From Planctomycetota bacterium (GTDB taxonomy: Bacteria > Planctomycetota > UBA8108 > UBA1146), in contig JAAZXB010000005.1 of NCBI GenBank assembly GCA_014240375.1, positions 64,297-128,296 of the forward strand: a stretch of DNA of 64,000 bases. The letters run 5' to 3'. The notes beneath the pieces are model-generated. The model was not told the DNA's origin. It searched no databases and saw only the letters and a program-made list of their open reading frames with translations. Both the position numbers and the translations under genes were made by a program. This document shows, in pieces, positions 1-64,000 of the stretch. The stretch's first letter is position 1, and each line of letters starts with the position of its first letter.

Positions 1-300
1 CACTGGTGACGTCGGTCTACAGCGATTCAGAAGCCTGGACCTTTGACCTGCTGCAACGGTGTGGTTCCTGGAGTGGACGCTTTTATCTGGCCTCGGAAAA
101 GATGGCGAGCCAGGCACCAGGATCGGGAGTCGCATTACCCCAGTCGCTTCATGGGGGACCCGGAAGGGCTGGTGGTGGCGAGGAGCTGGGTGGCATCCGG
201 GCGCTCGATCTGTATACCCAACGAGTCGCCCTGCAAGGAACTCGGCGCTCGGTCGAGCGCTTCATCGGCGATCGCTAGATCACCACTGGAGATGAAGATA

Positions 301-343
301 GCCCGTACCCCATCCAGCGGAGGGGGTACGGGCTACTATTTTC
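301..343. terminator. GC-rich inverted repeat (gcccgtacccc / gggggtacgggc) with U-rich flanks on both strands. Candidate bidirectional rho-independent terminator downstream of fusA.
   Basis: Perfect 11-12 bp stem at 301-311/322-333 with a 10-nt loop. T-rich run follows on + (338-343) and a U-rich stretch on - (300-288). Lies immediately 3' of the fusA stop at 384-386. Confidence 0.5.
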
Positions 344-383
344 GCGGATCTGTTTCATGAATCGCGAGACTCAGGCTCGGGGG

Positions 384-2468
384 TTACTTCTTCGCTTCAC
401 GCTCGGCTCGATACTTTGCCACCAGCTCCTCCTGGACATCGCGCGGTGCTGACGCATATCGATTGAACTCCATCGTGAACTCCGCCTTGCCCTGAGTCAC
501 GGAGCGAAGTGCAGTGGCGTATCCGAACATCTCTGCGAGGGGGACGTCGGCATCGATGCGGACGAATCCTTCCTCGTCCACCGTGCCGTTGAGGACCCCT
601 CGTCTCTGGAGAAGGGTGCCGACCATATCTCCCTGGAACTCGGTCGGCCCTTCCAGGCTGACCGTCATCAGGGGTTCGAGAACTTCCGGTTTCCCGGCCT
701 TGTAATACTCCCTGAAGCAGCCCTTGGCCGCCGCCTGGAACGCCATGTCAGACGAGTCCACTGCGTGGTATCCACCATCGGTCAAGGTCACCTGCAGGCC
801 GTCGATCGGTGCACCGATCAACATTCCCTTGTCGAGACTCTGAGAGAAACCTTTCTTGACCGATGGGATGTACTCCCTCGGGACATTTCCTCCCGCGACC
901 TTGCTCTCGAAGTCGTATTCGCCGTTTTCGCCGGGAGCCATGGTTCCGATGATTCGGCCAAACTGACCCGATCCACCGGTTTGCTTCTTGTGGGTGTAGT
1001 CAAACTCGACTGCTCGAGTGATCCGCTCCCGGAAGGCGACCTTGGGCGCTCCGACCTCCACCTCAGCCTTGAACTCGCGCTTCATTCTTTCGACATATAC
1101 CTCGAGGTGGAGTTCTCCCATGCCGGAGATGATGGTCTCACTACTCGCGGGATCGAAAGCGACGCGGAAGGTCGGATCTTCCTTGGTGAATCGCTGCAAC
1201 GCCTTGGACATGTTGTCGGTGGCTTTGCGATCGATAGGCTTCACTGAGAGGCTGATCACCGGTTCCGCTACGTGCATCGATGAGAGCACGAGATTCATCT
1301 TTTCGGAACGGAACGTGTCACCCGAGGCACAGTCGATTCCAAACAGTGCGACGATATCTCCCGAGCTAGCACGGTCGATTTCATCCATGTTGTCCGAGTG
1401 CATCCGCACGATCCGGCCCAGTTTCACCTTCTTACCGGTTCGTGCATTGTAGACGAAATCGCCCTTGACCAGTTCACCCTGGTAAACGCGGACGTAGGTC
1501 AACTGACCGTAGGCTCCGTCTTCCAGCTTGAATGCGTAACAGAGCAGTTCGTCATCGTTGTTGTTGGTGACGGGATACTGCTCCTCCTCATTCTCTGGAT
1601 TCAAGGCGATGTTTTCGACATCAGTGGGGCATGGCAAGAAGGAGTTGACCGCATCCATGAGTGGCTGGACGCCCTTGTTCTTGTAGGCGGAGCCGCAGAA
1701 GACCGGGCAGAGATCGAGGGAGATGACTCCATTGCGGGTGGCCTCAATGATCAGTTCTTCAGTGACTTCGTCGGCCAGCATCGCTTCCATCAACTCGTCC
1801 GAGAACATCGACACTGCGTCGAGTAGAATCTCGCGGCGGTGACCGGCTTCCTCCTTCATCTCAGCAGGAATTTCTGCGATGCGAACGACCTCGCCGTTGT
1901 CTCCCTCGAAGTACATCGCCTTCATCTGGATCAGGTCGACCACTCCTAGATGGTCATTCTCCAGACCGATGGGGAGCTGGAACATGATCGAGTTGAGTCG
2001 CAGCTTTTCTCGCAACTGGTCACAGACCTTGATCGGATCTGCACCGGTTCTGTCGCACTTGTTGATGAAGGCGAGACGAGGGACATTGTAACGACGCATC
2101 TGGCGATCGACGGTGATCGATTGGCTCTGCACGCCAGAGACGGCGCACAGCACCAGGATGGCTCCGTCGAGTACTCGCAGCGCTCTTTCCACTTCCACGG
2201 TGAAATCGACGTGACCCGGTGTATCGATGATGTTGACGTGATTGTCACCCCACTTGAGATAGGTCGCTGCGGATTGGATGGTGATTCCGCGCTCGCGCTC
2301 AAGTTCCATCGAGTCCATCGTGGCTCCGACACCGTCTTTTCCTCGGACCTCATGAATCGTATGGATTCGATCGGTATAGAACAGGATCCGCTCGGTGAGG
2401 GTCGTCTTACCGCTGTCGATGTGTGCACTGATGCCGATGTTGCGCATCATCTGAATATCTTGGCTCAT
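384..2468 (-). CDS. fusA: Translation elongation factor G (EF-G family GTPase, likely an EF-G2-type paralog)
   Basis: 694 aa. G1 motif [22 protein letters not shown], and EF-G domains II-V conserved throughout. TAA stop. Confidence 0.9.
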
Positions 2469-2703
2469 TTCAATTCTCCTCGGGACCGGGTCCCGCTTCT
2501 GTCTGGCTCAATCGTTCCCGGCAGTGATGCCGGAGGGGGGGGTGACTCGTAGTGCGAATCACGAACCACGAGGATATCGTTGAGGTGCCTCTCTGGGGAC
2601 AGATTCTGATGGGTTTGATCGATGGTTTTCGGGTTCGGTTAGAATCGGTCAGGGGCGATCCAAAGGTAAGCCATAACTGCGGTTGCGGCCTCGGTGGGGC
2701 AAT

Positions 2704-3066
2704 TCAACTGGGATCTGAGGTGGCTGCAATCGGCCATTGGTCCCTGGGGAGGACGTTTTTGCCGTCCTTTTTCCCCTGGTAGCGTAATCGAGCAAGCGGC
2801 TTGTCGGCGAGGATCGGCCCCTCCAGAAGCGGTTCGACATCCTCCGAAGTGACCGTGCAATACCACTCTCCCGACGGCTCGATCGCCACCATCGGGCCAT
2901 GACCGCACTGCGCCAGACAGCCGGATTTGACCACTCGAATCTGATCTTGAATTCCCAGTTGGACCACCTTCTGGCGGAAAGCGGCACACAGATCGAGTGA
3001 CCCCTGCTGTGGGCAACTCTTGCCATGAACACAGATCAAAACCAATTGCTGATAGGGACGAGTCAT
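2704..3066 (-). CDS. Thioredoxin-like [2Fe-2S] ferredoxin
   Basis: 120 aa from ATG at 3066. Cys pattern C-x4-C ... C-x3-C (ICVHGKSC ... CLAQCGHGP) typical of the thioredoxin-like ferredoxin family. Directly downstream of, and co-oriented with, the 3071..4702 gene. Confidence 0.6.
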   Translation of the reverse strand: MTRPYQQLVLICVHGKSCPQQGSLDLCAAFRQKVVQLGIQDQIRVVKSGCLAQCGHGPMVAIEPSGEWYCTVTSEDVEPLLEGPILADKPLARLRYQGKKDGKNVLPRDQWPIAATSDPS

Positions 3067-3070
3067 CGAG

Positions 3071-4702
3071 TCATTCCGCGTTGTGCAAGAGGCGAGTGAT
3101 GATGGAGCGGAACAACCCTTCATCCCAGAACATCGGATCGATCATCTCCCACTGCAGAAGTCCCTCGTCATCGATGGCCAGTAACAGAGTCCCTCCGTGA
3201 GATCCAAGGTGCCGCTCGACCACTCCAGCTTCGATCCCCGGCTGAACTCCGAATGACCAGCCGAGTTGATTTTCCAGGGCGATTGCGGTCATTGAGGCCG
3301 CTTCTGTGTCGGCACGGGTATCGCGCAGGACGGAACTGATCCAGACGACCCTGAGGCCCGCCGCGGAGTACTCGATCTCCAGTTTCTTCAGCAAACTGAT
3401 GAAGCGAGATTGGCGGTTGGTCGCACGACTCGAATCACAGAAGAGACGCAGTTCCACTTTCTTCCCTGGATCCTTTTCTGGAGGTGCTTGAATCCAGGTC
3501 AATCCAGCGAGAGAGGGTGCAGGTTTTCCGTGCAGGACATCGATACGATGTGACATCGGTAGAGATTGGAAATCGAGGTAAGTCTTGGTCGCCATCGAGA
3601 TGGTTTCGCCGGAGTTGATCCGCTCGGAGAGTTTCTCATTGTAGGAGAGCAACGCCTGAAGAGCCGCCTCCTTCTCTCCCATCGCCAACTGGTAAAATCC
3701 CTCGTAAAAACCGGCTCGGTCCGCCATCAAGCGGAAGTCTGACTCCTTGCCCGCTGGGATCTGCCACTTCTGATCGGAATCGGGCAGGGAGATCTCTCCG
3801 CCGAGGGATCCCGCCTCCAGCACCGGCCCCCAGAGGCGCCACAAGTCGCGCCCCTGACGAAGGATGCCCAGATGGCGATGAGCCTTGTGGGTGAAGTAGA
3901 CCAGGTGTGGCAGAAACTGTGTTCTGGGATGATCCTTGAGGGCCAGTATTCCCGCAGTCATCATCTCACGGTATCTCTCGGCAATCTCCAGCGCTTCGAT
4001 TTGTTTGATGCGAATCTCGTCAGCATCTTCGAGGGAAGTGTCGAGTTGTAAGGCTCTGCCGAATGCGTCGGCGGATTTTGAAGCGCTTCTAGACTTCAAC
4101 AGGCAATCTCCGAGGATCACCTCCGCTCGGCAACGAAGTGCCGGTGAGATCTTGCTAGCGAGAGCTCTCTCGATGTTTCGCACCACCTCGTCGAGGTAGA
4201 TGAGTTGCTCGTCGAGGCGCTGTTGCGCGGTCATCGGAGCACCAAAGATCTTGGCTTCTTCATTCAATTCACCGAGGTGTCGATCGACATTGAGAATCAG
4301 CATCCGGCCCAGGTCGCAGGCGACGGTCGGGAATCCGCGGCTATCGGCGTGGTTGGCGATGTACTTTCGTCCTGCAGCGATGCCCTCATCGAGGATCAAG
4401 AAAATCCCAGGGAGATCATCGCGAGTCAGGGTCCGAGGATCGGGAATCGATTGCAACTTGGCGGTGACCAGAGCCGCCAGTTCCTCGGCAGATGCACTCT
4501 CCTGAGAGTCGTCGGAGTGAGGAGCGGTGTCCTCGGTGGTGGCTGGATCCTGGCCGTGAAGGAGAGACGACGGCACTTGAAAGGCACAGCAGGCCATCAG
4601 ACAGCAGGCCAGCAGGATGACCGCGCCGATCGCGCTACGACCCACGGTGACAGGTAGAGGGGGTTCAGTGAGGGGAGTTCCGAAGAGTCGGGAGAAGTCC
4701 AT
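3071..4702 (-). CDS. Membrane-anchored protein with a C-terminal TlpA-like thioredoxin-fold domain carrying CxxS (LFCDSSRA) in place of WCGPCR
   Basis: ORF is open to 4972, but the first 90 codons are low-complexity. ATG at 4702 is preceded by a GAAGG Shine-Dalgarno (ribosome-binding) sequence and followed by a TM segment (AIGAVILLACCLMACCAF). C-terminus aligns to the TlpA pattern GKPAP...L.G..W.....VEL.LFCDSS. Confidence 0.45.
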   Translation of the reverse strand: MDFSRLFGTPLTEPPLPVTVGRSAIGAVILLACCLMACCAFQVPSSLLHGQDPATTEDTAPHSDDSQESASAEELAALVTAKLQSIPDPRTLTRDDLPGIFLILDEGIAAGRKYIANHADSRGFPTVACDLGRMLILNVDRHLGELNEEAKIFGAPMTAQQRLDEQLIYLDEVVRNIERALASKISPALRCRAEVILGDCLLKSRSASKSADAFGRALQLDTSLEDADEIRIKQIEALEIAERYREMMTAGILALKDHPRTQFLPHLVYFTHKAHRHLGILRQGRDLWRLWGPVLEAGSLGGEISLPDSDQKWQIPAGKESDFRLMADRAGFYEGFYQLAMGEKEAALQALLSYNEKLSERINSGETISMATKTYLDFQSLPMSHRIDVLHGKPAPSLAGLTWIQAPPEKDPGKKVELRLFCDSSRATNRQSRFISLLKKLEIEYSAAGLRVVWISSVLRDTRADTEAASMTAIALENQLGWSFGVQPGIEAGVVERHLGSHGGTLLLAIDDEGLLQWEMIDPMFWDEGLFRSIITRLLHNAE

Positions 4703-5102
4703 TTCATAGCCTTCCAGCTGGGCAGAGCAGGGGTTGCAAAGAGGGGCCTTCGCCACCGGAGAATGGGATTCACGATCTCGGGTCGGTTCCCCTGCAAAGG
4801 GTATCACATCGGCAGGTTTGTTCGGAACCGGACCTTTGTAGGGAGAAATATCGAATCGAGCCGGCAGGTCCGGCTGAAGGAATCGTCCCCTGATGGTAAG
4901 ATATTTGCTGAAGAGACCTCTCACTGAGCCGTTGAAAAAACCTGGAGATCGAGGAGGAACAGCCCCCCTCACCTGGTGAGATGGCAGAAGCAGTGGAGGG
5001 TCGGGAGCGGTTCAGAGCTTCCAGTCTGCCAGACGCTGGATCGACCGCTTGACTTTCTGGGGCGGGATGATCTGGCCCCAGATGAATGGAGAGGAACGGA
5101 TC

Positions 5103-5882
5103 ATGGTCACTTTCCTGGTCTCAGGATTATTCTTGATTCAATTGTCGATCTCGGGGCAGGAGGCCCCTGGGCAGAGCCCTGCACCGGTTGAGCAACAGGC
5201 GGACTCGCCCGAAAGTGCCATCACCTCACCGATCACCCTGATCGGAAAGGAAGCACCGGAGTTGATCCTTTCCGATCTCTCGGGCAAGAGTTTTGACCTC
5301 TCCAGCCTGTCCGATCAGATCGTGGTGATGGAGTGGACCCTGCCAGAATGTCGTTTCAACCGCCGCATCTATGCTCAACACAAGATGATTCCGATGATGC
5401 GCCGCTGGGGCAAGCAGGGCGTCCGGTGGGTCAGTGTCAATTCGGCATTTTTTGCCCATCCGGCCAAGGTCCAGTCCTGGATCGACAAGTACAAGATCCA
5501 AAATCCCTACCTGTTCGATCCTACGGGGAGCTGTGCCGAGGCGTTCGGAGTCAAGAATAGCCCGACCTATCTGGTGCTGGATCGGGGAAAAATCGTCTAC
5601 CACGGTGCGCTCGACGATGACGTCTGGGGCTCAAAAACGGATCGGAAGCAATATCTCGATCAGGCGATCGGTCAGGTGGTCGAAGGAGTCGCGGTAGCCA
5701 ATCCGTTGACTCGCACCTATGGCATGGAGATTCGAACGCGCAGGACCGAGGATCTACGCCGCGCTGCCCTGAAGAAGATGCGTGAAGAAGCCCTCGAGCG
5801 TGAAGCGAATCCAGCTACCCCACCCGCAGAAGGTACCCCGCCCGCAGAAGTCGAGTCTTCCGAGGAGGATGGCCGCGAGTAA
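5103..5882 (+). CDS. Secreted TlpA/redoxin-like thiol-disulfide oxidoreductase homolog with a TxxC motif (WTLPEC)
   Basis: GGAGAGGAAC Shine-Dalgarno sequence then ATG at 5103. Hydrophobic signal segment. TlpA signature GKEAPE...LSGKSFDLSSL...VVMEWTLPECR...PTYLVLDRGKIVY. Confidence 0.6.
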   Translation: MVTFLVSGLFLIQLSISGQEAPGQSPAPVEQQADSPESAITSPITLIGKEAPELILSDLSGKSFDLSSLSDQIVVMEWTLPECRFNRRIYAQHKMIPMMRRWGKQGVRWVSVNSAFFAHPAKVQSWIDKYKIQNPYLFDPTGSCAEAFGVKNSPTYLVLDRGKIVYHGALDDDVWGSKTDRKQYLDQAIGQVVEGVAVANPLTRTYGMEIRTRRTEDLRRAALKKMREEALEREANPATPPAEGTPPAEVESSEEDGRE

Positions 5883-5883
5883 C

Positions 5884-6100
5884 TTTGGCTGCAGTGTTAT
5901 TGGCTGCCGTGTTCTTGGCTGCAATGACCTTGGCTGCCGTGTTTTTGGCTGCGAGTAACTTTGGCTGCGAGTAACTTTGGCTGCGAGTGTTTTTGGCCGC
6001 GAGTAACTTTGGCTGCAGTGTTTTTGGCCGCGAGTAACTTTGGCTGCAGTGTTTTTGGCTGCAGTGTTTTTGGCTGCAGTGACTTCTTGTGCCAGCCTCT
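5884..6100. repeat. About 14 tandem copies of a 15-bp unit (GGCTGCAGTGTTTTT, with variants GGCYGCGAGTAACTT and GGCTGCCGTGTTCTT)
   Basis: Periodicity of 15 visible directly. Sits between the redoxin stop (5882) and the mraY-like start (6203). Would encode LAAVF/AAKNT pentapeptides if translated. Confidence 0.8.
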
Positions 6101-6202
6101 CTCTCCGGGAAAATTCTAGCCGCTTCCACATCTTGTCCGAGGCCGCTATCCTGCTGCCGGGATTCACGCTCAAGGTAGCGGAGTTCGGGGGGGACTGGAT
6201 CA

Positions 6203-7300
6203 GTGCTGTACTGGGTCGGGCAACAATTCGAAAGCCTCTGGGGACCGATGCGCTTGCTCCAGTCGCATCTGGTGCTCTGCACCCTGGGTGCGATGTTTGC
6301 GGCGGTCGGGTCCTTTTTCGTGCTACGCCGTTGGGCGGGTACTCTACCGCTCGATCGTGGTCGAGAGCATGCCGCCCAGGCGACGGAGGCGATCGGGAAA
6401 CCGACCGGTGCTGGCGCTCTGTTCATCCCCGTCACCGTCCTGGTGGCCTTGCTGGTGAGCCCATGGGACCCCTTCCGCGCGGTGATCTTACTCTGCGTGC
6501 TGCTGGCGATGGGGGCCGGGTATCTCGATGATCGATCTCCCAATTCTTGGGGAAGGGTGCGCAAGGGCCTGATCGATCTGGCGATCTCGATGGTCGTTGC
6601 CTGGGCGATGATCGGTGGAGAATCGTCGATCGAGATCTGGTTGCCCTTCTTCGCCCCGAAGATGGGGCCGGAAGCGCTGCTCGATGGAACCACCGGGATG
6701 CTGGCGCCGATCTTGTGTCAGCCGTGGCAGTACGGAGTGATGGCCACCCTGCTGCTGTGGTTCACCATCAATAGCACCAACTGTTCCGATGGAGTCGATG
6801 GACTCTCGGGGAGTTTGCTCTCACTGGCCCTGCTAGGACTGGGTGGGGTTCTCTACGGCGTGGTCGGGCACATCGACTCGGCGCATTACCTGCTCGTTCC
6901 CTTCTACGAGGATGGAGCCAGTTGGGCGGTGGTGGTCGCCACCACTCTCGGGACGCTGGCGGCCTACCTCTGGTTCAATGCTCATCCATCTCAGTTGATG
7001 ATGGGAGATGCGGGCTCTCGAGCGCTGGGATTGTTGCTGGGAGTGTTCGTGCTGGCGACGGGGAATCCGTTTCTACTGCTGGTGGTGGCGCTACTGCTCC
7101 TCGCCAATGGAGGCACCGGTCTGTTCAAGATCGGGTTCATCAAGTACCTCAAACTAGACCTCATCCGCATCCGCTGCCCGCTGCACGATCACTTCCTCAA
7201 GAATTGTGGTTGGTCGAGCACCCAGGTGCTGGTCAGGTTTGTCATCCTGCAGGCGGTGTTGGCACCCTTGCTGATCGTGATCCTGCTCAAGGTGCGCTGA
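6203..7300 (+). CDS. mraY: Phospho-N-acetylmuramoyl-pentapeptide transferase-like polyprenyl-phosphate sugar-phosphate transferase (MraY/WecA GT4 family)
   Basis: 365 aa polytopic protein. NSTNCSDGVDGL (N-x-x-N-x-x-DGxDGL), MGDAGSRALG, and C-terminal HDHF..GWS...V.RF all match MraY. GTG start. Not embedded in a visible dcw cluster. Confidence 0.6.
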   Translation: MLYWVGQQFESLWGPMRLLQSHLVLCTLGAMFAAVGSFFVLRRWAGTLPLDRGREHAAQATEAIGKPTGAGALFIPVTVLVALLVSPWDPFRAVILLCVLLAMGAGYLDDRSPNSWGRVRKGLIDLAISMVVAWAMIGGESSIEIWLPFFAPKMGPEALLDGTTGMLAPILCQPWQYGVMATLLLWFTINSTNCSDGVDGLSGSLLSLALLGLGGVLYGVVGHIDSAHYLLVPFYEDGASWAVVVATTLGTLAAYLWFNAHPSQLMMGDAGSRALGLLLGVFVLATGNPFLLLVVALLLLANGGTGLFKIGFIKYLKLDLIRIRCPLHDHFLKNCGWSSTQVLVRFVILQAVLAPLLIVILLKVR

Positions 7301-7512
7301 CCAAGGGGATGGGACCGGTGCCACGGCAGAAACGGTTGGCTGGCGGCTGGTGAGTTCGGTCGCACTGTTGTTGCTGGAACTTCACATCGATCGCTTTTTC
7401 CCTCAGCAGAGAGAGCCCTGGCAAGCGGCGGAAGCGCGATCCTCACCGTCCTCGCCCGTCGAGATCGCGACCTCCTTCTCTGGGATCAGGGACCCTGACC
7501 AGGCGCTGGGTG

Positions 7513-7632
7513 GAGCAAAAGGAACCAGAGCGTCAGAGTCCAGAGCGTCAGAGTCCAGAGCGTCAGAGTCCAGAGCGACAGAGTCCAGAGCGACAGAGTC
7601 CAGAGCGACAGAGTCCAGAGCGACAGAGTCCA
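7513..7632. repeat. Eight tandem copies of a 15-bp unit CAGAGCG(T/A)CAGAGTC
   Basis: Direct repeats in the intergenic region between the mraY-like gene and the 7775..8905 gene. The only ORFs across it are repeat-generated (SESRA/TESRA). Confidence 0.75.
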
Positions 7633-7774
7633 CCACGGCGTTGATGTGCGTGAATTGATTCGACCGGCAGGAATCCAGCCGCAGAAATCCAGCAGTTGTG
7701 GGCATCGGATGGAACTCTATCGGATGGGTTGAACATCCAGAAATATGCGGTTCAGCAGGGCGATTGGGGCTCGA

Positions 7775-8905
7775 TTAGCAGCCGGAGAGATCGCACTCCA
7801 GGCTATCGGCTGCGGTCGGATCTGCGCCGCAGCCACTCTGGAGATTGGGCTCGGGAATGCCGGGGGAGTTGGGAACAAACAGGCTCCCTAACAGGAATAT
7901 TGCATCGGCGACATTGACCCCACCATCGTCATTGATGTCGCCAGCATCTCTGCAGGAGAGGGGAGGCTCCCCGGGGACAAACAGGCTCCCTAACAGGAAT
8001 ACCGCATCGGCCACATTCACTCCCGTGTCGCTATTGCAATCGCCTCGGATGAACTCATCGCCGACCGGGCAGGGCACCGCCACCTCGATCAGGGCGAGGC
8101 CATTGATGTCGTGGTCGAAGGTTCCGAGGAAAGTTTCATCGCCGTTGACGTTTACCGTGTAGGCGGAACGAGCGGTATCCCCCTGCGCCCAGAGAAATGT
8201 ATCCTGGTCCGCCAGGTAGGACAGGCTGCGGATCGGTTCACTCGAGAGCTGAGCAGAGATGTTGATGTTGGTCGTATCGCAGCTGTTGGAGCCAGGCGCA
8301 GAGGAAGGTTCCTCAAAGCTGGCGGGCTCTCCCGTGACATATCCTCCCGAGGCGCGGAAGATGGCTCCGCCGGAGCCGAGGCTGAGACTGTCGCCGCCAT
8401 TACTGCCGGGGTACTGACACAGATCGGTGGGGCCGCCGGTGATGGTGCTCAACTCACACAAGTTTGAACTTCCGGTACTCAGTTGATTGGTGATGGCGCG
8501 AATCTCGCCAGCCGAGTTGAAATCAAGATCATTGAAGTCGAGTACGGTGAATCCGACGATGGCTAGCGTATCGTCGATGGGATTGTATTCCATCAGCCAG
8601 GGGAAGGGCGCCGGAGAGGGGGGAAGGGAGGTCAGCGTCAGCATGTACCAGTTGCCGCTGGTGGGGTGAACTGCAATTCCTCGAATCCCATCGATCTCGA
8701 TGGCTCCGGGAATCGACATGGCGAACTCCTCCTCGACCTCGAGGGTGAGAGGGTTGACCCGTCGCACCACATCGTCTTGATCGGAAACGGTCAGCCAGCG
8801 AGTTTCGAAGCAAATCTGGGCTTCGGTGCATGTCGGAGCCAGCGTCATCCACAAGGCGAGAAGAGAAAGCACACCCAGGATTCGACGTGGACAATTCCGT
8901 TGCAT
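7775..8905 (-). CDS. Secreted protein with a C-terminal pair of dockerin-like repeats and a Cys-rich tail
   Basis: Signal peptide MQRNCPRRILGVLSLLALWMTLAPTCTEAQ. C-terminal modules CNSDTGVNVADAVFLLGSLF and DINDDGGVNVADAIFLLGSLF, then GCGADPTAADSLECDLSGC. The roughly 48-bp repeat at 7868-7915 and 7978-8025 encodes the duplicated module. Confidence 0.6.
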   Translation of the reverse strand: MQRNCPRRILGVLSLLALWMTLAPTCTEAQICFETRWLTVSDQDDVVRRVNPLTLEVEEEFAMSIPGAIEIDGIRGIAVHPTSGNWYMLTLTSLPPSPAPFPWLMEYNPIDDTLAIVGFTVLDFNDLDFNSAGEIRAITNQLSTGSSNLCELSTITGGPTDLCQYPGSNGGDSLSLGSGGAIFRASGGYVTGEPASFEEPSSAPGSNSCDTTNINISAQLSSEPIRSLSYLADQDTFLWAQGDTARSAYTVNVNGDETFLGTFDHDINGLALIEVAVPCPVGDEFIRGDCNSDTGVNVADAVFLLGSLFVPGEPPLSCRDAGDINDDGGVNVADAIFLLGSLFVPNSPGIPEPNLQSGCGADPTAADSLECDLSGC

Positions 8906-8970
8906 GGCTCGCTCCTCTGATCACCGGCAAATGAAAGGGCCGATAACGGCACTTTCGCCTCCGATACTGA

Positions 8971-10332
8971 CTACTTCAAGGCTTTCTGAAGGGACTTCTC
9001 CAGTTGCTCATAACTCTGATAGCCCGCTTCTCGGCCGACCACATTACCTTTGCGGTCGATGAAATAGACCGTGGGTAACCTCTTTAAATGATACTGTTGA
9101 AATCCAACTCCATCGCCCCGGATCAGCATTCTCTGCTGTAACTGGTTCTCCTGAACGAACTCCCGGATGCGGGTCCGGCCGTCATTGTCAGCATTTATTG
9201 CCAATACCTCGACATTTTTGCTCCTGAAGTCCTTCTGGATCTTGCTGAGGTGCGGAGACTCCGCACGACAGGCACCTCACGAATAACCCCAGAACGCCAC
9301 CATCAAGGTCTTCCCCTGGAAATCGGACAGGTTCACCATCTTCCCGTCGAGACCCTCAAGGGAGAAGTCGGGGGCTGGCTTCCCCATCATCTTCTTTGCT
9401 CGAACATCTGGATCGAGCGGTTGGGACGCGATCTTTTTGCTCGATTTGAGCAGAGAAGCGACCTCCTCCACGACTTCAGCCAGGGGGCCCTTCTTGTGGT
9501 CCTTCTGTCCCTTCTCGAACATCTTCTCCGCCATCTCGACCGCCGCCAGCGACATCCCCTTGCGCAGGACTCTCACCACCGGGGCGAGGAATTCATAGGC
9601 CTCTTCGACCTGCTGCGATTCCTCCTCCTCGATCAGTCCCGCTTCCAGTCTCTCGACTCGCAAGGTGCGCTCCTCGGAGGTGGCGTTCTCTTCATCGCCA
9701 CGCAGCAAGGTGGCTGCCCATTCCGCTCGCTTCAGCGATCCGCCGCCACTCAGGTACAATGTTTCCTTGAACGCACTCAGGCGCAACGCTCTGGCGCCTC
9801 CGCGGATCTGGATCTGGCCCCCGGCCAGCAGGCCCGTCAGGATCAGTTGCCCATCGTCGTCGATCGCTTCGGTTCGTTCGACCGAGATCTGCCTTCTCAA
9901 TCCGACCGGGGTGCCATCGGCCCAGCCCAGCCCAGCTCCCTCGGATCCCGCCCCGTGGACCGAGAGCAACATCTCCATCACTGCAGGGGAGAGGGGATCG
10001 AACAGTTCCGGTCTCGGTTTGCCGGAGCCGCGGATCATCATCGAACCGATGGGGAATCCGCCCGGATAGGTGCCATTGGAAGCGGTCGCACGCCAGACCC
10101 AGCGGTTTCCACCGGGTGCTGGGATCTGGAAGATGGTGACCTCGAATTCGAGGACCTCTTCTCCCCGGGTTCTCTCGACCTTCCAGACCGCTTTCGCCGA
10201 AGGATTCTGTTCCTCTTCATCATTGCCAGCCTGGGCCGGAAGGGAGGTGGGTTGGAGCAGAGACAGCATCAGGGATGCGAGTAACACGCTACCCAGATGA
10301 GTCTTGAGTCGATCAATTGTCATACAGATCAC
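8971..10332 (-). CDS. Secreted TlpA-like thiol:disulfide oxidoreductase selenoprotein candidate. In-frame UGA (9277..9279) gives a UxxC motif (FWGYS-U-GAC-RAE).
   Basis: ORFs 9277..10332 and 8971..9204 are in the same frame, separated only by a TGA. The joined sequence GKPAPDFSLEGLDGKMVNLSDFQGKTLMVAFWGYS[U]GACRAESPHL...VEVLAINADND...PTVYFIDRKGNVV is a complete TlpA domain. The TGA sits exactly at the first Cys of CxxC. Hairpin GTGCGGAG-A-CTCCGCAC at 9250..9266, 11 nt 3' of the UGA on the mRNA. N-terminal signal peptide. Confidence 0.7.
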
Positions 10333-10656
10333 TCCTCGTGGCGGAAGATCGCCAGATGTGTCGAGAATTCAGGGAAACCCAGTAGAAACCAATCGGACCG
10401 GGAATTCCTCGGTCCTCGGCCCGAATTCAAGGTAATCTCCGCCCCCCTGAGGCACAAGTGGCAGCCTCCGGCAGATTCGCACTGGTTTACTCCGGAGAAG
10501 CCTATTACACTGGAGGCAGTACGCGGGGGGACTGGGCCCGATTGAGGATTCCATGGGGGATTCTTGAATTGGAGTCGTCCTCAAGATACTGGCTGGTCCA
10601 ATCATCCCGGAACCAGCGCTGAACCTCTCGAGAGGAGGCTCGATTTGTCGAACCGA

Positions 10657-11361
10657 ATGAGCAGTTTTCTAGGACTGGCCCTTTTACTTCTCTTCACACC
10701 TGTCGCTCTAGGCGTGGCCTTTGCCGCGGATGACGACGGTGGGCTGCGCAAGCCACTCGATCTTCCTGCCGGTGGTGCGGGTAGTGATGATGAAGAAGAA
10801 GACGCTCCGGAAGCGATTCGCTTCTACGGATCTGAATTCGAAGGAGATACTTTCGTCTTCATCGTGCCGGCCTATGGCTTCTGCGGTGAGACTGACATCT
10901 TCGACATGATTCGTCAGGAAGTGTCGACCACTCTCAACCAGCTCTCGGCATCGGTCGACTTCGCCATCGTGGCGTACAACTCGACCACCTACATCTGGCG
11001 TCCCGACTGTGTCCATGCCTCACCCGGTCACAAGGCCGCGGCTCAGGCATGGATGGGTACGCTCGCTCCGATTGAGAACCACTGTCTCCTCGACGCTGCC
11101 CTCGCAGGTCTGGGCCTGGCTCAGCAAGCTTCGGGTGCCCACAAGCAGGTGATTATCTGCGGTGCTCGTGAGCCGTACTGCAACGGTTCCGGTGGTGGAA
11201 ACTACGCAGATATTTGCATGGAGTCGATCACGGCAGCTAACTTTGAGAACCTGCCGGTTCACACGATTTACTTCACCAGCTCGTTCTATTCTGGTGAAGA
11301 GCAGTTCTACGTGAACCTCGCCGCCATGAACGGCGGAACCTTCCGTCAGGTCGACTACTAG
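10657..11361 (+). CDS. Hypothetical secreted protein (possible degenerate vWA-like fold)
   Basis: AGAGGAGG Shine-Dalgarno sequence then ATG at 10657. Signal peptide MSSFLGLALLLLFTPVALGVAFA. Followed by a strong terminator. Confidence 0.5.
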   Translation: MSSFLGLALLLLFTPVALGVAFAADDDGGLRKPLDLPAGGAGSDDEEEDAPEAIRFYGSEFEGDTFVFIVPAYGFCGETDIFDMIRQEVSTTLNQLSASVDFAIVAYNSTTYIWRPDCVHASPGHKAAAQAWMGTLAPIENHCLLDAALAGLGLAQQASGAHKQVIICGAREPYCNGSGGGNYADICMESITAANFENLPVHTIYFTSSFYSGEEQFYVNLAAMNGGTFRQVDY

Positions 11362-11402
11362 ACCTCGACGGTTAGAGACTCGACACGAAACAAGATGATG
11401 CA

Positions 11403-11437
11403 GGCCCCAAACGTGAAAGCGTTTGGGGCCTTTTTTT
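11403..11437 (+). terminator. Rho-independent terminator (GGCCCCAAACG-tgaaag-CGTTTGGGGCC + T7)
   Basis: Perfect 11-bp stem, 6-nt loop, then seven T. 40 nt after the 10657..11361 stop. Confidence 0.75.
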
Positions 11438-11603
11438 CGCCTCATCCTGGCGACTGAAGAGTCCTCTGGATCGCCATCATCCTCGGCGACTGCTCCCCCT
11501 GCTCACTGCCGGAACCCACTGGCTTCGGGTGTCACCGTCGATCGGATCGGATATCCTCCGGGCAAGGGCCGCCAGAGGGCGAGGCGATCCCGGGAGGACT
11601 TCC

Positions 11604-14600
11604 ATGAGTGAAGTGGGACAGAGCTTCGAGTTTCCGGAACCACCGCAGTCTCCAGATTTTCCCAATCTGGAAGCTCAGGTCCGGACTTTCTGGGATGACA
11701 ACTCCATCGAACAGAAGGCCCTGGCACTTCGCCAGGGAGCAGAACGCTTCGTCTTCTTCGAGGGACCTCCCACCGCCAACGGCATGCCTCACCCCGGTCA
11801 CGCACTGACCCGTGCGATGAAGGACCTGTTTCCTCGATATCAGACGATGCGAGGTCGCCTCTGCGAAAGAAAGGCGGGCTGGGACACCCATGGATTGCCG
11901 GTCGAAACCGAGGTTTGCAAGGAGATCGGAATCCACTCGAAGGATCAGATCGAGGAGTATGGCATCGAACCGTTTGTCCGGCGCTGTCAGCAATCGGTAT
12001 TTCGCTATGTCAAGGAATGGGAGTCACTGACCCGTAACATCGGTTTCTGGGTCGATCTCGATGAGGCTTACGCCACATACCATCAGAGTTACGTTGAAAG
12101 TGTCTGGTGGGCACTCAAAAGATTGTTTGATCAGGGGCTGCTGTACCAGGGCGAAAAGATCGTCTGGTGGTGGGCCCAGGGAGGTACGGGTCTTTCCGCC
12201 GGTGAAGTCGGGGAAGGATACAGGGAAGTGGATGATCCGAGCGTTTTCGTTCGGATGCCACGGTTAGATGATCAGGGTCAGCCGGACGGGGTCGACTTCG
12301 TCGCATGGACCACTACGCCCTGGACTCTCATCTCGAATCAGTTCATCGCAGTGCATCCAGAGGTGCAGTACAGCACCGTCAAGGATGCCGGCAGTGATCA
12401 GAGGTTCATCGTCGCGACCGATCTGGTCGAGAAAATGGCGACCAAGTGGAAGATGGAACTGAGCATCGAGGAAACCGTGGTGGGAGCGGACCTGGTCGGC
12501 ACCCGTTACCGCCCTCCCTTCGACGGCTACTGGAAGCAGCATGGTGGGAGGGTCGCTGACCTGGTGGAAGGCGGTGAGGTTTCTCTGATGTGGAGAGTGG
12601 TCGCTGCTGATTTCGTGACCACCGGGAGTGGCAGTGGAGTGGTACACCAGGCACCGGCATTTGGTGAGGTGGATCATGAGGTCTTGGTCGCCGAGCGAGC
12701 GAAACTGGTAGATCCTGAAGTGCTGGAGTTGCTCTGTGCGGTCGAACCGGACGGTAGTTTCGGGGAGATTGCAGGAGAGCAGTTTCACGGACGCTGGGTC
12801 AAGGATTGTGACAAGGAACTGATCCGCAAGTTGAAGGAAGAGGGGACGCTCCTTCATCAGGAGGTGTATCGCCACGATTATCCCTTCTGTCCGCGGGCGC
12901 GTGAGGATGCGTTGATCCAGTACCCGCGTCGATCCTGGTTCATCCAGACCACTCGATTCGTCGACCAGATGCTGGAGAACAACCAACAGATCCAGTGGCA
13001 GCCGGAGCACATCCAGGATGGAAGATTTGGTAAGTACCTCGAATCGAATGTCGACTGGACCCTCTCGAGAGAGAGGTTCTGGGGCACCCCGCTGCCGATC
13101 TGGGTCTGCGAGAAGACCGGACAGATGGAAGCGATCGAGAACTACCAGGAACTGCTCTCGAAACCGGACGTGGTGGGGCAGGAAAAGTTCACCGATGCCA
13201 AGGAGGCGGATCCCACCCTGGATGACCACCTGAGAGTCCATCGCCCCTACATCGATGCGGTCCACTACGCCTCTCCTTACTCGGAGGGCGCGAGGATGCG
13301 AAGGGTGCCGGATGTCATCGATTGCTGGTTTGATGCCGGCTGCATGCCCTTTGCGCAGTGGGGATTCCCGCATCAAAATGTCGACCGTTTTTCAAGCCAG
13401 TTTCCAGCAGACTTCATCAGCGAGGCGATCGATCAGACTCGCGGATGGTTTTATGCGCTGCTGTCGATCTCGACCATCCTGTTCGGCCCGGAGGGGGCTG
13501 CACACGGAGATGAGAGGGTCCCGGAGGAGGCGTATGCCAGCTGGCCGCATCCATTCAAGTCATGCATCGTCCTGGGCCACTTGCTCGGCGAAGACGGCCT
13601 CAAGATGTCAAAATCGCTGAAGAATTACAGGACTCCCGATTACATCTTCGAGAAGGAGGGTGCCGATGCGATGCGCTGGCTCTTCTATGCCGGCCAGGCT
13701 CCATGGACCAGCCTTCGTTTCCAGGAGCAGTCGATCACCGAGGGGCAACGGGAGTTCCTTCTGCGGCTGTGGAATGTCTATTCCTTCTTCAGTATCTATG
13801 CCCGTATCGATGGCTGGCAGCCGACCGGCGACCTGAGGGCGGCTCCCGGGCCGGATGTGAAACTATCAGAACTCGATCGCTGGATCCTGGCAGAGTTGAA
13901 TGCCACGGTCGATCAGGTTCGAACTGCGCTCGATGATTTCGATAATCTGACCGCTGCGACTGCATTGAATGATTTCGTCGACGCACTGTCCAACTGGTAT
14001 GTCCGCCGTGGCCGTGATCGCTACTGGAGTGAAGGAATGAATGCCGACAAGGAAGCGGCCTATTCGACCCTCTATCACTGCCTGGTGACCACCACCATGC
14101 TGGCGGCACCGTTTGTTCCCTTCATCACCGAGCACCTCTACGGCGTACTGGTCAAATCTCGTGGGGACGATTTTCCAGAATCTGTTCATCTCTGTGATTA
14201 TCCGGAATCTGAAGCACAGCGTTTTGACGACTCCTTGTGTAGTCGCATGGCGATGATACGTGAGATCGCTTCGCTCGGACGGGCCTGTCGTTCGCGTGAG
14301 AAATTGAAGGTGCGGCAACCACTTCCGGCGGTCCGGATCGTCCTGGCCAATTCCAAAATGGTCTCCCAACTGGCGGCAGATACAGAGTTGATCTCCGAGG
14401 AACTGAATGTCAAAGGGGTCGAGTTCGTGGAAGATGCTTCGGAGTATGTTTCCTACGAGGTGAAGCCAAACTTCAAGGCGATCGGGCCCCGATTCGGACA
14501 GGATGCACGGTCGATCGCCAAGGCACTTTCTCAGCATGACGATCCGTCGGCGCTGGTGCGAGCCGCGAACTCCGGCCAGACGATTCCACTGATGCTCGAC

Positions 14601-14993
14601 GGAGATCGTGAAGTGACTCTCGAATCGACGGATCTCGATGTAAGAGTTCATCAAAAAGATGGATGGAGTGCTGCTGAAGCGAAGGGAGTGGTGGTCATTC
14701 TCTCGACAGAGGTTTCTCCAGAGTTGCATCGAGAGGGCCTGGTCCGGGAAGTGATCAGTCATGTTCAAGGGATCCGCAGAGATCTGGATCTCGGTTATGA
14801 CCAGAGGATTCGTCTTTCTGTCGCTGCTGAAGGAAATCTGGCTCTCGCAATCGATGAACACGCTTCCCACCTGCAGAAGGAAACACTCTCGGTGGAGATC
14901 TCGATGCAGGCCATCGACGGAGTGGAGTCGAGAGATGTCGAGATTGAGGGTGCCTCGGTTCGTATCGGGGTGAATCCTGTGACCACCAATTAG
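11604..14993 (+). CDS. ileS: Isoleucine--tRNA ligase (type 2, long form)
   Basis: About 1129 aa. PTANGMPHPGHALT (HIGH region), KMSKSLKNY (KMSKS), WTLSRERFWGTPLPIW (IleRS editing/zinc region), C-terminal anticodon-binding extension. TAG stop. Confidence 0.9.
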   Translation: MSEVGQSFEFPEPPQSPDFPNLEAQVRTFWDDNSIEQKALALRQGAERFVFFEGPPTANGMPHPGHALTRAMKDLFPRYQTMRGRLCERKAGWDTHGLPVETEVCKEIGIHSKDQIEEYGIEPFVRRCQQSVFRYVKEWESLTRNIGFWVDLDEAYATYHQSYVESVWWALKRLFDQGLLYQGEKIVWWWAQGGTGLSAGEVGEGYREVDDPSVFVRMPRLDDQGQPDGVDFVAWTTTPWTLISNQFIAVHPEVQYSTVKDAGSDQRFIVATDLVEKMATKWKMELSIEETVVGADLVGTRYRPPFDGYWKQHGGRVADLVEGGEVSLMWRVVAADFVTTGSGSGVVHQAPAFGEVDHEVLVAERAKLVDPEVLELLCAVEPDGSFGEIAGEQFHGRWVKDCDKELIRKLKEEGTLLHQEVYRHDYPFCPRAREDALIQYPRRSWFIQTTRFVDQMLENNQQIQWQPEHIQDGRFGKYLESNVDWTLSRERFWGTPLPIWVCEKTGQMEAIENYQELLSKPDVVGQEKFTDAKEADPTLDDHLRVHRPYIDAVHYASPYSEGARMRRVPDVIDCWFDAGCMPFAQWGFPHQNVDRFSSQFPADFISEAIDQTRGWFYALLSISTILFGPEGAAHGDERVPEEAYASWPHPFKSCIVLGHLLGEDGLKMSKSLKNYRTPDYIFEKEGADAMRWLFYAGQAPWTSLRFQEQSITEGQREFLLRLWNVYSFFSIYARIDGWQPTGDLRAAPGPDVKLSELDRWILAELNATVDQVRTALDDFDNLTAATALNDFVDALSNWYVRRGRDRYWSEGMNADKEAAYSTLYHCLVTTTMLAAPFVPFITEHLYGVLVKSRGDDFPESVHLCDYPESEAQRFDDSLCSRMAMIREIASLGRACRSREKLKVRQPLPAVRIVLANSKMVSQLAADTELISEELNVKGVEFVEDASEYVSYEVKPNFKAIGPRFGQDARSIAKALSQHDDPSALVRAANSGQTIPLMLDGDREVTLESTDLDVRVHQKDGWSAAEAKGVVVILSTEVSPELHREGLVREVISHVQGIRRDLDLGYDQRIRLSVAAEGNLALAIDEHASHLQKETLSVEISMQAIDGVESRDVEIEGASVRIGVNPVTTN

Positions 14994-15036
14994 CGCATGA
15001 CCTGGATGAACTGAACGACCAACGGAGGAGGGTGTC

Positions 15037-15621
15037 ATCGGTTGGCATGAAAGCCTGAAACAAGCTCAAGAGGAAGCGCAGGTCGATGAACGACCGATCC
15101 TGATCATCCTCGAGGCACCCGGCTGACTCGGTTGCAAGCGCCTGGATACCGTGACGTATCCAGATCCTCACTTCATCGCTGCCGTCGATTCGCTGGTAGC
15201 GCCGATTCGCATCAATATCGCCGATCGTCACGAGGACTTTCGCGATGCGACGGTGATGACCAAGATCCCCTTTTCACCTCGATTCCGCCTCTTCAGTTGC
15301 GACCGTAAGCGGTTACTGCGGGAATGGACCGGTTGGATGCCCACCGCGGAGCTGATCGCCGAGTTCCACATCGCCCGCGGTATCGATCGGCTGGAACGGA
15401 AGGATCCGGCAGCAGCGGCGGATCAGTTCGATTCTGCGCTGGCGGCTGCCGAGGATGGACCGGCCACCGCAGAGATCCTCTACCGCAGGGGGATGGCCGC
15501 CTTCATCGCAGGGAAGTTTGACTGGCAGCCACTGAGGAGAGACTGGAACCGAGTGGTCGAAGAATTTCCAGGCACTCGCTGGGCTCACCACGCATCGGTC
15601 ATCGAGGATGCTCCGCAGTGA
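15037..15621 (+). CDS. Thioredoxin-family selenoprotein candidate. In-frame UGA (15124..15126) gives a UxxC motif (EAPG-U-LGC-KRLD). Paralog of the WCGWC lipoprotein at 33174..34130.
   Basis: The frame from 15010 reads ...EEGVIGWHESLKQAQEEAQVDERPILIILEAPG[TGA]LGCKRLDTVTYPDPHFIAAV.... This aligns residue by residue with KDILINFTGSDWCGWCKKLEGEVF of the 33174 gene, with TGA at the first Cys. Hairpin GGATAC-cgtgac-GTATCC at 15144..15161, 18 nt 3' of the UGA. Start uncertain: strong GGAGGAG Shine-Dalgarno sequence at 15025-31 but no ATG/GTG/TTG before the TGA. ATC at 15037 is the best-spaced candidate. Confidence 0.55.
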
Positions 15622-15637
15622 CCGGTTCGCCAGATCA

Positions 15638-16387
15638 CTACTGAGCAGGGTCGATCTGTGCTTCCGTCGGTTCCTCGGCAAGAGGCTTCCTCGCCACCAT
15701 GATCAACTTGGGACCGAACAGCAACGCCGGACTGAGGATCTCCTTCTCGATGTCTCGGCGCAGCGGCTTCGGGGTCTCGAAGCGACGGTTTCTCCACATC
15801 CGCCGGGTTCCCCACCACACCAGCGGAAACATCAGAGGTGCCAGCAGGATCGAGTTCAGTGAGTATCGGGTCGCTTCGACTCCAACTACATCGAGACCAA
15901 CATGAGTCATGTAGAACCGCAGCTGGAAGGCGTTGATGAGAAAGACATGGCCGTAGTAGGTGTCTTCTCCATGAACCTTGGAGCCACCCCAGTAGCCATG
16001 AGAGTCGGTGACTAACCAGCGCCGAGGGCGCGGATGGCCCGACATCATCGAGTCGAGCCGGGCAGACAGAAACAGGATGTTGGGAGTCGTCACGATGAGG
16101 ACTCCGCCCGGCTTGAGAACCCTGGTCAGTTCGGCCAGTACGGCGACCTGGTTGTCGACATGCTCGATGCCTTCGGAGTGCAGAACACCCTCGAAGGAGT
16201 TGTCTTCATAGGGAAGTGGAGCGGTCATGTCACAGCGGGTGCAGGAAAAACCGTTGGCCCGGGCCCGGTCGGGAAAGAGGTCGGCACACTCCACTTCGAA
16301 GCCTGACTCGACCAGATTTCAGGCGTTGACTCCGTCGCCGGAGGGGACGTCAAGAATCTTGCCGGTATCGATGTACTTGCGAAACAT
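15638..16387 (-). CDS. Class I SAM-dependent methyltransferase interrupted by an in-frame TGA (16319..16321). Either a Sec codon or a disrupted gene.
   Basis: Upstream segment MFRKYIDTGKILDVPSGDGVNA carries motif I (ILDVPSGDG). After the TGA the same frame continues NLVESGFEVECADL... into ORF 15638..16294. That ORF has the post-I and later motifs (LKPGGVLIVTTPN) but no motif I of its own. Confidence 0.45.
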
Positions 16388-16507
16388 CTGGCCGACTTCA
16401 TCACGGATGTGTCCGTCATGTTTGAGGCGCTTCAGCAGAGACAAGTTGGAGATTTCCTTACAGCAGAGTTGTGGAAGGGGACGGTGAGAGGTCGCGACGG
16501 AATGATC

Positions 16508-16927
16508 TCAGGAAATGAACTGTATCGTCAACGGATATCGCCAAACCTCGCCCTGATTCGCCTTCAAGCCACCGATCAGAGGGAAAACGATGTTGCAGAT
16601 ACCGAGGGCTGCCAGTATTGGAATCCCGATGATCAGAAAAAGCAGGAAAAATCCCACGACGCCGTAAATGACACTGGAGATGAGCCAGTTGGCGACTAAC
16701 TTGCCGTGCTCATCGAGGGATGGTAATTCCTCTTTCTTGATCTGCCAGATGACGAGGGGTGCAATGAAGCCTGCGATGGGAACGAGGTAGCCGGCAAGCA
16801 TCGAGAAATGGAGAATCATCGCCCATTCTCGGGCTGCCTTCTCCTCGAAACCATCCTCGATGGAAGAAGAGGGAGTTGGTCCTTCTGTAACTTCTTCAAT
16901 CATGGCCATCACTCCTTTAGTGAGCAT
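16508..16927 (-). CDS. DUF4870-family small membrane protein
   Basis: REWAMILHFSMLAGYLVPIAGFIAPLVIWQIKKEE matches the DUF4870 core (WAxLxHLS...IIWxxKKDD). Three predicted TM helices. Confidence 0.55.
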   Translation of the reverse strand: MLTKGVMAMIEEVTEGPTPSSSIEDGFEEKAAREWAMILHFSMLAGYLVPIAGFIAPLVIWQIKKEELPSLDEHGKLVANWLISSVIYGVVGFFLLFLIIGIPILAALGICNIVFPLIGGLKANQGEVWRYPLTIQFIS

Positions 16928-16972
16928 CCTCCATGGGGCTGTCCCCCCGCCGAGTAGACCACCAGTGGTCGA

Positions 16973-19900
16973 TCATGGGCAGCCATTGGTTGGTTGGTCG
17001 CAGCCCAGTGAATCTTCGGTGGGATCTTCACCACACAGTTCGGGTCCCGGTGGTGCCGGTGCGGTGGAACCGCTGAACAGACTTCCCAGCATCGAGATTC
17101 CGTCACCGATGTTGAGGTCGCCATCATCGTTGGTGTCACAGGAGTCGTGGCAACCGGGCGCTTCGGCATTGGAGAAGAGGTAGCCGAGCAGGAAGATCAC
17201 ATCGCCGATATCAAAGGTGTCATCACCGTTACACAATCCTCTGCGAAATGTCGGAGGAGGTGGCGCCGTCGGTGGAGTCGCCACCTCGGCCTCGATGAAG
17301 GGAATGGCAGAGGGGGAGTGGACCCCGAGGATCGCAATCCCTGATTCCGGAGCCGCATCCGCATCGAAGCCGAAATTGTAGAGGAATCCCCAGCGAATCG
17401 GGTTGGCAGCGGTACCGCTGGCATGATCGGTGGTGGACCAGGTGATCCCATCTGCATCGCGAACTGCCGACCAGTTGTCGTTGGAGAAGGAAAAACTGTG
17501 AATCGTCGGAGCGAAGAAATCGATGTTGCTGACCTCGACATCGGATGCCACCGGCACCATGAAGGAACCGGCATTGCGTCCCATGTCGTGGTTGTAAACC
17601 GAGTACTCATAGTGCCAGGTGCCATCGCCGTTGTCGGTGACCTTGTGTGCCAGGTAGCAGCGGCCATCGATCTGCGGGAACGGTTGTACCACCTCGATGG
17701 AGGCTCCCGGCCATGCGGCCTGTACCGTTCCCAGTTGGCTCGGTGCGGACATGTTCATCGACCAGTTACCCCCCGGAGTACCGGAGACACCGATCGGTTC
17801 CCAGGCATGATTGGTGGTGTGGTCGATGTCACCCGGATGGACCACTGAAACCTCGGAGATCCAGGTCGATCCGGGGTGCAAGGTCGGATCGAGATCGTCA
17901 TCCTCGACTGCGAGGCGCTCTTCTACCTGATCCCAGGGTCCCGAGTCGGACTGCAACTCCGATCCCTCGTAGATGAATCCTCCACTCCAGGGATCGATCT
18001 CACTACGAGGCCCCATCGTGTTCTGGTTGGCATTGCCGCTGGCGCCGTAGGTGTCGGAGCAACCGACACCGGTATAGGTGCTGGTGGGACTGGGGTTGCA
18101 GCCGAATCCGCAAGCATTGGCCTGGGCCGAGGACCAGCCATGCTTGACCCATGAGCCGCCGATCTGGATCAGACGATCGGCATCGAGGCGAAACATGTTG
18201 AACGCCATCATCGGGTGTCGTGGGTCGGGGTTGGCAAACCAATCGAGGGGTTCGGTGCCGCCGTTACACATCACCGATTCTGAACCGAAACTGGCCTGGG
18301 ATCCCTCGCGACCGACCATCACCAGGTTATTCGAATCACCGATGATCAGATCCTGCCCCGAGTTGGGCATCGGTGCCGTGTCGTAGATGCGAAGACACCA
18401 CTCCTCGAGCATCCCCGTTTCACCCGTCATCTCATCGGAGATGCTGAGGGTCCAGCTTCCGATCGGGTTAGCACCCTTGAAAGATGAAAGATCTCCCAGC
18501 GGTTGCATCCATCCACCGGAATCGTACGGCGGTTGGTTGGGAGATCCACTTTGCCACCAGGTCAGATCGATCCCTCCGGCAGCACCGGTGGGTTGAGCAT
18601 GAAGCGTCACTGTGATGCCATCGGGGGAAGTGAGTTCGACCACCAGTTGACTGGCATCGGGATGATTGATGTGAGCCTCGACTTGAAGATCCCACAGGAT
18701 GATGGCGGGATCGCCGCTGATGTTGATGATGGATTCGATCGGCTCTGAGCCATCAGGGATATCGATGAGCGGTGCACTACAATTTTCCAGAGTGATTGGC
18801 CCGGTGACGGCGACTTCATCGCAGAAAGGTGTACCGGGGGCACTTCCGATCTGCGGCGTGGCGCAGACCTCGATCATCGTCTGGATCGACGATACCGGGA
18901 GTGTTGCAGTGATGAGGTCTCCAGCGACAAAGGGACCGTTCACGGTCACCTGGCTGGAGCCCACAAACCCTGCTGCGAACAGCACTGAATCACACGGACC
19001 GGAAACCAACGCCTCGCAATCGATCTCGGCACTGCCGGGTACCGAGCTGAGGGTCAGTGATTCGATGAGCGACTGGACAAATTGAACATTGACGTTACCG
19101 GTACCGGTTTGGCCATCTCCCCAGCCGCCAATGCGGATTAAATACTCCTCGCCGGCGGAGACTTGCAGACCCTCGACGACCGATGCGTAGGAAGCGCCGT
19201 TACCTTGCATCGGGCATCCGGGCTCGTCGCCACTACAGGCGACTTCGATCTTGGCTGTGCAATCGCCGAGATAGATCACCAGGTCGGTATCGAAGTTGAC
19301 GATGTCACACATGCTGACAGTGAGAGAACCCTCACCCGGTGCGGTCCAGCGGTACCAGACATCCTGGTTCATCACTCCGAGAGCATTGCAACTGGTGCCG
19401 CTACTGTAGAGATCGATACTGTCGCTGGCTGCAGTGGTATCGATGGGGTTGTCGCCGATCACCGCTTCGATGGCACCGCTGCACTCATCATTTTCAGGAG
19501 CTCCGGGTGGCGGAGGTGGGGCGCTCGTCATCGAGATGTCGAAGGTACCTCCGCCAATGTCATAATCGTAATAGCCGCCGATGCGAATCAGAATCGTCTC
19601 GCCGACAAAAACCGGCACATTTTCAAGGGTGGTATTCCAGTTGTTGGTGGTTCCCTGGACCAGGCAACCTGCCGTGTCGCCGTGGCAGGCGATGGGGATC
19701 AGTGATCCGCAAGCACCGCCATAGACGATGACGTCAGTATCAAAATCGACGGTGTCACAGGTAGTGATGGTCATCAGACCATCTTCTGCAGGAGTGAACT
19801 GGTACCAGACATCGCCATGGACACCGCCAAGTGCGGTTCCGGGACAGGTGCTGGTGGGGATCTCTTCCAGGCTGTTGGTCGCCTCGGAGGTATCGATCGA

Positions 19901-20011
19901 GTTGGTTCCGATGAACGCCTCGATGGCACCGGTACACTCGTCATTGAGTGCTTGTGCGAGCAGTTCTGAATTGAGCCCAAGCACCATCAAAAAGATCAGC
20001 AGAAACTTCAT
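16973..20011 (-). CDS. Large secreted protein with a proprotein-convertase P-domain-like region and C-terminal paired dockerin-like repeats
   Basis: AAGGAGG Shine-Dalgarno sequence then ATG at 20011. Signal peptide MKFLLIFLMVLGLNSELLAQA. Duplicated Cys-containing N-terminal modules (ECTGAIEAFIG / ECSGAIEAVIG). P-domain-like segment ...SPDGITVTLHAQ...IGSWTLSISDEMTGETGMLEEWCLRIYD. C-terminus NGDDTFDIGDVIFLLGYLF ... DTNDDGDLNIGDGISMLGSLF plus Cys tail. Confidence 0.65.
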   Translation of the reverse strand: MKFLLIFLMVLGLNSELLAQALNDECTGAIEAFIGTNSIDTSEATNSLEEIPTSTCPGTALGGVHGDVWYQFTPAEDGLMTITTCDTVDFDTDVIVYGGACGSLIPIACHGDTAGCLVQGTTNNWNTTLENVPVFVGETILIRIGGYYDYDIGGGTFDISMTSAPPPPPGAPENDECSGAIEAVIGDNPIDTTAASDSIDLYSSGTSCNALGVMNQDVWYRWTAPGEGSLTVSMCDIVNFDTDLVIYLGDCTAKIEVACSGDEPGCPMQGNGASYASVVEGLQVSAGEEYLIRIGGWGDGQTGTGNVNVQFVQSLIESLTLSSVPGSAEIDCEALVSGPCDSVLFAAGFVGSSQVTVNGPFVAGDLITATLPVSSIQTMIEVCATPQIGSAPGTPFCDEVAVTGPITLENCSAPLIDIPDGSEPIESIINISGDPAIILWDLQVEAHINHPDASQLVVELTSPDGITVTLHAQPTGAAGGIDLTWWQSGSPNQPPYDSGGWMQPLGDLSSFKGANPIGSWTLSISDEMTGETGMLEEWCLRIYDTAPMPNSGQDLIIGDSNNLVMVGREGSQASFGSESVMCNGGTEPLDWFANPDPRHPMMAFNMFRLDADRLIQIGGSWVKHGWSSAQANACGFGCNPSPTSTYTGVGCSDTYGASGNANQNTMGPRSEIDPWSGGFIYEGSELQSDSGPWDQVEERLAVEDDDLDPTLHPGSTWISEVSVVHPGDIDHTTNHAWEPIGVSGTPGGNWSMNMSAPSQLGTVQAAWPGASIEVVQPFPQIDGRCYLAHKVTDNGDGTWHYEYSVYNHDMGRNAGSFMVPVASDVEVSNIDFFAPTIHSFSFSNDNWSAVRDADGITWSTTDHASGTAANPIRWGFLYNFGFDADAAPESGIAILGVHSPSAIPFIEAEVATPPTAPPPPTFRRGLCNGDDTFDIGDVIFLLGYLFSNAEAPGCHDSCDTNDDGDLNIGDGISMLGSLFSGSTAPAPPGPELCGEDPTEDSLGCDQPTNGCP

Positions 20012-20105
20012 TACGATCCTCCTTTGCCATCTTCTTGGATTGTACACTCCCCGTATGATCTGGGCAGCGGCTATCTTCGGTTGCCGTGAGAGGCGGGGAA
20101 GTTCG

Positions 20106-21311
20106 ATGAGAGCGGTGACGGTACTGGGGGGCGGAATTGTCGGACTCACCCTTGCCAGGGAGTTGCGGCGTCGTGGGCTTGAGGTCGAACTTCTAGATTC
20201 TAGAAGCGTCGGCACAGGCGCAACCGGTGCAGCCACAGGAATCTTGACCCCTCCTCAACACACACGAACTCCCTTCTACCAGTTACGAACTCGAGCGTGG
20301 CAGATGTGGCCCGAATATGCCGCAGCACTTTCTGCAGAGTCCGGCATCGATGTGGGCTATCTCAGATGTGGGGCCATCGACATTCGCGAAAGGACCATCC
20401 GGAATCCACAGCGTGAACTGAGGAAGTTGCGAGATTCTGGAGGCCGGGTCGAGGTGCTCACGCGAGATCAGATTCGTCAACTTCTGCCGGATCTTGCCAG
20501 GAGTCCGGAGGCTGGATTACGGGTCGAGATGGAGGCCCGCATCGATCCTCTGGCGACCATCGAGGCACTGCGTCGAAGTTGCCACGGTGCGGGAGTGAAT
20601 ATCCGGGAAAACCTCGGGCCGATTCGCATCGAGCCGATCGGGGCTGGAGGAATCACCCTGGTCGCTACAGGGAGTATCCAATTGTCTCAGCCATCGGAGC
20701 AGAGAAGTGTGATCCTCGCAGCGGGATGGGAAAGTGTGTCCGCGGCACTGGCGGTGGCTCCCTCGCCGCTGCCACTGGAGCCGGTCCCCGGCGAGGCGAT
20801 CACCCTCGATCTCGCTGCACCGGCTCACCTGGTACATTTCAATCTGCTGCGAGAGGGGTTCAGAGATCCCTCGGGGAATCGTTCGATCTACTCGTGGATT
20901 CCCGCTCCCGGCGGAGCGTCCTGGCTCGGCAATAGTGTCGCCAGTGGGCACAGTGTTGCCAGTGGAGATCGAGTCGCCAGTGGAGATCGAGTCGAGCGAA
21001 CAGTCGGGGACCGATCATCGGCTGCCGTGGAACCGACAACAGAAGGGCGCGAGGAACTGGTCGAGGTGGCCCGGTCCATCTTCGGTGAAGATGTGGAATC
21101 GAGAATCACCGGTCATCGGGCGGGCATCCGCCCGAAAGCGACGCGCCATGGCGGACCCTTGCTCGGGAGATGGCCCGGTCGACCGCAACTGTGGGTCGCC
21201 ACTGGACACTATCGTGCTGGCTTACTGATCGGACCTGCCACCGCCACCATGGTGGTGGATTCGATGCTCGATGGATCGCCGATTCCCGAGGAGTTCCAGC
21301 TGCCCGGCTAG
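20106..21311 (+). CDS. FAD-dependent oxidoreductase (glycine/D-amino-acid oxidase, ThiO-like)
   Basis: N-terminal Rossmann VTVLGGGIVGLTLARELRRRGLEVELLD, DAO-family length, C-terminal ...GHYRAGLLIGPATA. Contains an in-frame 18-bp tandem repeat (GNSVASGHSVASGDRVASGDRV) at about 20930-20990. Confidence 0.65.
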   Translation: MRAVTVLGGGIVGLTLARELRRRGLEVELLDSRSVGTGATGAATGILTPPQHTRTPFYQLRTRAWQMWPEYAAALSAESGIDVGYLRCGAIDIRERTIRNPQRELRKLRDSGGRVEVLTRDQIRQLLPDLARSPEAGLRVEMEARIDPLATIEALRRSCHGAGVNIRENLGPIRIEPIGAGGITLVATGSIQLSQPSEQRSVILAAGWESVSAALAVAPSPLPLEPVPGEAITLDLAAPAHLVHFNLLREGFRDPSGNRSIYSWIPAPGGASWLGNSVASGHSVASGDRVASGDRVERTVGDRSSAAVEPTTEGREELVEVARSIFGEDVESRITGHRAGIRPKATRHGGPLLGRWPGRPQLWVATGHYRAGLLIGPATATMVVDSMLDGSPIPEEFQLPG

Positions 21312-21323
21312 CTTCAACCGACC

Positions 21324-22475
21324 TCACCGGGAGCTACGGAGAATCCAGGCGACCTGTTTCTTGCCGTGTCGAAGCAGTGCCAGGATCAGGTCGCCACCAC
21401 TACCGCGAAATTTGCGAGCCAACTGGGCCGGGTTCTCGGAGATTCCGCGAGTCTTGACGATGGAGATCCCTTCTCCCTGGGCTCGTAACCACCGTCGTAC
21501 CTTATCCTCACGCCATGGCATTCGTTCGACCACCTCGTAGCTCTTCAGCCATGGCGAATCGATCCGTTGATGACCGGCGAGCCAGCCGAGTCCTGGATGC
21601 AACTCTCCGATGGAGTGTCGGGAGAGTAAATGCCCGACCAGTCCCGCCCTCTCGATGGCCGAAACCGGTTCATGAATCCATGCCGGTTCGGGGTCAGTAA
21701 AGAGGTCGAGCCGCTGCTCCTCGCCGCTGATCGATTCTCCACTCGGCAGCAGGGTGGCTCGTCGCCGCTGTCCTCCATCGAAAGATCCGCGCCACAAGGT
21801 GGCTTCGACCAGGTCTCCACTCTCCTGGATGAACTCCACCTCGCCCGCCGGCAGTTGAGAGACATCCACTCCGGGGCCGCACTTGAGGGCGAGATCCGGG
21901 TGTCTTTCCATCAGCACCTCGAGAACATCAGGGCCGGGGAGCATCTCCGGGTAACTGTGACGGCGCCGACCGTCGAGGCGTCGGTCTGGATCGATATGAA
22001 GCGGTAAGGGGGTGAGCGGGAGTGCCGCCGCATCGGCGGTCACCGCATCGCCTTTGCCTCCGGTCAGTCGGACATTGGCCCTGGCCAGGGTCAAGCGAAG
22101 ACGATCACGATCGACCATCACGACCGGCCCTCCCTGCGACAGAGCGATCGAGTCGCTGCCGATTCCGCAGCACAGATCGATCACCGGGGACTCGCCACAG
22201 GCCTGTCGGATGCGATCGGCCTTGTGGCGGGCGACCGCCGAGCGGGTCGCTTGTTGCACCGCCTCGGCGGTGACCCATAGCCGCTCTGCCTGGTCGATGC
22301 GGCCGGTGGCGCGGCGTCGAGCGTCCCACAGCGACAGCACTGCGGCGACTTCGTCGCGGCTGCCATACTTGCGCAACTGCGACAGTTGCGACAGGCGACC
22401 CGGCTCGACGCCACGTGCGGCGAGCAGTAACGGATCGAGTTCTCCAGCGAGCAGTCGGGTCCAGATCGGGTCCAT
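21324..22475 (-). CDS. Class I SAM-dependent methyltransferase (RNA guanine-N2-methyltransferase-like)
   Basis: Motif I VIDLCCGIGSDSIAL. ATG at 22475 (MDPIWTRLL). The ORF is open further upstream, but that stretch is low-complexity. Confidence 0.55.
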   Translation of the reverse strand: MDPIWTRLLAGELDPLLLAARGVEPGRLSQLSQLRKYGSRDEVAAVLSLWDARRRATGRIDQAERLWVTAEAVQQATRSAVARHKADRIRQACGESPVIDLCCGIGSDSIALSQGGPVVMVDRDRLRLTLARANVRLTGGKGDAVTADAAALPLTPLPLHIDPDRRLDGRRRHSYPEMLPGPDVLEVLMERHPDLALKCGPGVDVSQLPAGEVEFIQESGDLVEATLWRGSFDGGQRRRATLLPSGESISGEEQRLDLFTDPEPAWIHEPVSAIERAGLVGHLLSRHSIGELHPGLGWLAGHQRIDSPWLKSYEVVERMPWREDKVRRWLRAQGEGISIVKTRGISENPAQLARKFRGSGGDLILALLRHGKKQVAWILRSSR

Positions 22476-22517
22476 GTGCAAATCGTAGGGAATTCCGCTG
22501 CCAGGTGGGCGAATTGG

Positions 22518-22539
22518 AGCACTATTTTTTTGTTTGGGT
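22518..22539. promoter_or_regulatory. Palindromic candidate operator TTTGTTTGG-gttg-CCAAACAAA in the divergent promoter region upstream of the 22650/feoB operon
   Basis: Perfect 9-bp inverted arms with a 4-nt spacer. A near-identical core GTTTGGgctgCCAAAC recurs at 27655..27670, upstream of the DtxR-like regulator. Confidence 0.4.
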
Positions 22540-22649
22540 TGCCAAACAAACAGGTTCGTGGTCCCTTGTGGAGGATGGAAGGCATCGCTCGATGCACCGC
22601 TGGAACGGCACAGGGGGCGAGCAACAGAGCGATCGAGGAAGGGATTTAG

Positions 22650-23093
22650 ATGGGGCAACAAGTGGGCTCTCCTCTGGCGAAAAGGCTCTGCTGGCTGCTG
22701 GTGGTCGCCACTGTGACCTCGGGGTGGTCACCCGGCTGGGCCCAGCAGGGGATTCTCGATGGAGATCTCGATGGCGAGTCGGGGGTCCAGCGGATGAGAG
22801 ATGTGCAGATCGGTGGTTACTTTGATCTGGAACTCTTCATCGACTCGAATCGCTTCGATTTCCGTATCCATCCACGGGTGCCGCTGCTGGATGCCATGGT
22901 CACCGAGCATGTTCACTTCCCCTGCGAGATCGAGTTCGAGTACGGCGGACCGCCGATGGCGACCGTTGAAGGAGATGTCAAGGTCGAGTACGCCGATGTC
23001 GATCCGTTGCTGGATCGAGTTCCCGGGGCTACGGCCCTGATCCTGGTCGCAGGGGAAAAGAGCGCGCGCGGCTACCGGAAGTCAGGTCACTGA
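22650..23093 (+). CDS. Hypothetical secreted protein, translationally coupled to feoB
   Basis: Signal-like N-terminus LCWLLVVATVTSGWSPGWAQQ. Its stop overlaps the feoB start (TGATG). No recognisable family. Confidence 0.45.
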   Translation: MGQQVGSPLAKRLCWLLVVATVTSGWSPGWAQQGILDGDLDGESGVQRMRDVQIGGYFDLELFIDSNRFDFRIHPRVPLLDAMVTEHVHFPCEIEFEYGGPPMATVEGDVKVEYADVDPLLDRVPGATALILVAGEKSARGYRKSGH

Positions 23094-25051
23094 TGGTCAG
23101 CGAATCCACCGATGCGCCGCTACACATCACACTTGTGGGGAATCCCAACGTCGGAAAGAGCACTCTTTTCAATGCTCTGGTGGGGGCCAATTCGAGAATT
23201 TCCAACTACCCAGGGATCACTGCGGATTCGGTGATCGGTGAGTTTTTCGGTGCCCAGCAATTACGCATCGTCACCGACTTGCCGGGAACCTATAGCCTCG
23301 AACTCAATCTTCCCGAGGCTCAACTGTGTCACCAGCACTTGAAATTCGATGTACCGCCGCAAAGCGAGCAACAGAATCTGATCATCGTGGTCATCGAAGC
23401 GGTGGGATTCCCGAGAAATTTTCAGCTTCTGGCACAGTTGATGGCACTGGGAGTTCCGATGGCTGTGGTGGTGACGAAAACTGCCGAGGCGCAACTTCGT
23501 GGTTACCAGATCCAGTTGCAGGCGTTGGAAGAGTCGCTGGGAATTCCGGTGGTCGAGGCTGCGGAGAAATCGGCGATGCGGACCCTCGATGTGGAAGCGC
23601 TGATCGCTGCCGCGCGGATTCCCACGCCGGTTCACCCAGACCAGGAATCGATCGAGCAGTGGAGTTCAGATCTGCTGGCGAAGACAAGTCTTCCGGTCCG
23701 TCCCGAGCAGGCTCGCAGAAGGCGAAGAAGAGATGATCGACTCGACCGTGTGCTGGTTCATCCCATCGCCGGTTCTGTTCTGTTCTTGCTGGCGATGATC
23801 TGCATGTTTGGATCGGTCTACTGGATGGCCCAGGTACCGATGGAGTGGATCGATGTGGCATTTGGAACCGTCGGGGGGTGGATCTCCACTTCGATGGAAG
23901 ATGGTCCGTTGCGTGGATTGCTGGTGGACGGAGTCATCGGTGGAATCTCGGGAACGATGGTCTTTCTGCCGCAAATCCTGCTGCTCTTCTTTCTCATCTC
24001 CTTGCTGGAAGAAACCGGGTACATGGCGCGAGCCGCATTCGTCGCCGATCGCTGGCTTCGGCCCTTCGGCTTGCCGGGACAGGCGTTCGTACCGCTCCTT
24101 TCGAGTCATGCCTGTGCGATTCCAGGAATCCTCTGTACCCGGCTGATCCCCGATCGAAGAGATCGGCTCGCCACCATCCTGGTGGCGCCGTTCCTCTCCT
24201 GTTCGGCGCGGTTACCGGTGTACATCTTGATGGTCGGGATCCTCGCCCCGACCAATCCACTGGTCGCGGGCTGCGTATTCGTCGGCTGCTACCTGCTCGG
24301 AGCTTTGGTGGCAGTGGGATCTGCGGGTCTGGTCCGCAAGACCCTGTTGACCGGACCCAGTCTGCCGATGGTGCTGGAACTACCACCGTACCGCTTGCCG
24401 TCGATCGGAGATGCCGCTCGCATCGCCATCGATCGAGGATGGACCTTCTTGAAGAATGCCGGCTCGGTGATCCTGCTGATCTGTATCGCCTTGTGGTGGC
24501 TCAGTGCTTATCCGACGACGCCAGAAGGTCCGGAGATCGAGGCACTTCGTGTCGCCGCAGAAGCCCACTCCGATCCGGGGGAGTCACAACGGTTGCTGGA
24601 CCAGGCGCAGTCTCTCCATCTGAGGGAGTCTGCGAGGGGATCCTACGCCGGACAACTGGGTCGCTGGATCGAGCCTGTTCTGGCCCCGATCGGTGCAGAC
24701 TGGCAACTGTCGGTGGCGATCCTGGCGAGTTTTGCTGCGAGAGAAGTGTTCGTCTCTTCACTCAATGTGATGGTGGGGGTCAGAGAAGAGGAGGCTGCAG
24801 CGAGTTCCATCGCTCGAATTCGAGCATCGACACGAGATGATGGATCGCCGTTGCTTCCTCCTGCGGCTGCTGGAGGACTGCTGGTCTTCTACATCCTGGC
24901 GATGCAGTGCTTGCCGACCCTGGTGGTGACCAGTCGTGAGGCGGGAGGGATCCGCTGGGCGTTGCTACAATTGATCTGGATGACATCTGTAGCGTGGATC
25001 CTCGGAGTGGTGGCACGTCAGTGGATGCTGGCCGCGGGATTTTCTGGATGA
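23093..25051 (+). CDS. feoB: Ferrous iron transport protein B
   Basis: 652 aa. N-terminal G-domain GNPNVGKSTLFNAL, then the polytopic membrane domain with the gate motifs of FeoB. TGA stop. Confidence 0.9.
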   Translation: MVSESTDAPLHITLVGNPNVGKSTLFNALVGANSRISNYPGITADSVIGEFFGAQQLRIVTDLPGTYSLELNLPEAQLCHQHLKFDVPPQSEQQNLIIVVIEAVGFPRNFQLLAQLMALGVPMAVVVTKTAEAQLRGYQIQLQALEESLGIPVVEAAEKSAMRTLDVEALIAAARIPTPVHPDQESIEQWSSDLLAKTSLPVRPEQARRRRRRDDRLDRVLVHPIAGSVLFLLAMICMFGSVYWMAQVPMEWIDVAFGTVGGWISTSMEDGPLRGLLVDGVIGGISGTMVFLPQILLLFFLISLLEETGYMARAAFVADRWLRPFGLPGQAFVPLLSSHACAIPGILCTRLIPDRRDRLATILVAPFLSCSARLPVYILMVGILAPTNPLVAGCVFVGCYLLGALVAVGSAGLVRKTLLTGPSLPMVLELPPYRLPSIGDAARIAIDRGWTFLKNAGSVILLICIALWWLSAYPTTPEGPEIEALRVAAEAHSDPGESQRLLDQAQSLHLRESARGSYAGQLGRWIEPVLAPIGADWQLSVAILASFAAREVFVSSLNVMVGVREEEAAASSIARIRASTRDDGSPLLPPAAAGGLLVFYILAMQCLPTLVVTSREAGGIRWALLQLIWMTSVAWILGVVARQWMLAAGFSG

Positions 25052-25194
25052 GCGATTTCCCCCTCTCCGATCCTCAGTTCTGGTGGGTGACGCTACTGGC
25101 CGTGGCAGCGGTGGTACTGCTGATCGTGAAACGAGTTCGTCAGTCGAACGATCAGGACCAGAACGGTTCTTGCGGTGGTTGTTCCACGAAATAG
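25048..25194 (+). CDS. FeoB-associated Cys-rich small membrane protein
   Basis: 48 aa. Start ATG overlaps the feoB stop (ATGA). Single TM helix (WWVTLLAVAAVVLLIV) followed by GSCGGCS. Matches the FeoB-associated Cys-rich peptide family. Confidence 0.6.
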   Translation: MSDFPLSDPQFWWVTLLAVAAVVLLIVKRVRQSNDQDQNGSCGGCSTK

Positions 25195-25291
25195 CCGCGG
25201 TTGGCGCTGGAACTCTATCCCATTCAATGTTTGGATGCCGAGGGTTCACTGCTCTGAATCGTTTCGGAAATCAAGTTAGGAGTCCTGTCCA

Positions 25292-26473
25292 ATGAAGATG
25301 ATTGCTACTCATGCATTTCTCTTGCTGAAGGTGACCATCCTCCTTTGCATCGCGCCGATCCACGGTTCCGCATCGACAGTGGTGATTCTCGACGATCCAG
25401 CTCCCGCGGTGGTTACCAAGGCACAGGAGACTGCCGCACGCAATGCGCTGGACAAGATGCAGAAGCGGATGGATGAGGCGTGGACCGAGTACCTGGCCCC
25501 GCTGCGAGAAGCGAAGACTGCCGAGGAACGAGATGCCATCGAATTGGATCCAGAAAAGGATCCGGGTGTGATGTTCCTGCCTGAATTGTTCAAGTTCAGC
25601 AGTGACCATCCGGGGACTGCTGCGTGTCTCGAAGCTCTTTCTCAGGTGATCTCGATGGCCTCGCGAGATGAAAAGAACCGCTGGATGCTCAAGCAGGTGG
25701 TCGATCGGATCATCCTCGAATACATCGAGCATGAAGAACTCAAGGATCTGGTGCGCTTTGGTCATTACAACCCACCTTCTCCAGAAAACTTGTCATTGCT
25801 GAGAGCGGCTGCCGACCGATCTCCTCACCGAACCGTTCAGGGCTCTGCTTTCTATGCTCTTGGAAAACTGCTCGGATCTTCAGAAGAGACGAGAGCCGAG
25901 GGGAAGCAACTCCTCCAACGGGTCCAGAAGGAGTATGCGGATGTGCCATTTTTTCGGGAGACCACCTATGGCGAGAAGGTCGCAGGAGATCTGTTTGAAC
26001 TGGATCATCTGCAGGTCGGGCAAGTGGCGCCAGAGATCATCGGTACCGGACTCGATGGGGATCTGATGCAACTCTCCGCGTTTCGCGGCAAGGTGGTACT
26101 GCTCGATTTCTGGGGTGATTGGTGAGGCCCTTGCCGGGCGATGTACCCACACGAGCGGTCGCTCGTGAAGAAACACTCCGCGGATCAATTTGCCATCGTC
26201 GGGGTCAACTCGGAGAATACCATCGAAGCTGCTCGCGAAGCGGTGAAGAAAAACAAGCTGACCTGGAAGAACTTCTACGATGGGGGTGGGGCCAACCCCA
26301 CCTCTGGTCCCATCGCCACTCGCTGGAATGTCAGCGGCTGGCCCACCACCTATCTTCTCGATGAAAATGGCGTGATTCGCTACAAGGATGTCCGAGGTGA
26401 AACTCTCGACGCAGCACTCGAGACTCTGATCGATCAGTGGAAGGCGGCCCGGGAGGCGGAGGCGAAACTCTAG
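25292..26473 (+). CDS. Secreted TlpA-like thiol:disulfide oxidoreductase selenoprotein candidate. In-frame UGA (26123..26125) gives a UxxC motif (FWGDW-U-GPC-RAM).
   Basis: ORFs 25292..26125 and 26141..26473 share a frame across a single TGA. The joined sequence FRGKVVLLDFWGDW[U]GPCRAMYPHERSLVKKHSADQFAIVGVNSE...WPTTYLLDENGVIRYK is a textbook TlpA/ResA domain with TGA at the first Cys. Hairpin ACGAGCG-gt-CGCTCGT at 26151..26166, 26 nt 3' of the UGA. Signal peptide MKMIATHAFLLLKVTILLCIAPIHGSAS. TAG stop. Confidence 0.7.
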
Positions 26474-26561
26474 CGATCACTCAGGCGAGTTCGTCGTCGA
26501 TCGAGGAGCGTTGTGCCCTATGGGACAACGATTCGATCGAGCCCCCTGACCCGGATGGAGT

Positions 26562-26604
26562 GGGGAGGGAGCAGCCGGTTCCGGCTGTTTCCTCCCCTTT
26601 CTTC
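26562..26604 (+). terminator. Candidate rho-independent terminator after the 25292..26473 gene
   Basis: Nested GC stem GGGGAGGGAGCAGCCGG-tt-CCGGCTGTTTCCTCCCC followed by TTTCTTCG. Confidence 0.45.
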
Positions 26605-27103
26605 GAATCGGAGCCCACCCACAGTTCCTCGAAACCAGCGATTCCTCAAGACCAGCGATCGAACCGAGGGACAGACGCAGCAGCAGCAGGCTGCCGCCTA
26701 GCATCCACCCTAGCGGAGTCCGCGAATCGCTGGCGTTTCATGCTGAAGCCACCAGGGGGCGAACCGGGTCAGCAGCAGGGAACCGTATCCGAGCAATGAC
26801 AGCGTGATCTTTGGACCTTCGCTCCACGGAGTCCGTTCGATTCGATGCAGGAGCACGAAGAGCAGTAGTGCGAGTGAGATGCTGGGGTCGTGGATGCTGG
26901 GGTCGTGGATGATGGCGAGCATCTACTGCGGTGAATCCACCGGAGCGTCCCGAATACTGAAGAAGTGCCACGAATCCACCGAGCAGGACCGTCAGCAAGA
27001 ACAGGGTCAGGAGTACTTGCGTCGATGGATTGACCCTGGCCAGGGTCAAGCGGGCTTGCTTGTAGAATCGAGTCACTGGACCGGTGCGCCCGTGAGATTG
27101 AAG

Positions 27104-27508
27104 CTATGAAGGGACGGGAATGGCGAGGATCGAGGAAGCGACCTGCTCACTGATTCCGACACGGCTTCCATCGATATCGAGGATGCAGGTCCCTCTCGAT
27201 TGACACAGGTGAAGATCGCAGTCGTTGCACAGGCCCATCGCTTCGAGCAGGGGCCGGTGGGATTCGGGCACCGATTCGCGAACCAGACGGATCCGTTGGC
27301 CTCGATTCAGATCCCTCAGCAAGCGGGGAGCGACAGGGGAGAAGTCGATGGTAGATGAGCGAGGAGTAGATGAGTGAGGAGTAGATGAGTGAGGAGTAGA
27401 TGAGTGAGGAGTAGATGAGTGAGGAGTAGATGAGTCGACAATCCGGGACTGCTGCGGGAGGGAGGTGGAGCCCAGCGGATCCTGGTTGGAGTTTTCTCGA
27501 AACATCAA
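27104..27508 (-). CDS. feoA: FeoA-family (SH3-like) small protein with an N-terminal (SSTPH)x5 repeat and a CxxC-containing core
   Basis: C-terminal GQRIRLVRESVPESHRPLLEAMGLCNDCDLHLCQSRGTCILDIDGSRVGISEQVASSI fits the FeoA pattern (G.R..V.......rL..mGl.pG..i.v.....i.v.g..i.l....A..I). In-frame 15-bp tandem repeat at about 27355-27430. Divergent from the DtxR-like gene. Confidence 0.55.
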   Translation of the reverse strand: MMFRENSNQDPLGSTSLPQQSRIVDSSTPHSSTPHSSTPHSSTPHSSTPRSSTIDFSPVAPRLLRDLNRGQRIRLVRESVPESHRPLLEAMGLCNDCDLHLCQSRGTCILDIDGSRVGISEQVASSILAIPVPS

Positions 27509-27654
27509 TTCCTCCTCGAAAGGCCTGGATCGCCAGAAATGGCGGATTGTCTCACCGCTCCGGTGCGGCTACCCTTGTCAGGTGCTCTGGCACCGGCGGC
27601 AAGTCCGCTCTCATGAATGAGAGTGTAGCGATCTGTTCGGGGGGGTGTCAACAT

Positions 27655-27670
27655 GTTTGGGCTGCCAAAC
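27655..27670. promoter_or_regulatory. Palindromic candidate operator GTTTGG-gctg-CCAAAC (extended arms acaTGTTTGG / CCAAACttgt) in the feoA / DtxR-like divergent promoter
   Basis: Same core as 22521..22536 upstream of the feoB operon. 80-95 bp upstream of the regulator start at 27750. Confidence 0.4.
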
Positions 27671-27749
27671 TTGTCGGCTGTAATAGCCACCAAGGGTGCC
27701 AATGCTGGCCTTTGCGGCGAGTTCTGGCTCTGACCTTTCAGGAGGATTC

Positions 27750-28298
27750 GTGAGCGACTGGCGAGAATTCGAGCAGAATCCCGTAAGCCACTCGGCGGCA
27801 CATCACCTGACCACCATCCAGTGGCTCCTCGATGATCAGGGATATGCCCGCGTCTCCGATGTGGCGAGGCACCTGGGCATCACCCGAGGCAGTGTCTCGG
27901 TCACACTCAAGGGGCTGCGCCAGCGAGGCCTGGTGGTCGAGGATGATCACAAGCACCTTTCTCTGTCGGAGGAAGGAGTTCAAATCGCCCGAGGAATTCG
28001 AACCAAGCGGGTCCTGATCCAGGCACTTTTTCGTGAAGTACTGGGAGTTCCCGACGAGGTGGCAGAACAAGATGCCTGCAAGGTCGAGCACCTCATCAGC
28101 GACCAGACCGCAGAAGCTACCGGTGGTTTCCTGGTCGGGTTGGAGAAGATCTCCTCCGACTCGCAGTGGACTCACTTGCTCGAATCTCTTCAGCGGCTAG
28201 CCGCTGCCACTCCTGCCTCCTTCCCGGGCAGTGCGACGCAAGAGCTGGCTCTTCGACTCGAGAAGAAGGACCCCCAAGGTGAGGATCAACCATCATGA
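27750..28298 (+). CDS. DtxR/MntR-family metal-dependent transcriptional repressor (two-domain form, no SH3 tail)
   Basis: AGGAGGA Shine-Dalgarno sequence then GTG at 27750. HTH and metal-site region HHLTTIQWLLDDQGYARVSDVARHLGITRGSVSVTLKGLRQRGLVVEDDHKHLSLSEEG. Confidence 0.75.
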   Translation: MSDWREFEQNPVSHSAAHHLTTIQWLLDDQGYARVSDVARHLGITRGSVSVTLKGLRQRGLVVEDDHKHLSLSEEGVQIARGIRTKRVLIQALFREVLGVPDEVAEQDACKVEHLISDQTAEATGGFLVGLEKISSDSQWTHLLESLQRLAAATPASFPGSATQELALRLEKKDPQGEDQPS

Positions 28299-28747
28299 CC
28301 CGAATCATCTCTCGCACCGAAGCGATTGAAAAACTCAACGGCTTGCTCGCCGAGGAACTGGAGGCCTCGATCCGTTACTTGCACCTCAGTTCGATGGTGC
28401 AGGGGATCGATCGATTGATCGTTCAAAAGGTCCTGCAAGAGAATCACGAGGAGACGATCGAACACGCTCAACAGGTCAGCGAAAAGATCCTTCAACTCGG
28501 TGGCAATCCGACTCCCAGAATCCAACTCGATCTCGATGGTCGGCGATATTCTGGCCCGCAGGCGATCGCAGTGGCGCTGATCTTTGAACAGGCAGCGCTC
28601 GATGGTTACCGGGATCTGCTCGACCATGTCGACGGTAGTGGGGATGTGGTGCTGGAGGAGTTTGCCCGACAGCAGGTGGCTGTCGAATCGGAGCACGTCG
28701 CTCAACTACAGATGCTGCTGGTGGAGACTCCTGTTGGCGATCAGTGA
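28295..28747 (+). CDS. Ferritin-like (Dps/ferritin superfamily) four-helix-bundle protein
   Basis: LNGLLAEELEASIRYLH...ENHEETIEHAQQVSEKILQLGGNP. Start overlaps the regulator stop (ATGA), so an operon with the DtxR-like gene. Confidence 0.6.
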   Translation: MTRIISRTEAIEKLNGLLAEELEASIRYLHLSSMVQGIDRLIVQKVLQENHEETIEHAQQVSEKILQLGGNPTPRIQLDLDGRRYSGPQAIAVALIFEQAALDGYRDLLDHVDGSGDVVLEEFARQQVAVESEHVAQLQMLLVETPVGDQ

Positions 28748-28940
28748 TCGTCCTGGCGGATTGACCGCATTAGCCGCTCTGAACGGTTTCTTTGCCATCT
28801 CCTGCGGTTTTCCGGGGCTCCAGCGCATCATCTCCTCGTACCGCCTCCACGCTCATCTGCAAGACCCTGAAGCCACCGCAAATCGCTGGAGCCGCAGGAA
28901 TCTGGAATCGTTGATCGAAGCCGATGTGGATCCTCAGCAG

Positions 28941-29210
28941 ATGGAACTGCTCGGCATTCTCGGCCTGGTGGTCGCCTTGTTGCTCGCCGTATCGGTGTGG
29001 GGTCTGTTGAAACGAAATCACTGGGCTGGAAAGTGGGGTTCGACCCTGGCTGCAGTGGGGATGGTTTCGATATCCTGGCTGGCCGTCGAGGTGTTGCCGA
29101 CAGATCTTGTGAGAGGAGTGGGTATGAATCTGGTGCGTCAGATGTTCTATCCCCTGTTCCTGCTCATCATGGTTCATGGGATCTTTCGCAAGGATTTGAG
29201 GCTTCGATGA
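28941..29210 (+). CDS. Small membrane protein (hypothetical)
   Basis: 89 aa from the first in-frame ATG after the ferritin-like stop. Two TM helices. Stop overlaps the ABC permease start (ATGA). Confidence 0.3.
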   Translation: MELLGILGLVVALLLAVSVWGLLKRNHWAGKWGSTLAAVGMVSISWLAVEVLPTDLVRGVGMNLVRQMFYPLFLLIMVHGIFRKDLRLR

Positions 29211-30112
29211 TGGGTCGATGGCAGATTCTGCTCCATGCGAGGAACTTCCTTTCCCATTCGCTTCGTTCCGGATCGGGAGTTGCGTTCATCGTTCTCACGG
29301 TGATGGTGGGGCTGGGCTGCGCCAGTCTGGTGTTCTTTCCCATCGAGTCGGAGTTGGTCACCGCGAAAGAGTTCAAGGAGAATGCAGCTCAGGGGGTGGG
29401 CACCTTTCTTGCGGTGGCGACGCTTCAGCCCGGGAAATTCAGTACCCTCAGTGAACAAATCGAGTCGGAAGAACTGGTCGAACTGGCAATGTGGGGTCGG
29501 TACCTGGTGTTGGATCATCCGGTGCTGCTGTCGTTGACGGTGATGTTGCTGGGGCTGCTGCTGCCAGTCTTGTTGCAACTGGGCTCCTTTGCGTGCATCG
29601 CCGGCGATGTTCAGCATCACTCGATCCGCTACCTGCTGCCCAGAACCACCCGAACATCGCTGCTGCTGGGTCGGCTACTGGGGGCACTGATCCTCTCCTG
29701 GACCGTGATCACCGGCTTGCAGGGGGCGGTCGTCATGTATCTGGGAATCGTCTTGCCCCTCGATGGGTGGAGTGCCTTGATCACGTGGGGGTTCCAGACT
29801 CTGGGGGCTCTGGTGGTCTTGACTGTCCCCTATGTGGCCCTGGGAGTGCTCTGTAGCACCTTATTCCGCTCACCGATGGTCGCATTGATGGGATCAGTCG
29901 GCTTCACCCTGGCGGTGCCGTTGATCGCCTTCAGCTCCAGGCAAGCGTGGGAACCACTCGGCAATCTACTTTTTCTTTTGCCCTGGGGATATTCCCATCA
30001 CTTGCTATCTCCTGACGAAACAGTGGTCGTGAAGACAGCGCTCTACTGCCTGGGTCATGGTTTGATCTTCACCGTCATCGCAGTGCTTCGACTTCGGAGG
30101 GCAGACCTGTGA
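29207..30112 (+). CDS. ABC-2 family transporter permease
   Basis: Polytopic protein with 6 predicted TM helices. Translationally coupled to the downstream ATPase (4-nt overlap). Confidence 0.55.
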   Translation: MMGRWQILLHARNFLSHSLRSGSGVAFIVLTVMVGLGCASLVFFPIESELVTAKEFKENAAQGVGTFLAVATLQPGKFSTLSEQIESEELVELAMWGRYLVLDHPVLLSLTVMLLGLLLPVLLQLGSFACIAGDVQHHSIRYLLPRTTRTSLLLGRLLGALILSWTVITGLQGAVVMYLGIVLPLDGWSALITWGFQTLGALVVLTVPYVALGVLCSTLFRSPMVALMGSVGFTLAVPLIAFSSRQAWEPLGNLLFLLPWGYSHHLLSPDETVVVKTALYCLGHGLIFTVIAVLRLRRADL

Positions 30113-31182
30113 TCGATTCTTCATCGTTACTGAGGATCGAGCAATTGAGCCATCGCTTCGGCGACAAGGTGGCGATCGATCACGTCGACTGGAAACTCGA
30201 CCAGTGCGGAGTAGTGGGGCTGGTCGGTCCCAACGGTGCCGGTAAGACCACCCTCTTCTCGCTGATCGCCGGGTTCCTTCGCGTGCAAGGGGGCTCGATT
30301 GAAGTGCTGGGAGGTGCCGCTCCGGGATCTCGATCGCTGGTCAGCCGGGTCGCGGTGATGCCGCAGGATGCCATCTTCGCCCGCGATGTCTCGATCGTCG
30401 ATCAGATGCTGTTTCTCCGAGCGCTCGATGGGGTGACCGGGACCATCGCTCGCCAGGAGGTGGTTGCAGCGCTCGAGAGCGTCGGGCTCGCCGACCAACT
30501 GGATCGAGGTGCGGCGGTTCTCTCTCATGGGATGGGAAAAAGACTCGGTGTGGCTCAGGCGATCCTCGGGTCACCAGAACTGATTCTACTCGATGAGCCG
30601 ACCGCCGGGCTCGACCCTGCCAATGCGCTGCAGGTGCGTGATTTGATTCGAAGTCTCGGAAAAAAAGCGCTGGTCATCGTTTCATCCCACAATCTGCTGG
30701 AGTTGCAGGATCTGATCGACGAGGTGGCGGTGATCGTCGCTGGAAGGATGGTCGCCAGTGGCCCGATCGACGAGGTGACAGGTTCCGCTCGCAGGTTCGA
30801 ACTGCGGCTGGGTCGGGTGATCTCCCCCGGGGAATTGCAACAGATCCGCGATGAGGAACTGGTGCGCGGAGTCAGCCAGGATGGGACTCAACTGACGGTG
30901 GATCTCGATGCCAGTGCCGATGGGGGTCTCGATGCGGCGCTGGATCAACTTCTCCATCGATTACTGAAACTGGCAGCCCCTCCTCGTCAATTGAGAGAGG
31001 GCGCGAGTCTCGAGGAAGCGTATCTGAGATTGACAGGCGAGTCGGAGCAGGAAGCCGCGCCGCTCGATGATCGAACTGAAGATGATCGAACTGAAGATGA
31101 TCGAACTGAAGATGATCGAACTGAAGATGATCCAGATGAGTCCGATGCTCCGGCAGCAGCAAAAACTAGCGACGATCGGTAG
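30109..31182 (+). CDS. ABC transporter ATP-binding protein with a C-terminal (DDRTE)x4 acidic repeat
   Basis: Walker A GPNGAGKTT, Q-loop, signature LSHGMGKRL, Walker B LILLDEPTAGLD, H-loop SSHNL. In-frame 15-bp tandem repeat at about 31066-31130. Confidence 0.85.
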   Translation: MIDSSSLLRIEQLSHRFGDKVAIDHVDWKLDQCGVVGLVGPNGAGKTTLFSLIAGFLRVQGGSIEVLGGAAPGSRSLVSRVAVMPQDAIFARDVSIVDQMLFLRALDGVTGTIARQEVVAALESVGLADQLDRGAAVLSHGMGKRLGVAQAILGSPELILLDEPTAGLDPANALQVRDLIRSLGKKALVIVSSHNLLELQDLIDEVAVIVAGRMVASGPIDEVTGSARRFELRLGRVISPGELQQIRDEELVRGVSQDGTQLTVDLDASADGGLDAALDQLLHRLLKLAAPPRQLREGASLEEAYLRLTGESEQEAAPLDDRTEDDRTEDDRTEDDRTEDDPDESDAPAAAKTSDDR

Positions 31183-33136
31183 TGCCCGCGGGGGGTGGTG
31201 AGTTCTGTTCGCTGAGCTGAGCACGCTGGCGAAACGAGGTCGCTTCCTCGGAGATCCCGGCCTGGTCGAGCAGGTCGGCGATGTTTCGCAGCAATTCCGG
31301 TTCCTCGCCGATCCAGCCGACCAACGCCTGCAGGTGACGTGCCGCCGCTTCCGCTTGTCCTCTTTGAAATGCTGAAAGGGCCTGACGGCGGGCCAGGTCA
31401 CCTCTCAAATTCACCAGTGCGAGACGGTTCCCGAGTCGTTCTCGCTGACTGTCGAGCCACCGGGCCAGTGCCTGTGGCCCCTCTTGCAACTCCACGAGTT
31501 GACCGTAGCGAACCAGCAGGTCATCGCTGCTCTTTTCCTCCAGTGCCAGTCTCCACCACGAACTTGCACCGATGAGGTCACCACTGACCGCACTCATGTA
31601 GCCCAATTTTTCTTCGAGGATGGTCCCTGGTGGTTCCAGCAGGGCGAAGCCACCGCGCGAGAAGTGGCGGCAGCGCTGCAGATGCTGCACTGCTAGAGCT
31701 GCCGACTCCTTCAACTGCGGTGAGATCGGCGGCTGGCCTGGAATCAGCACCTGATCGAGATTGACCTGGGCTTCGTTGAAGTGCCGGTCGGCCTGCACTT
31801 CATTCCAGCGAGTGTGGCCCGCCGACAAGGTCAGCAGGATGCTCGAGATGGTGATCGCCAGCAGGATCAAACCGGGTGTGGTGATGGCGCCCGTTCGTCG
31901 CAATTGCTGCCCTTGAAGTGAAACATCCTGGCGGCGCAGAAATTGAAGACTCTTCCAGATCAGGAACGAGACGCTGATGGCGATGCCGGTGGCCATCAGC
32001 ATCGGGATCTGATCGTAGACTCCGCGCCAACTGAACCAGATCAGTGCACAGAGGATGGCGAGGCTCACCTCTCCCTGCAGTGAAAGGTGCGTATTGCGGG
32101 TCGGCGCGATGGCTTTGGCCAGAGGATTCCAGGCGCCCTTCCCGAAGGAGAGCACTCCGTTGGGACACACATCGACGCAATCGAGACACTTCATGCAGCC
32201 CGGATCGACCACCTGGGAGTGAATCTTGATCTCCCGTGAGATCTGAACATTGGAGGTGCAGTTGGCGGTGCACAGTCCGCACGATTCACACGCATCCATG
32301 TTGGCCACGATGGCCATCGGAGAGATCCGATCCGCCACCGAGAAGAAGGCGCCATAGGGACATCCGTAAGTGCAGAACCCCTTCGATCCGAGCAGGTAGA
32401 CGGTGGCGAAGCCACACACCAGGAAGAACGGGATGGCGATCCACCAGGAGGGGAAGGTGGCCCAGAAATCGGCGACCATCAGGTGATCGGTGAATCCAAC
32501 CCACGGGCGAACGGGATCGATCCAACTCGCCACCGTTGCGAACTGACCCTCGAACCAGGGCAGACCCCACCGCTTGAGGGTGGGCCACAGGAACATGTAG
32601 AAGGCGAGCAGAAACGGTACCCAGCCGAGCAGTCGAGAACGAAACGGTTGCGGGCGAATACCGATCTTTCTCATCATCCAGCCGCAGAGATCCTGTAGAG
32701 CCACCATGTGGCAAGCCCAGCCGCAGAACCAGCGTCCCAGGAGAGCAGTGGAGAGGATCGCCACGATGAAGAAGATGAAACCCGCATTCACCTGACCATT
32801 CTCGAGGGTGTACATCGACTCCGATGGCTCGACCGGGGAGAGGGTGGTGCCGGTGATGACCCAGTGCAGCAGGTGAAGTCCGATGAGCAGGTGGACGGCA
32901 CCGAGAGCGATCGCTCGACGGCGACCCGATCGGCCAGGGGATCGAGCAGCAGGCCTTCTGTATCCCTCGCACCCCTCACGTGGTTTACCCGTTCTGGCCA
33001 AACTGTCCTCCGTCGACGAGATCATAGCCTCCCGAGCGCTGCGTGAGAACTGCACCGATCGGATCGTGGCGATCCGCCCTGGAAGGGGAATCGAACCGTT
33101 CAAAAAAGGTGGCCGGGTCGATCCCGACCCGGCCAC
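31166..33136 (-). CDS. Polyferredoxin-type 4Fe-4S membrane protein (NapH/MauN/CcoG-like) with a C-terminal helical-repeat extension
   Basis: TM helices, CGWAC motif (RWFCGWACHMVALQD), and two ferredoxin Cys clusters (CESCGLCTANC, CMKCLDCVDVCP). 3' end overlaps the convergent ABC ATPase by 17 nt. Confidence 0.65.
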   Translation of the reverse strand: MAGSGSTRPPFLNGSIPLPGRIATIRSVQFSRSAREAMISSTEDSLARTGKPREGCEGYRRPAARSPGRSGRRRAIALGAVHLLIGLHLLHWVITGTTLSPVEPSESMYTLENGQVNAGFIFFIVAILSTALLGRWFCGWACHMVALQDLCGWMMRKIGIRPQPFRSRLLGWVPFLLAFYMFLWPTLKRWGLPWFEGQFATVASWIDPVRPWVGFTDHLMVADFWATFPSWWIAIPFFLVCGFATVYLLGSKGFCTYGCPYGAFFSVADRISPMAIVANMDACESCGLCTANCTSNVQISREIKIHSQVVDPGCMKCLDCVDVCPNGVLSFGKGAWNPLAKAIAPTRNTHLSLQGEVSLAILCALIWFSWRGVYDQIPMLMATGIAISVSFLIWKSLQFLRRQDVSLQGQQLRRTGAITTPGLILLAITISSILLTLSAGHTRWNEVQADRHFNEAQVNLDQVLIPGQPPISPQLKESAALAVQHLQRCRHFSRGGFALLEPPGTILEEKLGYMSAVSGDLIGASSWWRLALEEKSSDDLLVRYGQLVELQEGPQALARWLDSQRERLGNRLALVNLRGDLARRQALSAFQRGQAEAAARHLQALVGWIGEEPELLRNIADLLDQAGISEEATSFRQRAQLSEQNSPPPAGTTDRR

Positions 33137-33173
33137 CTTTTGATGGATTCTCGAACATTGGCGTCAAGCGGCT

Positions 33174-34130
33174 CTAGTGATCGGGTACTCCGTCGCCGTC
33201 GTGATCGTGACCGTCGGTGGCATCATGGTCGATGCCATGGATCGCATCTTCGATCATCTTGCGACCGCGCTCGTTGTCCTTGACCTCCGGGCTCTTCAAC
33301 ATCCGGTTGAGGAACAGCTTGGCGCCATCCTTGTCTCCTTGCTCAGCCAGCCAGCCCTGGCAGAACCACAGTGCATTGAGCACCTCGGGGCCGCCCATTT
33401 CTGAATTGTCCTTGAGGAACTGCACCAGTGTCGGGAAGTCAGGATCCTGGGTATTGAGCAATTTCAACAGCTGTCCACGAGCCCGATGAGAAGCGGCCTT
33501 CTTGACCAGTTCCGGGTTGTCGGACTTCTCCGCCATATCGAGGAACTTACCGAAGGCGGGAAACCCGAGCAGGCCCTGATCCGCCATCACTTCGAATGCG
33601 TCCGGCAGCATATCACCCTGTTGAGCCTCATCTTCGGTGGCGAGCAACGCCTTGATCTTGTCGCCCTTGGCACGCAATTCGACGATGTGCTCGAGGTATT
33701 TTTCTGGCCCGCCCGGCTGATACCCTGTCTTGGCATAGGGGCGCATCTGGTGATCTGCCAGGATGATGGTGGGGAATCCGTCCACTCCCATCTCATCGCG
33801 GCTTTTTCCATTGAGCATTTCATCCACGACCTTGGCCTTCGCCTCTTCGCTGCGAGGGAAGTCGAGGTACAGGTAGATGTACTGCTTACCGGCGGTTTCA
33901 TGGAACGCTGGCAGTGAGAACACCTCGCCCTCGAGTTTCTTGCACCAACCACACCAGTCACTTCCGGTGAAGTTGATGAGGATGTCCTTACCCTCTTTAC
34001 GAGCCATTTCCTTGGCGGCACCGATATCCATCATCCAGGGGAGTCCTACCTCGGCCGCAACAGTCTCGGGTTCGTCACCGAGGGCCAGCGGAGAGCAGGC
34101 CAGGAAAGCCGTCAGAAAAATCATCGACAT
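33174..34130 (-). CDS. Thioredoxin-family lipoprotein (WCGWC active site)
   Basis: GGAGA Shine-Dalgarno sequence then ATG at 34130. Lipobox-like MSMIFLTAFLACSPL. Thioredoxin motif KDILINFTGSDWCGWCKKLEGEVF. Immediately upstream of, and co-oriented with, the polyferredoxin. Confidence 0.7.
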   Translation of the reverse strand: MSMIFLTAFLACSPLALGDEPETVAAEVGLPWMMDIGAAKEMARKEGKDILINFTGSDWCGWCKKLEGEVFSLPAFHETAGKQYIYLYLDFPRSEEAKAKVVDEMLNGKSRDEMGVDGFPTIILADHQMRPYAKTGYQPGGPEKYLEHIVELRAKGDKIKALLATEDEAQQGDMLPDAFEVMADQGLLGFPAFGKFLDMAEKSDNPELVKKAASHRARGQLLKLLNTQDPDFPTLVQFLKDNSEMGGPEVLNALWFCQGWLAEQGDKDGAKLFLNRMLKSPEVKDNERGRKMIEDAIHGIDHDATDGHDHDGDGVPDH

Positions 34131-34396
34131 CGAAAGTCTCCTTGCAGCGGAGCCACCATCGGTGCTCCGGGTAACGGGTCGTGTTGAAGTGGTCAGAATA
34201 CCCGATGGAGAACAGATCCGAAAGACGATGAAGAGCGTTGGAGAGGCGCTGCAGGCCATTTTTAGGGGGAAGGGGGTGACCTCGAGGACCATCTCGCCGA
34301 TGATCTGGCCACCGCAGCCTGCGGTGGCCGCGATCGACGGTTGCCGGCGCAAGATGGTCCACTGCAGGAACGGTTTGGGGCGGGGGGGAGTTCAAG

Positions 34397-34735
34397 ATGT
34401 CTCGCAAGGTGGTGTGGCGGTCGGATGGGGAGACCCCCTGCGGCAGTTGTGGGCAGTTGCCAGGACACTGCCGCTGTTCCGCGGCAAGTCTCTCAGCGGT
34501 GCCGACCGGTCCAGCGAGGATCCGCATCGAGAAGCGTCGTGGCAAGACGGTCACGGTGGTCGATGAGATCCCGCTGGTCGAGAAGGATGTGAAGGCGTTA
34601 CTGCGAGACCTGAAGAAGCGTCTGGCCAGTGGCGGTACCTGCAAACAAAACACCATCGAACTGCAGGGCGATCATGTCGACGGGGTGCGGAAGTGGTTCG
34701 ATGGCCACTCGATTCCTCACCGGGGCTGGCACTGA
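34397..34735 (+). CDS. yciH: SUI1/YciH-family translation initiation factor
   Basis: 112 aa. RIRIEKRRGKTVTVVDEIP...LKKRLASGGTCKQNTIELQGDH matches the SUI1 fold signature. Confidence 0.75.
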   Translation: MSRKVVWRSDGETPCGSCGQLPGHCRCSAASLSAVPTGPARIRIEKRRGKTVTVVDEIPLVEKDVKALLRDLKKRLASGGTCKQNTIELQGDHVDGVRKWFDGHSIPHRGWH

Positions 34736-34739
34736 ACCA

Positions 34740-36428
34740 TCAGCAGCGGGCTTCAGGGTCGGTAGCGAGATCCTCTGGACTCCAGGGTCGTGAGATGACG
34801 CAGGCATTGATGCCGCCCACTCCCATCGAGAGTTTTCCGGCGAATCCCTCGGGCAGAGGGGCTGCAGTCTCCCCGACGAAGTTGTCGTGGATGCGAGAGA
34901 TCTCGGGGTTCAATTCTGGCCCGGTCAAGGCGGTGGGGGGAACGCTATTTTGCTCAGCGGAAAACATCTGGGCGGTCAATTCCCAGCCGCCACAGGTACC
35001 CATGCCGTGCCCAAAGGTCCCCTTGCGCGCCGTCATCAGAACCGATTCAGGGAGTAACTTGCGGGTATTCTCCACCTCGAGGAAATCGCCGGGAGTGGCG
35101 GTGCAGTGCAGATCCCAGGTGGAGATCTCGGAGGGCTCGGCTCCGGCAGCGGCCATGGCGCTGCGGATCGCTTCCTGTGGTCCCTCCTCGCTCGGGGTGA
35201 TGATGTGATCCGCATCGGAGGTCAGGCCGACCGAGATCGGCTCCATCCCGAGCGGTTCGAATCCTCGTGCGCGCATCTTTTCGAGGTCGCCGATGATCCA
35301 TACGCAGGCGCCTCCACTGACATGGGTGCCGCGCAATCCGGTCAACGGTTTGGAAACCTCTCCATCGCTGGAGAGTACCTTGGCGGCACTGAAGGCACCC
35401 ACGGTGAGGGAACAGGGGGCCGGGTCGGTGGCTCCGATGACTACCGCTTCGGCCTCGCCACTGTGGATCGAATCGATTCCCAGTTTCAATGAAACACTGA
35501 AGGTGGAACAGGCCGCCACCGGAGCAAAAGAGGGTCCGGTGATCTTTCCCATCATGGTGATCTGTGTTGCCGGAGCACTGTGGATGTTCCACAGCACATT
35601 GGAACTGACTGCTGCCCACGGCTCGATCGGAGCACTCCAGTCCTTTCGCAACCGGGCAGATCGTTTCATCTTCTCCCGCAGTACCGAGGACTTCCCCGTC
35701 TCGACTTCTCCTTCGATGCTCAGCTTCTCGATCTCTCGCAGGGTGGACAGATAGGATTCGAGTTGGGATGACTGGCTCGCCCAGAATCGATTCCAGATGC
35801 GTCGTCCCTCTTCTTGGCAGGCCGCATCCAGATCCTCGATTGCCGGTGGAACCCGATCGCGAATCTCTGCTGGCGAGTCTCCCGCATCGTGTGCTGCTCG
35901 GGCGGGGCACCGTTCCGGATCGGCCCAGAACGCATCCCACTCTCGCTGGGCACGATCCGCCTTGAGGGCGATCTCCGAGATGGTCGGAATGTCTCCGAGG
36001 CCGGTACCGACATAGACGTGGGCTCGGCTGCCCATCTCCTGCAATGCGGATTCGATGCCAGGATTTTGTTCGAGAGCCTGGATGAAGGAACCGACCGCGT
36101 AGAGGGTCGGGTTTCCCATCTTCGCCTGCAACTGGGTGAATCGACGGGGGGGAAAGCGGTCCTCGATCCACTGGTGGTACTTCTCGAAATCGAACTCGGG
36201 ATCACCCACCAGGAAATTGTTGGGACCGAAGTCCTGAAACGGCTCCAGCCAACTGCCGCCAGCGGCCAGTTTGTCCCTGAACTGATCGACATCCTGGCAG
36301 CCAGGAGCGACCACTCCCCAACCAAAGATACCGATTCGTCGGCGAGTTTTCGTTTCTTGCGAGTTCAACCGGGGCCTCTTTCCTGAACGATATCCTCCCC
36401 ATTTCCAGGGGAAGAGGAAAGCGATCAT
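34740..36428 (-). CDS. Beta-ketoacyl-ACP synthase-like condensing enzyme (thiolase fold)
   Basis: Active-site Cys (PVAACSTFSVSL), His (HCTATPGD) and His (GHGMGTCGG) with the C-terminal GGINACVI. Longer than FabF, with extra N-terminal inserts. Confidence 0.7.
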   Translation of the reverse strand: MIAFLFPWKWGGYRSGKRPRLNSQETKTRRRIGIFGWGVVAPGCQDVDQFRDKLAAGGSWLEPFQDFGPNNFLVGDPEFDFEKYHQWIEDRFPPRRFTQLQAKMGNPTLYAVGSFIQALEQNPGIESALQEMGSRAHVYVGTGLGDIPTISEIALKADRAQREWDAFWADPERCPARAAHDAGDSPAEIRDRVPPAIEDLDAACQEEGRRIWNRFWASQSSQLESYLSTLREIEKLSIEGEVETGKSSVLREKMKRSARLRKDWSAPIEPWAAVSSNVLWNIHSAPATQITMMGKITGPSFAPVAACSTFSVSLKLGIDSIHSGEAEAVVIGATDPAPCSLTVGAFSAAKVLSSDGEVSKPLTGLRGTHVSGGACVWIIGDLEKMRARGFEPLGMEPISVGLTSDADHIITPSEEGPQEAIRSAMAAAGAEPSEISTWDLHCTATPGDFLEVENTRKLLPESVLMTARKGTFGHGMGTCGGWELTAQMFSAEQNSVPPTALTGPELNPEISRIHDNFVGETAAPLPEGFAGKLSMGVGGINACVISRPWSPEDLATDPEARC

Positions 36429-36474
36429 CGAGCGTGATTTTCAGGGATGGCGATTGTGGGCCACCTGAACCAGA

Positions 36475-37047
36475 TCAGAGCCGAAGAAACCACTGATGAA
36501 CCCGATCATCGCCGGTCAATTCGGGATGAAAGGTGCAGGCCACGCACCGGTCCTGGCGTACCGCCACCGCTTCCGATCCCAGGGTGGCGAGCACCTCGAC
36601 CGCCGGGGAGGACACGCCGATGCGAGGAGCGCGGATGAAGATCCCCTCCGATGTCCCGAGATCAGGGCCAGCGATCCACTCGATCGGTTCGATGAAGGAG
36701 TGGACCTGGCGACCAAAACCGTTTCGTTGGAATTCGACATCGATCAGGTTCCAGCGCGGTGGCGACTCCTGACACTCTCGACCCATCAGGATGGCACCAG
36801 CACAGGTACCCAGCAGAGCCAACTGTCCCGTTGCGACTCGTTGTGGAATTTGACTCGAGAGGGAGTGGAGTTGCAGCAGATGGTGAAGGGTCGTGCTCTC
36901 CCCACCGGGCAAGACGAGGTGTGTGATCTGATCGAGTTGGTCAGGGCGACGCAACTCGATCGGATCGACCCCGCAACGCGAGAGTGCCCGAAGGTGTGGT
37001 TCGACCGACCCTTGAAGTGCCAGTACTCCCGCACAAATTGCTGCCAA
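36475..37047 (-). CDS. pdxT: Pyridoxal 5'-phosphate synthase glutaminase subunit
   Basis: VLALQGSVEPH, HLVLPGGESTT, LLGTCAGAILM, FHPEL. Confidence 0.85.
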   Translation of the reverse strand: MAAICAGVLALQGSVEPHLRALSRCGVDPIELRRPDQLDQITHLVLPGGESTTLHHLLQLHSLSSQIPQRVATGQLALLGTCAGAILMGRECQESPPRWNLIDVEFQRNGFGRQVHSFIEPIEWIAGPDLGTSEGIFIRAPRIGVSSPAVEVLATLGSEAVAVRQDRCVACTFHPELTGDDRVHQWFLRL

Positions 37048-37049
37048 AG

Positions 37050-37943
37050 CTACCAGCCTCGCACCTGAAGGCGCTCGTCTTCGGGCAAACGGGTCGCATC
37101 GATGCCAGCCATCGCTGCACCCAGTCCGCTCGAAGCTTCGGCGAGTTGCACTGCATCATCGAAGTGGGCGGTGGCATGAACCATCGCCTTGGCGGTGAGC
37201 AGCGGATCCTCTGCCTTGAAGATACCGGATCCGACAAAGATCGCTTCGGCTCCGAGACGCATCACCAGTGCGGCGTCGGCAGGAGTGGCGATTCCACCGG
37301 CAGCAAAGTTAGGAACTGGAAGTCGACCTTCCTTTGCCACCTGGCAGACCAGTGTATAAGGGGCGCCCAGTTCCTTGGCGATGCTCATCCACTCTTCCGG
37401 GTCCGCCTGGGTCAGGGATCGAATTTGGCCTCGAATCAGTCTCAGGTGGCGTACCGCTTCGGTGACATCACCGGTTCCTGCCTCGCCCTTGGTGCGAAGC
37501 ATCGCGGCTCCTTCACCGATGCGACGAAGAGCTTCCCCGAGGTTGGTGGCTCCGCAGACAAAGGGCACCTTGAAGCGACTTTTTTCGATGTGATGGGCAT
37601 GATCGGCAGGGGTCAGCACCTCGGATTCATCGATGAAATCAACTTCGAGTGCTTGCAGGATTTCACCCTCGATGAAGTGGCCGATCCGGGCCTTGGCCAT
37701 CACCGGAATGTCGACGGTTTGCTGGATCTCTCGCACCTTGTCGACCGGTGACATGCGGGCGACTCCGCCGTCTTTGCGGATATCAGAGGGCACACGTTCC
37801 AGTGCCATCACGGCGACAGCCCCGGCCTGCTGGGCAATTCGGGCCTGTTCTGCAGTGGTCACGTCCATGATGACTCCGCCTCGGAGCATCTCGGCGAGCC
37901 CGACCTTGGTACGGAACTCTTCGGTGGATCCGATGCCCCGCAT
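37050..37943 (-). CDS. pdxS: Pyridoxal 5'-phosphate synthase lyase subunit
   Basis: 298 aa from ATG at 37943. [67 protein letters not shown]. Confidence 0.9.
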
Positions 37944-38418
37944 CGGTGTCGAGAATTGATCGTTCAAAGGGGCCCATCCTCTCTTTTTCGATGGGCGGAG
38001 CCACGAAGCACTCCGCCGGGAGATTCCAATCTTGCCCCTTGGGAGGCACAGATGCGAGTGGATCGATGCTCGATGGAGTCTCTTTCCGAGGGGCATACCA
38101 TCCGATACTCTGAGGGCCAGACCTACCGAACGAGGGGAAGATCTAAGGTGCCCGGGGAAATCTTCGGATGAATTCCGGAGTTGGGGACCAAGATGGAGAC
38201 CGATCCCCTGTGATCTGGCGGCGCGTGGTCGCTGGATCTATGTCGACGACTGGACCGCTCAGGAAGCCCAATTCAACGGTCCGCATGGATCAACTTTGAT
38301 GATCCATCGCGGTCGACAACGGTTCCGCCTCGCAGGTGCCCGAGTGAATCTCGGATCCGGCGACGACTGCACCGCTGGGGTCTTCTTCGAGCCAAAAGAC
38401 CGAAGGAAACTGCCCAAG

Positions 38419-39849
38419 ATGAAGTGCAACCGACTTTTTTCCAGAGGTGTTTCGAAGCGATCCGCCATCCAGTGCGGCGGCAGCCATCTACAACGGCTAC
38501 CGAGATGGCTGACCCTGCTCCTGGTCTCGCTGACAATGCTGTTGGTCTGGGGTCATCCCGGGACAGTGGAGGCACAGTTCTTTGAACGGGCGCTGGTGCT
38601 GGAAGGGGTGCATATCCCCGGTCCCGACGGAGGGGTGCTGGAAGATTCCAACATCATTCTGAGGGGCGGACGGATTGTCGAACTGGGACCCGATTCAGAC
38701 GCTCCCATGATGTCGAAAAAGCTCAAGGTGAAGGGACTCTTCGCCACCGCCGGACTGACCGATCTGTCCTCCACCCTGACCCTGGATGAGGTCCGCTCGA
38801 GCAGTGCGATTCACAGTGCCTGGGATGGTTTCGATCGATACGATTCTCAGCAGATTCTGCGCACCCTGGCCAGCGGCGTGACCAAGATCCACCTGATACC
38901 GATGGGACCTAGTGGCATCGTTGGACGAGTCAGTTCTCTGTCCCTCGGCAGTCGTGAAGAGGGCGGATACGGCATCTTGCACAGTGAAGATGTTGCGCTC
39001 TGCATCGACCTGAGCAGTGGCACACCCCTCGAGCGGATCCGCACCTATGAGAAGGTTCGTGGTGCCTTGAAGTCGGCGCAGAAGATGCGCGAGTCGTTGG
39101 ACGATTACACCTCTGATCTGGAGGAGTACATCGAAGATCTGGCGGAAGCCGCCAAGAAGAAGGCACAGGAGAAGGCCGAGGAGAAGGACAAAGAAAAAGA
39201 CGACAAGGACGACAAGGACGACAAGGCCGAGGACGGGGACGAGAAGGACGAGAAGGACGAGGAGGGCCCCAAGAAGCCGGATCGGCTGGAACGAGACCCC
39301 GCAGCGGAGATTTTGCTGCAAGTTCTCGATCACGAACTGCCGGTGATGATCACCGCACGTCGCAGCGCAGATCTGCAAAATGCCATCGATCTGATCGAGG
39401 AGTTTCAACTTTCGGCCATCCTTCGTGGTGCCGATGAAGCTCACCTGGTACTCGAGGCGCTGGCAAAACTGGAAAAAGTCTCGCTGTTGCTCGAGGTACC
39501 GCGCTCCTCGCTGACGCGCGGTGCGGGCCCCCGCAGAGATCCTCATCTGATCGCACAACTGGACGAAGAGGGAATTTCCTGGGCGGTGGGAAGCGGCGGC
39601 GAAAGTACTTCGCTGTGGCGGTCGATCCAGCAACTCTCTGGACAACTGTCGACAGCGTCTCCTCTGCCATTGGCTCTCGCTCAGGGAGCCCAGGGCCCCT
39701 TCGGAGGATGGCTGAGAAGAGGCGCAACAGAGGTGGTTCTGTGGGAGGGGAATCCAGCGGAGGACCCGCTGGCCCGACCCAATCGAGTCATCATCAACGG
39801 GACGGTGGTCTGGCAACGACCCTCCGGTACCCGTGAGGGGAGTTTCTGA
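38419..39849 (+). CDS. Amidohydrolase-fold protein 1 of a tandem array (secreted). No HxH motif. Contains a K/D/E-rich insert.
   Basis: AAGGAAA Shine-Dalgarno sequence then ATG at 38419. Signal-like LTLLLVSLTMLLVWGHPGTVEA. Insert EKDKEKDDKDDKDDKAEDGDEKDEKDEEG encoded by GACAAGGAC repeats. C-terminal amidohydrolase-family tail. Confidence 0.55.
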   Translation: MKCNRLFSRGVSKRSAIQCGGSHLQRLPRWLTLLLVSLTMLLVWGHPGTVEAQFFERALVLEGVHIPGPDGGVLEDSNIILRGGRIVELGPDSDAPMMSKKLKVKGLFATAGLTDLSSTLTLDEVRSSSAIHSAWDGFDRYDSQQILRTLASGVTKIHLIPMGPSGIVGRVSSLSLGSREEGGYGILHSEDVALCIDLSSGTPLERIRTYEKVRGALKSAQKMRESLDDYTSDLEEYIEDLAEAAKKKAQEKAEEKDKEKDDKDDKDDKAEDGDEKDEKDEEGPKKPDRLERDPAAEILLQVLDHELPVMITARRSADLQNAIDLIEEFQLSAILRGADEAHLVLEALAKLEKVSLLLEVPRSSLTRGAGPRRDPHLIAQLDEEGISWAVGSGGESTSLWRSIQQLSGQLSTASPLPLALAQGAQGPFGGWLRRGATEVVLWEGNPAEDPLARPNRVIINGTVVWQRPSGTREGSF

Positions 39850-40979
39850 TGAAGAGTGGTAACCGATGGTGGCTGTGGATACTGACCGGATGGATCGGTT
39901 GGTGCACGACGGTCGAGGGATCCGAGAACAGCGTGGTCATCCGCCCGGTCGCAGTGGTGGCTCCCGACGGTAGCATCTGCGAGCAGATGGCGGTGGTGAT
40001 TCACTCCGATGGGACCATCGCTGCGGTGATCCCGGCGGACCAGGCAGACCCGGCACTGACCACGGTCCACGCTGCGGCGGGATCGGTGCTCACCCCGGGG
40101 CTCCATGACCTGTTTGGAGCCCTCGGTTGTGGCCAGGACGCCTTGCTGGCGGGGACGGTCCTGTTCGATTCTCAACTCGATGCGGCGGCTGCCTTCGATC
40201 CGACCACTGGCGCACTCGAACGGGCTGCACGGCACGGGATTCTATACACCACGGTGGCGGCAGTGCCGAGCGGGATCCGCAATGGCAGCAGTGCCACATT
40301 CCTCTGCAAGAGTGATGCTACGGCTCACCCGGTGGCGGCTGGAAGACCGATGTACGCACTGGCCGATTCGGTCCTGCAGTCATCGAGAGAGCCGACCAGT
40401 CGATCGGCGATGGTCTCGTTGTGGAAGGACTTTATCGTCGAGGGAGCGGGCCAGAACAGGGATCCAGGAGTTCTCTTCTGCCCCGATGCGATCGATTTTC
40501 GCCAGTCCCTCTCTCTGCGCTGGAAATCCTTGCCGGTGCTGGTCCACCAGGGGGACGCACGATCTCCGGTGGAGCGGCTCGCCGGAAAAGGTGCGCTGAT
40601 GGTGGTGGGCCCCTTTCTCGAGGACGGCAATCCGGCAGCGGTCGCGACTGCAGTGCGGGCGGCGCGAACCGGAACTGAACTGGCCTTTCGCGGTGGCTTA
40701 CCCGCCGCTCCTGCAAACCACCTGAGAGGGAGTGCAGCCATCGCCGTGGCGGCTGGACTCGATGGAGATGCGGCGCGTAGAGCCCTCTTCAGCAACCCCG
40801 CGCGGGTGGTGGTGGGCCACGGCATCGGAGTGATCGAGCCGGGGGCTCGTGCCGACCTGGTGCTGTTTTCCGCCGATCCGCTCGATCCGGCTGCCCGGGT
40901 GCTCCAGGTCTGGCGCGGTGGCCAGCAGCTGGGGATGAATACTTTCGACTCGATCCGGGATCTGGGAGGAATTCGATGA
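39849..40979 (+). CDS. Amidohydrolase-fold protein 2 of the array (PGLHDLFGALG in place of the HxH motif)
   Basis: N-terminal beta-sandwich-like segment then TPGLHD. C-terminal GARADLVLFSADPLDPAARVLQVWRGG. Start overlaps the previous stop. Confidence 0.55.
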   Translation: MKSGNRWWLWILTGWIGWCTTVEGSENSVVIRPVAVVAPDGSICEQMAVVIHSDGTIAAVIPADQADPALTTVHAAAGSVLTPGLHDLFGALGCGQDALLAGTVLFDSQLDAAAAFDPTTGALERAARHGILYTTVAAVPSGIRNGSSATFLCKSDATAHPVAAGRPMYALADSVLQSSREPTSRSAMVSLWKDFIVEGAGQNRDPGVLFCPDAIDFRQSLSLRWKSLPVLVHQGDARSPVERLAGKGALMVVGPFLEDGNPAAVATAVRAARTGTELAFRGGLPAAPANHLRGSAAIAVAAGLDGDAARRALFSNPARVVVGHGIGVIEPGARADLVLFSADPLDPAARVLQVWRGGQQLGMNTFDSIRDLGGIR

Positions 40980-42565
40980 AACAGCAACCGATGAATCCGT
41001 CACCGATGATGACTTCTCTGGTGCGATGTACAGTGTGGCTCGCCATCGCATGGGGGTCGGCAATCCTCGCTCCGGCAGCAGTGCTGGCAGCGGCGGGAGA
41101 AGACACGGCCACACCCGCAGAGGTTCTCCGGGATGTGACGATCCGTGCGCAGCGGGCTCATATCGGCGATGGCCGGGTCCTCGAGAATGCTCTGATCCAG
41201 GTCAAGGATGGCATCATCGTGAGTGTCGTGGCCAATGGCACCGCTGCCGAGGGTGTCAACCTGCTGGAAGTTTCCGACATCACTCCGGGATTGATCGATG
41301 CGAACGCCAGGATCGACGTCGCCGATGCGATCTACTTTCCGGGAGAGGATCCGCGTTTGCAAATCCTCCGGGCGATGGGACTCGAAGAGCACTTTCACGG
41401 TGGCGATGTCTGTCCCTGCGGTACTACCTGTCCTGCCATGACTCTTCATGTTGCCGATGAGATGTGTCTGTACTGTGGCTGGCCCGATCACGACCCTCAC
41501 CCACACGATCCGATCGACGAATTGCTCGCTGGATCGCTCGCTGGATCGCTCGGTGGCGACCAGGCTGCAGGTGTCCCGGCGCCCAGTGGAGTCATCAACG
41601 AGCAATCGAGTGAGGTGGTCCCACACTTCGAGGTACTCGATGCCATCGATCAGGGATCCGATGATTTTGATCGCCTGCTCAAAGAGGGAGTGACCACCAT
41701 CTACGTCAGCCCCGATTCCTCGGCGGTGGTCGGTGCGCGAGGATCGCTGATGAAGACTGGTGGCCCACTCGCCTCCAGATATCTCGGTGCCGGAGCGGTG
41801 AAGGGGGTTCTCGGGAGCGACGCCTACCGCTATGGGAGTCGCAATCGCAGTCCCTTCCGTACCAATGTTTCGGTCTACACCAGAAGACCTGATTCTCGCA
41901 TGGGTGTGGCGTGGGTCTTCAGGAAGGCGTTTCACGATGCGCTCCTGAGAGCCAAAGGGGTCACTCCCAGCGGTGCGGATACTTCCAGTCCGAGTGCTTC
42001 CCGTGTTCTTTCGAGTGTGCTGGCGGGGGAGATCCCGTTGCGAATCCAGGCTCGTACCGGTCCCGATATCGAGACGGCATTTCGTCTCTGTGGAGAGTTC
42101 GGTGTCCGCTTCACCCTGGAAGATCCGGTCGAGGCGTGGAAGCGGATCGACCTGCTTTCCAGCAGTGGAGTGGACGTGGTCTTCGGGCCGGTGTTTGACG
42201 TACCCAGCGGCATCCTTGCGGGAACCAACGAGAGCCGCGAATCGAGACTCCACACCTTGCGAGATCTGGTCACTTCCGGAGTCGAGGTGTCGTTGAGCGC
42301 CCAGGATTTGAGGGGTGAAGAGGGTCTTTCCCGTCAGGTGATGCTGGCGATCCGACACGGAGTCGATCCGGCGATGGCGTTGAGACTGGTCACACAAAAC
42401 CCGGCCAAACTGCTCGGGATCGATCAGCAGGTTGGAACGATTGAAACGGGTAAGAGAGCGGATCTGGTGGTGTGGAGTGGAACTCCCTTCTCCTCCCTTT
42501 CGAGAATCGAAAAGGTATTGCATGAGGGAGAGTTTTCCTTTGTCCGAGGTGGAGTCAAAAAATGA
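40976..42565 (+). CDS. Amidohydrolase-fold protein 3 of the array, with a Cys/His-rich insert
   Basis: Signal peptide. TPGLIDANARIDV. Insert CPCGTTCPAMTLHVADEMCLYCGWPDHDPHPHD. C-terminal GKRADLVVWSGTPF. 4-nt overlap with the previous gene. Confidence 0.6.
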   Translation: MKQQPMNPSPMMTSLVRCTVWLAIAWGSAILAPAAVLAAAGEDTATPAEVLRDVTIRAQRAHIGDGRVLENALIQVKDGIIVSVVANGTAAEGVNLLEVSDITPGLIDANARIDVADAIYFPGEDPRLQILRAMGLEEHFHGGDVCPCGTTCPAMTLHVADEMCLYCGWPDHDPHPHDPIDELLAGSLAGSLGGDQAAGVPAPSGVINEQSSEVVPHFEVLDAIDQGSDDFDRLLKEGVTTIYVSPDSSAVVGARGSLMKTGGPLASRYLGAGAVKGVLGSDAYRYGSRNRSPFRTNVSVYTRRPDSRMGVAWVFRKAFHDALLRAKGVTPSGADTSSPSASRVLSSVLAGEIPLRIQARTGPDIETAFRLCGEFGVRFTLEDPVEAWKRIDLLSSSGVDVVFGPVFDVPSGILAGTNESRESRLHTLRDLVTSGVEVSLSAQDLRGEEGLSRQVMLAIRHGVDPAMALRLVTQNPAKLLGIDQQVGTIETGKRADLVVWSGTPFSSLSRIEKVLHEGEFSFVRGGVKK

Positions 42566-44139
42566 TGTCGAGAGTCTCAGGAAGCAAGGAACCGATGTTG
42601 CCTAATATGATGCTGACCCCACGTCCAGTGGTGTCCCTGGTAGCCGCGCTAATACTGCTCTTCAGCACACAAGTCGTACCCGCTGGAGAATCCAAGCTGG
42701 CCTTGACCGGAGGCACGGTGATGACCGTCTCGGGTGAGAGTATCGCGGGTGGAGTGGTTCTCATCGAAGATGGAATCATCACAGCAGTGGGAACTGCCGA
42801 AACGGAGATTCCATATGATGCGATGGAGGTGGACTGTACGGGGATGATCCTGGCACCGGGATTTGTCGATCCGCACAGTTCCGATGGACTCGATATCCCC
42901 AACGAGAATCTTCCTTCCGCTCCCTTCGTCGATGTCTTCGATGCGCTCGATCCTTCTCGTTTCTTCTTCGAGGATTCTCTGCGCAATGGAGTCACCAGCA
43001 TTCATGTCATGCAGGGCAACAACTGCGTGGTCGGCGGCGTCAGCCGGATCGTCCATCCGATTGGGCTCACACCTCATGAGATGTCGAGGCAAGCAGGGGT
43101 GGCACTCAAACTCTCCACCTCACCGCGTCGGGGCTACGGCCGGATGCGTCAACTGGCAGAACTTCGAGAGGTGTTCGAAGAATACGATCGGTGGCGAGAA
43201 AACCTGGCCGAGAGTCGTTACGAGCAAGAAGCGGACAAGGAAGATGACGATGACAGCGATGCACTGCCACCGGAGGAAAGTCGCAGCAAGGGGCAGGAAC
43301 TGATCCGTGACGAGGATCTCGATGACCAGCACCGTCATCTCGCACACTTGATCGACGGTCGACTCGGCGCCTGGATCTACTGCGGGTCTGCCACCGATGT
43401 GGCTCCCGCGCTGGCCCTGGTGGCCGAACGAGACTGGAAAGATCGTGCAGTTCTGGTGCTGGCAGGGGATGCCCATCTGGCGATCGAGGAGATCAAGGAG
43501 GCGGGCATCGATGTGGTTCTCGATTCCGATCTGATCCATCGCAAGAGAGATGCCCTCACCGGGGATGTGGAAGAGACCTTCATCCCCGATGTGTATCGTC
43601 GTGCTGGAGTACGATTTGCCATCCAGCCTTCTCGCTCTGGCGCCATGCCGGAGAGATTCATCGGTTACCAGGCGGCACGACTGGTGCGATCCGGCATGGC
43701 ACCCGCCGCGGCTTTGCGAATCGTCACCTTGGGTGCTGCGGAGATCTGTGGAATCGATGATCGTTACGGTTCGATCGAGGTCGGCAAGATCGGCAACATC
43801 GTGATGTGGACCGGCGATCCGCTCGACCTGAATTCATGGGTACAGAAGGTCTTCGTCGAGGGGATCCTCGCCTATGACCTGGAGAAAGATGCTCGACTCG
43901 AACGTCTTTTCCCTGAGGAACCTGAGCCAGAGGAAGCACCCGCTCCACTCGAGGATGGGGGCACCTCCGAGGATGGCGAGGACGCAAAGCCTGCGGAAGA
44001 GACTCCGGAAAAAACCGCTGGAGAAGCACCCGCCGAGGATGGCGAGCCGCTGGAGGAGAAATCCTCCGAGAAGGGGGAAGCCCCCGCCGACAAGCCGGCG
44101 GATCCGCCCAAGGAATCGTCGGTTGCGGGAGGAGAATAG
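42562..44139 (+). CDS. Amidohydrolase-fold protein 4 of the array, with an acidic C-terminal tail
   Basis: Signal or TM segment at the N-terminus. APGFVDPHSSDGL (a single His). C-terminal GKIGNIVMWTGDPLD, then a Glu/Pro/Ala-rich tail. Confidence 0.6.
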   Translation: MMSRVSGSKEPMLPNMMLTPRPVVSLVAALILLFSTQVVPAGESKLALTGGTVMTVSGESIAGGVVLIEDGIITAVGTAETEIPYDAMEVDCTGMILAPGFVDPHSSDGLDIPNENLPSAPFVDVFDALDPSRFFFEDSLRNGVTSIHVMQGNNCVVGGVSRIVHPIGLTPHEMSRQAGVALKLSTSPRRGYGRMRQLAELREVFEEYDRWRENLAESRYEQEADKEDDDDSDALPPEESRSKGQELIRDEDLDDQHRHLAHLIDGRLGAWIYCGSATDVAPALALVAERDWKDRAVLVLAGDAHLAIEEIKEAGIDVVLDSDLIHRKRDALTGDVEETFIPDVYRRAGVRFAIQPSRSGAMPERFIGYQAARLVRSGMAPAAALRIVTLGAAEICGIDDRYGSIEVGKIGNIVMWTGDPLDLNSWVQKVFVEGILAYDLEKDARLERLFPEEPEPEEAPAPLEDGGTSEDGEDAKPAEETPEKTAGEAPAEDGEPLEEKSSEKGEAPADKPADPPKESSVAGGE

Positions 44140-44140
44140 G

Positions 44141-46876
44141 ATGCGCATTTCTCCGATCTGGCCGGGAATCCTCTGCTTGCTGATGTGGCTACCGGCCGTC
44201 TCACTCGAGGCGGCAGACGGCTTCATCTTGCGGGCGGCTACGATACACACCGGGGTTCGAGTCATCGAAGATGGAGCCATCGTGGTGCGCGATGGAAAGG
44301 TGGTCGAGGCCGGTCGGTGGGAGGATCTGGCGCCGGCACTGGCGACCAGCGACTTGCCGCTGATCCACTGGCCCGACGCCTATGTGACGCCGGGCTGGGT
44401 CGCGGCTTCGAGCAATCTGGTGGCCCCACACCCCTCGCCGGAATCGATTCATGCCGACTTCAGGGCGGCGGATGGGTACGACCGTTATGGCGACCATCGT
44501 CCGCTACTCGAGACCGGAGTGACCACCGCCCATCTGAGTCCAGGAGAGCATCGATTGCTCAGTGGCCAGGGTGCCGTGGTGAAACTGGTCGGCGCTGCGG
44601 ATCAGCGAATCCTCCGGGTCAGTGCCGATCTCTCCCTCTCCTTGACCGATGCCGTCGATGGAGCGAGGCCCTTGCTCAGGATTCCCTTCCCTGCATCCAG
44701 CGATGTGGCCATCACCGCCCCGACTCCCCAGCGACCGAGGAGTCGCATTGGTCGACTCCTGGCGCTCAGTGAAGCGCTGGAGAGGTCGAACCAAGACCCG
44801 GCCATCCATGGAGGGCTAGCGGAAGCGTGGAGTTCTGGATTGCCGGTGCGGGTCGCCGCCAGCAAGGCATCCGAGATCCTCGCAGCGATCTCCTTCCTTC
44901 GTGGGAAAGATCGTGACGGATACATCGTGGGAGGTACCGAGATCGGACAGGTAGCCGCGGCAGTGGCCGCCGCAGGGATTCCACTGGTGCTGCGCATCCA
45001 ACCGGTCGGCGGGGATGTCGGGTTCACCGATCGTGAACCGGTGGAGGGCTTGACCGATTGGCCACAGCTGGGCACCGATACTCTGCTGGCACTGGCACCG
45101 CCGAAGGATGACCTGAGGCAGTTGCGATGGGCGCTGGTGCAGGCGGCTCCTCACATGGAAAGACCCGATGATGCGATCGCCCTGGTCACTCATCATCCGG
45201 CTCGAATCCTTGGAGTCGAGGATCGGGTCGGGAGCCTCGAAGCGGGTGCGGATGCAGACCTGGTGATCTGGAATGAAGGACCGTGGAAAGTCACGGCACA
45301 TCCTCTCGAGGTGATTGCCGACGGGGCGGTGGCCTGGCAACCGCAGACGGAACCGACCACGGTGATTCGTGCGGAGACGATCTGGCTCTCTCCGGAGGAT
45401 CGTATCGACGGCGGTGAGGTTCTGATCGAGCAGGGCAAGATCGCCGCGGTGGGGAGAAGAGTGCCGCATCCACCTCACTCGAGAGTGATCGACGCAGGAT
45501 CGGGGAGTTTTCTCGTGCCCGGTTTCATCGATAGTTACGGACACCTCGGATTACGAGGGGATACGGGTTCCTCCGGCACTGGAGATCGCCTCTACCGTCT
45601 GATCGGTGCATCCGATGAGCCGGAGCACCGTGTGGCGAGATCGGGTGTGACCTCCCAGTTGCTGACCCCGATGAGATTGCAGCGCGGTGCAGCCACTGCG
45701 GTGGTGGTCAAGACATCCGGCAGAACCCGATCGCAGCGAGTGCCACAACCGGTCTCTGTACTGTTACTGGAGGCCAGTGGCCATCCCGATGAAGCGCTTG
45801 GCGGAATCTCGAGACTGATGGACCAGGGCAAGAAATATCTCGAGTCGTGGAAGAAGTACGAGAAGAGTCTCGCCGAATGGAGAAAGAAGAAGGCCGCTGG
45901 AGAAGAGATCGAACAGAAGGAGGAAGAGGGCGAGGAGGTAGTGGTCGAGCAGCAGGGGCCGGATCCCCTCACCGGGGTCTGGGAATTGACCATCTCCGGT
46001 GGACCGATCCCGGAACCAGAGACGGCCAAGATCTCGATCAAACTCGATGGTACGGAGTTCGAGGGCCGAGTCGTCGATCCGATCCCTCCGTTCCCGGTGA
46101 GAGTGGTCGGCACACTCGATGGGACCACCATCGAGGCGACCATCGAGATCGAAGATGGCGTTCTACCTGGAGTGCCGAAAATCAAAGCCGAACTGGAAGG
46201 TGAAGATTCGTTGGTGGGAACCATCTCGCTGATGCAATTCAGCGTAGATGTGGTGGGTACTCGTTCCAGCAAGGAAGCGAAATCGTTCAAGGTGGAACGG
46301 CGCAAGAAACGCGATGAAGATGGACGACCCAACGCTCCCCGCGTCAATCTTGCGCTGGAGCCGGTTCGAAAGGTCCTCGAGGGACAGATTCCGGTGGTGG
46401 TGACTCCCAGTGGACTGGAAGTGGCCACCAAGGTGATCGAGTACTTTTCCGAGAAGAAGATTCCTTTGACCCTCCGGCTGGGTCAGGAGATGCGTCTATA
46501 CCGTGACCTGCTGGCGGAGAAATCTGTATCGGTCATCTTGCCAGCAGAATCGAGTTTTACCATCCAGCGGAAGTCTTTTGCCCCGGGCAATTTCCTGAGT
46601 CGCTCCGGCATCAATGTGGCGTTTCAGAGCCAAGCTTCCGATGGCGCTCGTTCCCTGCAACAGCAGGCGATGCAAGCGGTCGAGCGTGGAATGAGTGCGG
46701 ATGCTGCGTTGCATGCACTGACTGGCGGAGCAGCCCGGGCACTGGGGGCCGCCGATCGGGTGGGCTCGATCGAGAGCGGTCTCGATGCAGACCTGTTGAT
46801 CTGGAATGGACATCCGATGGAGGCGGGAAGTCGCCTTCAAAGGGTCTTCATCCATGGAGAGGAGGTCCCCAGATGA
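44141..46876 (+). CDS. Amidohydrolase-fold protein 5 of the array: two fused amidohydrolase-like modules
   Basis: 911 aa from ATG at 44141. Signal peptide MRISPIWPGILCLLMWLPAVSLEA. Module a ends GADADLVIWNEGPW. Module b begins VPGFIDSYGHLGL and ends GLDADLLIWNGHPMEAGSRLQRVFIHG. Confidence 0.6.
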   Translation: MRISPIWPGILCLLMWLPAVSLEAADGFILRAATIHTGVRVIEDGAIVVRDGKVVEAGRWEDLAPALATSDLPLIHWPDAYVTPGWVAASSNLVAPHPSPESIHADFRAADGYDRYGDHRPLLETGVTTAHLSPGEHRLLSGQGAVVKLVGAADQRILRVSADLSLSLTDAVDGARPLLRIPFPASSDVAITAPTPQRPRSRIGRLLALSEALERSNQDPAIHGGLAEAWSSGLPVRVAASKASEILAAISFLRGKDRDGYIVGGTEIGQVAAAVAAAGIPLVLRIQPVGGDVGFTDREPVEGLTDWPQLGTDTLLALAPPKDDLRQLRWALVQAAPHMERPDDAIALVTHHPARILGVEDRVGSLEAGADADLVIWNEGPWKVTAHPLEVIADGAVAWQPQTEPTTVIRAETIWLSPEDRIDGGEVLIEQGKIAAVGRRVPHPPHSRVIDAGSGSFLVPGFIDSYGHLGLRGDTGSSGTGDRLYRLIGASDEPEHRVARSGVTSQLLTPMRLQRGAATAVVVKTSGRTRSQRVPQPVSVLLLEASGHPDEALGGISRLMDQGKKYLESWKKYEKSLAEWRKKKAAGEEIEQKEEEGEEVVVEQQGPDPLTGVWELTISGGPIPEPETAKISIKLDGTEFEGRVVDPIPPFPVRVVGTLDGTTIEATIEIEDGVLPGVPKIKAELEGEDSLVGTISLMQFSVDVVGTRSSKEAKSFKVERRKKRDEDGRPNAPRVNLALEPVRKVLEGQIPVVVTPSGLEVATKVIEYFSEKKIPLTLRLGQEMRLYRDLLAEKSVSVILPAESSFTIQRKSFAPGNFLSRSGINVAFQSQASDGARSLQQQAMQAVERGMSADAALHALTGGAARALGAADRVGSIESGLDADLLIWNGHPMEAGSRLQRVFIHGEEVPR

Positions 46877-48111
46877 GGACCTGCACCTGGATTATACTGG
46901 CACTATTCATCGTCACCACGGCCGGCGATTTGTTCGCAGCGGCGGAGGTTCACGCTTTCCGTGTGGGCAAGGTCGTCACCATGGATGGCGATGACCGGGT
47001 GATCAACAACGCAATAGTGATCGTCACCGATGGCAAGATCACAGCGGTGGGGCGCTCCCGAGATGTTGAAGTTCCGCCAGGAGCTACTGTCATCGAAAAA
47101 CCCCAGCTGTGGCTGGTTCCGGGGATGGTCGAATGTCATAACCACACCGGTGGTTCCAGTCCCGACCTCCATGATTACATCTACCTGACCAACCCAGGGC
47201 TTCGAACACTCGAGGCGATCGTTCCCGATGGGGTGGAGATGGAACGAGCTCGTGCCGGCGGCGTGACCACTGTGCTGACGATTCCAGGCAGTGGAAACAA
47301 CATGTCAGGATTCGGCACCATCCTCAAGACCGCCGGAACCGGTAGCGTCGAGGAGGCGGTCTTGAAGGCTCCCGGCTCGTTGAAGATCGCCCAGGCGGGG
47401 AACCCCGAGCGATACTTCTATGGGGTGGGGCGATCGTTCATGAACTTCAACACCCGGCAGACGCTGCGCAAGGCGATGGAATACCACAAGGCGCGGACTG
47501 CATGGGAGCAGGGCGAACGGGCGGATGAACCTCCCAAGGATCTGCACTGGGAAGAGTTCAGGGCGCTGTTTCGTCGAGAAACCGTGGCCTCGGTTCATAC
47601 CCAGATCTATCAGGTGCTGATGACCACCGTCAAGATGGTCGCCGGTGAGTTCGGAATTCGCACGGTGCTCGACCACTCCACCTTCGATGCCTGGAAGGTG
47701 GCGCGGCTGGTCAATGAGGATCAGAGTATTTACACCATCAATGGTCCGCGGCAACTTCATTACGACCGGACCCAGCGTCGCATCATGGGCAACGCTGCGA
47801 GGTGGTGGCAGGGAGGCGTTCGCCAGCTCGGGATCAATACCGACTCTCCGGTGGTGCCGCAGGAGGAACTGTTCTACCAGGCATCGATGGCTTGCTACTA
47901 CGGCTGGACTCCTTACGAGGCTCTCAAGGGAGTCACCAGGATTCCAGCAGAAGCCCTGATGATGGATCACCGCCTCGGCAGCATCACAGTGGGACTCGAT
48001 GCCGATTTCTGTCTCTGGACTGGAGACCCCATCGACCCGCGATCATCTTGTGAGATGACGGTGATCGACGGCCAAGTGACGTACGACGCCAACGGGAAGA
48101 GGGTCTTCTGA
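46873..48111 (+). CDS. Amidohydrolase-fold protein 6 of the array. The only member retaining a His-x-His motif (VPGMVECHNHTGG), so possibly the catalytic member.
   Basis: Signal peptide MRTCTWIILALFIVTTAGDLFAAAE. HxH present. C-terminal GLDADFCLWTGDPIDP. 4-nt overlap upstream. Confidence 0.65.
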   Translation: MRTCTWIILALFIVTTAGDLFAAAEVHAFRVGKVVTMDGDDRVINNAIVIVTDGKITAVGRSRDVEVPPGATVIEKPQLWLVPGMVECHNHTGGSSPDLHDYIYLTNPGLRTLEAIVPDGVEMERARAGGVTTVLTIPGSGNNMSGFGTILKTAGTGSVEEAVLKAPGSLKIAQAGNPERYFYGVGRSFMNFNTRQTLRKAMEYHKARTAWEQGERADEPPKDLHWEEFRALFRRETVASVHTQIYQVLMTTVKMVAGEFGIRTVLDHSTFDAWKVARLVNEDQSIYTINGPRQLHYDRTQRRIMGNAARWWQGGVRQLGINTDSPVVPQEELFYQASMACYYGWTPYEALKGVTRIPAEALMMDHRLGSITVGLDADFCLWTGDPIDPRSSCEMTVIDGQVTYDANGKRVF

Positions 48112-49460
48112 TGAAGCGCCGCGACGACTGTCGACCACTGATTCGGTTCTTGCTGTTGGTATTGTTGTGGCAACCACTGGCTCTGTTTGGAGCGTCCGAC
48201 GATGTTCAACGAGTCACGGTGATCCGTGCTTCTCGGGTGATCACTGGCACCGGTGAGGTGTTGGAGCCGGGTGAAGTGGTGATCGATGAGGGCAAGATCA
48301 CGCTGGTGGGCAACCAGCTGGAGTATCCGAAGAATTCCCGCATCATCGATGCTCCAGGCCAGACCTTGATGGCAGGGATGATCCTGGCGAGATCGAGTCA
48401 TGGACTTCAGAGCTTGTCGAAAAACGGAACCAACTGCAACTTGTCGCCGCTCAGGCAACTGAACGAAGAATTGATGCCATGGGAGGACTTTCTCGAGGCG
48501 GGCTTCGTTGCGGCATCTTTGGTTCCCTCAGGGTCGGGATTCCCGGGTCACGCAGTAGTGGTGAAGACGACACCAGACGATTCCGATCGAATCCTCAAGG
48601 CGGCCGCCTATCTCCCTCTCAACGGCAGATCTCCGAGAGGGATCTACACCTCGGTCGGGAAGGGCTTCGATGTGGCTCGCGGCGAGATCGAAAAGGTCAA
48701 GAAGGCGCGAGAGAAGTGGGACCAGGAGCAGGAAGCGGCGAAGAAGAAGGAACAAGAGGAGGCCAAGAAGGATGCTGGAGATGCCGCCGCAGGTGACAAA
48801 AAGAGCGACAAGCCCGCGACGGAAAAAGCAGACGATGGAAAGCCCAAGGAGTTTCAGCCACCAGAGATGAATCCTGCGGTGATCGCACTGGTCAAGATTC
48901 TCGAGGAGAAGGAGGATGCGCTTCCCATCGTATTTTCCGCCCAGACTCCTGGTTTGATCCTGCATCTCGATTCTGCCATCGCGAGTGTCAAGGAGCTGAA
49001 GGATCGAGATCCCCTGTCGATCTTCCAGTTGCCGGAGTCTCGCACCGGTGCATTTCACGAGGTTGTAGAACTTCTCACAGAGCGTAAGGCCACGGTTCTG
49101 GTCCCCCCTGCGCTCAGTGCGTTTCCGGATACTTACTCGAGAATCCACATTCCAGTGGTGCTGGCCAGGGGTGGTTGCACCGTGATCACGCTACCTGCAA
49201 CAGACAATTTTGCGGGAATGAGAGGGGTACCGGCGAAACTTGCCGAGTTGGTTCGCTACGGGCTTTCGCGCGAGGCCGCCCTCGCCTCGGTGACTCTGGA
49301 AGCGGCGCGATTGCTGGGACTCGATGATCGGATGGGAACAATTGAGGAGGGGAAAGAGCCTCACTTCGTTCTGTTCGACGCCGATCCCCTGGAGCCAGGT
49401 GCGCGGGTGATGAAGACCATCATCGCAGGCAAAGTGGTGTGGGATCGAGAGGATCGATGA
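48111..49460 (+). CDS. Amidohydrolase-fold protein 7 of the array, with a K/E-rich insert
   Basis: Signal peptide. APGQTLMAGMILARSSHGL. Insert KKKEQEEAKKDAGDAAAGDKKSDK. C-terminal GKEPHFVLFDADPLEPG. Confidence 0.55.
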   Translation: MKRRDDCRPLIRFLLLVLLWQPLALFGASDDVQRVTVIRASRVITGTGEVLEPGEVVIDEGKITLVGNQLEYPKNSRIIDAPGQTLMAGMILARSSHGLQSLSKNGTNCNLSPLRQLNEELMPWEDFLEAGFVAASLVPSGSGFPGHAVVVKTTPDDSDRILKAAAYLPLNGRSPRGIYTSVGKGFDVARGEIEKVKKAREKWDQEQEAAKKKEQEEAKKDAGDAAAGDKKSDKPATEKADDGKPKEFQPPEMNPAVIALVKILEEKEDALPIVFSAQTPGLILHLDSAIASVKELKDRDPLSIFQLPESRTGAFHEVVELLTERKATVLVPPALSAFPDTYSRIHIPVVLARGGCTVITLPATDNFAGMRGVPAKLAELVRYGLSREAALASVTLEAARLLGLDDRMGTIEEGKEPHFVLFDADPLEPGARVMKTIIAGKVVWDREDR

Positions 49461-50851
49461 TGATCAAAGACTTCAAATCTTCCCTGGTATTGCTGGCGGT
49501 TGCGCTGCTCGTGACCGACATCCCCTTCACTTCGGGAACTGTGGTACAGATCGCAGGAGTGGCCGAGGCGCAAGATCCTCCTCGTCGCCGCCGAGGTCGT
49601 CGACCACAACCGCCTCCACCCACACCTGTACCCGATGCGCCGGAGGAAGAACTCGACGATCCGCAAGGGGAGTACCTGGCGATCGAGGGAGCCACGATAC
49701 ACACCATCACCGGATCGGTGATTCGCGGCGGTACCGTGCTCTCTAAAGATGGCAAGATCGTCTCGATCGGGGTCGACATCGCGGTCCCCGATGAAGCGGA
49801 GAAGATCGATGCCAGCGGTCATCATCTCTATCCCGGACTGGTAGCGTTTCGATCCAATGGACTGGTCGGATCGGGAGAGGCGGAGTTGTCACAGGATCCA
49901 TTTGCACTGGGAACGGTCACAGGACTCGCGGCAGGGATCACCACTACGTGGAATGGTGGTCGAGTCACCAAGTTGATTCGTGGACAGGTCACCGATCTGA
50001 CCTTAAGACGTCAGTCCTTCATCTCGATCAGTTATCGCAGTGGTAATCCGGGCAAGAAGAGAGAGTTGAGAGAAGCATTCGAGAAGGTCCAGGAGCATCT
50101 CAGAAAAGTGGAGCAACATGCCCAGGAGAAGAAGGATAATCCGGATGCGAAGGCTCCCGATGATAAGTGGATCCGCGGAACCTATGCCACGGCTCGTTCC
50201 CTCTTGCTGGGGGATAAAGTAGCGATCTCCCGGGTATCCACCATCTTCGATCTGCGCGAAATCTGCCAGTTGGCCCGTCGATTTGGCTTCAAGATGATCA
50301 TCGAAGGGGCGGAGGAAGCATGGATCGAGCCGGGTCTACTGGCGCGATGCGGTGCTTCCGTTGTCCTCACACCTCGCTCTCGGAGGGATCGAGATGAGAG
50401 TCGAGCGGCCGCAGGAGGATCGAGCATCGAGAACGCAAAGATCCTTCACGAGAGTGGGGTTCCCATTTCCATCATGCCAGCGAGCGCAGGGATCGCTCTG
50501 TGGGGACTGGCGGGACGAGACCTCTCACACCTTCCACTGGAAGCGGCCTTTGCGGTTCGAGGTGGGCTTCCCGAGGATGCCGCGGTGGAGTCGATCACCA
50601 TCGAGCCCGCCAGGATGCTTGGCGTTGCCGATCGCATCGGATCGATCGAGGTGGGAAAAGATGCCGATTTCATCATCATGGATGGAGATCTGCTGTCTTA
50701 CATGTCGCATGTCCGCTGGGCCATCATCGATGGCAAGGTTCAGTACGACAAGATGGAAGAAGGATTACTCGACCATATCCGACCGGATGGAGAAGATGAT
50801 CCACCAGCGCCAGAAGACCACTGGCCGCGGAGACTGGGGGATCCTCTTTAA
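49457..50851 (+). CDS. Amidohydrolase-fold protein 8 of the array, with a Pro/Arg-rich N-terminal linker
   Basis: Start overlaps the previous stop (ATGA). Signal peptide, then QDPPRRRRGRRPQPPPPTPVPD. YPGLVAFRSNGL. C-terminal GKDADFIIMDGDLLS. Confidence 0.6.
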   Translation: MMIKDFKSSLVLLAVALLVTDIPFTSGTVVQIAGVAEAQDPPRRRRGRRPQPPPPTPVPDAPEEELDDPQGEYLAIEGATIHTITGSVIRGGTVLSKDGKIVSIGVDIAVPDEAEKIDASGHHLYPGLVAFRSNGLVGSGEAELSQDPFALGTVTGLAAGITTTWNGGRVTKLIRGQVTDLTLRRQSFISISYRSGNPGKKRELREAFEKVQEHLRKVEQHAQEKKDNPDAKAPDDKWIRGTYATARSLLLGDKVAISRVSTIFDLREICQLARRFGFKMIIEGAEEAWIEPGLLARCGASVVLTPRSRRDRDESRAAAGGSSIENAKILHESGVPISIMPASAGIALWGLAGRDLSHLPLEAAFAVRGGLPEDAAVESITIEPARMLGVADRIGSIEVGKDADFIIMDGDLLSYMSHVRWAIIDGKVQYDKMEEGLLDHIRPDGEDDPPAPEDHWPRRLGDPL

Positions 50852-51008
50852 CCGATCTGAAGCGACGGAGATGACCTCCCAATCGTGACCTACCGGATCA
50901 GTTGATGAAGGCACGGATTGACACAATTCGGCTAAACGGGACGATTAGAGTCAGTTCTGTCACCCTTCCTCGAGGTGACGTCCATCTCATGTCCCGAAAG
51001 ATCCACCG

Positions 51009-53066
51009 ATGCCAGCATCCCCCAGATCGCCGATCTCATCCATTCTGCTCGCTGCAGTGGTTGCGCTGATCGGTCTGATCTTGCCCTACGAGGAATTACC
51101 CGCACAGTGTTCCACCGGGGAAGTGGAAATCTTCGGGATCAGCGGTGGCGATTACCTCGGCCGATCGGTGGCCATCTCTGGAGGTCGATTATTCATCGGC
51201 GCCATCGGAGATGATGCGGGGGGAACCCTCAGCGGAAGCGTTCGAATTTACCGCAAAAGTGACAGCAGTTATCAACTCGAACAACTGTTGATCGGATCCG
51301 CTGAAGCACAGATCGGTGCTGCACTGGCGGCCGATGATTCGATGCTCGCGATCGGCGCAGTCGGTTCCGGGACCATCCAGATGTGGCAAAGAGACCGATT
51401 TGGCTGGAACCTGATCCAGGAACTCAGTGATCCACAGGGGCAGCAAGGCGATGGCTTTGGTTCTGCACTTTCACTCTCTGGCGACATTCTGGCGGCTGGC
51501 AGTCCATACTTTCAGTTTGGTTCTGAGCCGGTCGGCTGCGTCACCCTGTGGGTGAATGATCCGAACAACGGCTGGGTTCTTCAGGACCGATTGATGGCGA
51601 TCGATCGAGTTCCCGGCGATCAGTTTGGCACTTCTCTCGACCTCTCCGATTCATTGACTCTGCTGGTTGGGGCTCCGGGAAGAGATCATCTCGGACCCGA
51701 TACTGGAGCTGCATACCTCTTCTCCGGTGGCCAAGATGGTTGGATAGAGGAGCTCTCGATCGGAACCGGGGTTGCCAATCCAGGCGATCGTCTGGGAACG
51801 GCAGTGGCCATCTCGGATGATCATCTGCTTCTCGGTGCACCCTACTCCGATCTCGCAGGATCCGCCGCAGGAGCGGTCGCCAACTACCATCGAGTGGGCG
51901 AGCTGTGGGTGATCGGGCCTCATCTGGTACCTCCATCTGGAGCATCCGGATGTGCATTCGGCGCGGTGCTGGCACTGTCCGGCACGGTGCTCTCGGTCGG
52001 GGCTCCCACCGATACCGGAAGCGAAGCATTCCCTTCCGGTTCCATCTCTACCTATCGCTGGCAAGGAGACTGGCAACTGGAGGGAGTACGAATCGGCAAT
52101 TCGAGTTCTTTCCTCGGGTCGTCGGTGGCGGTCGATCATGGAGTCGTCATTGCGGGAGCACCGTTCGATTCGGAGATGGCCGCAGTGGGAGGAAATATCA
52201 CCCTCGATGTCTATGGTGATGACGATTGCGATCAAGATGGAGTGCTGGATTCCTGCGCCATCGCCCAGGGGATCGCAGAGGACTGCGATCTCGATGGAAT
52301 CGTCGATGGATGCGGAATCGCCGCCGGAGTCTCGGTCGATTGTGATGGAGATTTGATTCCAGACAGTTGTGCGACCGCCGAAGGATGGGTCGCCGATTGT
52401 GATGGCGATGGAATCCCCGATAGTTGCGCAGTCGCAACCGGACTGGTGACCGATTGTGATGACGATGGGATTCCAGATCCATGTCAGGAAGATTGCAATC
52501 AGAACTTGATTCCCGACAGTTGCGAAATTCTGGAAACGGGAGCCATCGACTGTGATCTCGATGGAGTGATCGATGCCTGTCAACTCATCAGCGGCAGCGA
52601 GACCGATTGCAACTCCAACGGAACCCTCGACTCCTGTGAGCCCGATTGTGATGCGGATGGGATCCCCGATGAATGCGAGATCAGTTCCGGAGCCGCAGAT
52701 GATTGCGACGGAAACCAGATACCGGACCTGTGCGATCTCGCCGATCCAGCCAATGACACCAACGGGAACGGTCAAATCGATCCCTGTGAGCCGCAGTTCA
52801 TCCGGGGAGATGCCGATGCCGTGGAAGGCGTTCGCCTCGCCGATGCGATACTGCTGATCGGAAGGGTGTTCGGAGAAGTCTCGATCCCATTTTGTCAGGA
52901 AGCGGCAGACGCCAATAGCGATGGTTTTCACGACATCTCGGATGGACTCTACCTGCTGATGTACCTGTTCCTCGGTGGTGAAGCGCCCTCGGCACCGTTT
53001 CCAGAGTGCGGGATCATCGGTTCCGATGCCGCCTTCACCTGCGACTTCCACCCTGCCTGCCCCTAG
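51009..53066 (+). CDS. Secreted FG-GAP (integrin-alpha-like beta-propeller) repeat protein with a tandem Cys-Asp repeat region and a C-terminal dockerin-like pair
   Basis: Signal peptide. Repeated FG...GxxGD/GDxxGxSV blades (IFGISGGDYLGRSVA, IGAIGDDAGG, and others). Then about 10 copies of DCDxDGIPDxC. C-terminus RLADAILLIGRVF ... DANSDGFHDISDGLYLLMYLF plus Cys tail. Confidence 0.6.
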   Translation: MPASPRSPISSILLAAVVALIGLILPYEELPAQCSTGEVEIFGISGGDYLGRSVAISGGRLFIGAIGDDAGGTLSGSVRIYRKSDSSYQLEQLLIGSAEAQIGAALAADDSMLAIGAVGSGTIQMWQRDRFGWNLIQELSDPQGQQGDGFGSALSLSGDILAAGSPYFQFGSEPVGCVTLWVNDPNNGWVLQDRLMAIDRVPGDQFGTSLDLSDSLTLLVGAPGRDHLGPDTGAAYLFSGGQDGWIEELSIGTGVANPGDRLGTAVAISDDHLLLGAPYSDLAGSAAGAVANYHRVGELWVIGPHLVPPSGASGCAFGAVLALSGTVLSVGAPTDTGSEAFPSGSISTYRWQGDWQLEGVRIGNSSSFLGSSVAVDHGVVIAGAPFDSEMAAVGGNITLDVYGDDDCDQDGVLDSCAIAQGIAEDCDLDGIVDGCGIAAGVSVDCDGDLIPDSCATAEGWVADCDGDGIPDSCAVATGLVTDCDDDGIPDPCQEDCNQNLIPDSCEILETGAIDCDLDGVIDACQLISGSETDCNSNGTLDSCEPDCDADGIPDECEISSGAADDCDGNQIPDLCDLADPANDTNGNGQIDPCEPQFIRGDADAVEGVRLADAILLIGRVFGEVSIPFCQEAADANSDGFHDISDGLYLLMYLFLGGEAPSAPFPECGIIGSDAAFTCDFHPACP

Positions 53067-56000
53067 AGGGTGACCACTTCTCCACTGCGTATCAGCAAGA
53101 TTCTCAATGCGATCATCGCTGGGTCGATTCCCCAGGTCCGCGACACTGCCATCCTGTAACTTTCCAGTTGCTCTCGGTGCTTCTCGGCAGCATCTGAAGC
53201 GCTGCCAGAAAACTGGTCAGTCTTGAAATCGATCACCTCTGCGGCGACCGCGACTCCGCCCCGTTCGAGAAGTACCAGCCGGTCGATGATTCCGTTGAGC
53301 AGATTCTGCTCGACCTCACAGGAGAAGGGGACCTCTCGCTCCAGGATCAGTTCATCATCCTGTTGGGCTCCCAGCCGTTGGAGAGTCGATTCTCGATCAA
53401 AGAGTTGCTGACAACCTTCTTGCTCGAGGCAGTGACCGATCAACTCGAGCGTCTCTTCAGTGAAAGATTCGAGGCGAGGTTGTTGTTTCTTCAGTGCTGC
53501 GGTCAGGTCCCTTGGTTCAGCCACTGCCCAGTCGATCTGTTCCAGCGCAAGGTGAGCCAGGGTGCCGAGTGATTGGGCATGAAGGGAACGACGTGAGGGA
53601 AATCTGGACGCATGCATCGAAGGGGTGATGGTGCTCCCTGTAGTGGAAGCCACGAGAGTGGGGATGGGAGCAACCTGAGAGGGAGCATCACCCTCACCGC
53701 TGATTCCTCCGACCACTGAAGTGTCTCCCTTTTCGAACAGAGTGGTCCCTGACACCAGAGGTTGCGATTGACCGAGGGTCGACCAGAGCAGGTAGGCAGC
53801 GGAAGCGATCGGTGGACGTGTGGCTGGAATGATCATCGTCAACGACCGCTTGGCCCTGGTCATCGCCACATAGAGGACACTCAGCGATTCTTGTAACTGA
53901 CGGCGGCGCGCCTGTCGATTCATCTCGGGGTAGGGGTGCTGGAGAATCTGCTGTTCCATTTTCTTGATGTAGCGGCTGAGCCACGGAGGATCGGTAGATT
54001 CTGAATCCCCTTTTCTCTCCAACAATTGTGGAAGGACTTTGAACCAGTCCGCTGAAAGTTCGGGCAGAATCACCACATCTCTCCCGAGCCCTTTGGCCTG
54101 GTGAACGGTCATCACCTGTACACGCGATCCGCTGGGAGATGCGAGGCGGTGTTTTCTCAGATGAGAGATCAATTCTTGCAGTCGCCCGCTGGCGGGTTTG
54201 CGGATGCGCACTTGCTCCATCATCTGATGAATTCGACTGCGGTCCTCGAGCGAGCAGATCTGTGCCAGTCCATCCGCCAGCGGAGCGATGGCATCGACGA
54301 TTCCCAGCTGATGAATCCGATCTCTCATCCGATTCGCGCCTTCCTCCGCAACCGCTGGATCAAGCCAGTCACCGCTGGGGAAACCTGCGAGTTTACTGGC
54401 GATTTTGGGTAGCGGAGATCTGGCCACGGCGAACCGCATCGTCGCATCCCCGGGGTGCTCGACCAGTTCCAGTAATGCCACCAACCGTCCGACTGCCGGC
54501 GAATCGACCAGCGGGTTTCCACCCTCCTCACTGGCATCGATGCCCCTCTCCTTGAGGGCGGCCACCATCTTGGCGATGTTCTTGTTCTTTCGGACCAGGA
54601 TGGCGATCGAAGCCTCCGGTGACTTCTGGATGACTCTTTCCACCTCCTCGATGGCGTCGATATAGGGGCAAATTTTGGGATCGCGCTCTGGATGCTCTCG
54701 AGCCACTCGTAACGCCACGTGACCCGGAGTGTCTCCCGGTCCGCCGGAGGCTGTGACATGGTCGTGGAAGTGCTCGCACCAGGAGACCACCGCCTCGCGA
54801 TCCTCTTCCAACCACTGGGTTAGAGGTAAGGAGGAGAAAACCTCGTTCACCCCATCGAGAATCTCCTGGGAGGAGCGGTACGATTCGTCGAGACTCATGC
54901 TCGATCCTGGAACCAGGTACTTTTCGAGCAGATCGAGGACCTCTGCTCGCCCTCCTCTCCAGCCGTAGATCGCCTGCTTCGGATCACCCACGCAGAAGAC
55001 CGTGCGCCCCTCTGCAGAATCACTGGCGACCTCCTCGATGAGTGGGCGAAGTGCAGCGAATTGCATCATCGAGGTGTCCTGAAACTCATCGAGTAGCAGG
55101 TGATGGGTCGATGCGTCGAGTCGATAGAGGATGGTGCCTGGAGAGGCGAGGACATCGGCGACGACCAGTGCCTGGGGTACATCCTGGTATCCCACTCCGC
55201 CTTGAGCGCGGAGTCCGATGGCCCTGAAATGATCGTAGTTCGCCAGCAACTCTCCGGTGGCAATGTTCTGGGAACGAATCACCGCGGCCATGCTGGCCCT
55301 GGCGCTGTGTACCAGCAACTCGACCGTCACTCGGAGTTCATCGGGGATATCGATGGAGTCGAACCGAGTCTCCGATTCGAGGACCTTTTTGGCGATTCCG
55401 GATTCGAATAGTTTCATCAGGTCGATCGATGCCGGTTCGTTGAACCATGAGCGGATCAACTCCAGGGATTTGTTCCAGTTCTTCTGAGGAGATCCACTCT
55501 TGGTCTTGGGGCACTCCACCGACTCGAACTGTTCACGGACCAATTGAATCTCTCGATCGCTGGGCGCAGCGATCGGCTCCGGATTCCTCCATGCCTCGGG
55601 AGGGAACTCGAGATACTTGTCGTGTGCGTTGGAAACGATCGCTTGCAACTGATTTGCCACCTGGCTCGAGGCACTTCCGCGGCTCAGCCTGTGCATCAGA
55701 AGTCGTGCTTCTGCTTCCGTACCCATCGATAGCAGCTTCTGGATCGCTCCGGCCTGGACCGCCTCCAGTTTTTCGGTCTCGAGAATCGTCCAGCCCGGGG
55801 GCAGCCCACATTCAAAGGCATGGGCAGTCGCCAGTCGCGCAAAGAAGGCATCCAGGGTCGATACATTGCAGCGATGTAACTCGCTGAGTAATCGTCGAAG
55901 TGCTGCTGCGATCTGCTCCTCACTGGGTTGTGGGAATCCTGCCGTCACCAGGGACGCTTGCAGTTCTTTCAGTGCAGCGGCACTTCTCGTGGCAGAGAGC

Positions 56001-56176
56001 ATCCTGCGCAGTACTCGCTCCATGATCTCACCAGCGGCGAGGCGGGTGAAGGTGACGGCGAGAATCCCGGAAGGATCTTCTCCCATCACCAGTAATCCGA
56101 TGAATCGACTGGTCAGCGAGTGAGTCTTGCCAGATCCGGCACTCGCCCGGATCAGTAAGTGAGGAGAGAAATTCAT
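53063..56176 (-). CDS. addA: AddA/RexA-like UvrD-family helicase with a C-terminal PD-(D/E)XK nuclease motif
   Basis: Walker A AGSGKTHSLT, UvrD motifs through the central region, C-terminal GIIDRLVLL...VIDFKTD nuclease motif. Confidence 0.7.
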   Translation of the reverse strand: MNFSPHLLIRASAGSGKTHSLTSRFIGLLVMGEDPSGILAVTFTRLAAGEIMERVLRRMLSATRSAAALKELQASLVTAGFPQPSEEQIAAALRRLLSELHRCNVSTLDAFFARLATAHAFECGLPPGWTILETEKLEAVQAGAIQKLLSMGTEAEARLLMHRLSRGSASSQVANQLQAIVSNAHDKYLEFPPEAWRNPEPIAAPSDREIQLVREQFESVECPKTKSGSPQKNWNKSLELIRSWFNEPASIDLMKLFESGIAKKVLESETRFDSIDIPDELRVTVELLVHSARASMAAVIRSQNIATGELLANYDHFRAIGLRAQGGVGYQDVPQALVVADVLASPGTILYRLDASTHHLLLDEFQDTSMMQFAALRPLIEEVASDSAEGRTVFCVGDPKQAIYGWRGGRAEVLDLLEKYLVPGSSMSLDESYRSSQEILDGVNEVFSSLPLTQWLEEDREAVVSWCEHFHDHVTASGGPGDTPGHVALRVAREHPERDPKICPYIDAIEEVERVIQKSPEASIAILVRKNKNIAKMVAALKERGIDASEEGGNPLVDSPAVGRLVALLELVEHPGDATMRFAVARSPLPKIASKLAGFPSGDWLDPAVAEEGANRMRDRIHQLGIVDAIAPLADGLAQICSLEDRSRIHQMMEQVRIRKPASGRLQELISHLRKHRLASPSGSRVQVMTVHQAKGLGRDVVILPELSADWFKVLPQLLERKGDSESTDPPWLSRYIKKMEQQILQHPYPEMNRQARRRQLQESLSVLYVAMTRAKRSLTMIIPATRPPIASAAYLLWSTLGQSQPLVSGTTLFEKGDTSVVGGISGEGDAPSQVAPIPTLVASTTGSTITPSMHASRFPSRRSLHAQSLGTLAHLALEQIDWAVAEPRDLTAALKKQQPRLESFTEETLELIGHCLEQEGCQQLFDRESTLQRLGAQQDDELILEREVPFSCEVEQNLLNGIIDRLVLLERGGVAVAAEVIDFKTDQFSGSASDAAEKHREQLESYRMAVSRTWGIDPAMIALRILLIRSGEVVTL

Positions 56177-58953
56177 CCTTGCTCCTCCTCATCGGAGGAG
56201 AGGATGCCATCGAGTCGAGCGGCTGATTCGACCACGACTCCGGCCAGAGCTCTTTGCCAGGGGGTCTTCAGTACCGTGAGAGGATCCAGACACCCGGTCA
56301 GGATGCCACGGATCGCCTCGCAGGTTCGCTGGTAGGCTTGTGAATAATCATCCTCATGCCAGCGGGCGATCTCGATTCGGGTCTGAGCGGGTTTCGCGGG
56401 CAACAGAAAAAATCCCACCTCTGCTTCGGAAGAAACTTGTCGTCCGTCGATCTCCAACTGGTGGGCAAAGTGCCGATAGAGCGGAAGTTGCAGACGTACC
56501 CAGATTTTCTCGTCTTTCGACCGACCCCTTCTGTGATCCTTTTCGGGAGGATGGCCGGTCTCGCCCGTCTTGTAATCGAGTAAGCGCCAGCGTTGTTCCT
56601 GCTCATGATAGTCGATGCGATCGATTCGACCGGACAGTCCGATGCTCCCCTCTGCCACCTCGATGCGGCACGTTGCCGGCAGGAGATCCACTTCAGCTGC
56701 GACCAACCGCCATCCGAGTGCGCGCTGGTGCGCCTGTACCGTAGCCCACGCATCGAGGCGAACTCGTGCCTGTTCCAGTTGTACCAGCACGGCGGAGTGG
56801 GCTGGATCTGCGATTCTCTCTCGCCGGTATCGATCGAGTAACTGGTACAGAGCGTCGCGGATCTGTCCCTCGTCCGAAAGATCTCGCAACTCACGATCGA
56901 GGCCGTATTGCTCCAGTACTTTGTGGATCAAATTGCCGAACGCGAGCGGATTGAGCTGGCGATCACGATCGTGGCAGTCATGAAGACGAAGGAGTTGATT
57001 CATCTGAAACAACACCGGGTCCTCGAGATAGTACGACAGAGATGTGATGGAGACCGAATCCGGTGGTGGCAAGGTCACTCCCTGCGGAGCACCCAGGGAT
57101 GCGGGACTGCTGGCGGGCGGGCTCGTCTCGGGCAGGTGGAAGCGATGGCGACGATTGCGATCGAGAAATTGCTCCAGTCGCGCGAGGCCATCGGGCCCTT
57201 GTAACAGCAGACGACTCGGCAGAAGTGGATTCCCATCGCCGTTTCTGGCGCAGATGGCAATCACCGTCTTGCGCCGTGAATCGATCAGGGAGTGGAGGAT
57301 GTGTGCATCCCTGGCGTTGCGATGCGCCGGCCCCGCCATTCCCAGTTGTTCTCGGACCCCATGGGGGAGCAACGGATCTCCGGTTGGGGCCGGGGAGAGT
57401 TGTCCCTCTGTGGCACCGGTCAGTAGCAGCAGCGGCGCGGAATCGAAGGGAAGCTCGAGCCAGCCCAGCACACCGATGGCACGGTTTCCATGTCGGTCAG
57501 GGATCGGAGAGTCATCCAGCAGGTCGATGATCAATGAGATGGTGTCGACGCTGGAGAGCGGTTGTAGGTTGCGATCTTCGATCTGCATCACTTTCTGCAC
57601 CGCTGAGATCAGCCCGTCGAGACCTGATTGCGGCAAGAGAGGTTGCTGCCAATCGTCGCCCCCGACCAGGGCAGTGATCGCATCGAGCAGTGGCTGGACC
57701 CGATCGCCGCGAGTGCTGGGTACTTCTCTGAGCGGTTCGATGGCACTTCGAATGAACTGCACCGCATCCGGGGCGAGGGGGTCGGTTGCCAGCACCGGCT
57801 GCCGAGCGGTGGCCCAGCGGTCGATCGTTTCAAGCGGATCGAGTTCCCGACCGTGTCGATCTGTTGCTCGCGGTAAACGAGGATGGATCGCAGGATGTCG
57901 GGCCAAGGCGGCGATCGAGTGGCTGGAAAAAGTCTCAAGTGCCTGTCGAAGATCTGCCAGCAAGCGTCCGCAAGAGGAGGCTGAATGCGGGGTTCCGCCG
58001 GCGATGTGGAGCGGAACCTGAGCGCGCCGAAACCCTTCCAGCAGCCAAGGCGACAGTTCCTGATCGACCAGGCCGATGGTGACTTCGTCACTGATCGAGG
58101 GACCAGAGTGTTGATCGATCTGCTGAAGCAACGAAGCGGCCAAGGAGCGCGGGTCATCCGCCACCATAAGGTCGATCGGTGCAGTAAACGGCAAATTCTC
58201 CCACTCTTCAGGGATGGGAATCCCGAACTCGTCATACAGGTGGGCACGATCCTGATCGGTATCGATCCATGCCTCTGCCCGGCAATACTGATCGAGCCAC
58301 TGTCGCATCTGGGCCGGAATTTCGAGGATTCCGATCAGGATGACCCGAGGCTGAGATGCCATCGGGGCGATGTGGAAGGTGCCAGTGTCAGTGCGGCCGG
58401 CCGCTCTCAAACGCGCAGAGCGAAGCGCCTCGATCTGTTCGACCGCTCGCAGTCTCAGCGCCGCATCCGGGTCGTGCTGTGAGGCGGCCTCTGCAGCGAT
58501 AGAGAGGGTCAAACCTTCTCGGCGAAGATCTGAACCGAGGCGCGAGAAGAGGCGTGCCAGCGGCAGCAGTGTCGTCGCTCCGAGGGATTTTGGGTCGATT
58601 CCGAGGGTCGTGAGAGTTTGCTCGGGGCAGCTGCGCAGGGCGTCGATCCAGGCGATTCGATCCTCGAGGACGCTGACGAAGGGCTGTTCGGGGCTGCAGA
58701 GCGCTTCCTCAAGGTGACCCGGAGTGGTGATGAGAGGGGGAAGAAGTCCGCGACCGCCGGCGTCTGCCTGCTCGACCAGTAATCGGCGTAAACGCCGCCC
58801 CGCCTGACGACCTGGCACCAGTACCACCAATTCCCGCAGGTCGAATGGAGGCGAGCGAGAGCCCTCGGGAGGCTCTCCATCGGCGAGAACCAGGATCTTC
58901 CTCGCCGAGGACTCGAGAAATCCACAGGTAGTGCCCAGGAAACTGCGGTCCAA
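56173..58953 (-). CDS. addB: AddB/RexB-like PD-(D/E)XK nuclease subunit (partner of the helicase, 4-nt overlap)
   Basis: 926 aa, no intact Walker A. C-terminal RecB-type nuclease motif GRIDRIDYH...WRLLDYKTGE. Gene order and overlap match addB-addA. Confidence 0.6.
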   Translation of the reverse strand: MDRSFLGTTCGFLESSARKILVLADGEPPEGSRSPPFDLRELVVLVPGRQAGRRLRRLLVEQADAGGRGLLPPLITTPGHLEEALCSPEQPFVSVLEDRIAWIDALRSCPEQTLTTLGIDPKSLGATTLLPLARLFSRLGSDLRREGLTLSIAAEAASQHDPDAALRLRAVEQIEALRSARLRAAGRTDTGTFHIAPMASQPRVILIGILEIPAQMRQWLDQYCRAEAWIDTDQDRAHLYDEFGIPIPEEWENLPFTAPIDLMVADDPRSLAASLLQQIDQHSGPSISDEVTIGLVDQELSPWLLEGFRRAQVPLHIAGGTPHSASSCGRLLADLRQALETFSSHSIAALARHPAIHPRLPRATDRHGRELDPLETIDRWATARQPVLATDPLAPDAVQFIRSAIEPLREVPSTRGDRVQPLLDAITALVGGDDWQQPLLPQSGLDGLISAVQKVMQIEDRNLQPLSSVDTISLIIDLLDDSPIPDRHGNRAIGVLGWLELPFDSAPLLLLTGATEGQLSPAPTGDPLLPHGVREQLGMAGPAHRNARDAHILHSLIDSRRKTVIAICARNGDGNPLLPSRLLLQGPDGLARLEQFLDRNRRHRFHLPETSPPASSPASLGAPQGVTLPPPDSVSITSLSYYLEDPVLFQMNQLLRLHDCHDRDRQLNPLAFGNLIHKVLEQYGLDRELRDLSDEGQIRDALYQLLDRYRRERIADPAHSAVLVQLEQARVRLDAWATVQAHQRALGWRLVAAEVDLLPATCRIEVAEGSIGLSGRIDRIDYHEQEQRWRLLDYKTGETGHPPEKDHRRGRSKDEKIWVRLQLPLYRHFAHQLEIDGRQVSSEAEVGFFLLPAKPAQTRIEIARWHEDDYSQAYQRTCEAIRGILTGCLDPLTVLKTPWQRALAGVVVESAARLDGILSSDEEEQG

Positions 58954-59129
58954 GGATGAATCCTTCCAATTCGTTGCCTAACTCAGGGGGAAATCGTGAT
59001 CCCCCCTGATCTTCTACGATGCATTCAAGGTGATCCTGACAACTCGAAGTAAAGGTGAGGTCTGAAGAGATCTCAGTCAACCTATGGAGGAGGATGGCCT
59101 GAGGGTGCCGGGGAAGGTAGATTCTAACA

Positions 59130-60656
59130 ATGGAATCTCAAGATTCGCCCTCCTATGGCTTCGTCATCGATAATCGCCGCTGTATCGGCTGTCACGCATG
59201 CACCGTTGCCTGCAAGACCGAGCATTCCGATCCGGTCGGGGTCAACAAGACCTGGGTTCAGTACCTCGAGAAAGGGGTTCATCCCCGGGCCGAGCGATCC
59301 TTCCACGTCTTGCGCTGCAATCACTGCACCGATGCTCCTTGCGTCGAGATGTGTCCCACTGCCAGCTTGACGGTGCGGAAAGATGCCATCGTCGATTTCG
59401 ATTCTAGCCGCTGCATCGGTTGTAAGGCGTGCATGCAAGCATGTCCTTATGATGCCATCGATATCCATCCCGAGACGGGAACTGCGACCAAGTGCAATTA
59501 TTGTTCTCACCGTGTGGATGCAGGACGCGAGCCGGCGTGTGCCGTGGTCTGTCCGACCAATGCCATCATCACAGGAGACCTGTCCGATTCAGGGAGTCGG
59601 ATCGCGACTCTGGTGGCGGGGGAGCCGACGATGGTCCGCAAACCGGAGAAGGGCACCGGCCCCAAGGTGTTCTACATCGAGGGCCATCGTGAAGCACTGG
59701 ATCCACTCGCGAGCCAACGAAGCATTCGAACCTTGTGGGGGACCAGACCCCGTGATGGAACCGATCCACCCGCAGGACTGGAGCCCGCACTGGAGCGGGG
59801 AGCTCCCCATCGAACCTATGACATCCAGCAGCGTCACTCTCTCAGCTGGGGATGGAAGGTGAGTGCCTATCTGTGGACCAAGTCGGTGGCTGCCGGTGTG
59901 TTGATGGTGCCTGCGATGCTGGCACCGTTTGAGCGTCGATCACTGATCGACTCATCGATGGGTCTTGGCTGGAGCCTGGCGTTGATATTTCTGGCGATCA
60001 CCGGTGCGCTTCTCGTTGCAGATCTCAAGCGACCGGAGCGATTCCTGTGGGTGATGCTGCGTCCGCAATGGTCCTCCTGGCTGGTCCGAGGAGCCTACGG
60101 CATCACCTTTTTCGGTGGTGTGATCACCCTCGGGTGGTGGCGGAGTGATTCTTCCGACTCGACTCCTGGAATGGTGCTGCTGGCCCTGGCCGGTCTCAGT
60201 GGCACCTTCGTGGCCATCTATACCGGCTGGCTCTTTGGCCAGGCGAAAGGACGAGACCTGTGGCAGTCCGCCCTGTCGCCGATCCATCTCGGCTTCCAGG
60301 CGCTGGTGGCGGGCTCGGCGATGCTCTTGCTGATTCGCCCCGAGGAACTGAGTGACTTGCGAGGAGTGCTGGCCATCGCGATCACCATCGAACTCCCCTT
60401 CATCCTGCTCGAGGTCTTCGGTAAACACTCGACGGAAGCGGCACGCCTTGCGGCACGGTCGATGACTCTGGGAGTGCGAGGAATCTGGCTTCACATCGGA
60501 GCCATCGGTGCAGGAAGGATCCTGCCGATGGTGTTGTTGTGGGGAATGCCTGGGGGAGAATGGACCTTCCGATGCGCTGCACTGCTGGCGCTGGCAGGGA
60601 TCGCCATCTGGGAGCATCTCTGGGTAGAGGCGCCACAGCGCCTTCCACTGGCCTGA
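59130..60656 (+). CDS. Fused 4x[4Fe-4S] ferredoxin-like (PsrB/TtrB/NrfC-type) and NrfD/PsrC-like membrane anchor subunit of a CISM-type oxidoreductase
   Basis: N-terminal about 200 aa with four Cys clusters (CIGCHACTVAC, CNHCTDAPCVEMCP, CIGCKACMQACP, CNYCSHRVDAGREPACAVVCP). C-terminal about 280 aa with 8 predicted TM helices. Confidence 0.75.
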   Translation: MESQDSPSYGFVIDNRRCIGCHACTVACKTEHSDPVGVNKTWVQYLEKGVHPRAERSFHVLRCNHCTDAPCVEMCPTASLTVRKDAIVDFDSSRCIGCKACMQACPYDAIDIHPETGTATKCNYCSHRVDAGREPACAVVCPTNAIITGDLSDSGSRIATLVAGEPTMVRKPEKGTGPKVFYIEGHREALDPLASQRSIRTLWGTRPRDGTDPPAGLEPALERGAPHRTYDIQQRHSLSWGWKVSAYLWTKSVAAGVLMVPAMLAPFERRSLIDSSMGLGWSLALIFLAITGALLVADLKRPERFLWVMLRPQWSSWLVRGAYGITFFGGVITLGWWRSDSSDSTPGMVLLALAGLSGTFVAIYTGWLFGQAKGRDLWQSALSPIHLGFQALVAGSAMLLLIRPEELSDLRGVLAIAITIELPFILLEVFGKHSTEAARLAARSMTLGVRGIWLHIGAIGAGRILPMVLLWGMPGGEWTFRCAALLALAGIAIWEHLWVEAPQRLPLA

Positions 60657-60664
60657 GGAGAATT

Positions 60665-63514
60665 ATGTCGTCGAAGCCAAGTTGGATTGAAAAGATGGCC
60701 TCCCGGATGGGATTGGTTCCGGGGGAGACCGTCAAACCTGAGCCGTCCCCCTATGGAGATGACCTGCGGAACTACCCACCCTTTGAAAAATGGCTCGAGG
60801 TGGAGGAGCAGGATTCTGCGCGTCGTACTCGCAAGATGGCGATGATTCCCACCACCTGCTTCAACTGTGAAGCGGGTTGCGGGTTGCTGGCCGCCATCGA
60901 TGTGGATCAGCAAGAGATCGTCCGGATCGAGGGGAATCCGCTGCATCCGGGAAGCCGCGGTCGTAACTGCGCCAAGGGTCCTGCAACCCTCAATCAAGTG
61001 AATGACCCCGAGCGAATTCTACAACCGATGGCAAGAAAAGGGCCGCGAGGAGAAGGTGGATTCGAGCCCATCTCCTGGGATGAGGCGCTCGATACCATCG
61101 CCCTGAAGATTCGCGGGTTGTTGCAGCAGCAGCGTCACGATGAAGTGATGTACCACGTCGGTCGGCCCGGTCATGAAGGATCGATGGAACGAGTGCTGCA
61201 GGCGTGGGGAGTCGATGGCCACAACAGCCACACGACAGTCTGCTCCGCCTCGGCACGCTGTGGCTATCAGATGGCCTGGGGCTATGATCGTCCCGCTCCT
61301 GATCATGAAAACGCTCAACTGATCTTCTTGATCAGTGCCCACCTGGAATCGGGTCACTACTTCAATCCTCATGCTCAAAGAATCATCGAGGCGAAGGAGC
61401 GTGGAGCGAGGATCGTGGTGATGGATCCACGCCTTTCCAACACCGCATCTCGTGCCGACCTGTGGCTACCGACACGGCCGGGAACCGAGGGGGGAGTGAT
61501 CCTGGCAGCGTTGAGACTGCTGATCCGGGATCGAAAGATCGACCTTGAATTTGTCGAGAACTGGATCGATTGGCGCGGCTACTTGAAAGAACTGCATCCG
61601 ACCGACCCCAGTTCGGTGGAACAATTCCTCGACCGATTTACCGAACACCTCGATTCGTGGACTCCCGAAGAGGCGGACCAGCAGGCGGGTCTGGAGCCTG
61701 GAAGTGTTGTAGCGCTGGCACGAGAAATCGAGCGAGCCGGTCCGAGGATGGCTTCCCATATCTGGAGAAGTGCGGCGAGTGGTAATCTGGGAGGATGGCA
61801 GATCGCGCGATCGCTGGCGCTATTGACTGCATTCACCGGAGCTCTGGGTCAGGAGGGTGGAACTTCCCCTGCCGGGTGGAACAAATTGAAACCCGATTTC
61901 TTCTCGATGCCTGACCATGGCGACCGCTGGAATGAATTGATCTGGCCTCGTCAGTACCCGACATCCTTTTATGAGATGAGCCATCTCTTGCCACACCTGG
62001 TCGAGGATGGTGTGGGAAAGATCGGTGTGTATTTCACCCGGGTGTTCAATCCCGTCTGGACTTTTCCCGATGGAATGTCCTGGATGAATATGTTGCGCGA
62101 TGAAGAGAAGGTCGGACTGCATATCGCCATGACGCCGACATGGAACGAGACTGCTCTGTTTGCAGATCTGGTCCTTCCGATGGGCCATTCGACCGAACGT
62201 CATGATATCCAGAGCCAGGAAACTCACTCGGGTCGTTGGGTTTCATTTCGTCAACCGGTCTTCCGGACTCTGGCGAGATTGCAGGGCAAGCCTACGGAAG
62301 ATACTCGTGGATTCAACCCCGGAGAGGTGTGGGAGGAAGACGAGTTCTGGATCGAACTCTCCTGGCGCATCGACCCCGATGGGGAACTGGGCATCCGGAA
62401 ACACTTCGAATCGCCCTATCGCCCTGGCGAAAAGGTGACCGTCGAGGAACAGTACAGATACATGTTCGAGAACGACATCCCAGGACTGCCAGAAAAGGCG
62501 GCTCAGATGGGGATGGACCCGTTCGAATACATGACCCGTGTGGGTGCCTTCGAACTGGACGAGAAAACCGTTCGTGTCCATGAGAAGCCGGTAGAAATCC
62601 CCGATGGGGCTGCAGTGATCGTCGATCCGATCACCTCGGTGGCGACTCTCGATGGCAAGAAGGTCGGTGTAGCGGTCGACGGGGCGATCCGCGCCGGCTT
62701 CCCCACCGCCAGCGGTCGCGTCGAGGTGTTCTCCCGCTTGCTACAGGAGTGGGGCTTCGAGGATATGGCGTTGCCAGGGGCTCCCCTCAGTCATGTCGCG
62801 CCCGAATTGCTGGATCCTGACAACGGGATCTTCGTGCTGCTACCAACCTTTCGGTTGCCGACGATGATTCACTCCCGCTCCGCCAATTCGAAGCATCTGA
62901 TGGAAATCTCTCATGCCAACCCTGTGTGGATTCATCCCGATGATGCGAGCCAGCATCGAATCGAGGATGGACAGCTGGTGAAGATCGAGACCGAGATCGG
63001 CCACTTTATCAATCGAGCCCGAGTTACCGATGGGATGAGTCCAGGAGTGCTGGCGTGTTCCCATCACATGGGTCGCTGGAAGCTGGAGGATTCTCCAGGA
63101 TCCAACTGGGGCAGTTCGACGGTTCGATTCGAGAACCTCCCCGATGGACGGGTCCGGATGCGCCAGATCGAGGTCGAGAAACCTGTCGGGAACACCGATC
63201 CGGATGTCGATCGTAGCTGGTGGGAAGAGAAAGGTGTTCATCAGAACATGGCCTTCCCGGTACAGACCGATCCTGTCAGCGGCATGCATTGCTGGCACCA
63301 GAAGGTACGACTGGTCGCTGCCGATTCGACCGACCAGTATGGGGATGTGGTAGTGGATCAGACCAAATCCAGAGAAGCTCATCAAAGGTGGCTCTCACTG
63401 GCTCGCCCTGCGAGCCCGGAACTTCATGGCGGATTGCGTAGACCACGAGAATTGCCGCGCCCGCTCGCCAGGAACCCTCGTGCATACCTGTTTGAAAATG
63501 GTCGCAACGATTGA
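60665..63514 (+). CDS. Molybdopterin (bis-MGD) oxidoreductase catalytic subunit (MopB superfamily). No recognisable Tat signal.
   Basis: GAGGAG Shine-Dalgarno sequence then ATG at 60665. N-terminal FeS0 cluster CFNCEAGCGLLA...C. Molybdopterin-binding domains throughout. C-terminal MopB barrel (HPDDASQHRIEDGQLVKIETEIGHFINRARVTDGMSPGVLACSHH). TGA stop. Confidence 0.8.
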   Translation: MSSKPSWIEKMASRMGLVPGETVKPEPSPYGDDLRNYPPFEKWLEVEEQDSARRTRKMAMIPTTCFNCEAGCGLLAAIDVDQQEIVRIEGNPLHPGSRGRNCAKGPATLNQVNDPERILQPMARKGPRGEGGFEPISWDEALDTIALKIRGLLQQQRHDEVMYHVGRPGHEGSMERVLQAWGVDGHNSHTTVCSASARCGYQMAWGYDRPAPDHENAQLIFLISAHLESGHYFNPHAQRIIEAKERGARIVVMDPRLSNTASRADLWLPTRPGTEGGVILAALRLLIRDRKIDLEFVENWIDWRGYLKELHPTDPSSVEQFLDRFTEHLDSWTPEEADQQAGLEPGSVVALAREIERAGPRMASHIWRSAASGNLGGWQIARSLALLTAFTGALGQEGGTSPAGWNKLKPDFFSMPDHGDRWNELIWPRQYPTSFYEMSHLLPHLVEDGVGKIGVYFTRVFNPVWTFPDGMSWMNMLRDEEKVGLHIAMTPTWNETALFADLVLPMGHSTERHDIQSQETHSGRWVSFRQPVFRTLARLQGKPTEDTRGFNPGEVWEEDEFWIELSWRIDPDGELGIRKHFESPYRPGEKVTVEEQYRYMFENDIPGLPEKAAQMGMDPFEYMTRVGAFELDEKTVRVHEKPVEIPDGAAVIVDPITSVATLDGKKVGVAVDGAIRAGFPTASGRVEVFSRLLQEWGFEDMALPGAPLSHVAPELLDPDNGIFVLLPTFRLPTMIHSRSANSKHLMEISHANPVWIHPDDASQHRIEDGQLVKIETEIGHFINRARVTDGMSPGVLACSHHMGRWKLEDSPGSNWGSSTVRFENLPDGRVRMRQIEVEKPVGNTDPDVDRSWWEEKGVHQNMAFPVQTDPVSGMHCWHQKVRLVAADSTDQYGDVVVDQTKSREAHQRWLSLARPASPELHGGLRRPRELPRPLARNPRAYLFENGRND

Positions 63515-63567
63515 TCGCAACGATGGATCTCAACGATGGATCTCAACGATGGATCTCAACGATGGAT
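63502..63567. repeat. Five tandem copies of a 13-bp unit (CKCAACGATKGAT, e.g. CTCAACGATGGAT)
   Basis: Directly visible. Begins just inside the MopB gene 3' end, with most copies in the MopB-miaE intergenic region. Confidence 0.7.
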
Positions 63568-63616
63568 CGTGGCGGCGTGGATTTGACGGTGGTGGACACC
63601 TGCAGAACGGTCTCAT

Positions 63617-64000
63617 ATGAGTGCATTTCTTGAGGGACTCCCGCTGGTGGCAGCCACTGCGCCGCAATGGGTAGAAGTGGCCTGTGCTCACCTCGATGAG
63701 GTGCTGCAGGATCATGCGTGGTGTGAGTTCAAGGCCGCCAGCGCAGGTCTCGGGATGATCTCGAGGTTCCCCGACCAGTCGTTCCTGGTGAGACCGATGA
63801 TCGCTCTCGCTCAGGAGGAGATGCTGCACTTTCGCCAGGTCACGGATTTGTTGCAGGAGCGAGGAGTGGAGTTGGGTCCTCCGATCGCGGATCGATATGT
63901 TCGAGGACTGCGCCGAGTTTGTTGCACCAGAGTCAACGGTCTCGGTGAGGTCGGAGATCATCTGGTTCTCAATGCGTTCGTCGAGGCGAGAAGTTGCGAG
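63617..64000 (+). CDS. miaE: tRNA-(ms2io6A37)-hydroxylase MiaE-like ferritin-fold protein (N-terminal 128 codons, runs off the window)
   Basis: DHAWCEFKAASAGLGMISRFPDQ and AQEEMLHFRQV resemble the MiaE di-iron motifs (DHxxCExKAA...YP... and REExxHFxQV). Open to the window end. Confidence 0.5.
   Translation, partial: MSAFLEGLPLVAATAPQWVEVACAHLDEVLQDHAWCEFKAASAGLGMISRFPDQSFLVRPMIALAQEEMLHFRQVTDLLQERGVELGPPIADRYVRGLRRVCCTRVNGLGEVGDHLVLNAFVEARSCE

What the first reader, a model, noticed from the sequence alone, without database searches (positions are those of the whole stretch)
22518..27670. Shared palindromic motif GTTTGG-N4-CCAAAC in both iron-module promoters: candidate operator for the encoded DtxR/MntR-like repressor
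TTTGTTTGGgttgCCAAACAAA (22518..22539) sits in the divergent region upstream of the 22650-feoB-(FeoB-associated peptide) operon. acaTGTTTGGgctgCCAAACttgt (27655..27670) sits between feoA (minus) and the DtxR-family regulator/ferritin-like operon (plus).

The 16-bp cores differ at one spacer base. This is neither a Fur box nor the classic 19-bp DtxR/IdeR box, but it is a two-fold symmetric site of the right size for a dimeric DtxR/MntR protein. It occurs exactly where iron- or manganese-responsive control is expected, including autoregulation of the repressor.
Basis: seen in the sequence. Interest (0 to 1): 0.6.

Follow-up and report, generated by a model that had tools for sequence, protein, structure and literature searches.

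The report
Conserved operator of Feo-linked DtxR regulator
A 16-bp palindrome found twice in this marine planctomycete's iron-uptake gene cluster is almost certainly the DNA docking site of the DtxR-type metal sensor encoded next to it; this is an ordinary kind of iron switch, but its sequence and sensor subfamily have not been described.

Summary
GTTTGG-N4-CCAAAC occurs exactly twice in 64 kb, at 22532-22547 and 27655-27670, against 0 in shuffles. Both copies are intergenic.

Comparative genomics supports the interpretation. In 85 related loci (887 kb) there are 37 exact copies:
- 28 lie within 350 nt upstream of the regulator's homologue.
- 9 lie in the intergenic region upstream of the feoB operon.
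- None lies anywhere else.

The half-sites never vary, the 4-nt centre varies freely, and the regulator's recognition helix (ITRGSVSVTL) is invariant wherever the exact motif occurs. A looser GTTT-N8-AAAC follows more distant homologues into other phyla.

At the feoA side the palindrome sits 3 nt from the -35 box of a conserved promoter (TTGACA-18-TACACT). This fits repression by occlusion.

The regulator has the MntR/DtxR fold and the DtxR-type Cys-x-x-Glu-His metal site. It scores below the curated thresholds for MntR and DtxR proper and lacks the SH3 domain.

Verdict: a new operator for an uncharacterised Feo-linked DtxR subfamily. Binding, the metal sensed and the sign of control on the regulator-ferritin operon are untested. 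Interest is moderate.

The parts
22532..22547 (.). Operator site 1, GTTTGGGTTGCCAAAC (extended palindrome TTTGTTTGG-GTTG-CCAAACAAA, 22529-22550). It lies between the THUMP-like methyltransferase gene (-) and the p147-feoB operon (+).
   Evidence: 31.3 bits. The orthologous site, with conserved flanks, is present in L005, L010, L013 and L081-L085.
27655..27670 (.). Operator site 2, GTTTGGGCTGCCAAAC (extended ACATGTTTGG-GCTG-CCAAACTTGT, 27651-27674). It lies between feoA (-) and the regulator-ferritin operon (+).
   Evidence: 28.8 bits. The orthologous site lies upstream of the regulator in L001-L024, L027, L029 and L081-L085.
27622..27651 (-). Sigma-70-type promoter directed at feoA: -35 TTGACA (27651-27646), 18-nt spacer, -10 TACACT (27627-27622). 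The -35 box is 3 nt from the palindrome.
   Evidence: 10 of 12 matches against 0.0 expected in shuffles. Both hexamers and the 3-nt gap are conserved in 22 loci. All 28 exact regulator-side sites in the related loci have TCAA immediately to the left.
27750..28298 (+). DtxR/MntR-family metalloregulator, 182 aa, GTG start after AGGAGGA. It has a winged HTH, a dimerisation/metal domain and an extra C-terminal helical region in place of an SH3 domain.
   Evidence: Pfam PF02742 scores 40.8 bits (cut-off 27) and PF01325 scores 29 bits (cut-off 26). PDB sequence hits are MntR, IdeR and DtxR. The AF2 model has pLDDT 88, and the top Foldseek hit is B. subtilis MntR with TM 0.86.
27104..27505 (-). feoA-like gene (FeoA/SH3 domain, N-terminal STPHS repeats). 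Predicted target of site 2.
   Evidence: Pfam PF04023 gives E = 1.7e-4, 22 bits against a cut-off of 23. The gene is syntenic in nearly all related loci.
26477..27076 (-). Gene downstream of feoA. It is homologous to a 217-aa Aq_1264_TM (PF27139) membrane protein in L081 and is broken into three ORFs in the window.
   Evidence: In one search the tblastn matches fall in frames -2 and -3.
22650..23093 (+). p147, first ORF of the feoB operon. It is an in-frame deletion chimera: the N-terminal ~120 aa of a 392-aa secreted protein joined to the last ~30 aa of an FMN_bind/ApbE protein.
   Evidence: 71% identity to the p392 N-terminus; 89% identity to the ApbE C-terminus.
23093..25051 (+). feoB (ferrous iron transporter). 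Predicted target of site 1.
   Evidence: Pfam FeoB_N, Gate and FeoB_C.
24994..25194 (+). FeoB-associated Cys-rich membrane peptide.
   Evidence: PF12669 gives E = 2.3e-4, below the cut-off. The gene is syntenic in related loci.
28295..28747 (+). Ferritin-like four-helix-bundle protein. Its start overlaps the regulator's stop codon (ATGA), so the two are co-transcribed.
   Evidence: PF00210 gives 5.6e-20. The gene follows the regulator in loci L001-L031.
28734..31182 (+). Small membrane protein, ABC-2 permease and ABC ATPase. They are tightly packed after the ferritin-like gene and are probably part of the same operon.
21324..22475 (-). THUMP-like/methyltransferase gene, divergent from the feoB operon. 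Its start is 57 nt from site 1. It may be a bystander or co-regulated.
   Evidence: The same 57-nt distance is seen in L005, L010 and L081.

Best explanation
The palindrome GTTTGG-N4-CCAAAC, which extends to about 20-24 bp, is the operator of the DtxR-family metalloregulator encoded at 27750-28298.

Shown:
- The motif, its two positions and its strict co-conservation with the regulator gene and with the feoB-operon promoter region.
- A conserved sigma-70-type feoA promoter whose -35 box lies 3 nt from the palindrome.
- The regulator's MntR/DtxR fold and conserved His18/Cys110/Glu113/His114 site.

Inferred:
- With Fe2+ bound, a regulator dimer places its two recognition helices in consecutive major grooves. 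The half-site centres are 10 bp apart.
- At site 2 the bound dimer covers the upstream edge of the feoA -35 box and the UP-element region, and so shuts off feoA.
- At site 1 it shuts off the (p392-ApbE-)feoB operon.
- When iron is scarce the apo-protein leaves the DNA and ferrous-iron uptake is switched on.
- Site 2 also lies upstream of the regulator-ferritin-ABC operon, so the regulator probably controls its own operon. Whether it represses or activates there is not determined.
For: (1) The motif occurs exactly twice in 64 kb against 0 in shuffles, and the weight matrix finds nothing else of 8 bits or more.

(2) In 85 related loci (887 kb) there are 37 exact sites: 28 within 350 nt upstream of the regulator homologue, 9 in the methyltransferase/feoB-operon intergenic region, and 0 elsewhere. 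My own calculation of the chance expectation is about 0.05.

(3) The half-sites are invariant, while 12 different 4-nt centres occur.

(4) The recognition helix ITRGSVSVTL, or the near-identical ITRGSVSVSL, is found in all loci with the exact motif. Homologues with ITRGSAS(L/I)TL carry GTTTTA...TAAAAC-type or mixed variants.

(5) Of 51 occurrences of GTT T-N8-AAAC (written GTTT-N8-AAAC) in 790 kb, 44 fall in the 27 kb upstream of regulator homologues. These include KSB1, Calditrichota and Phycisphaerae MAGs where the regulator directly precedes feoB.

(6) The feoA promoter TTGACA-18-TACACT is conserved at a fixed 3-nt distance from the palindrome in 22 loci whose other intergenic sequence has diverged.

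(7) The regulator has both DtxR-family Pfam domains above threshold and the MntR/IdeR/DtxR fold.

(8) With a numbering offset of 8 relative to IdeR/DtxR, Cys110, Glu113 and His114 correspond to Cys102, Glu105 and His106, and His18 corresponds to Met10. All four are invariant in 20 homologues.

(9) The regulator is the only DNA-binding protein in the conserved feo-ferritin cluster.

(10) In Akkermansia, also in the PVC superphylum, a DtxR-family gene beside the feo cluster is co-expressed with feo and is down-regulated in iron-replete medium (PMC12552655).
Against: - No binding or expression data exist for this protein or site.
- The regulator and the feo genes always travel together, so comparative genomics cannot strictly separate 'site of this regulator' from 'site of some other iron regulator acting on feo'.
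- At the feoA promoter the core lies upstream of the -35 box (about -39 to -54) rather than over the -35 or -10 box. This is unusual for a simple repressor.
- No convincing promoter could be assigned for feoB or for the regulator.
- The distance from the site to the regulator's start codon varies from 29 to 258 nt, so autoregulation has no fixed geometry.
- Repression of a co-transcribed ferritin-like gene at high iron would be physiologically odd.
- The ancillary DtxR metal site (His79/Glu83/His98) is not conserved; the corresponding residues are Arg87, Gln91 and Glu106.
Confidence: 0.8

Rival explanations
1. The palindrome is bound by a different iron-responsive regulator encoded elsewhere, such as a Fur-, Rrf2- or Crp/Fnr-type protein. 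The DtxR-family protein would be just another member of that regulon.
For: The motif always co-occurs with feo genes as well as with the regulator, so linkage alone cannot separate the two. A 5-6 bp arm with an N4 spacer is also the geometry of Fnr-type sites (my own knowledge).
Against: - The site follows the regulator gene across several phyla and different gene orders: divergent from feoA, divergent from feoAB, or directly upstream of regulator-feoB.
- Operator variants change together with the recognition helix.
- The sequence resembles neither a Fur box nor the Fnr consensus TTGAT-N4-ATCAA.
- No other transcription factor is in the conserved cluster.
Confidence: 0.1
2. The regulator and operator are as proposed, but the signal is Mn2+ (an MntR-like sensor) rather than Fe2+.
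For: The best sequence and fold matches are MntR proteins. Source annotations call homologues 'Mn-dependent DtxR family regulator'.
Against: - The context is always feoA/feoB plus a ferritin-like gene, never mntH or mntABC.
- The position that is Glu99 in B. subtilis MntR is Cys110 here, as in the iron sensors DtxR and IdeR (Cys102).
- Scores are far below the MntR equivalog cut-offs: 66.9 against 153 bits, and 53.2 against 138 bits.
Confidence: 0.12
3. The palindrome works as an RNA hairpin in a 5' leader, for example as an attenuator or stability element, and not as a protein-binding DNA site.
For: If transcribed, the region folds into a 6-9-bp hairpin of -12 to -13.5 kcal/mol, with z-scores of -2 to -3.5. 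In many relatives the motif ends only about 15 nt before the regulator's start codon.
Against: - The arm sequences are invariant in 37 sites, with no compensatory changes.
- At feoA the motif lies upstream of the conserved -35 box, so it is not transcribed in that direction.
- There is no T-run.
- No Rfam family matches.
Confidence: 0.04
4. The two copies are a chance coincidence or remnants of a repeat or mobile element.
For: The window holds only two copies. In unrelated metagenomes the 18-mer TGTTTGG-N4-CCAAACA occurs at chance frequency with no link to iron genes in 117 of 120 sampled hits.
Against: There were 0 matches in 100 shuffles. The motif is conserved at orthologous positions in dozens of genomes while the flanking sequence diverges.
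Confidence: 0.01

Closest known systems
DtxR (Corynebacterium diphtheriae) and IdeR (Mycobacterium tuberculosis), iron-dependent repressors
   Same: - Same Pfam domains and the same fold in the DNA-binding and dimerisation domains.
- Same Cys-x-x-Glu-His primary metal-site motif: Cys110/Glu113/His114 correspond to Cys102/Glu105/His106.
- A palindromic operator at promoters of iron-uptake genes.
- Family members can both repress uptake genes and activate storage genes (C. glutamicum DtxR, PMC1382209).
   Different: - Only about 23-27% identity, and 36 bits against a cut-off of 290 for the DtxR equivalog.
- No C-terminal SH3-like domain; extra helices at about 138-173 take its place.
- His18 stands where DtxR has Met10.
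- The ancillary site residues His79/Glu83/His98 are replaced by Arg87/Gln91/Glu106.
- An invariant N-terminal W-x-E...N...H-S-x-A-H-H segment is present.
- The operator is an even 6-4-6 palindrome, GTTTGG-N4-CCAAAC, not the 19-bp 9-1-9 TTAGGTTAGCCTAACCTAA.
MntR (Bacillus subtilis, E. coli) and DR2539 (Deinococcus radiodurans), Mn-dependent two-domain DtxR-family regulators
   Same: - Best sequence and structure matches: E. coli MntR at 2e-9, B. subtilis MntR at TM 0.86.
- Two-domain architecture without an SH3 domain.
- One dimer spans two consecutive major grooves of a pseudo-palindrome of about 20 bp (DR2539-DNA structure, bioRxiv 10.1101/2024.02.12.579695).
   Different: - Scores are below the MntR equivalog cut-offs.
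- The MntR ligands Asp8, Glu11, His77 and Glu99 are His18, Thr21, Arg87 and Cys110 here.
- The targets are feo and ferritin genes, not mntH or mntABC.
- The operator sequence is different.
Amuc_1082, the DtxR-family gene beside the feo cluster of Akkermansia muciniphila (PMC12552655)
   Same: - The organism belongs to the PVC superphylum.
- The regulator is encoded next to feo genes.
- It is co-expressed with feo and is itself lower in iron-replete medium, as expected for an iron-dependent autoregulated repressor.
   Different: Orthology with the window's protein was not tested. No operator was defined for Amuc_1082 in that paper.

Membership tests
DtxR/MntR family of metal-dependent transcriptional regulators | N-terminal winged helix-turn-helix domain (Pfam PF01325, Fe_dep_repress) | tested here: met
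   29.0 bits against a gathering cut-off of 26. The AF2 model shows H35-42, H46-58 and a beta-hairpin at 62-72.
DtxR/MntR family of metal-dependent transcriptional regulators | Helical metal-binding/dimerisation domain (Pfam PF02742, Fe_dep_repr_C) | tested here: met
   40.8 bits against a cut-off of 27. Foldseek TM is 0.76-0.89 to MntR, IdeR and DtxR chains, normalised on the target.
DtxR/MntR family of metal-dependent transcriptional regulators | Conserved metal ligands at the domain interface (DtxR primary site Met10/Cys102/Glu105/His106) | tested here: met
   Cys110, Glu113 and His114 align with Cys102, Glu105 and His106, and His18 aligns with Met10 (numbering offset of 8). All four are invariant in 20 homologues. 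Actual metal binding was not tested.
DtxR/MntR family of metal-dependent transcriptional regulators | Metal-dependent binding as a dimer to a palindromic operator at metal-homeostasis promoters | not testable with these tools
   Only indirect evidence is available: a conserved palindrome with half-site centres 10 bp apart at feo promoters and at the regulator's own promoter region.
DtxR/IdeR proper (three-domain iron repressors) | C-terminal SH3-like domain and ancillary site His79/Glu83/His98 | tested here: not met
   - The protein is 182 aa, and residues 138-173 are helical.
- The aligned positions are Arg87, Gln91 and Glu106.
- The NCBIfam DtxR equivalog scores 36.3 bits against a cut-off of 290.
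DtxR/IdeR proper (three-domain iron repressors) | 19-bp iron box TTAGGTTAGCCTAACCTAA | tested here: not met
   The operator is GTTTGG-N4-CCAAAC, with even symmetry.
MntR (Mn2+ sensor) equivalogs | Score above the curated equivalog cut-off, and the binuclear Mn site Asp8/Glu11/His77/Glu99/Glu102/His103 | tested here: not met
   Scores are 66.9 against 153 bits and 53.2 against 138 bits. The alignment gives His18, Thr21, Arg87 and Cys110 at four of the six ligand positions.

The most novel reading that the evidence does not exclude
This would be a distinct, widespread Feo-dedicated branch of the DtxR family, found in marine Planctomycetota and reaching Phycisphaerae, Calditrichota and KSB1. It would have its own His/Cys/Glu/His iron site, a helical C-terminal module instead of the SH3 domain, and its own operator code (GTTTGG/CCAAAC, drifting to GTTTTA/TAAAAC).

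From a single site it would act as a two-way switch. Iron-loaded protein abutting the -35 box would shut off feoA while activating, rather than repressing, the divergent regulator-ferritin-ABC operon. This would resemble the activation of storage genes by IdeR and C. glutamicum DtxR.
Probability: 0.25. Interest if true: 0.55.

Novelty: new member of a known kind. Interest (0 to 1): 0.4.

Why it matters
Planctomycetota and their uncultured marine relatives have essentially no experimentally defined transcription-factor/operator pairs, and I found no paper describing iron regulation in them. This result supplies:
- a concrete, testable operator;
- a promoter with mapped -35 and -10 boxes;
- the cognate sensor for ferrous-iron uptake in an abundant marine lineage;
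- a motif that can be used to annotate iron regulons in MAGs.

It also offers a natural series of operator and recognition-helix variants for studying DNA-specificity evolution in the DtxR family. It does not change how metal-dependent repression is understood.

Tried and rejected
(1) Regulon expansion with a metagenome-wide scan for TGTTTGG-N4-CCAAACA. Of 120 sampled hits, 117 were chance matches in unrelated organisms (GC 28-72%, no feo or regulator gene nearby). Only L099, L100 and L178 lay beside feo genes. With 14 specified bases the pattern is too short for this collection, so nothing was learned about further regulon members.

(2) Assigning promoters for the feoB operon and for the regulator. 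The consensus scan found none at site 1. By-eye candidates, such as TGTAAT at 27679-27684 and TTGCCA inside the palindrome, are not conserved among relatives. I left them unassigned.

(3) Looking for a shared palindrome upstream of the most distant homologues, those with the ITRGSVSISL helix. None was found; the regulator may not be the first gene of its operon there.

(4) A second, overlapping palindrome formed by the conserved RAMCR element in the feoA promoter spacer. The spacing to any GTTT-like partner is 10 nt, not 8, so I rejected it.

(5) A known RNA family in the two intergenic regions. None was found; the one hit was at chance level, 22.5 bits against a gathering score of 110.5.

(6) Literature searches for the motif or for planctomycete DtxR regulators found no description.

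(7) A short-peptide PDB search meant to display the Cys-x-x-Glu-His alignment mostly returned noise. It did confirm the residue offset to IdeR.

Full report
**Observation**

The 16-bp pattern GTTTGGNNNNCCAAAC occurs exactly twice in the 64-kb window. One copy is at 22532-22547 (GTTTGGGTTGCCAAAC) and the other at 27655-27670 (GTTTGGGCTGCCAAAC). None of 100 dinucleotide-preserving shuffles contained a single match.

The first are about 11 nt too low: the 22-mer TTTGTTTGGGTTGCCAAACAAA is at 22529-22550. Allowing two mismatches adds only one match, inside a long ORF at 18229, which is at chance level.

**Genes around the two sites**

| Coordinates | Strand | Gene |
|---|---|---|
| 21324-22475 | - | THUMP-like methyltransferase |
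| 22532-22547 | . | site 1 |
| 22650-23093 | + | p147 |
| 23093-25051 | + | feoB |
| 24994-25194 | + | FeoB-associated peptide |
| 25292-26473 | + | thioredoxin/TlpA-like gene |
| about 26477-27076 | - | broken membrane-protein gene |
| 27104-27505 | - | feoA |
| 27655-27670 | . | site 2 |
| 27750-28298 | + | DtxR-family regulator |
| 28295-28747 | + | ferritin-like gene, overlapping the regulator's stop codon |
| up to 31182 | + | small membrane protein, ABC-2 permease, ABC ATPase |

**Comparative evidence: the motif**

I aligned the regulator with 19 homologues and used the alignment to fetch 80 loci from one-genome-per-species contigs. Nearly all are Planctomycetota MAGs; a few carry Calditrichota, KSB1, Bacteroidetes, Proteobacteria or Bacillota labels.

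- Every locus from L001 to L024, plus L027 and L029, carries the motif exactly or with one mismatch. These regulators range from 97% down to about 52% identity. The motif starts 29-113 nt (258 nt in L029) upstream of the regulator's start codon.
- Five further loci of 15-20 kb were fetched through exact-protein look-ups. All five show the regulator-side site and also a site between the methyltransferase gene and the first gene of the feoB operon. L005, L010 and L013 show this second site too.
- Altogether the 85 loci (887 kb) hold 37 exact copies. Of these, 28 lie within 350 nt upstream of the regulator, 9 lie in the methyltransferase/feoB-operon intergenic region, and none lies anywhere else. 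My own calculation of the chance expectation for 12 specified bases in that much DNA is about 0.05.
- A 24-nt weight matrix built from these sites gives no hit of 20 bits or more outside these two kinds of position in the 80 genome-contig loci (790 kb). In the window it gives no hit of 8 bits or more apart from the two sites.

**Comparative evidence: how the sequence varies**

- The half-sites never vary, while twelve different 4-nt centres occur. This pattern is expected for a protein that reads two major grooves and does not contact the centre.
- The recognition helix is ITRGSVSVTL or ITRGSVSVSL in every locus with the exact motif.
- Homologues with ITRGSAS(L/I)TL carry GTTTTA...TAAAAC or mixed variants. 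These are Phycisphaerae, KSB1 and Calditrichota MAGs, where the regulator sits directly upstream of feoB.
- The looser GTTT-N8-AAAC occurs 51 times in 790 kb, and 44 of these fall in the 27 kb just upstream of regulator homologues.

**Promoter geometry**

The consensus scan finds one sigma-70-type promoter in the feoA-regulator intergenic region. It is on the minus strand: TTGACA (27651-27646), an 18-nt spacer, and TACACT (27627-27622), against 0.0 expected in shuffles.

I anchored 22 orthologous regions on the palindrome. In all of them the same arrangement appears: palindrome, 3 nt, TTGAC(A/G/C) or TTGATG, 17-18 nt, then a TAnACT-like hexamer. The rest of the intergenic sequence has diverged. 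All 28 exact regulator-side sites in the related loci have TCAA immediately to the left.

The operator core therefore covers about -39 to -54 of the feoA promoter, and its extended arms touch the first base of the -35 box.

The distance from the palindrome to the regulator's start codon, by contrast, varies from 29 to 258 nt. I could not assign a promoter for the regulator or for feoB. The conserved constraint is thus on the feoA side. Autoregulation is plausible but is not positioned.

**The regulator**

- Both DtxR-family Pfam domains score above their gathering thresholds.
- The closest solved structures by sequence are E. coli and B. subtilis MntR, then IdeR and DtxR.
- An AlphaFold2 model (pLDDT 88, pTM 0.80) matches B. 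subtilis MntR at TM 0.86. It matches IdeR-DNA and DtxR-DNA complexes at rmsd 1.3-1.8 Å over about 114 residues.
- It falls far short of the NCBIfam equivalog cut-offs for MntR (66.9 against 153 bits) and DtxR (36.3 against 290 bits).
- The alignments to IdeR and DtxR run at a numbering offset of 8 residues. On that basis Cys110, Glu113 and His114 correspond to the primary-site ligands Cys102, Glu105 and His106. His18 stands where DtxR has Met10. The ancillary ligands His79, Glu83 and His98 are Arg87, Gln91 and Glu106 here. The ligand identities of DtxR and IdeR are established knowledge.
- Against B. subtilis MntR, the Mn ligands Asp8, Glu11, His77 and Glu99 are His18, Thr21, Arg87 and Cys110.
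- Cys110, Glu113, His114, His18, and also His14 and His19, are invariant in 20 homologues.
- There is no SH3 domain. Residues 138-173 are predicted helical.
- A sulfur ligand at the Cys102 position, together with the invariable feoA/feoB/ferritin context, points to Fe2+ rather than Mn2+. This is an inference.

**Mechanism proposed**

An Fe2+-loaded dimer binds the palindrome. The half-site centres are 10 bp apart, which is one helical turn. This matches the way a DR2539 dimer places its alpha-3 helices in consecutive major grooves of its 21-bp pseudo-palindrome (bioRxiv 10.1101/2024.02.12.579695).

- At site 2 the bound protein abuts the feoA -35 box and would block sigma region 4 and the alpha-CTD.
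- At site 1 it would control the feoB operon.
- Under iron limitation the apo-protein dissociates and ferrous-iron uptake is expressed.

Site 2 is also upstream of the regulator-ferritin-ABC operon. The ferritin-like gene is co-transcribed with the regulator, so simple autorepression would lower a storage-type protein at high iron. Activation, as described for C. glutamicum DtxR on storage genes (PMC1382209), is an open alternative.

In Akkermansia, a DtxR-family gene beside the feo cluster is co-expressed with feo and is lower in iron-replete medium (PMC12552655). This fits autorepression, but orthology with the window's protein was not tested.

**Rivals**

- *A different regulator binds the site.* This cannot be excluded by linkage alone, because feo genes and the regulator always travel together. 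It is disfavoured because the site follows the regulator through different gene orders and phyla, and because the operator changes together with the recognition helix.
- *An RNA hairpin.* The region would fold if transcribed. However, the arms show no compensatory variation, the site lies upstream of the feoA -35 box, and no Rfam family matches.
- *Chance or a repeat.* Excluded by the conservation data.
- *Mn2+ instead of Fe2+.* This remains a live sub-alternative.

**Comparison with what is known, and novelty**

The system works like a DtxR/IdeR-type iron repressor, and the protein is a member of the DtxR/MntR family by domain content and fold. It is not a member of DtxR/IdeR proper: it lacks the SH3 domain, the ancillary site and the 19-bp iron box. 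It is not a member of the MntR equivalogs either.

I found no paper describing this operator or any planctomycete DtxR regulon. I rate it a new member of a known kind: a new operator consensus and an uncharacterised subfamily, useful for annotating iron regulons in uncultured marine bacteria, but mechanistically expected.

**Limits**

- Nothing was tested for binding.
- Only 64 kb of this genome and 12-20-kb pieces of its relatives were available.
- A metagenome-wide pattern scan was swamped by chance matches.

Noticed in passing
window 25292-26473 (+); TGA at 26123-26125; hairpin 26150-26167: The thioredoxin/TlpA-like gene has an in-frame TGA exactly at the first Cys of the redox motif (...DFWGDW-U-GPC...). 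The same one-codon gap between the N- and C-terminal parts is present in all 24 orthologous loci where both parts were matched, and gene callers split the gene into 277-aa and 107-aa ORFs. A 7-bp hairpin with a GGUC loop starts 27 nt after the TGA. This is a likely selenocysteine (UGPC) protein. There is no tRNA-Sec in the window.
   Followed up: partly
window 22650-23093 (+), compared with L081:2751-5377: p147 is an in-frame deletion chimera. Residues 1 to about 120 match the N-terminus of a 392-aa secreted protein of unknown family (71% identity). The last ~30 residues match the C-terminus of an FMN_bind/ApbE flavin transferase (89% identity). About 2.2 kb present in relatives (p392-ApbE upstream of feoB) is missing here. 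This is either a real deletion or an assembly artefact. The ancestral p392-ApbE-feoB operon suggests a flavinylated extracytosolic partner for ferrous-iron uptake.
   Followed up: yes
window about 26477-27076 (-): The gene downstream of feoA is homologous to a 217-aa Aq_1264_TM (PF27139) membrane protein in L081. In the window it is split over three ORFs in two frames and carries an HDPSIHDPSI duplication. It is a pseudogene or contains sequencing errors.
   Followed up: partly
window 27634-27638 (minus strand, within the feoA promoter spacer): A conserved RAMCR element (GAACA here; AAACA or AAACG in most relatives) sits at a fixed position 7 nt after the -35 box. That is 20 bp, or two helical turns, from the AAAC of the palindrome's proximal half-site. 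It could be an extra half-site contact, but I found no partner at the right spacing. It remains unexplained.
   Followed up: partly
L084:2577-2592 and 2632-2647; L085 the same; L013 about 57 nt upstream of 2014: In one subclade the feoB-operon region carries two tandem operator-like sites 55 bp apart. The upstream one is degenerate in L084 and L013 and exact in L085. The window has only one site.
   Followed up: no
L039, L040, L044, L072 and others, 58-80 nt upstream of the regulator: Phycisphaerae-type homologues with the recognition helix ITRGSASLTL carry GTTTTA-N4-TAAAAC, for example GTTTTATATATAAAAC. This sequence looks like it overlaps a -10 box. It may be an example of operator and helix evolving together.
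   Followed up: partly
window about 27330-27430 (-) and about 31080-31150 (+): There are short in-frame tandem peptide repeats: STPHS five times in the FeoA N-terminus, and DDRTE about four times in the C-terminal tail of the ABC ATPase.
   Followed up: no
L178:9708, with neighbours at 7701-9354 (-) and 10231-12411 (+): This metagenome contig (GC 63%) has a perfect 18-bp palindrome, GGGTGTTTGGTTAACCAAACACCC, between a divergent p392-ApbE pair and feoB. No regulator gene was detected in the 12.7 kb held. This is a different gene order for the same module.
   Followed up: no

What the first reader, a model, noticed from the sequence alone, without database searches (positions are those of the whole stretch)
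25292..26473. Second UxxC selenoprotein candidate: secreted TlpA-family protein with FWGDW-U-GPCR and a downstream hairpin
ORFs 25292..26125 and 26141..26473 are in frame across a single TGA (26123..26125). Read-through gives VVLLDFWGDW[U]GPCRAMYPHERSLVKKHSADQFAIVGVNSE...WPTTYLLDENGVIRYKDV, a near-canonical TlpA signature (FWASWCGPCR...P...Y..D..G.I).

Hairpin ACGAGCG/CGCUCGU lies at 26151..26166. The upstream roughly 270 aa is a signal-peptide-bearing helical domain. This is an independent occurrence of the same recoding event seen at 9277, 16 kb away.
Basis: partly seen in the sequence, partly recalled or inferred. Interest (0 to 1): 0.8.

Follow-up and report, generated by a model that had tools for sequence, protein, structure and literature searches.

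The report
Selenocysteine TlpA-like reductase gene beside feoB
The two ORFs are one gene for an exported thioredoxin-fold reductase whose active-site residue is selenocysteine, encoded by UGA plus a conserved RNA hairpin; this is a real but already familiar kind of bacterial selenoprotein that annotation pipelines routinely cut in two.

Summary
ORF 25292..26125 and the frame continuing to 26473 are one 393-codon gene with a single in-frame TGA (26123..26125). The TGA sits at the first position of a UxxC redox motif inside a ResA/TlpA-like thioredoxin domain.

- The same TGA occurs in 57 distinct sequences from independent assemblies.
- 142 of the 150 best cluster representatives in a 1.8-billion-protein library end exactly at FWGxW.
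- The TGA column aligns with Cys in full-length homologues.
- dN/dS downstream of the TGA (0.08-0.19) matches upstream (0.10-0.18).
- TGA is the normal stop for 16 of 30 other genes in the window, so the code is not reassigned.

A hairpin, CACGAGC-GGUC-GCUCGUG (26150..26167), meets every criterion of the published bacterial SECIS model. It is fixed at synonymous sites in TGA forms (CGG 49/49, TCG 52/52, CTC 53/54) and decays in Cys forms.

The N-terminal part is a signal peptide plus a HEAT/TPR-like helical domain with no family assignment. In this clade the gene always follows feoB inside an iron-homeostasis cluster.

UxxC Prx-like/TlpA-like selenoproteins have been catalogued since 2004-2008, so this is a new member of a known kind. 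Sec machinery in the same genome could not be checked.

The parts
25278..25282 (+). Shine-Dalgarno-like AGGAG, 9 nt before the ATG
   Evidence: Read directly from the sequence.
25292..26473 (+). Complete recoded coding sequence: 393 codons including Sec278, ending in TAG
   Evidence: Translation shows a single internal stop. The same architecture is present in all related loci. dN/dS downstream of the TGA is 0.08-0.19.
25292..25372 (+). N-terminal signal peptide or membrane anchor (about residues 1-27, MKMIATHAFLLLKVTILLCIAPIHGSAS)
   Evidence: By inspection: a basic n-region, a hydrophobic core and small residues (GSA). Homologues share the pattern. AlphaFold2 gives helix 5-19 followed by a low-confidence linker. 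No signal-peptide predictor was available.
25418..26008 (+). All-alpha helical-repeat domain (residues 43-239), no Pfam or NCBIfam family
26012..26404 (+). ResA/TlpA/CcmG-like thioredoxin-fold domain (residues 241-371)
   Evidence: Pfam Redoxin scores 62.4 bits (cut-off 26.6) and AhpC-TSA 60 bits. phmmer against the PDB gives ResA 4nmu at 6e-15, DsbE 3gl3 and TlpA 1jfu. The model of Cys homologue P0025 matches ResA-type structures with TM 0.8-0.89.
26123..26125 (+). UGA codon 278, read as selenocysteine (first residue of U-G-P-C)
   Evidence: TGA is present in 57 of 57 distinct related sequences. It aligns with Cys in homologues. 142 of 150 library representatives end at the preceding residue.
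26132..26134 (+). TGC, resolving Cys281 of the UxxC motif
   Evidence: Invariant column C281 in alignment A1. Codons used are TGC 49 and TGT 6.
26150..26167 (+). Bacterial SECIS hairpin CACGAGC-GGUC-GCUCGUG (loop at 26157..26160) lying inside codons His-Glu-Arg-Ser-Leu-Val
   Evidence: -10.5 kcal/mol, z = -3.97. 93.7% of cells are paired across 57 sequences, against 30-41% for both helices counted together when the partners are slid by 1-3 columns. There is one G-C to A-U compensatory change and three wobble changes. Synonymous sites are fixed. The hairpin is absent from Cys forms.
26342..26344 (+). CCC, Pro351 of the conserved W-P-T cis-proline loop of the thioredoxin fold
   Evidence: W350 and P351 are invariant in alignment A1.
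26562..26597 (+). Terminator-like hairpin (16 pairs, then TTTCTTC) about 90 nt after the stop codon
   Evidence: Consensus scan only.
23093..25194 (+). Upstream same-strand genes: feoB (23093..25051) and a small FeoB-associated membrane ORF ending ..GSCGGCSTK (25048..25194)
   Evidence: Pfam FeoB_N, Gate and FeoB_C. The small ORF is 92% identical to the one in L002. The feoB - small ORF - this gene order is conserved in L001-L011 and L015, and feoB also lies upstream on the same strand in L016.

Best explanation
This is one gene for an exported, selenocysteine-containing thiol-disulfide oxidoreductase.

Steps supported by sequence evidence:
- The UGA at codon 278 is translated, not used as a stop.
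- It occupies the nucleophilic position of a U-G-P-C redox motif in a ResA/TlpA/CcmG-type thioredoxin fold.
- An RNA hairpin 24 nt downstream, with apical loop GGUC starting 31 nt after the UGA, is under selection as RNA and only in UGA-bearing genes.

Steps inferred from what is known of bacterial Sec decoding and of TlpA-like reductases:
- SelB carrying Sec-tRNA(Sec) binds the hairpin and delivers Sec to the ribosome paused at UGA.
- The signal peptide takes the protein to the periplasm.
- Sec278 attacks a substrate disulfide or an oxidised thiol, the selenenylsulfide is resolved by Cys281, and the enzyme is re-reduced by a CcdA/DsbD-type membrane electron carrier encoded elsewhere.
- The rigidly attached N-terminal helical-repeat domain docks the substrate or partner.

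Because this orthologue group is always placed directly after feoB in a feoB/feoA/DtxR-like/ferritin cluster, its most likely job is reductive chemistry in the periplasm that supports ferrous-iron uptake. That last step is the weakest.
For: Recoding:
- TGA is at the identical site in the window and 14 related loci, with 108-115 further in-frame codons in the nine distinct loci whose contig covers the whole gene; L012-L014 run off their contigs after 11-92 codons.
- 48 of 82 catalytic motif sites found in 80 genome loci have TGA.
- 15 listed homologues, and 142 of the 150 best representatives at 50% clustering, end at FWGxW.
- The X column aligns with Cys in P0015, P0025 and others.
- dN/dS is 0.08-0.19 downstream against 0.10-0.18 upstream.
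- TGA ends 16 of 30 Pfam-supported ORFs in the window.

SECIS:
- The hairpin meets all four criteria of the bSECIS model quoted in PMC13188914: a 4-nt loop starting GG, a 7-bp stem, 31-nt spacing and -10.5 kcal/mol.
- Codon entropy for H-E-R-S-L is 0-0.38 bit, against 1.0-2.4 bit for other four- and six-fold codons.
- L053 keeps the pairing through G-C to A-U at the cost of a Leu-to-Phe change.
- The 16-mer core occurs only 28 nt after a TGA (after a TGG in L098), including in extra paralogues in L022 and L046.
- Cys forms encoding the same or a similar peptide use other codons. L097 has CGC..CTA and folds at only -4.5 kcal/mol. L095, L096, L037 and L071-L073 lack the hairpin.

Fold:
- Pfam hits, PDB relatives ResA, DsbE, TlpA and Etrx2, and an invariant cis-Pro.

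Context:
- Conserved Feo/DtxR/ferritin synteny.
- Thioredoxin-like proteins in other iron-uptake clusters are discussed in PMC8238504.
- Planctomycetes with selA/B/C/D and thiol-disulfide isomerase-like Sec candidates are reported in PMC4807772.
Against: - No selA, selB, selD or tRNA-Sec is present in the 64-kb window or in any fetched flank. Sec competence of this organism is therefore inferred, not shown.
- The main hairpin is almost invariant, so true covariation is thin: one compensatory pair.
- No CcdA/DsbD-type partner is nearby.
- The feoB adjacency holds only for the closest clade plus L016 and L030 (where feoB is about 3.4 kb away on the opposite strand), not for the wider Sec family.
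- In the window lineage the neighbouring ApbE gene and the Aq_1264_TM gene are deleted or disrupted.
- One lineage (P0026/L098) has TGG at the Sec site with an intact hairpin.
Confidence: 0.9

Rival explanations
1. The TGA is a true stop. The locus is a split or decaying gene: a stand-alone secreted helical protein, followed by a truncated thioredoxin fragment that starts at the ATG at 26141 or is not expressed.
For: Every public annotation calls two ORFs. An ATG lies 15 nt after the TGA.
Against: - The five codons between the TGA and that ATG (G-P-C-R-A) are conserved as amino acids with free synonymous change.
- The fragment would lack both the first beta-strand and the active site.
- The stop has been at the same codon in 57 distinct sequences down to about 30% identity, with dN/dS near 0.1 on both sides.
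- A pseudogene would not hold a synonymous-site-fixed hairpin.
Confidence: 0.03
2. The UGA is read through without selenium, by near-cognate tRNA (Trp, Cys or Arg) or a local code change, and the hairpin merely stimulates read-through.
For: One lineage has TGG (Trp) at the site with the hairpin intact. The Sec machinery was not seen.
Against: - TGA is the commonest ordinary stop in the window, 16 of 30 ORFs.
- The position is the catalytic nucleophile and is Cys in every non-TGA homologue but one.
- The hairpin matches the SelB-type bSECIS model in loop sequence and spacing.
- A second UxxC gene in the window has a different hairpin that fits the same bSECIS-model criteria.
Confidence: 0.04
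3. The TGA is a sequencing or assembly error for TGC or TGG.
For: TGA is a single base away from TGC and TGG.
Against: The same TGA is present in independent assemblies from NCBI, JGI, ENA and Logan.
Confidence: 0.01
4. It is a real selenoprotein, but unrelated to iron. It would be a general periplasmic reductase (cytochrome c or copper-centre maturation, methionine sulfoxide or peroxide defence) that merely sits next to feoB.
For: - Most members of the wider Sec family are not next to feoB.
- The closest characterised relatives, ResA, CcmG, TlpA and Etrx, serve those other roles.
- The window lineage has lost the neighbouring ApbE gene.
Against: The gene order feoB - small ORF - this gene - feoA - DtxR-like - ferritin is kept while FeoB identity falls to about 55%, and feoB is still adjacent in L016 at 40% identity to the query protein. 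Spacing is operon-like, with a terminator-like hairpin only after this gene.
Confidence: 0.45

Closest known systems
Prx-like / thiol-disulfide isomerase-like / redoxin-family UxxC selenoproteins. These are predicted families from Kryukov & Gladyshev 2004, the Sargasso Sea study PMC1088965, GOS 'Prx-like 1/3' in PMC2398784, and the table in review PMC13188914.
   Same: A thioredoxin fold hitting PF00578 and PF08534, Sec as the first residue of UxxC, abundant Cys homologues, a marine and metagenomic distribution, and a SECIS inside the coding region just after the UGA.
   Different: This subfamily has a roughly 200-residue helical-repeat domain in front, a near-invariant FWGxW-U-[GP]PC[RV]AM.PHE[RK]SLV signature, and (in this clade) a fixed position in a Feo locus. 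None of this is mentioned in the passages of those papers retrieved by term search here. The published exemplar sequences could not be compared directly.
ResA, CcmG/DsbE and TlpA (extracytoplasmic thiol-disulfide reductases of Bacillus, proteobacteria and Bradyrhizobium)
   Same: The domain fold, the position of the redox motif after a hydrophobic strand ending in W, the cis-Pro loop, and N-terminal export or anchoring.
   Different: Those proteins use CxxC, are about 140-220 residues long and have no helical N-domain. NCBIfam scores are far below their cut-offs: ResA 67.7 against 170, DsbE 55.5 against 123, TlpA 53 against 230. This protein is therefore not an orthologue of any of them.
E. 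coli fdhF SECIS / SelB-dependent recoding
   Same: A hairpin within the ORF directly 3' of the UGA. From my own knowledge of the fdhF element, its apical loop is also GGUC, with G23/U24 contacting SelB.
   Different: The loop lies 13 nt further from the UGA (G36/U37), and no bulged U is evident. A subgroup with HEK instead of HER uses a hairpin shifted 3' with loop CGUGA.
Thioredoxin-like proteins encoded in P19/FTR1 iron-uptake clusters of Gram-negative bacteria (PMC8238504)
   Same: An exported thioredoxin-like protein encoded inside an iron-transport cluster. In relatives of this locus, a gene with ApbE and FMN-binding-domain Pfam hits is also present.
   Different: A different transporter (FeoB rather than FTR1/P19), Sec instead of Cys, and an extra helical domain. 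The role is undefined in both cases.

Membership tests
Bacterial selenoprotein gene (UGA recoded through a bSECIS) | In-frame UGA aligning with Cys in homologues | tested here: met
   Alignment A1 places X opposite the first Cys of CxxC. 34 TGC/TGT sites against 48 TGA sites at the same column.
Bacterial selenoprotein gene (UGA recoded through a bSECIS) | UGA conserved in orthologues from independent sources, with the downstream frame open and under purifying selection | tested here: met
   57 distinct sequences. 142 of 150 representatives end at FWGxW. dN/dS is 0.08-0.19.
Bacterial selenoprotein gene (UGA recoded through a bSECIS) | [quoted passage not shown] | tested here: met
   Loop GGUC, 7 bp, 31 nt spacing, -10.5 kcal/mol.
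Bacterial selenoprotein gene (UGA recoded through a bSECIS) | Hairpin selected as RNA and specific to the UGA forms | tested here: met
   Synonymous sites are fixed. There is a compensatory change in L053. Cys forms lack the hairpin.
Bacterial selenoprotein gene (UGA recoded through a bSECIS) | selA, selB, selC and selD present in the same genome | not testable with these tools
   None in the window or in about 1.5 Mb of fetched flanks. The rest of the genome is not available. The trait is documented in other Planctomycetes (PMC4807772).
Bacterial selenoprotein gene (UGA recoded through a bSECIS) | Selenium actually incorporated | not testable with these tools
   Needs 75Se labelling or mass spectrometry.
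TlpA-like / ResA / CcmG extracytoplasmic thiol-disulfide oxidoreductases | Thioredoxin-fold domain recognised by Redoxin/AhpC-TSA/Thioredoxin_8 models above threshold | tested here: met
   62.4, 60.0 and 57.1 bits against cut-offs of 26.6, 26 and 27.
TlpA-like / ResA / CcmG extracytoplasmic thiol-disulfide oxidoreductases | Two-residue redox motif xxC after W, plus a cis-Pro loop | tested here: met
   W277-U-G-P-C281, with W350-P351 invariant. Sec replaces the first Cys.
TlpA-like / ResA / CcmG extracytoplasmic thiol-disulfide oxidoreductases | Structural match to solved members | tested here: met
   phmmer gives ResA 4nmu at 6e-15 and TlpA 1jfu at 3e-10. The model of Cys homologue P0025 matches ResA, DsbE and Etrx2 with target-normalised TM 0.75-0.89, and TlpA with TM 0.62-0.65.
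TlpA-like / ResA / CcmG extracytoplasmic thiol-disulfide oxidoreductases | Export signal or membrane anchor | tested here: inconclusive
   The N-terminus looks like a signal peptide here and in homologues, but no predictor was run.
TlpA-like / ResA / CcmG extracytoplasmic thiol-disulfide oxidoreductases | Orthology to a named member (NCBIfam equivalog or subfamily cut-off) | tested here: not met
   All scores are far below the cut-offs. This is membership of the superfamily only.
Published UxxC Prx-like / redoxin-family selenoproteins | PF00578 or PF08534 domain with Sec in UxxC | tested here: met
   together with the family definitions in PMC13188914 and PMC2398784.
Published UxxC Prx-like / redoxin-family selenoproteins | Direct sequence similarity to the published exemplars (WP_010940744.1, HEU0032618.1, MGB1650493.1) | not tested

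The most novel reading that the evidence does not exclude
The Feo-linked orthologues may form a selenium-dependent periplasmic redox module for ferrous-iron acquisition in marine Planctomycetota. In this reading a Sec-TlpA with a dedicated helical docking domain keeps iron, or an FeoB-associated component, reduced in oxic seawater, which would couple selenium supply to iron uptake. Separately, the helical-domain Sec-TlpA family appears to be very large (1764 representatives at E <= 1e-10) and almost entirely mis-annotated, so it may be one of the most abundant unrecognised selenoprotein subfamilies in PVC bacteria.
Probability: 0.25. Interest if true: 0.55.

Novelty: new member of a known kind. 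Interest (0 to 1): 0.35.

Why it matters
- It corrects an annotation error repeated across public data. Every related locus with called genes splits this gene in two or omits the 3' part, and 95% of the closest library representatives are truncated at the Sec codon.
- It gives a clean example of a SECIS embedded in coding sequence constraining the protein. The H-E-R-S-L-V peptide is held by RNA pairing, and in one lineage a Leu-to-Phe change is accepted to keep a base pair.
- It gives a simple 16-nt marker (ACGAGCGGTCGCTCGT, 25 nt after a TGA) for finding this subfamily.
- The fixed position after feoB suggests a testable link between selenium and iron uptake in marine Planctomycetota.
- It does not change what is known about how Sec is decoded or about the kinds of proteins that use it.

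Tried and rejected
- Rfam at gathering threshold and ARAGORN on the window found nothing.
- ARAGORN on 57 related loci found no tRNA-Sec.
This is a weak test.
- Folding the 63 nt after the UGA as a whole is not significant, z = -0.49. Only the isolated hairpin and its conservation are informative.
- A possible first hairpin, GGCCC..GGGCN right after the UGA, pairs in only 76% of cells and is lost in the P-P-C variants. I rejected it as a required element.
- The metagenome scan for Cys forms with the same peptide returned only two loci.
I modelled the 277-residue N-terminal ORF and a full-length Cys homologue instead.
- PDB fold searches of the N-domain gave only generic helical repeats.
- An IdeR/DtxR-box consensus search found nothing.
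- A lipoprotein signal was rejected: no lipobox, and the Cys is not conserved.
- The cysteines of the small FeoB-associated ORF are unlikely substrates. By the positive-inside rule its C-terminal CGGC faces the cytoplasm (my inference).
- No third UxxC candidate was found.

Full report
**1. The observation**

An ATG at 25292 follows AGGAG at 25278..25282. The frame runs 277 codons to a TGA at 26123..26125, then stays open for 115 more codons to TAG at 26471..26473. The junction reads VVLLDFWGDW-TGA-GPCRAMYPHERSLV. With the TGA read through, Pfam Redoxin (62.4 bits), AhpC-TSA (60.0) and Thioredoxin_8 (57.1) match residues 241-371. The TGA therefore lies inside a thioredoxin-fold domain, not between two domains.

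Its energy is -10.5 kcal/mol, and only 1 of 200 shuffles folds as well. The wider 63-nt stretch is not exceptional, z = -0.49.

A scan of all six frames for TGA-xx-Cys or Cys-xx-TGA flanked by long open frames found two convincing sites: this one and a minus-strand one at 9279.

**2. The stop codon is conserved**

A search of 5.8 billion proteins found that the closest homologues are all 269-300 residues long, with no Pfam domain. Their identity to the query ranges from 88% down to about 35%. More distant homologues (27-38%) are 370-660 residues long and carry thioredoxin-family domains. Fifteen of the short ones were retrieved, and every one ends ...DFWG[DNY]W.

I fetched their DNA as 14 loci from NCBI MAGs, JGI, ENA and Logan assemblies. 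Every one has TGA at that point. In the loci whose contig covers the whole gene, the frame continues for 108-115 codons of conserved thioredoxin-domain sequence to a TAA or TAG.

A scan of one genome per GTDB species returned 80 further loci. The catalytic motif was found at 82 sites; 48 have TGA and 34 have TGC or TGT. The TGA forms carry labels of Pirellulaceae, Gemmataceae, Phycisphaerae, Planctomycetaceae and Verrucomicrobiota. A few MAGs are labelled otherwise.

An exhaustive phmmer search used the 277-residue N-terminal ORF against 1.84 billion cluster representatives. It gave 1764 hits at E <= 1e-10. Of the best 150, 142 end exactly at FWGxW. The truncation point is therefore a family property, and the Sec form dominates.

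**3. The region after the TGA is translated, and TGA is not reassigned**

In an alignment of nine read-through sequences with 13 full-length homologues, the TGA column falls on the first Cys of CxxC. An example is DFWGDW-C-GPCRAMYPHERSLVK in P0015 and P0025. The second Cys and the W-P cis-proline loop are invariant.

Against seven relatives, dN/dS over the 52 codons after the TGA is 0.08-0.19. That is indistinguishable from 0.10-0.18 over the 60 codons before it.

The five codons between the TGA and the next ATG vary freely at synonymous sites while keeping G-P-C-R-A. That excludes a separate downstream start.

TGA ends 16 of 30 Pfam-supported ORFs in the window, so there is no code change.

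**4. The hairpin**

I examined 55 distinct TGA-form sequences.

| Codons | Usage | Codon entropy |
|---|---|---|
| +9 to +13 (His-Glu-Arg-Ser-Leu) | CAC 53/55, GAG 51/55, CGG 49/49, TCG 52/52, CTC 53/54 | 0-0.38 bit |
| Other Arg, Ser, Leu, Gly, Pro, Ala codons in the same alignment | varied | 1.0-2.4 bit |

- Across 57 sequences the stem is paired in 93.7% of cells. For the whole tested structure (both helices), 86.4% of cells pair, against 30-41% when the partners are slid by 1-3 columns.
- Variation is small but compatible with pairing: two U-G pairs and one G-U pair.
- In L053 a G-C to A-U double change turns Leu into Phe.
- The first pair, C28-G45, is dispensable.
- The element meets all four criteria of the published bacterial SECIS model. 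It has a 4-nt loop beginning GG, a 7-bp stem, 31 nt between the UGA and the loop, and an energy below -7.5 kcal/mol.
- The 16-nt core occurs in 52 of 98 fetched loci, always 28 nt after a TGA (after TGG in L098). This includes second paralogues in L022 and L046.
- A subgroup encoding His-Glu-Lys lacks this hairpin. It has another one, shifted 3', with a 7-bp stem and loop CGUGA or CGUGC (-9.2 to -9.7 kcal/mol). One of its pairs appears as U-A, A-U, G-U and G-C in different members.

Cys forms serve as the control.

| Locus | Site codon | Codons for the hairpin peptide | Hairpin |
|---|---|---|---|
| L097 (P0015) | TGT | CAC GAG CGC TCG CTA GTG (same peptide) | loop GCUC, mismatched stem, -4.5 kcal/mol |
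| L095, L096, L037, L071-L073 | TGC/TGT | other codons | none |

The hairpin is thus tied to the UGA and not to the protein sequence.

**5. The protein**

Residues 1-27 look like a signal peptide, here and in homologues. No predictor was run, and no lipobox is present.

A full-length Cys homologue, P0025, models at pLDDT 93.9 and pTM 0.90. This implies the two domains pack rigidly. Its C-terminal domain superposes on ResA, DsbE and Etrx2 (TM 0.75-0.89 normalised to the target) and on TlpA (TM 0.62-0.65). By sequence the closest solved chains are ResA 4nmu (6e-15), DsbE 3gl3 and TlpA 1jfu.

No NCBIfam model reaches its cut-off. The protein belongs to the TlpA-like superfamily but is not an orthologue of any named member.

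**6. Context**

The gene follows feoB (23093..25051) on the same strand. Between them is a small membrane ORF ending GSCGGCSTK (25048..25194), which overlaps feoB by 4 nt. A terminator-like hairpin sits about 90 nt after the stop codon.

Downstream lie a convergent Aq_1264_TM-like gene, feoA, a DtxR-like repressor gene and a ferritin gene.

The order DAO - THUMP-like - (hypothetical - ApbE/FMN_bind) - feoB - small ORF (called in most loci) - this gene - (Aq_1264_TM) - feoA - DtxR-like - ferritin is kept in at least eight lineages, while FeoB identity falls to 55%. feoB is also adjacent in L016 (40% identity to the query protein). In L030 feoB lies about 3.4 kb upstream on the opposite strand. 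It is not adjacent in the wider Sec family. No DsbD/CcdA-type gene was seen in the window.

An analogous but unexplained pairing has been noted before: thioredoxin-like or FMN-binding proteins encoded with P19/FTR1 iron transporters (PMC8238504).

**7. What is known**

UxxC Prx-like thiol:disulfide oxidoreductases, thiol-disulfide isomerase-like proteins and redoxin-family proteins are listed as predicted selenoprotein families. They are among the more abundant ones in marine metagenomes (PMC1088965, PMC2398784, PMC13188914).

Planctomycetes with complete selA/B/C/D sets and split thiol-disulfide isomerase-like Sec candidates have been reported (PMC4807772).

The finding is therefore a new member of a known kind. 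The papers I searched by keyword did not mention three things:
- the helical N-domain;
- the near-invariant SECIS and signature peptide;
- the Feo linkage.

**8. Limits**

The Sec machinery of this organism was not observed. The iron-related role rests on gene order alone. The main hairpin shows conservation more than covariation.

Noticed in passing
window 8971..10332, minus strand (TGA at 9279..9277): A second UxxC selenoprotein candidate...MVAFWGYS-TGA-GACRAESPHL.... AhpC-TSA and Redoxin match across the TGA. A hairpin GUGCGGA-GUC-UCCGCAC begins 13 nt after the UGA. It has a different N-terminal region and a different SECIS sequence from the gene studied here.
   Followed up: partly
L098 406..1593 (protein P0026): A homologue with TGG (Trp) at the Sec position (FWGDW-W-APC) that still has the intact 16-nt SECIS core. 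Its 90% cluster has 17 members. It could be a recent UGA-to-UGG change that inactivates the redox motif, or something not yet understood.
   Followed up: no
window 26480..27076, minus strand: The Aq_1264_TM-family gene that follows this gene in relatives is 53% identical here. It has an in-frame stop and an unrelated middle section, so it is a pseudogene or contains frameshift errors.
   Followed up: partly
window 22650..23093, plus strand: This 147-codon ORF joins the first 137 residues of the relatives' 392-residue hypothetical protein to the last 27 residues of their ApbE/FMN_bind protein. Most of both genes has been deleted in this lineage. L008 also lacks them.
   Followed up: partly
window 25048..25194, plus strand: A small ORF overlapping the feoB stop codon: one transmembrane helix, a basic stretch, then GSCGGCSTK. 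It is conserved after feoB in relatives and resembles FeoB-associated Cys-rich membrane proteins (my own knowledge). It was not scanned against Pfam.
   Followed up: partly
L013, L021, L023, L030, L049, L059 (about 33-53 nt after their TGA): Members encoding His-Glu-Lys instead of His-Glu-Arg replace the GGUC hairpin with one shifted 3' (loop CGUGA/CGUGC). One of its pairs shows four different pair types. Some His-Glu-Arg members with ...VKRL could form either hairpin.
   Followed up: partly
L022 near 11811; L046 near 8134; L026 4094 and 5206: Several genomes carry two Sec-TlpA paralogues within a few kb, each with its own TGA and SECIS.
   Followed up: partly
window 39849..50851, plus strand: A run of seven consecutive or overlapping amidohydrolase-family ORFs (Amidohydro_1/3 hits), one of them 1000 residues long.
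   Followed up: no
window 33174..34352, minus strand: A CxxC (WCGWC) Thioredoxin_7/DsbH-like protein beside a 656-residue 4Fe-4S protein (31166..33136). The pair is conserved in the same synteny block as the Feo cluster in all relatives. A functional link to the Sec-TlpA was not examined.
   Followed up: no

What the first reader, a model, noticed from the sequence alone, without database searches (positions are those of the whole stretch)
38419..50851. Eight translationally coupled amidohydrolase-fold genes (nine modules) in a row, mostly without the HxH metal motif: candidate multi-subunit periplasmic assembly with one catalytic member
From 38419 to 50851, eight consecutive plus-strand genes overlap or abut (ATGA/TGATG junctions at 39849, 40976, 42562, 44141, 46873, 48111, 49457).

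All share the amidohydrolase-superfamily N-terminal beta-sandwich and the C-terminal G(K/L)xADhhhW/F.xDPL tail. Most have signal peptides.

The canonical PG(h)ID.HxH metal-binding motif is intact only in gene 6 (VPGMVECHNHTGG, 46873..48111). The others read PGLHDLFGALG, PGLIDANARID, PGFVDPHSSDG, PGFIDSYGHLG, PGQTLMAGMIL, PGLVAFRSNGL and so on. Gene 5 is a fusion of two such modules.

Lineage-specific inserts punctuate the series: a K/D/E-rich insert, a Cys/His-rich CPCGTTCP...CLYCGWPDHDPHPHD insert, acidic tails, and a PRRRRGRRPQPPPP linker.

Tight coupling of nine paralogous modules, eight of them apparently non-catalytic, looks like a stoichiometric hetero-oligomer (pseudo-enzyme scaffold plus one hydrolase) rather than nine independent enzymes.
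Basis: partly seen in the sequence, partly recalled or inferred. Interest (0 to 1): 0.7.

Follow-up and report, generated by a model that had tools for sequence, protein, structure and literature searches.

The report
Nine-module amidohydrolase operon, one active
A marine planctomycete carries a conserved operon of eight exported genes encoding nine copies of one enzyme fold, of which only one copy keeps its metal site; this probably builds a large mixed-subunit enzyme complex of a kind not yet described, but the complex itself and its substrate are inferred, not shown.

Summary
Window 38419-50851 holds eight overlapping or abutting plus-strand genes. They encode nine full-length amidohydrolase-fold modules; g5 is a fusion of two.

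Only g6 keeps the binuclear metal ligand set (H89, H91, K171, H242, H268, D324). The other eight modules keep at most two of those six positions. All eight genes are nevertheless under purifying selection (omega 0.05-0.28).

Gene order g1-g8, the g5 fusion and the 4-nt or 1-nt start/stop overlaps recur in about 70 loci from Pirellulales, Planctomycetales and Phycisphaerae. The flanking genes are not conserved.

A second lineage fuses g1, g2 and g3 into one polypeptide and keeps the same order.

The closest solved structure, Thermotoga 3OOQ, is a single-gene, fully liganded enzyme that reads as a D5 homodecamer.

Among 150 representative relatives, two- and three-module chains never carry more than one liganded module.

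Best reading: an exported hetero-oligomer of about 0.45 MDa with g6 as the only catalytic subunit. Assembly, location and substrate are inferred, not shown. No paper in the searched libraries describes it.

The parts
38419..39849 (+). g1: exported amidohydrolase-fold pseudo-module (476 aa from ATG 38419; alternative start ATG 38299), with a K/D/E-rich insert at 39112-39276
   Evidence: ORF and translation. No Pfam hit, but hhalign to the g6 family gives probability 99.88 % over 383 columns with 0 of 6 ligands kept. omega 0.18-0.27. Signal-like N-terminus in 26 of 33 orthologs.
39849..40979 (+). g2: exported pseudo-module (376 aa), the shortest and least conserved
   Evidence: Amidohydro_3 sub-threshold. 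hhalign probability 99.96 %; only H233 is kept, in 80 % of orthologs. omega 0.21-0.28. In the fused variant lineage the equivalent module still has HHKH.
40976..42565 (+). g3: exported pseudo-module (529 aa) with a Cys/His-rich insert at 41390-41509 (HFHGGDVCPCGTTCP...CLYCGWPDHDPHPHD)
   Evidence: hhalign probability 100 %; only K276 is kept. The CxC...C...CxxCG(W/F)P pattern is present in most but not all orthologs.
42562..44139 (+). g4: exported pseudo-module (525 aa) with an acidic, low-complexity C-terminal tail at 43915-44136
   Evidence: hhalign probability 100 %; keeps H105 (84 %) and K183 (90 %) only.
44141..45355 (+). g5 N-module (aa 1-405 of the 911-aa fusion protein): pseudo-module carrying the protein's only signal peptide
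   Evidence: hhalign probability 100 %, 0 of 6 ligands. AF2 model pLDDT 88.8, pTM 0.76. Foldseek best hit 3OOQ, E 3e-22. The fusion is present in all orthologs.
45356..46876 (+). g5 C-module (aa 406-911): pseudo-module with a 37-residue helix and a conserved beta-rich insert of about 110 aa (45959-46285) of unknown family
   Evidence: helix 549-585, strands 612-710. (no Pfam match for the insert). (only H63 kept). The insert recurs in 3-module relatives.
46873..48111 (+). g6: the only module with a complete binuclear-metal ligand set. Ligand codons: H89 47137-47139, H91 47143-47145, K171 47383-47385, H242 47596-47598, H268 47674-47676, D324 47842-47844. Predicted catalytic subunit.
   Evidence: Ligands are invariant in 20 diverse orthologs and in 81 family members. 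Full-length match to 3OOQ at E 8e-41, with HxH/K/H/H/D aligned. Most conserved gene: 33 % of positions are >=90 % identical against 9-19 % in the others. omega 0.05-0.08.
48111..49460 (+). g7: exported pseudo-module (449 aa) with a K/E/D-rich insert at 48696-48848
   Evidence: hhalign probability 100 %; only D365 is kept (92 %).
49457..50851 (+). g8: exported pseudo-module (464 aa; alternative start 49460). After the signal peptide comes a basic-then-acidic disordered stretch (49568-49669, PRRRRGRRPQPPPP...EEELDD).
   Evidence: hhalign probability 100 %, 0 of 6 ligands. The Arg/Pro-rich then acidic stretch recurs in distant orthologs.

Best explanation
The operon encodes eight Sec-exported paralogs (nine modules) of a 3OOQ-type binuclear-metal amidohydrolase. 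They are made together from one translationally coupled mRNA. They assemble outside the cytoplasm, presumably in the periplasm, into one hetero-oligomer of about 0.45 MDa.

g6 carries the only metal centre and performs the hydrolysis. The likely substrate is an amide, probably peptide-like, but it is unidentified.

The eight dead modules are descendants of what were once identical neighbours in a homo-oligomeric ancestor. They now serve as a fixed, non-interchangeable frame. Through their lineage-variable charged, Cys-rich and beta-rich inserts they may also gate, position or recognise the substrate.

Shown here: homology of all nine modules; loss of ligands in eight; purifying selection on all; conserved order, coupling and fusions; homo-oligomeric state of the nearest solved relative.

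Inferred: physical assembly, stoichiometry, location and chemistry.
For: Homology and ligands: all nine modules are full-length homologs, but only g6 keeps H89/H91/K171/H242/H268/D324.

Selection: the pseudo-modules are not decaying. omega is 0.08-0.28 in three pairwise comparisons, against 0.05-0.08 for g6.

Synteny: order and content are kept in about 70 loci of Pirellulales, Planctomycetales and Phycisphaerae, at 27-50 % identity for the pseudo-modules and 55-86 % for g6. Flanks are conserved only within the close clade, so the eight genes form a self-contained unit.

Coupling: start/stop overlaps of 4 or 1 nt dominate. g5/g6 has 63 of 77 junctions at -4; g7/g8 has 66 of 76 at -4 or -1.

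Fusions: g5N~g5C in every ortholog, with a 6-residue linker and a confident two-module model at pTM 0.76. g1~g2~g3 are fused in a separate lineage that keeps the order [g1g2g3][g4][g5][g6][g7][g8].

Nearest solved relative: 3OOQ has 10 chains and dihedral symmetry, which implies a D5 homodecamer encoded by a lone gene.

Clade-wide pattern: among 150 representative relatives the architectures are p-C-p (33), C-p (18) and p-C (8). No chain has two liganded modules.

Export: signal-like N-termini occur in every gene family.
Against: No direct evidence of assembly. No multimer prediction could be run and no proteomic or biochemical data were found.

Nine modules do not map onto a ten-subunit D5 decamer, so the architecture cannot simply be inherited from 3OOQ.

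One locus (L043) carries only g4-g8. The g3/g4 junction is only loosely coupled: 34 % of junctions lie within -20..+5 nt.

g3, g4 and g7 keep moderately conserved residues at some former ligand positions, so a ligand-binding or non-metal catalytic role is not excluded.

The substrate is unknown. No specific family model reaches its cut-off, and the 3OOQ family itself is uncharacterised.

The signal peptides were judged by a hydrophobicity heuristic only.
Confidence: 0.55

Rival explanations
1. The products form several smaller assemblies rather than one nine-module complex, for example g1-g2-g3, g4-g5 and g6-g7-g8. Only the last would be enzymatic. This mirrors the three-module p-C-p proteins of related bacteria.
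For: Natural fusions group g1~g2~g3 and g5N~g5C, and one MAG has g4~g5. Three-module chains are the commonest multi-module relatives. The g3/g4 junction is the least coupled. L043 carries g4-g8 without g1-g3.
Against: All eight genes co-occur in the same order in nearly all loci. Sub-assemblies without any catalytic module would need a separate rationale. hhalign scores show no triplet periodicity among the modules.
Confidence: 0.17
2. The eight non-liganded proteins are independent exported binding proteins or non-metal enzymes. They act in one pathway with g6 but without stable association; the operon reflects co-regulation only.
For: Some amidohydrolase-superfamily members work without metal (own knowledge: LigI). 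g3, g4 and g7 keep conserved polar residues at some former ligand positions. Each gene has its own signal peptide.
Against: In g1, g2, g5N and g8 the pocket positions are not conserved among orthologs. Strict order, overlap coupling and recurrent fusions are more than co-regulation requires. The nearest relative is an obligate-looking oligomer.
Confidence: 0.15
3. A mainly structural envelope or periplasmic scaffold built from enzyme-derived subunits, comparable to CRMP-type amidohydrolase-fold proteins. Catalysis by g6 would be secondary or regulatory.
For: Eight of nine modules are non-catalytic. Long charged low-complexity inserts and tails are present. All products appear to be exported.
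Against: g6 is by far the most constrained member and all its ligands are invariant, which argues that catalysis is the selected function.
Confidence: 0.08
4. Nine independent active enzymes of a catabolic pathway, with metal ligands merely displaced in the sequence.
For: Tandem paralogous hydrolases can form degradative clusters. E. coli NagA lacks HxH yet is active (own knowledge).
Against: The profile alignments cover the full barrel and show 0-2 of 6 ligands in every module other than g6. Even the strand-5/strand-6 His and strand-8 Asp used by mononuclear members are missing.
Confidence: 0.03

Closest known systems
PDB 3OOQ, 'amidohydrolase' of Thermotoga maritima MSB8 (structural-genomics entry, function unassigned)
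   Same: Best sequence match to g6 (E 8e-41, full length, HxH/K/H/H/D aligned) and to g5. Best structural match to the g5 model (E 3e-22, against about 1e-10 for all other amidohydrolases). It has the same helical-hairpin insert between strands 4 and 5.
   Different: About 385 aa with no signal peptide. It is a lone gene in its loci and a homo-oligomer: 10 chains with dihedral symmetry, which implies D5. All its subunits are liganded and it has no dead paralogs.
Uncharacterised two- and three-module 'amidohydrolase family proteins' (830-1590 aa), e.g. P0272, P0279, and P0284/NUL82615.1 of Armatimonadota
   Same: Same clade. They have one liganded module plus one or two dead modules (p-C-p, C-p, p-C), signal-like N-termini, charged linkers and the same beta-rich insert.
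   Different: The modules are fused in one chain and number at most three. P0268 stands alone in its locus. No publication was found.
cog1228-type peptidases of the amidohydrolase superfamily: Cc2672 Arg/Lys carboxypeptidase (3MTW) and the Sgx9260b/c prolidases (3FEQ/3N2C, 3BE7/3DUG); NCBIfam NF051886
   Same: They are the nearest functionally characterised relatives. They have a binuclear centre with a carboxylated Lys (own knowledge). They are the basis for guessing an amide or peptide substrate.
   Different: Scores are far below the family cut-off (70 bits against 500). These enzymes are homo-oligomeric and have no pseudo-subunits.
Amidohydrolase-fold pseudoenzymes in hetero-oligomers: the inactive DHOase-like PyrC' of Pseudomonas ATCase, and CRMP/DPYSL proteins (own knowledge)
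   Same: The principle is the same: a dead amidohydrolase-fold subunit retained as a structural or regulatory partner.
   Different: They involve one pseudo-subunit type, are cytoplasmic, and pair with an unrelated enzyme or none. They do not form eight distinct dead paralogs around one active paralog.
Paralog-diversified hetero-oligomers such as the eukaryotic 20S proteasome beta ring (3 of 7 active) and CCT/TRiC (own knowledge)
   Same: Evolutionary logic: a homo-oligomer becomes fixed-position paralogs of which only a subset stays catalytic.
   Different: Unrelated folds and eukaryotic. This is an analogy only, and ring geometry is not shown here.

Membership tests
Amidohydrolase superfamily (Pfam PF01979/PF07969) | Sequence or profile similarity to the (beta/alpha)8 barrel plus the composite beta-sandwich domain | tested here: met
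   g3-g8 pass the Pfam cut-offs; g2 is sub-threshold and g1 has no hit. All eight align to the g6 family at hhalign probability 99.9-100 % over 354-393 columns. The g5 AF2 model hits amidohydrolases exclusively.
Amidohydrolase superfamily (catalytically competent member) | Metal ligands: HxH (strand 1), Lys/Glu (strand 4), His (strand 5), His (strand 6), Asp (strand 8) | tested here: met
   Met for g6 only: H89, H91, K171, H242, H268 and D324 are invariant. Not met for g1, g2, g3, g4, g5N, g5C, g7 and g8, which keep 0-2 of 6.
3OOQ-type subfamily | Full-length similarity, including the helical-hairpin insert between strands 4 and 5 | tested here: met
   g6 against 3OOQ: E 8e-41 over residues 49-406, with the insert aligned. 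g5 model against 3OOQ: E 3e-22, TM(target) 0.70.
3OOQ-type subfamily | Homo-decameric (D5) quaternary structure | not testable with these tools
   No multimer prediction was available. Nine modules do not fit ten positions, so the architecture may differ.
Xaa-Pro dipeptidase / Arg-Lys carboxypeptidase of cog1228 (NCBIfam NF051886) | Score at or above the curated equivalog cut-off (500 bits) | tested here: not met
   The best score is g6 at 70.5 bits.
Imidazolonepropionase HutI (TIGR01224), the name given by JGI annotation | Score at or above the cut-off of 298 bits | tested here: not met
   g5 scores 85 bits summed over two modules; g6 scores 35 bits.
Enzyme plus pseudoenzyme hetero-oligomer | Dead paralogs under purifying selection, co-inherited with the active paralog | tested here: met
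   omega 0.08-0.28 for the pseudo-modules. Gene order is conserved in about 70 loci.
Enzyme plus pseudoenzyme hetero-oligomer | Physical association of the subunits | not testable with these tools
   Indirect evidence only: fusions g5N~g5C and g1~g2~g3, overlap coupling, and pTM 0.76 for the two-module g5 model.
Urease-type multi-subunit amidohydrolase systems | Accessory genes (UreA/B, UreDEFG) or unrelated partner subunits nearby | tested here: not met
   The flanks encode PdxS, a KAS-like protein, a thioredoxin-like protein, an FG-GAP protein and an AddAB-like pair. No accessory gene is conserved across lineages.

The most novel reading that the evidence does not exclude
A bacterial counterpart of the eukaryotic proteasome/CCT type of evolution. 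A homo-oligomeric cytoplasmic amidohydrolase (3OOQ-like, D5) gave rise, after export, to a fully asymmetric assembly of nine non-interchangeable paralogous modules with a single surviving active site. That assembly has been fixed in gene order since before the Planctomycetia/Phycisphaerae split. The two- and three-module 'one live, rest dead' proteins of other phyla would be intermediate grades of the same ratchet.
Probability: 0.3. Interest if true: 0.85.

Novelty: new variant of a known kind. Interest (0 to 1): 0.68.

Why it matters
If the nine modules do form one particle, it would be among the most subunit-diverse paralogous enzyme complexes known in bacteria. It would offer a tractable case of how homo-oligomers turn into obligate hetero-oligomers with mostly dead subunits, whether by a constructive-neutral ratchet or by gain of gating and recognition roles.

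It also defines a large uncharacterised clade: 3OOQ-type enzymes, two- and three-module proteins, and nine-module operons, with 8897 relatives at E<=1e-3 among 50 %-identity representatives. Databases label all of them 'amidohydrolase family protein' or 'imidazolonepropionase-like', and most of their modules are not enzymes at all.

For planctomycete biology, it points to a conserved exported machine, encoded in a housekeeping region of the chromosome, whose substrate is unknown.

Tried and rejected
- AF2 of g6 with a 20-sequence alignment gave an unusable model (pLDDT 58), so no structure-based active-site analysis was made.
- The afdb50 fold library was unavailable, so cultured organisms with g5-like proteins could not be listed.
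- The sigma-70 promoter and terminator scan was no better than shuffles. There was no Rfam hit in the window, so no riboswitch clue to the substrate.
- Flanking genes gave no conserved transporter, regulator or maturation factor.
- The genomic context of 3OOQ-type genes in Thermotoga and Dictyoglomus gave no functional clue.
- An origin by triplication of a p-C-p gene was considered. The hhalign score matrix shows no first/middle/last periodicity, so it was dropped.
- Apparent anomalies in L031 and L080 (g8 of 1042 aa, g5 of 1365 aa) are upstream ORF-extension artefacts of my own crude ORF caller.
- P0539 (1146 aa, g5C read through into g6) still contains g6's signal peptide and looks like a frameshift or merge. 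It was not counted as a fusion.
- Five literature searches found nothing on this operon, on tandem amidohydrolase modules, or on UBA1146.
- Cluster look-ups returned only MAG-derived names.

Full report
**What is in the sequence**

Window 38419-50851 carries eight consecutive + strand ORFs.
- GGAGG-like ribosome-binding sites sit inside each upstream gene.
- The g1 start is uncertain (ATG 38419 or 38299).
- The precursors sum to 446 kDa and are all acidic.
- The region lies among housekeeping genes: EF-G, IleRS, FeoB, PdxS and an AddAB-like pair.
- Identical or near-identical contigs come from marine metagenomes and Planctomycetota MAGs.

**All nine modules share one fold**

Pfam Amidohydro_1/3 pass their cut-offs for g3-g8, and only over the C-terminal third. 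g2 is sub-threshold and g1 has no hit. No NCBIfam equivalog is reached; the best is the Caulobacter-type Xaa-Pro dipeptidase model at 70 bits against a cut-off of 500.

I built ortholog families for each module from 80 related loci and aligned their profiles to the g6 family. All eight give probability 99.9-100 % over 354-393 columns. The modules are roughly equidistant from each other at 16-27 % identity, so the duplications are old.

An AF2 model of the two-module g5 is confident (pLDDT 88.8, pTM 0.76). It matches PDB 3OOQ far better than any other amidohydrolase (E 3e-22 against about 1e-10).

**Only g6 can bind the metals**

In g6 the residues H89, H91, K171, H242, H268 and D324 are invariant in 20 diverse orthologs. 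Across the 81-member family they are conserved at 99-100 %. They align with HxH/K/H/H/D of 3OOQ. This is the binuclear, carboxylated-lysine type of site (own knowledge of the superfamily).

At the same six columns the other modules keep at most two residues:

| Module | Ligand positions kept |
|---|---|
| g4 | H105, K183 |
| g3 | K276 |
| g5C | H63 |
| g7 | D365 |
| g2 | H233 |
| g1, g5N, g8 | none |

In most families those columns are not even conserved among orthologs. The ligands are therefore lost, not shifted.

**The dead modules are maintained**

Against three relatives at increasing distance, omega is 0.05-0.08 for g6 and 0.08-0.28 for the others. g6 has 33 % of positions at >=90 % identity across the families, against 9-19 % for the rest.

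**Synteny, coupling and fusions**

A scan of one genome per GTDB species found 180 relatives of g6, and the best 80 loci were kept.
- Classifying every ORF against the window proteins shows the order g1-g2-g3-g4-g5(N~C)-g6-g7-g8 in essentially every locus long enough to hold it.
- The carriers are MAGs labelled Pirellulales, Planctomycetales/Planctomycetaceae and Phycisphaerae, plus one isolate genome.
- The search patterns were specific to close g6 orthologs, so 180 is a lower bound. I do not claim that the whole phylum has the operon.
- Flanking genes (PdxS, FG-GAP, AddAB) are conserved only in the window's own clade, so the eight genes are an autonomous unit.
- Overlaps of 4 or 1 nt dominate the junctions: 63 of 77 at g5/g6 and 66 of 76 at g7/g8. 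g3/g4 is the loosest junction.
- The g5 fusion is universal.
- A separate marine lineage (L087, L089; GCA_002695115.1) encodes g1~g2~g3 as one polypeptide of 1283-1324 aa, followed by g4, g5, g6, g7 and g8. That is again nine modules in the same order, now in six genes.
- One MAG has g4 and g5 in a single ORF.
- One locus (L043) has only g4-g8.

**Export**

Each gene family shows an N-terminal hydrophobic segment in 80-90 % of orthologs, often followed by AxA-like sites. No twin-arginine or lipobox pattern is evident from reading the sequences. This is a heuristic, not a predictor result.

**Relatives outside the operon**

3OOQ is a Thermotoga maritima structural-genomics 'amidohydrolase' deposited with 10 chains. 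A 2026 preprint lists it as a dihedral homomer in a benchmark of complexes with 10 to 30 chains. That implies a D5 decamer, but it is a crystal-derived assembly.

Its family (about 385 aa, no signal peptide) is 60-70 % conserved across Thermotogota, Dictyoglomi and Caloramator. It occurs as a lone amidohydrolase gene, and no function is assigned.

An exhaustive search of 1.84 billion representative proteins with g6 gave 8897 relatives at E<=1e-3. Beyond the orthologs, many are chains of 830-1590 aa with two or three modules.

I scored each module at the six ligand columns. The architectures are:

| Architecture | Count |
|---|---|
| C | 42 |
| p-C-p | 33 |
| C-p | 18 |
| p-C | 8 |
| p-p | 12 |
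| p-p-p | 6 |

No chain has two liganded modules. The search was seeded with a catalytic module, which explains why a C module is usually present. It does not explain why a second one is always absent.

These proteins are named only 'amidohydrolase family protein' in Armatimonadota and Planctomycetota MAGs.

**Interpretation**

I add an evolutionary frame. The ancestor was a homo-oligomeric enzyme of the 3OOQ type. In exported descendants the neighbours of the active subunit became dead paralogs, either fused (two- or three-module proteins) or operon-encoded (this nine-module system).

The steps that are shown and those that are inferred are listed under the best explanation. Nine modules do not fit a ten-position D5 particle, so the quaternary structure is open.

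The substrate is unknown. The nearest characterised relatives are peptide-bond hydrolases of cog1228. That is the only basis for guessing an amide or peptide substrate.

The inserts could serve gating, tethering or metal handling. This is speculation. The inserts are:
- the K/E/D-rich hairpin extensions in g1, g4, g7 and g8;
- the CxC...CxxCG motif in g3;
- the 110-aa beta domain in g5C;
- the Arg/Pro-rich then acidic N-terminus of g8.

**Rivals**

The rivals considered are several sub-assemblies, independent binding proteins, a mainly structural scaffold, and nine active enzymes. The last is contradicted. The others cannot be excluded without biochemistry.

**Novelty**

The literature searches found no description of this operon or of tandem amidohydrolase modules. 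The searched library excludes most subscription journals. The fold and the enzyme-plus-pseudoenzyme principle are both known. The nine-paralog, single-active-site, order-conserved form is new as far as I can tell.

Noticed in passing
window 51009-53066 (+); L089 21822-23351: An FG-GAP repeat protein follows g8 in the window's clade. A shorter FG-GAP_3 protein follows g8 in the distinct fused-variant lineage. Weaker homologs follow it in L027, L029, L030 and L051, but none do in Phycisphaerae. It may be an occasional accessory gene or a coincidence, since FG-GAP proteins are abundant in planctomycetes.
   Followed up: partly
window 38419-50851 compared with L008: Synonymous divergence between the window and its close relative L008 varies about 7-fold along the operon: dS is 0.07 in g4, 0.26 in g6 and g8, and 0.48 in g7. 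This suggests recombination between strains within the operon.
   Followed up: no
L043 5755-14376 (CP070666.1): A complete 5.5-Mb MAG chromosome labelled Gemmatimonadota carries only g4-g8. The upstream 447-aa ORF is not amidohydrolase-like. Either the operon is split or truncated, or the bin is mislabelled. L012, labelled Bacillota, is 85 % identical to the window and is probably mislabelled too.
   Followed up: partly
L018 5804-10222: In the UBA1146 MAG, g4 and g5 form one 1472-aa ORF, i.e. three modules in one chain. It could be a real fusion or a lost stop codon in the assembly.
   Followed up: no
window 45959-46285 (g5 aa 607-715): A conserved beta-rich insert of about 110 aa has no Pfam match. 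Similar G-x-W...G-repeat segments sit between modules of the three-module relatives P0284, P0330, P0336 and P0368. It is an unclassified accessory domain of this clade.
   Followed up: partly
L087/L089 fused g1~g2~g3 proteins (P0290, P0397): In the fused variant, the g2-like middle module still shows HHKH at four of the six ligand columns, unlike the window's g2. It looks like a module caught part-way through losing its metal site.
   Followed up: partly
L090 3978-5153; L091 4864-6000: The single-module 3OOQ-type genes of Thermotoga and Dictyoglomus are preceded on the same strand by an unannotated 378-391-aa gene with no Pfam or NCBIfam family. In Dictyoglomus it abuts the amidohydrolase gene; in Thermotoga an EamA gene lies between them. 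It may be a conserved partner.
   Followed up: partly
window 36984-37751 (+) and 37050-38096 (-): The 255-aa + strand ORF upstream of g1 has no family. It overlaps a clear PdxS gene on the - strand, so it is most likely a shadow ORF.
   Followed up: yes
window 34740-36428 (-), 33174-34352 (-), 31166-33136 (-): Upstream neighbours on the - strand are a 562-aa beta-ketoacyl-synthase-like protein with an extended N-terminus, a thioredoxin-like protein, and a 656-aa polyferredoxin-like (Fer4) protein. They are unrelated to the operon and were not examined further.
   Followed up: no
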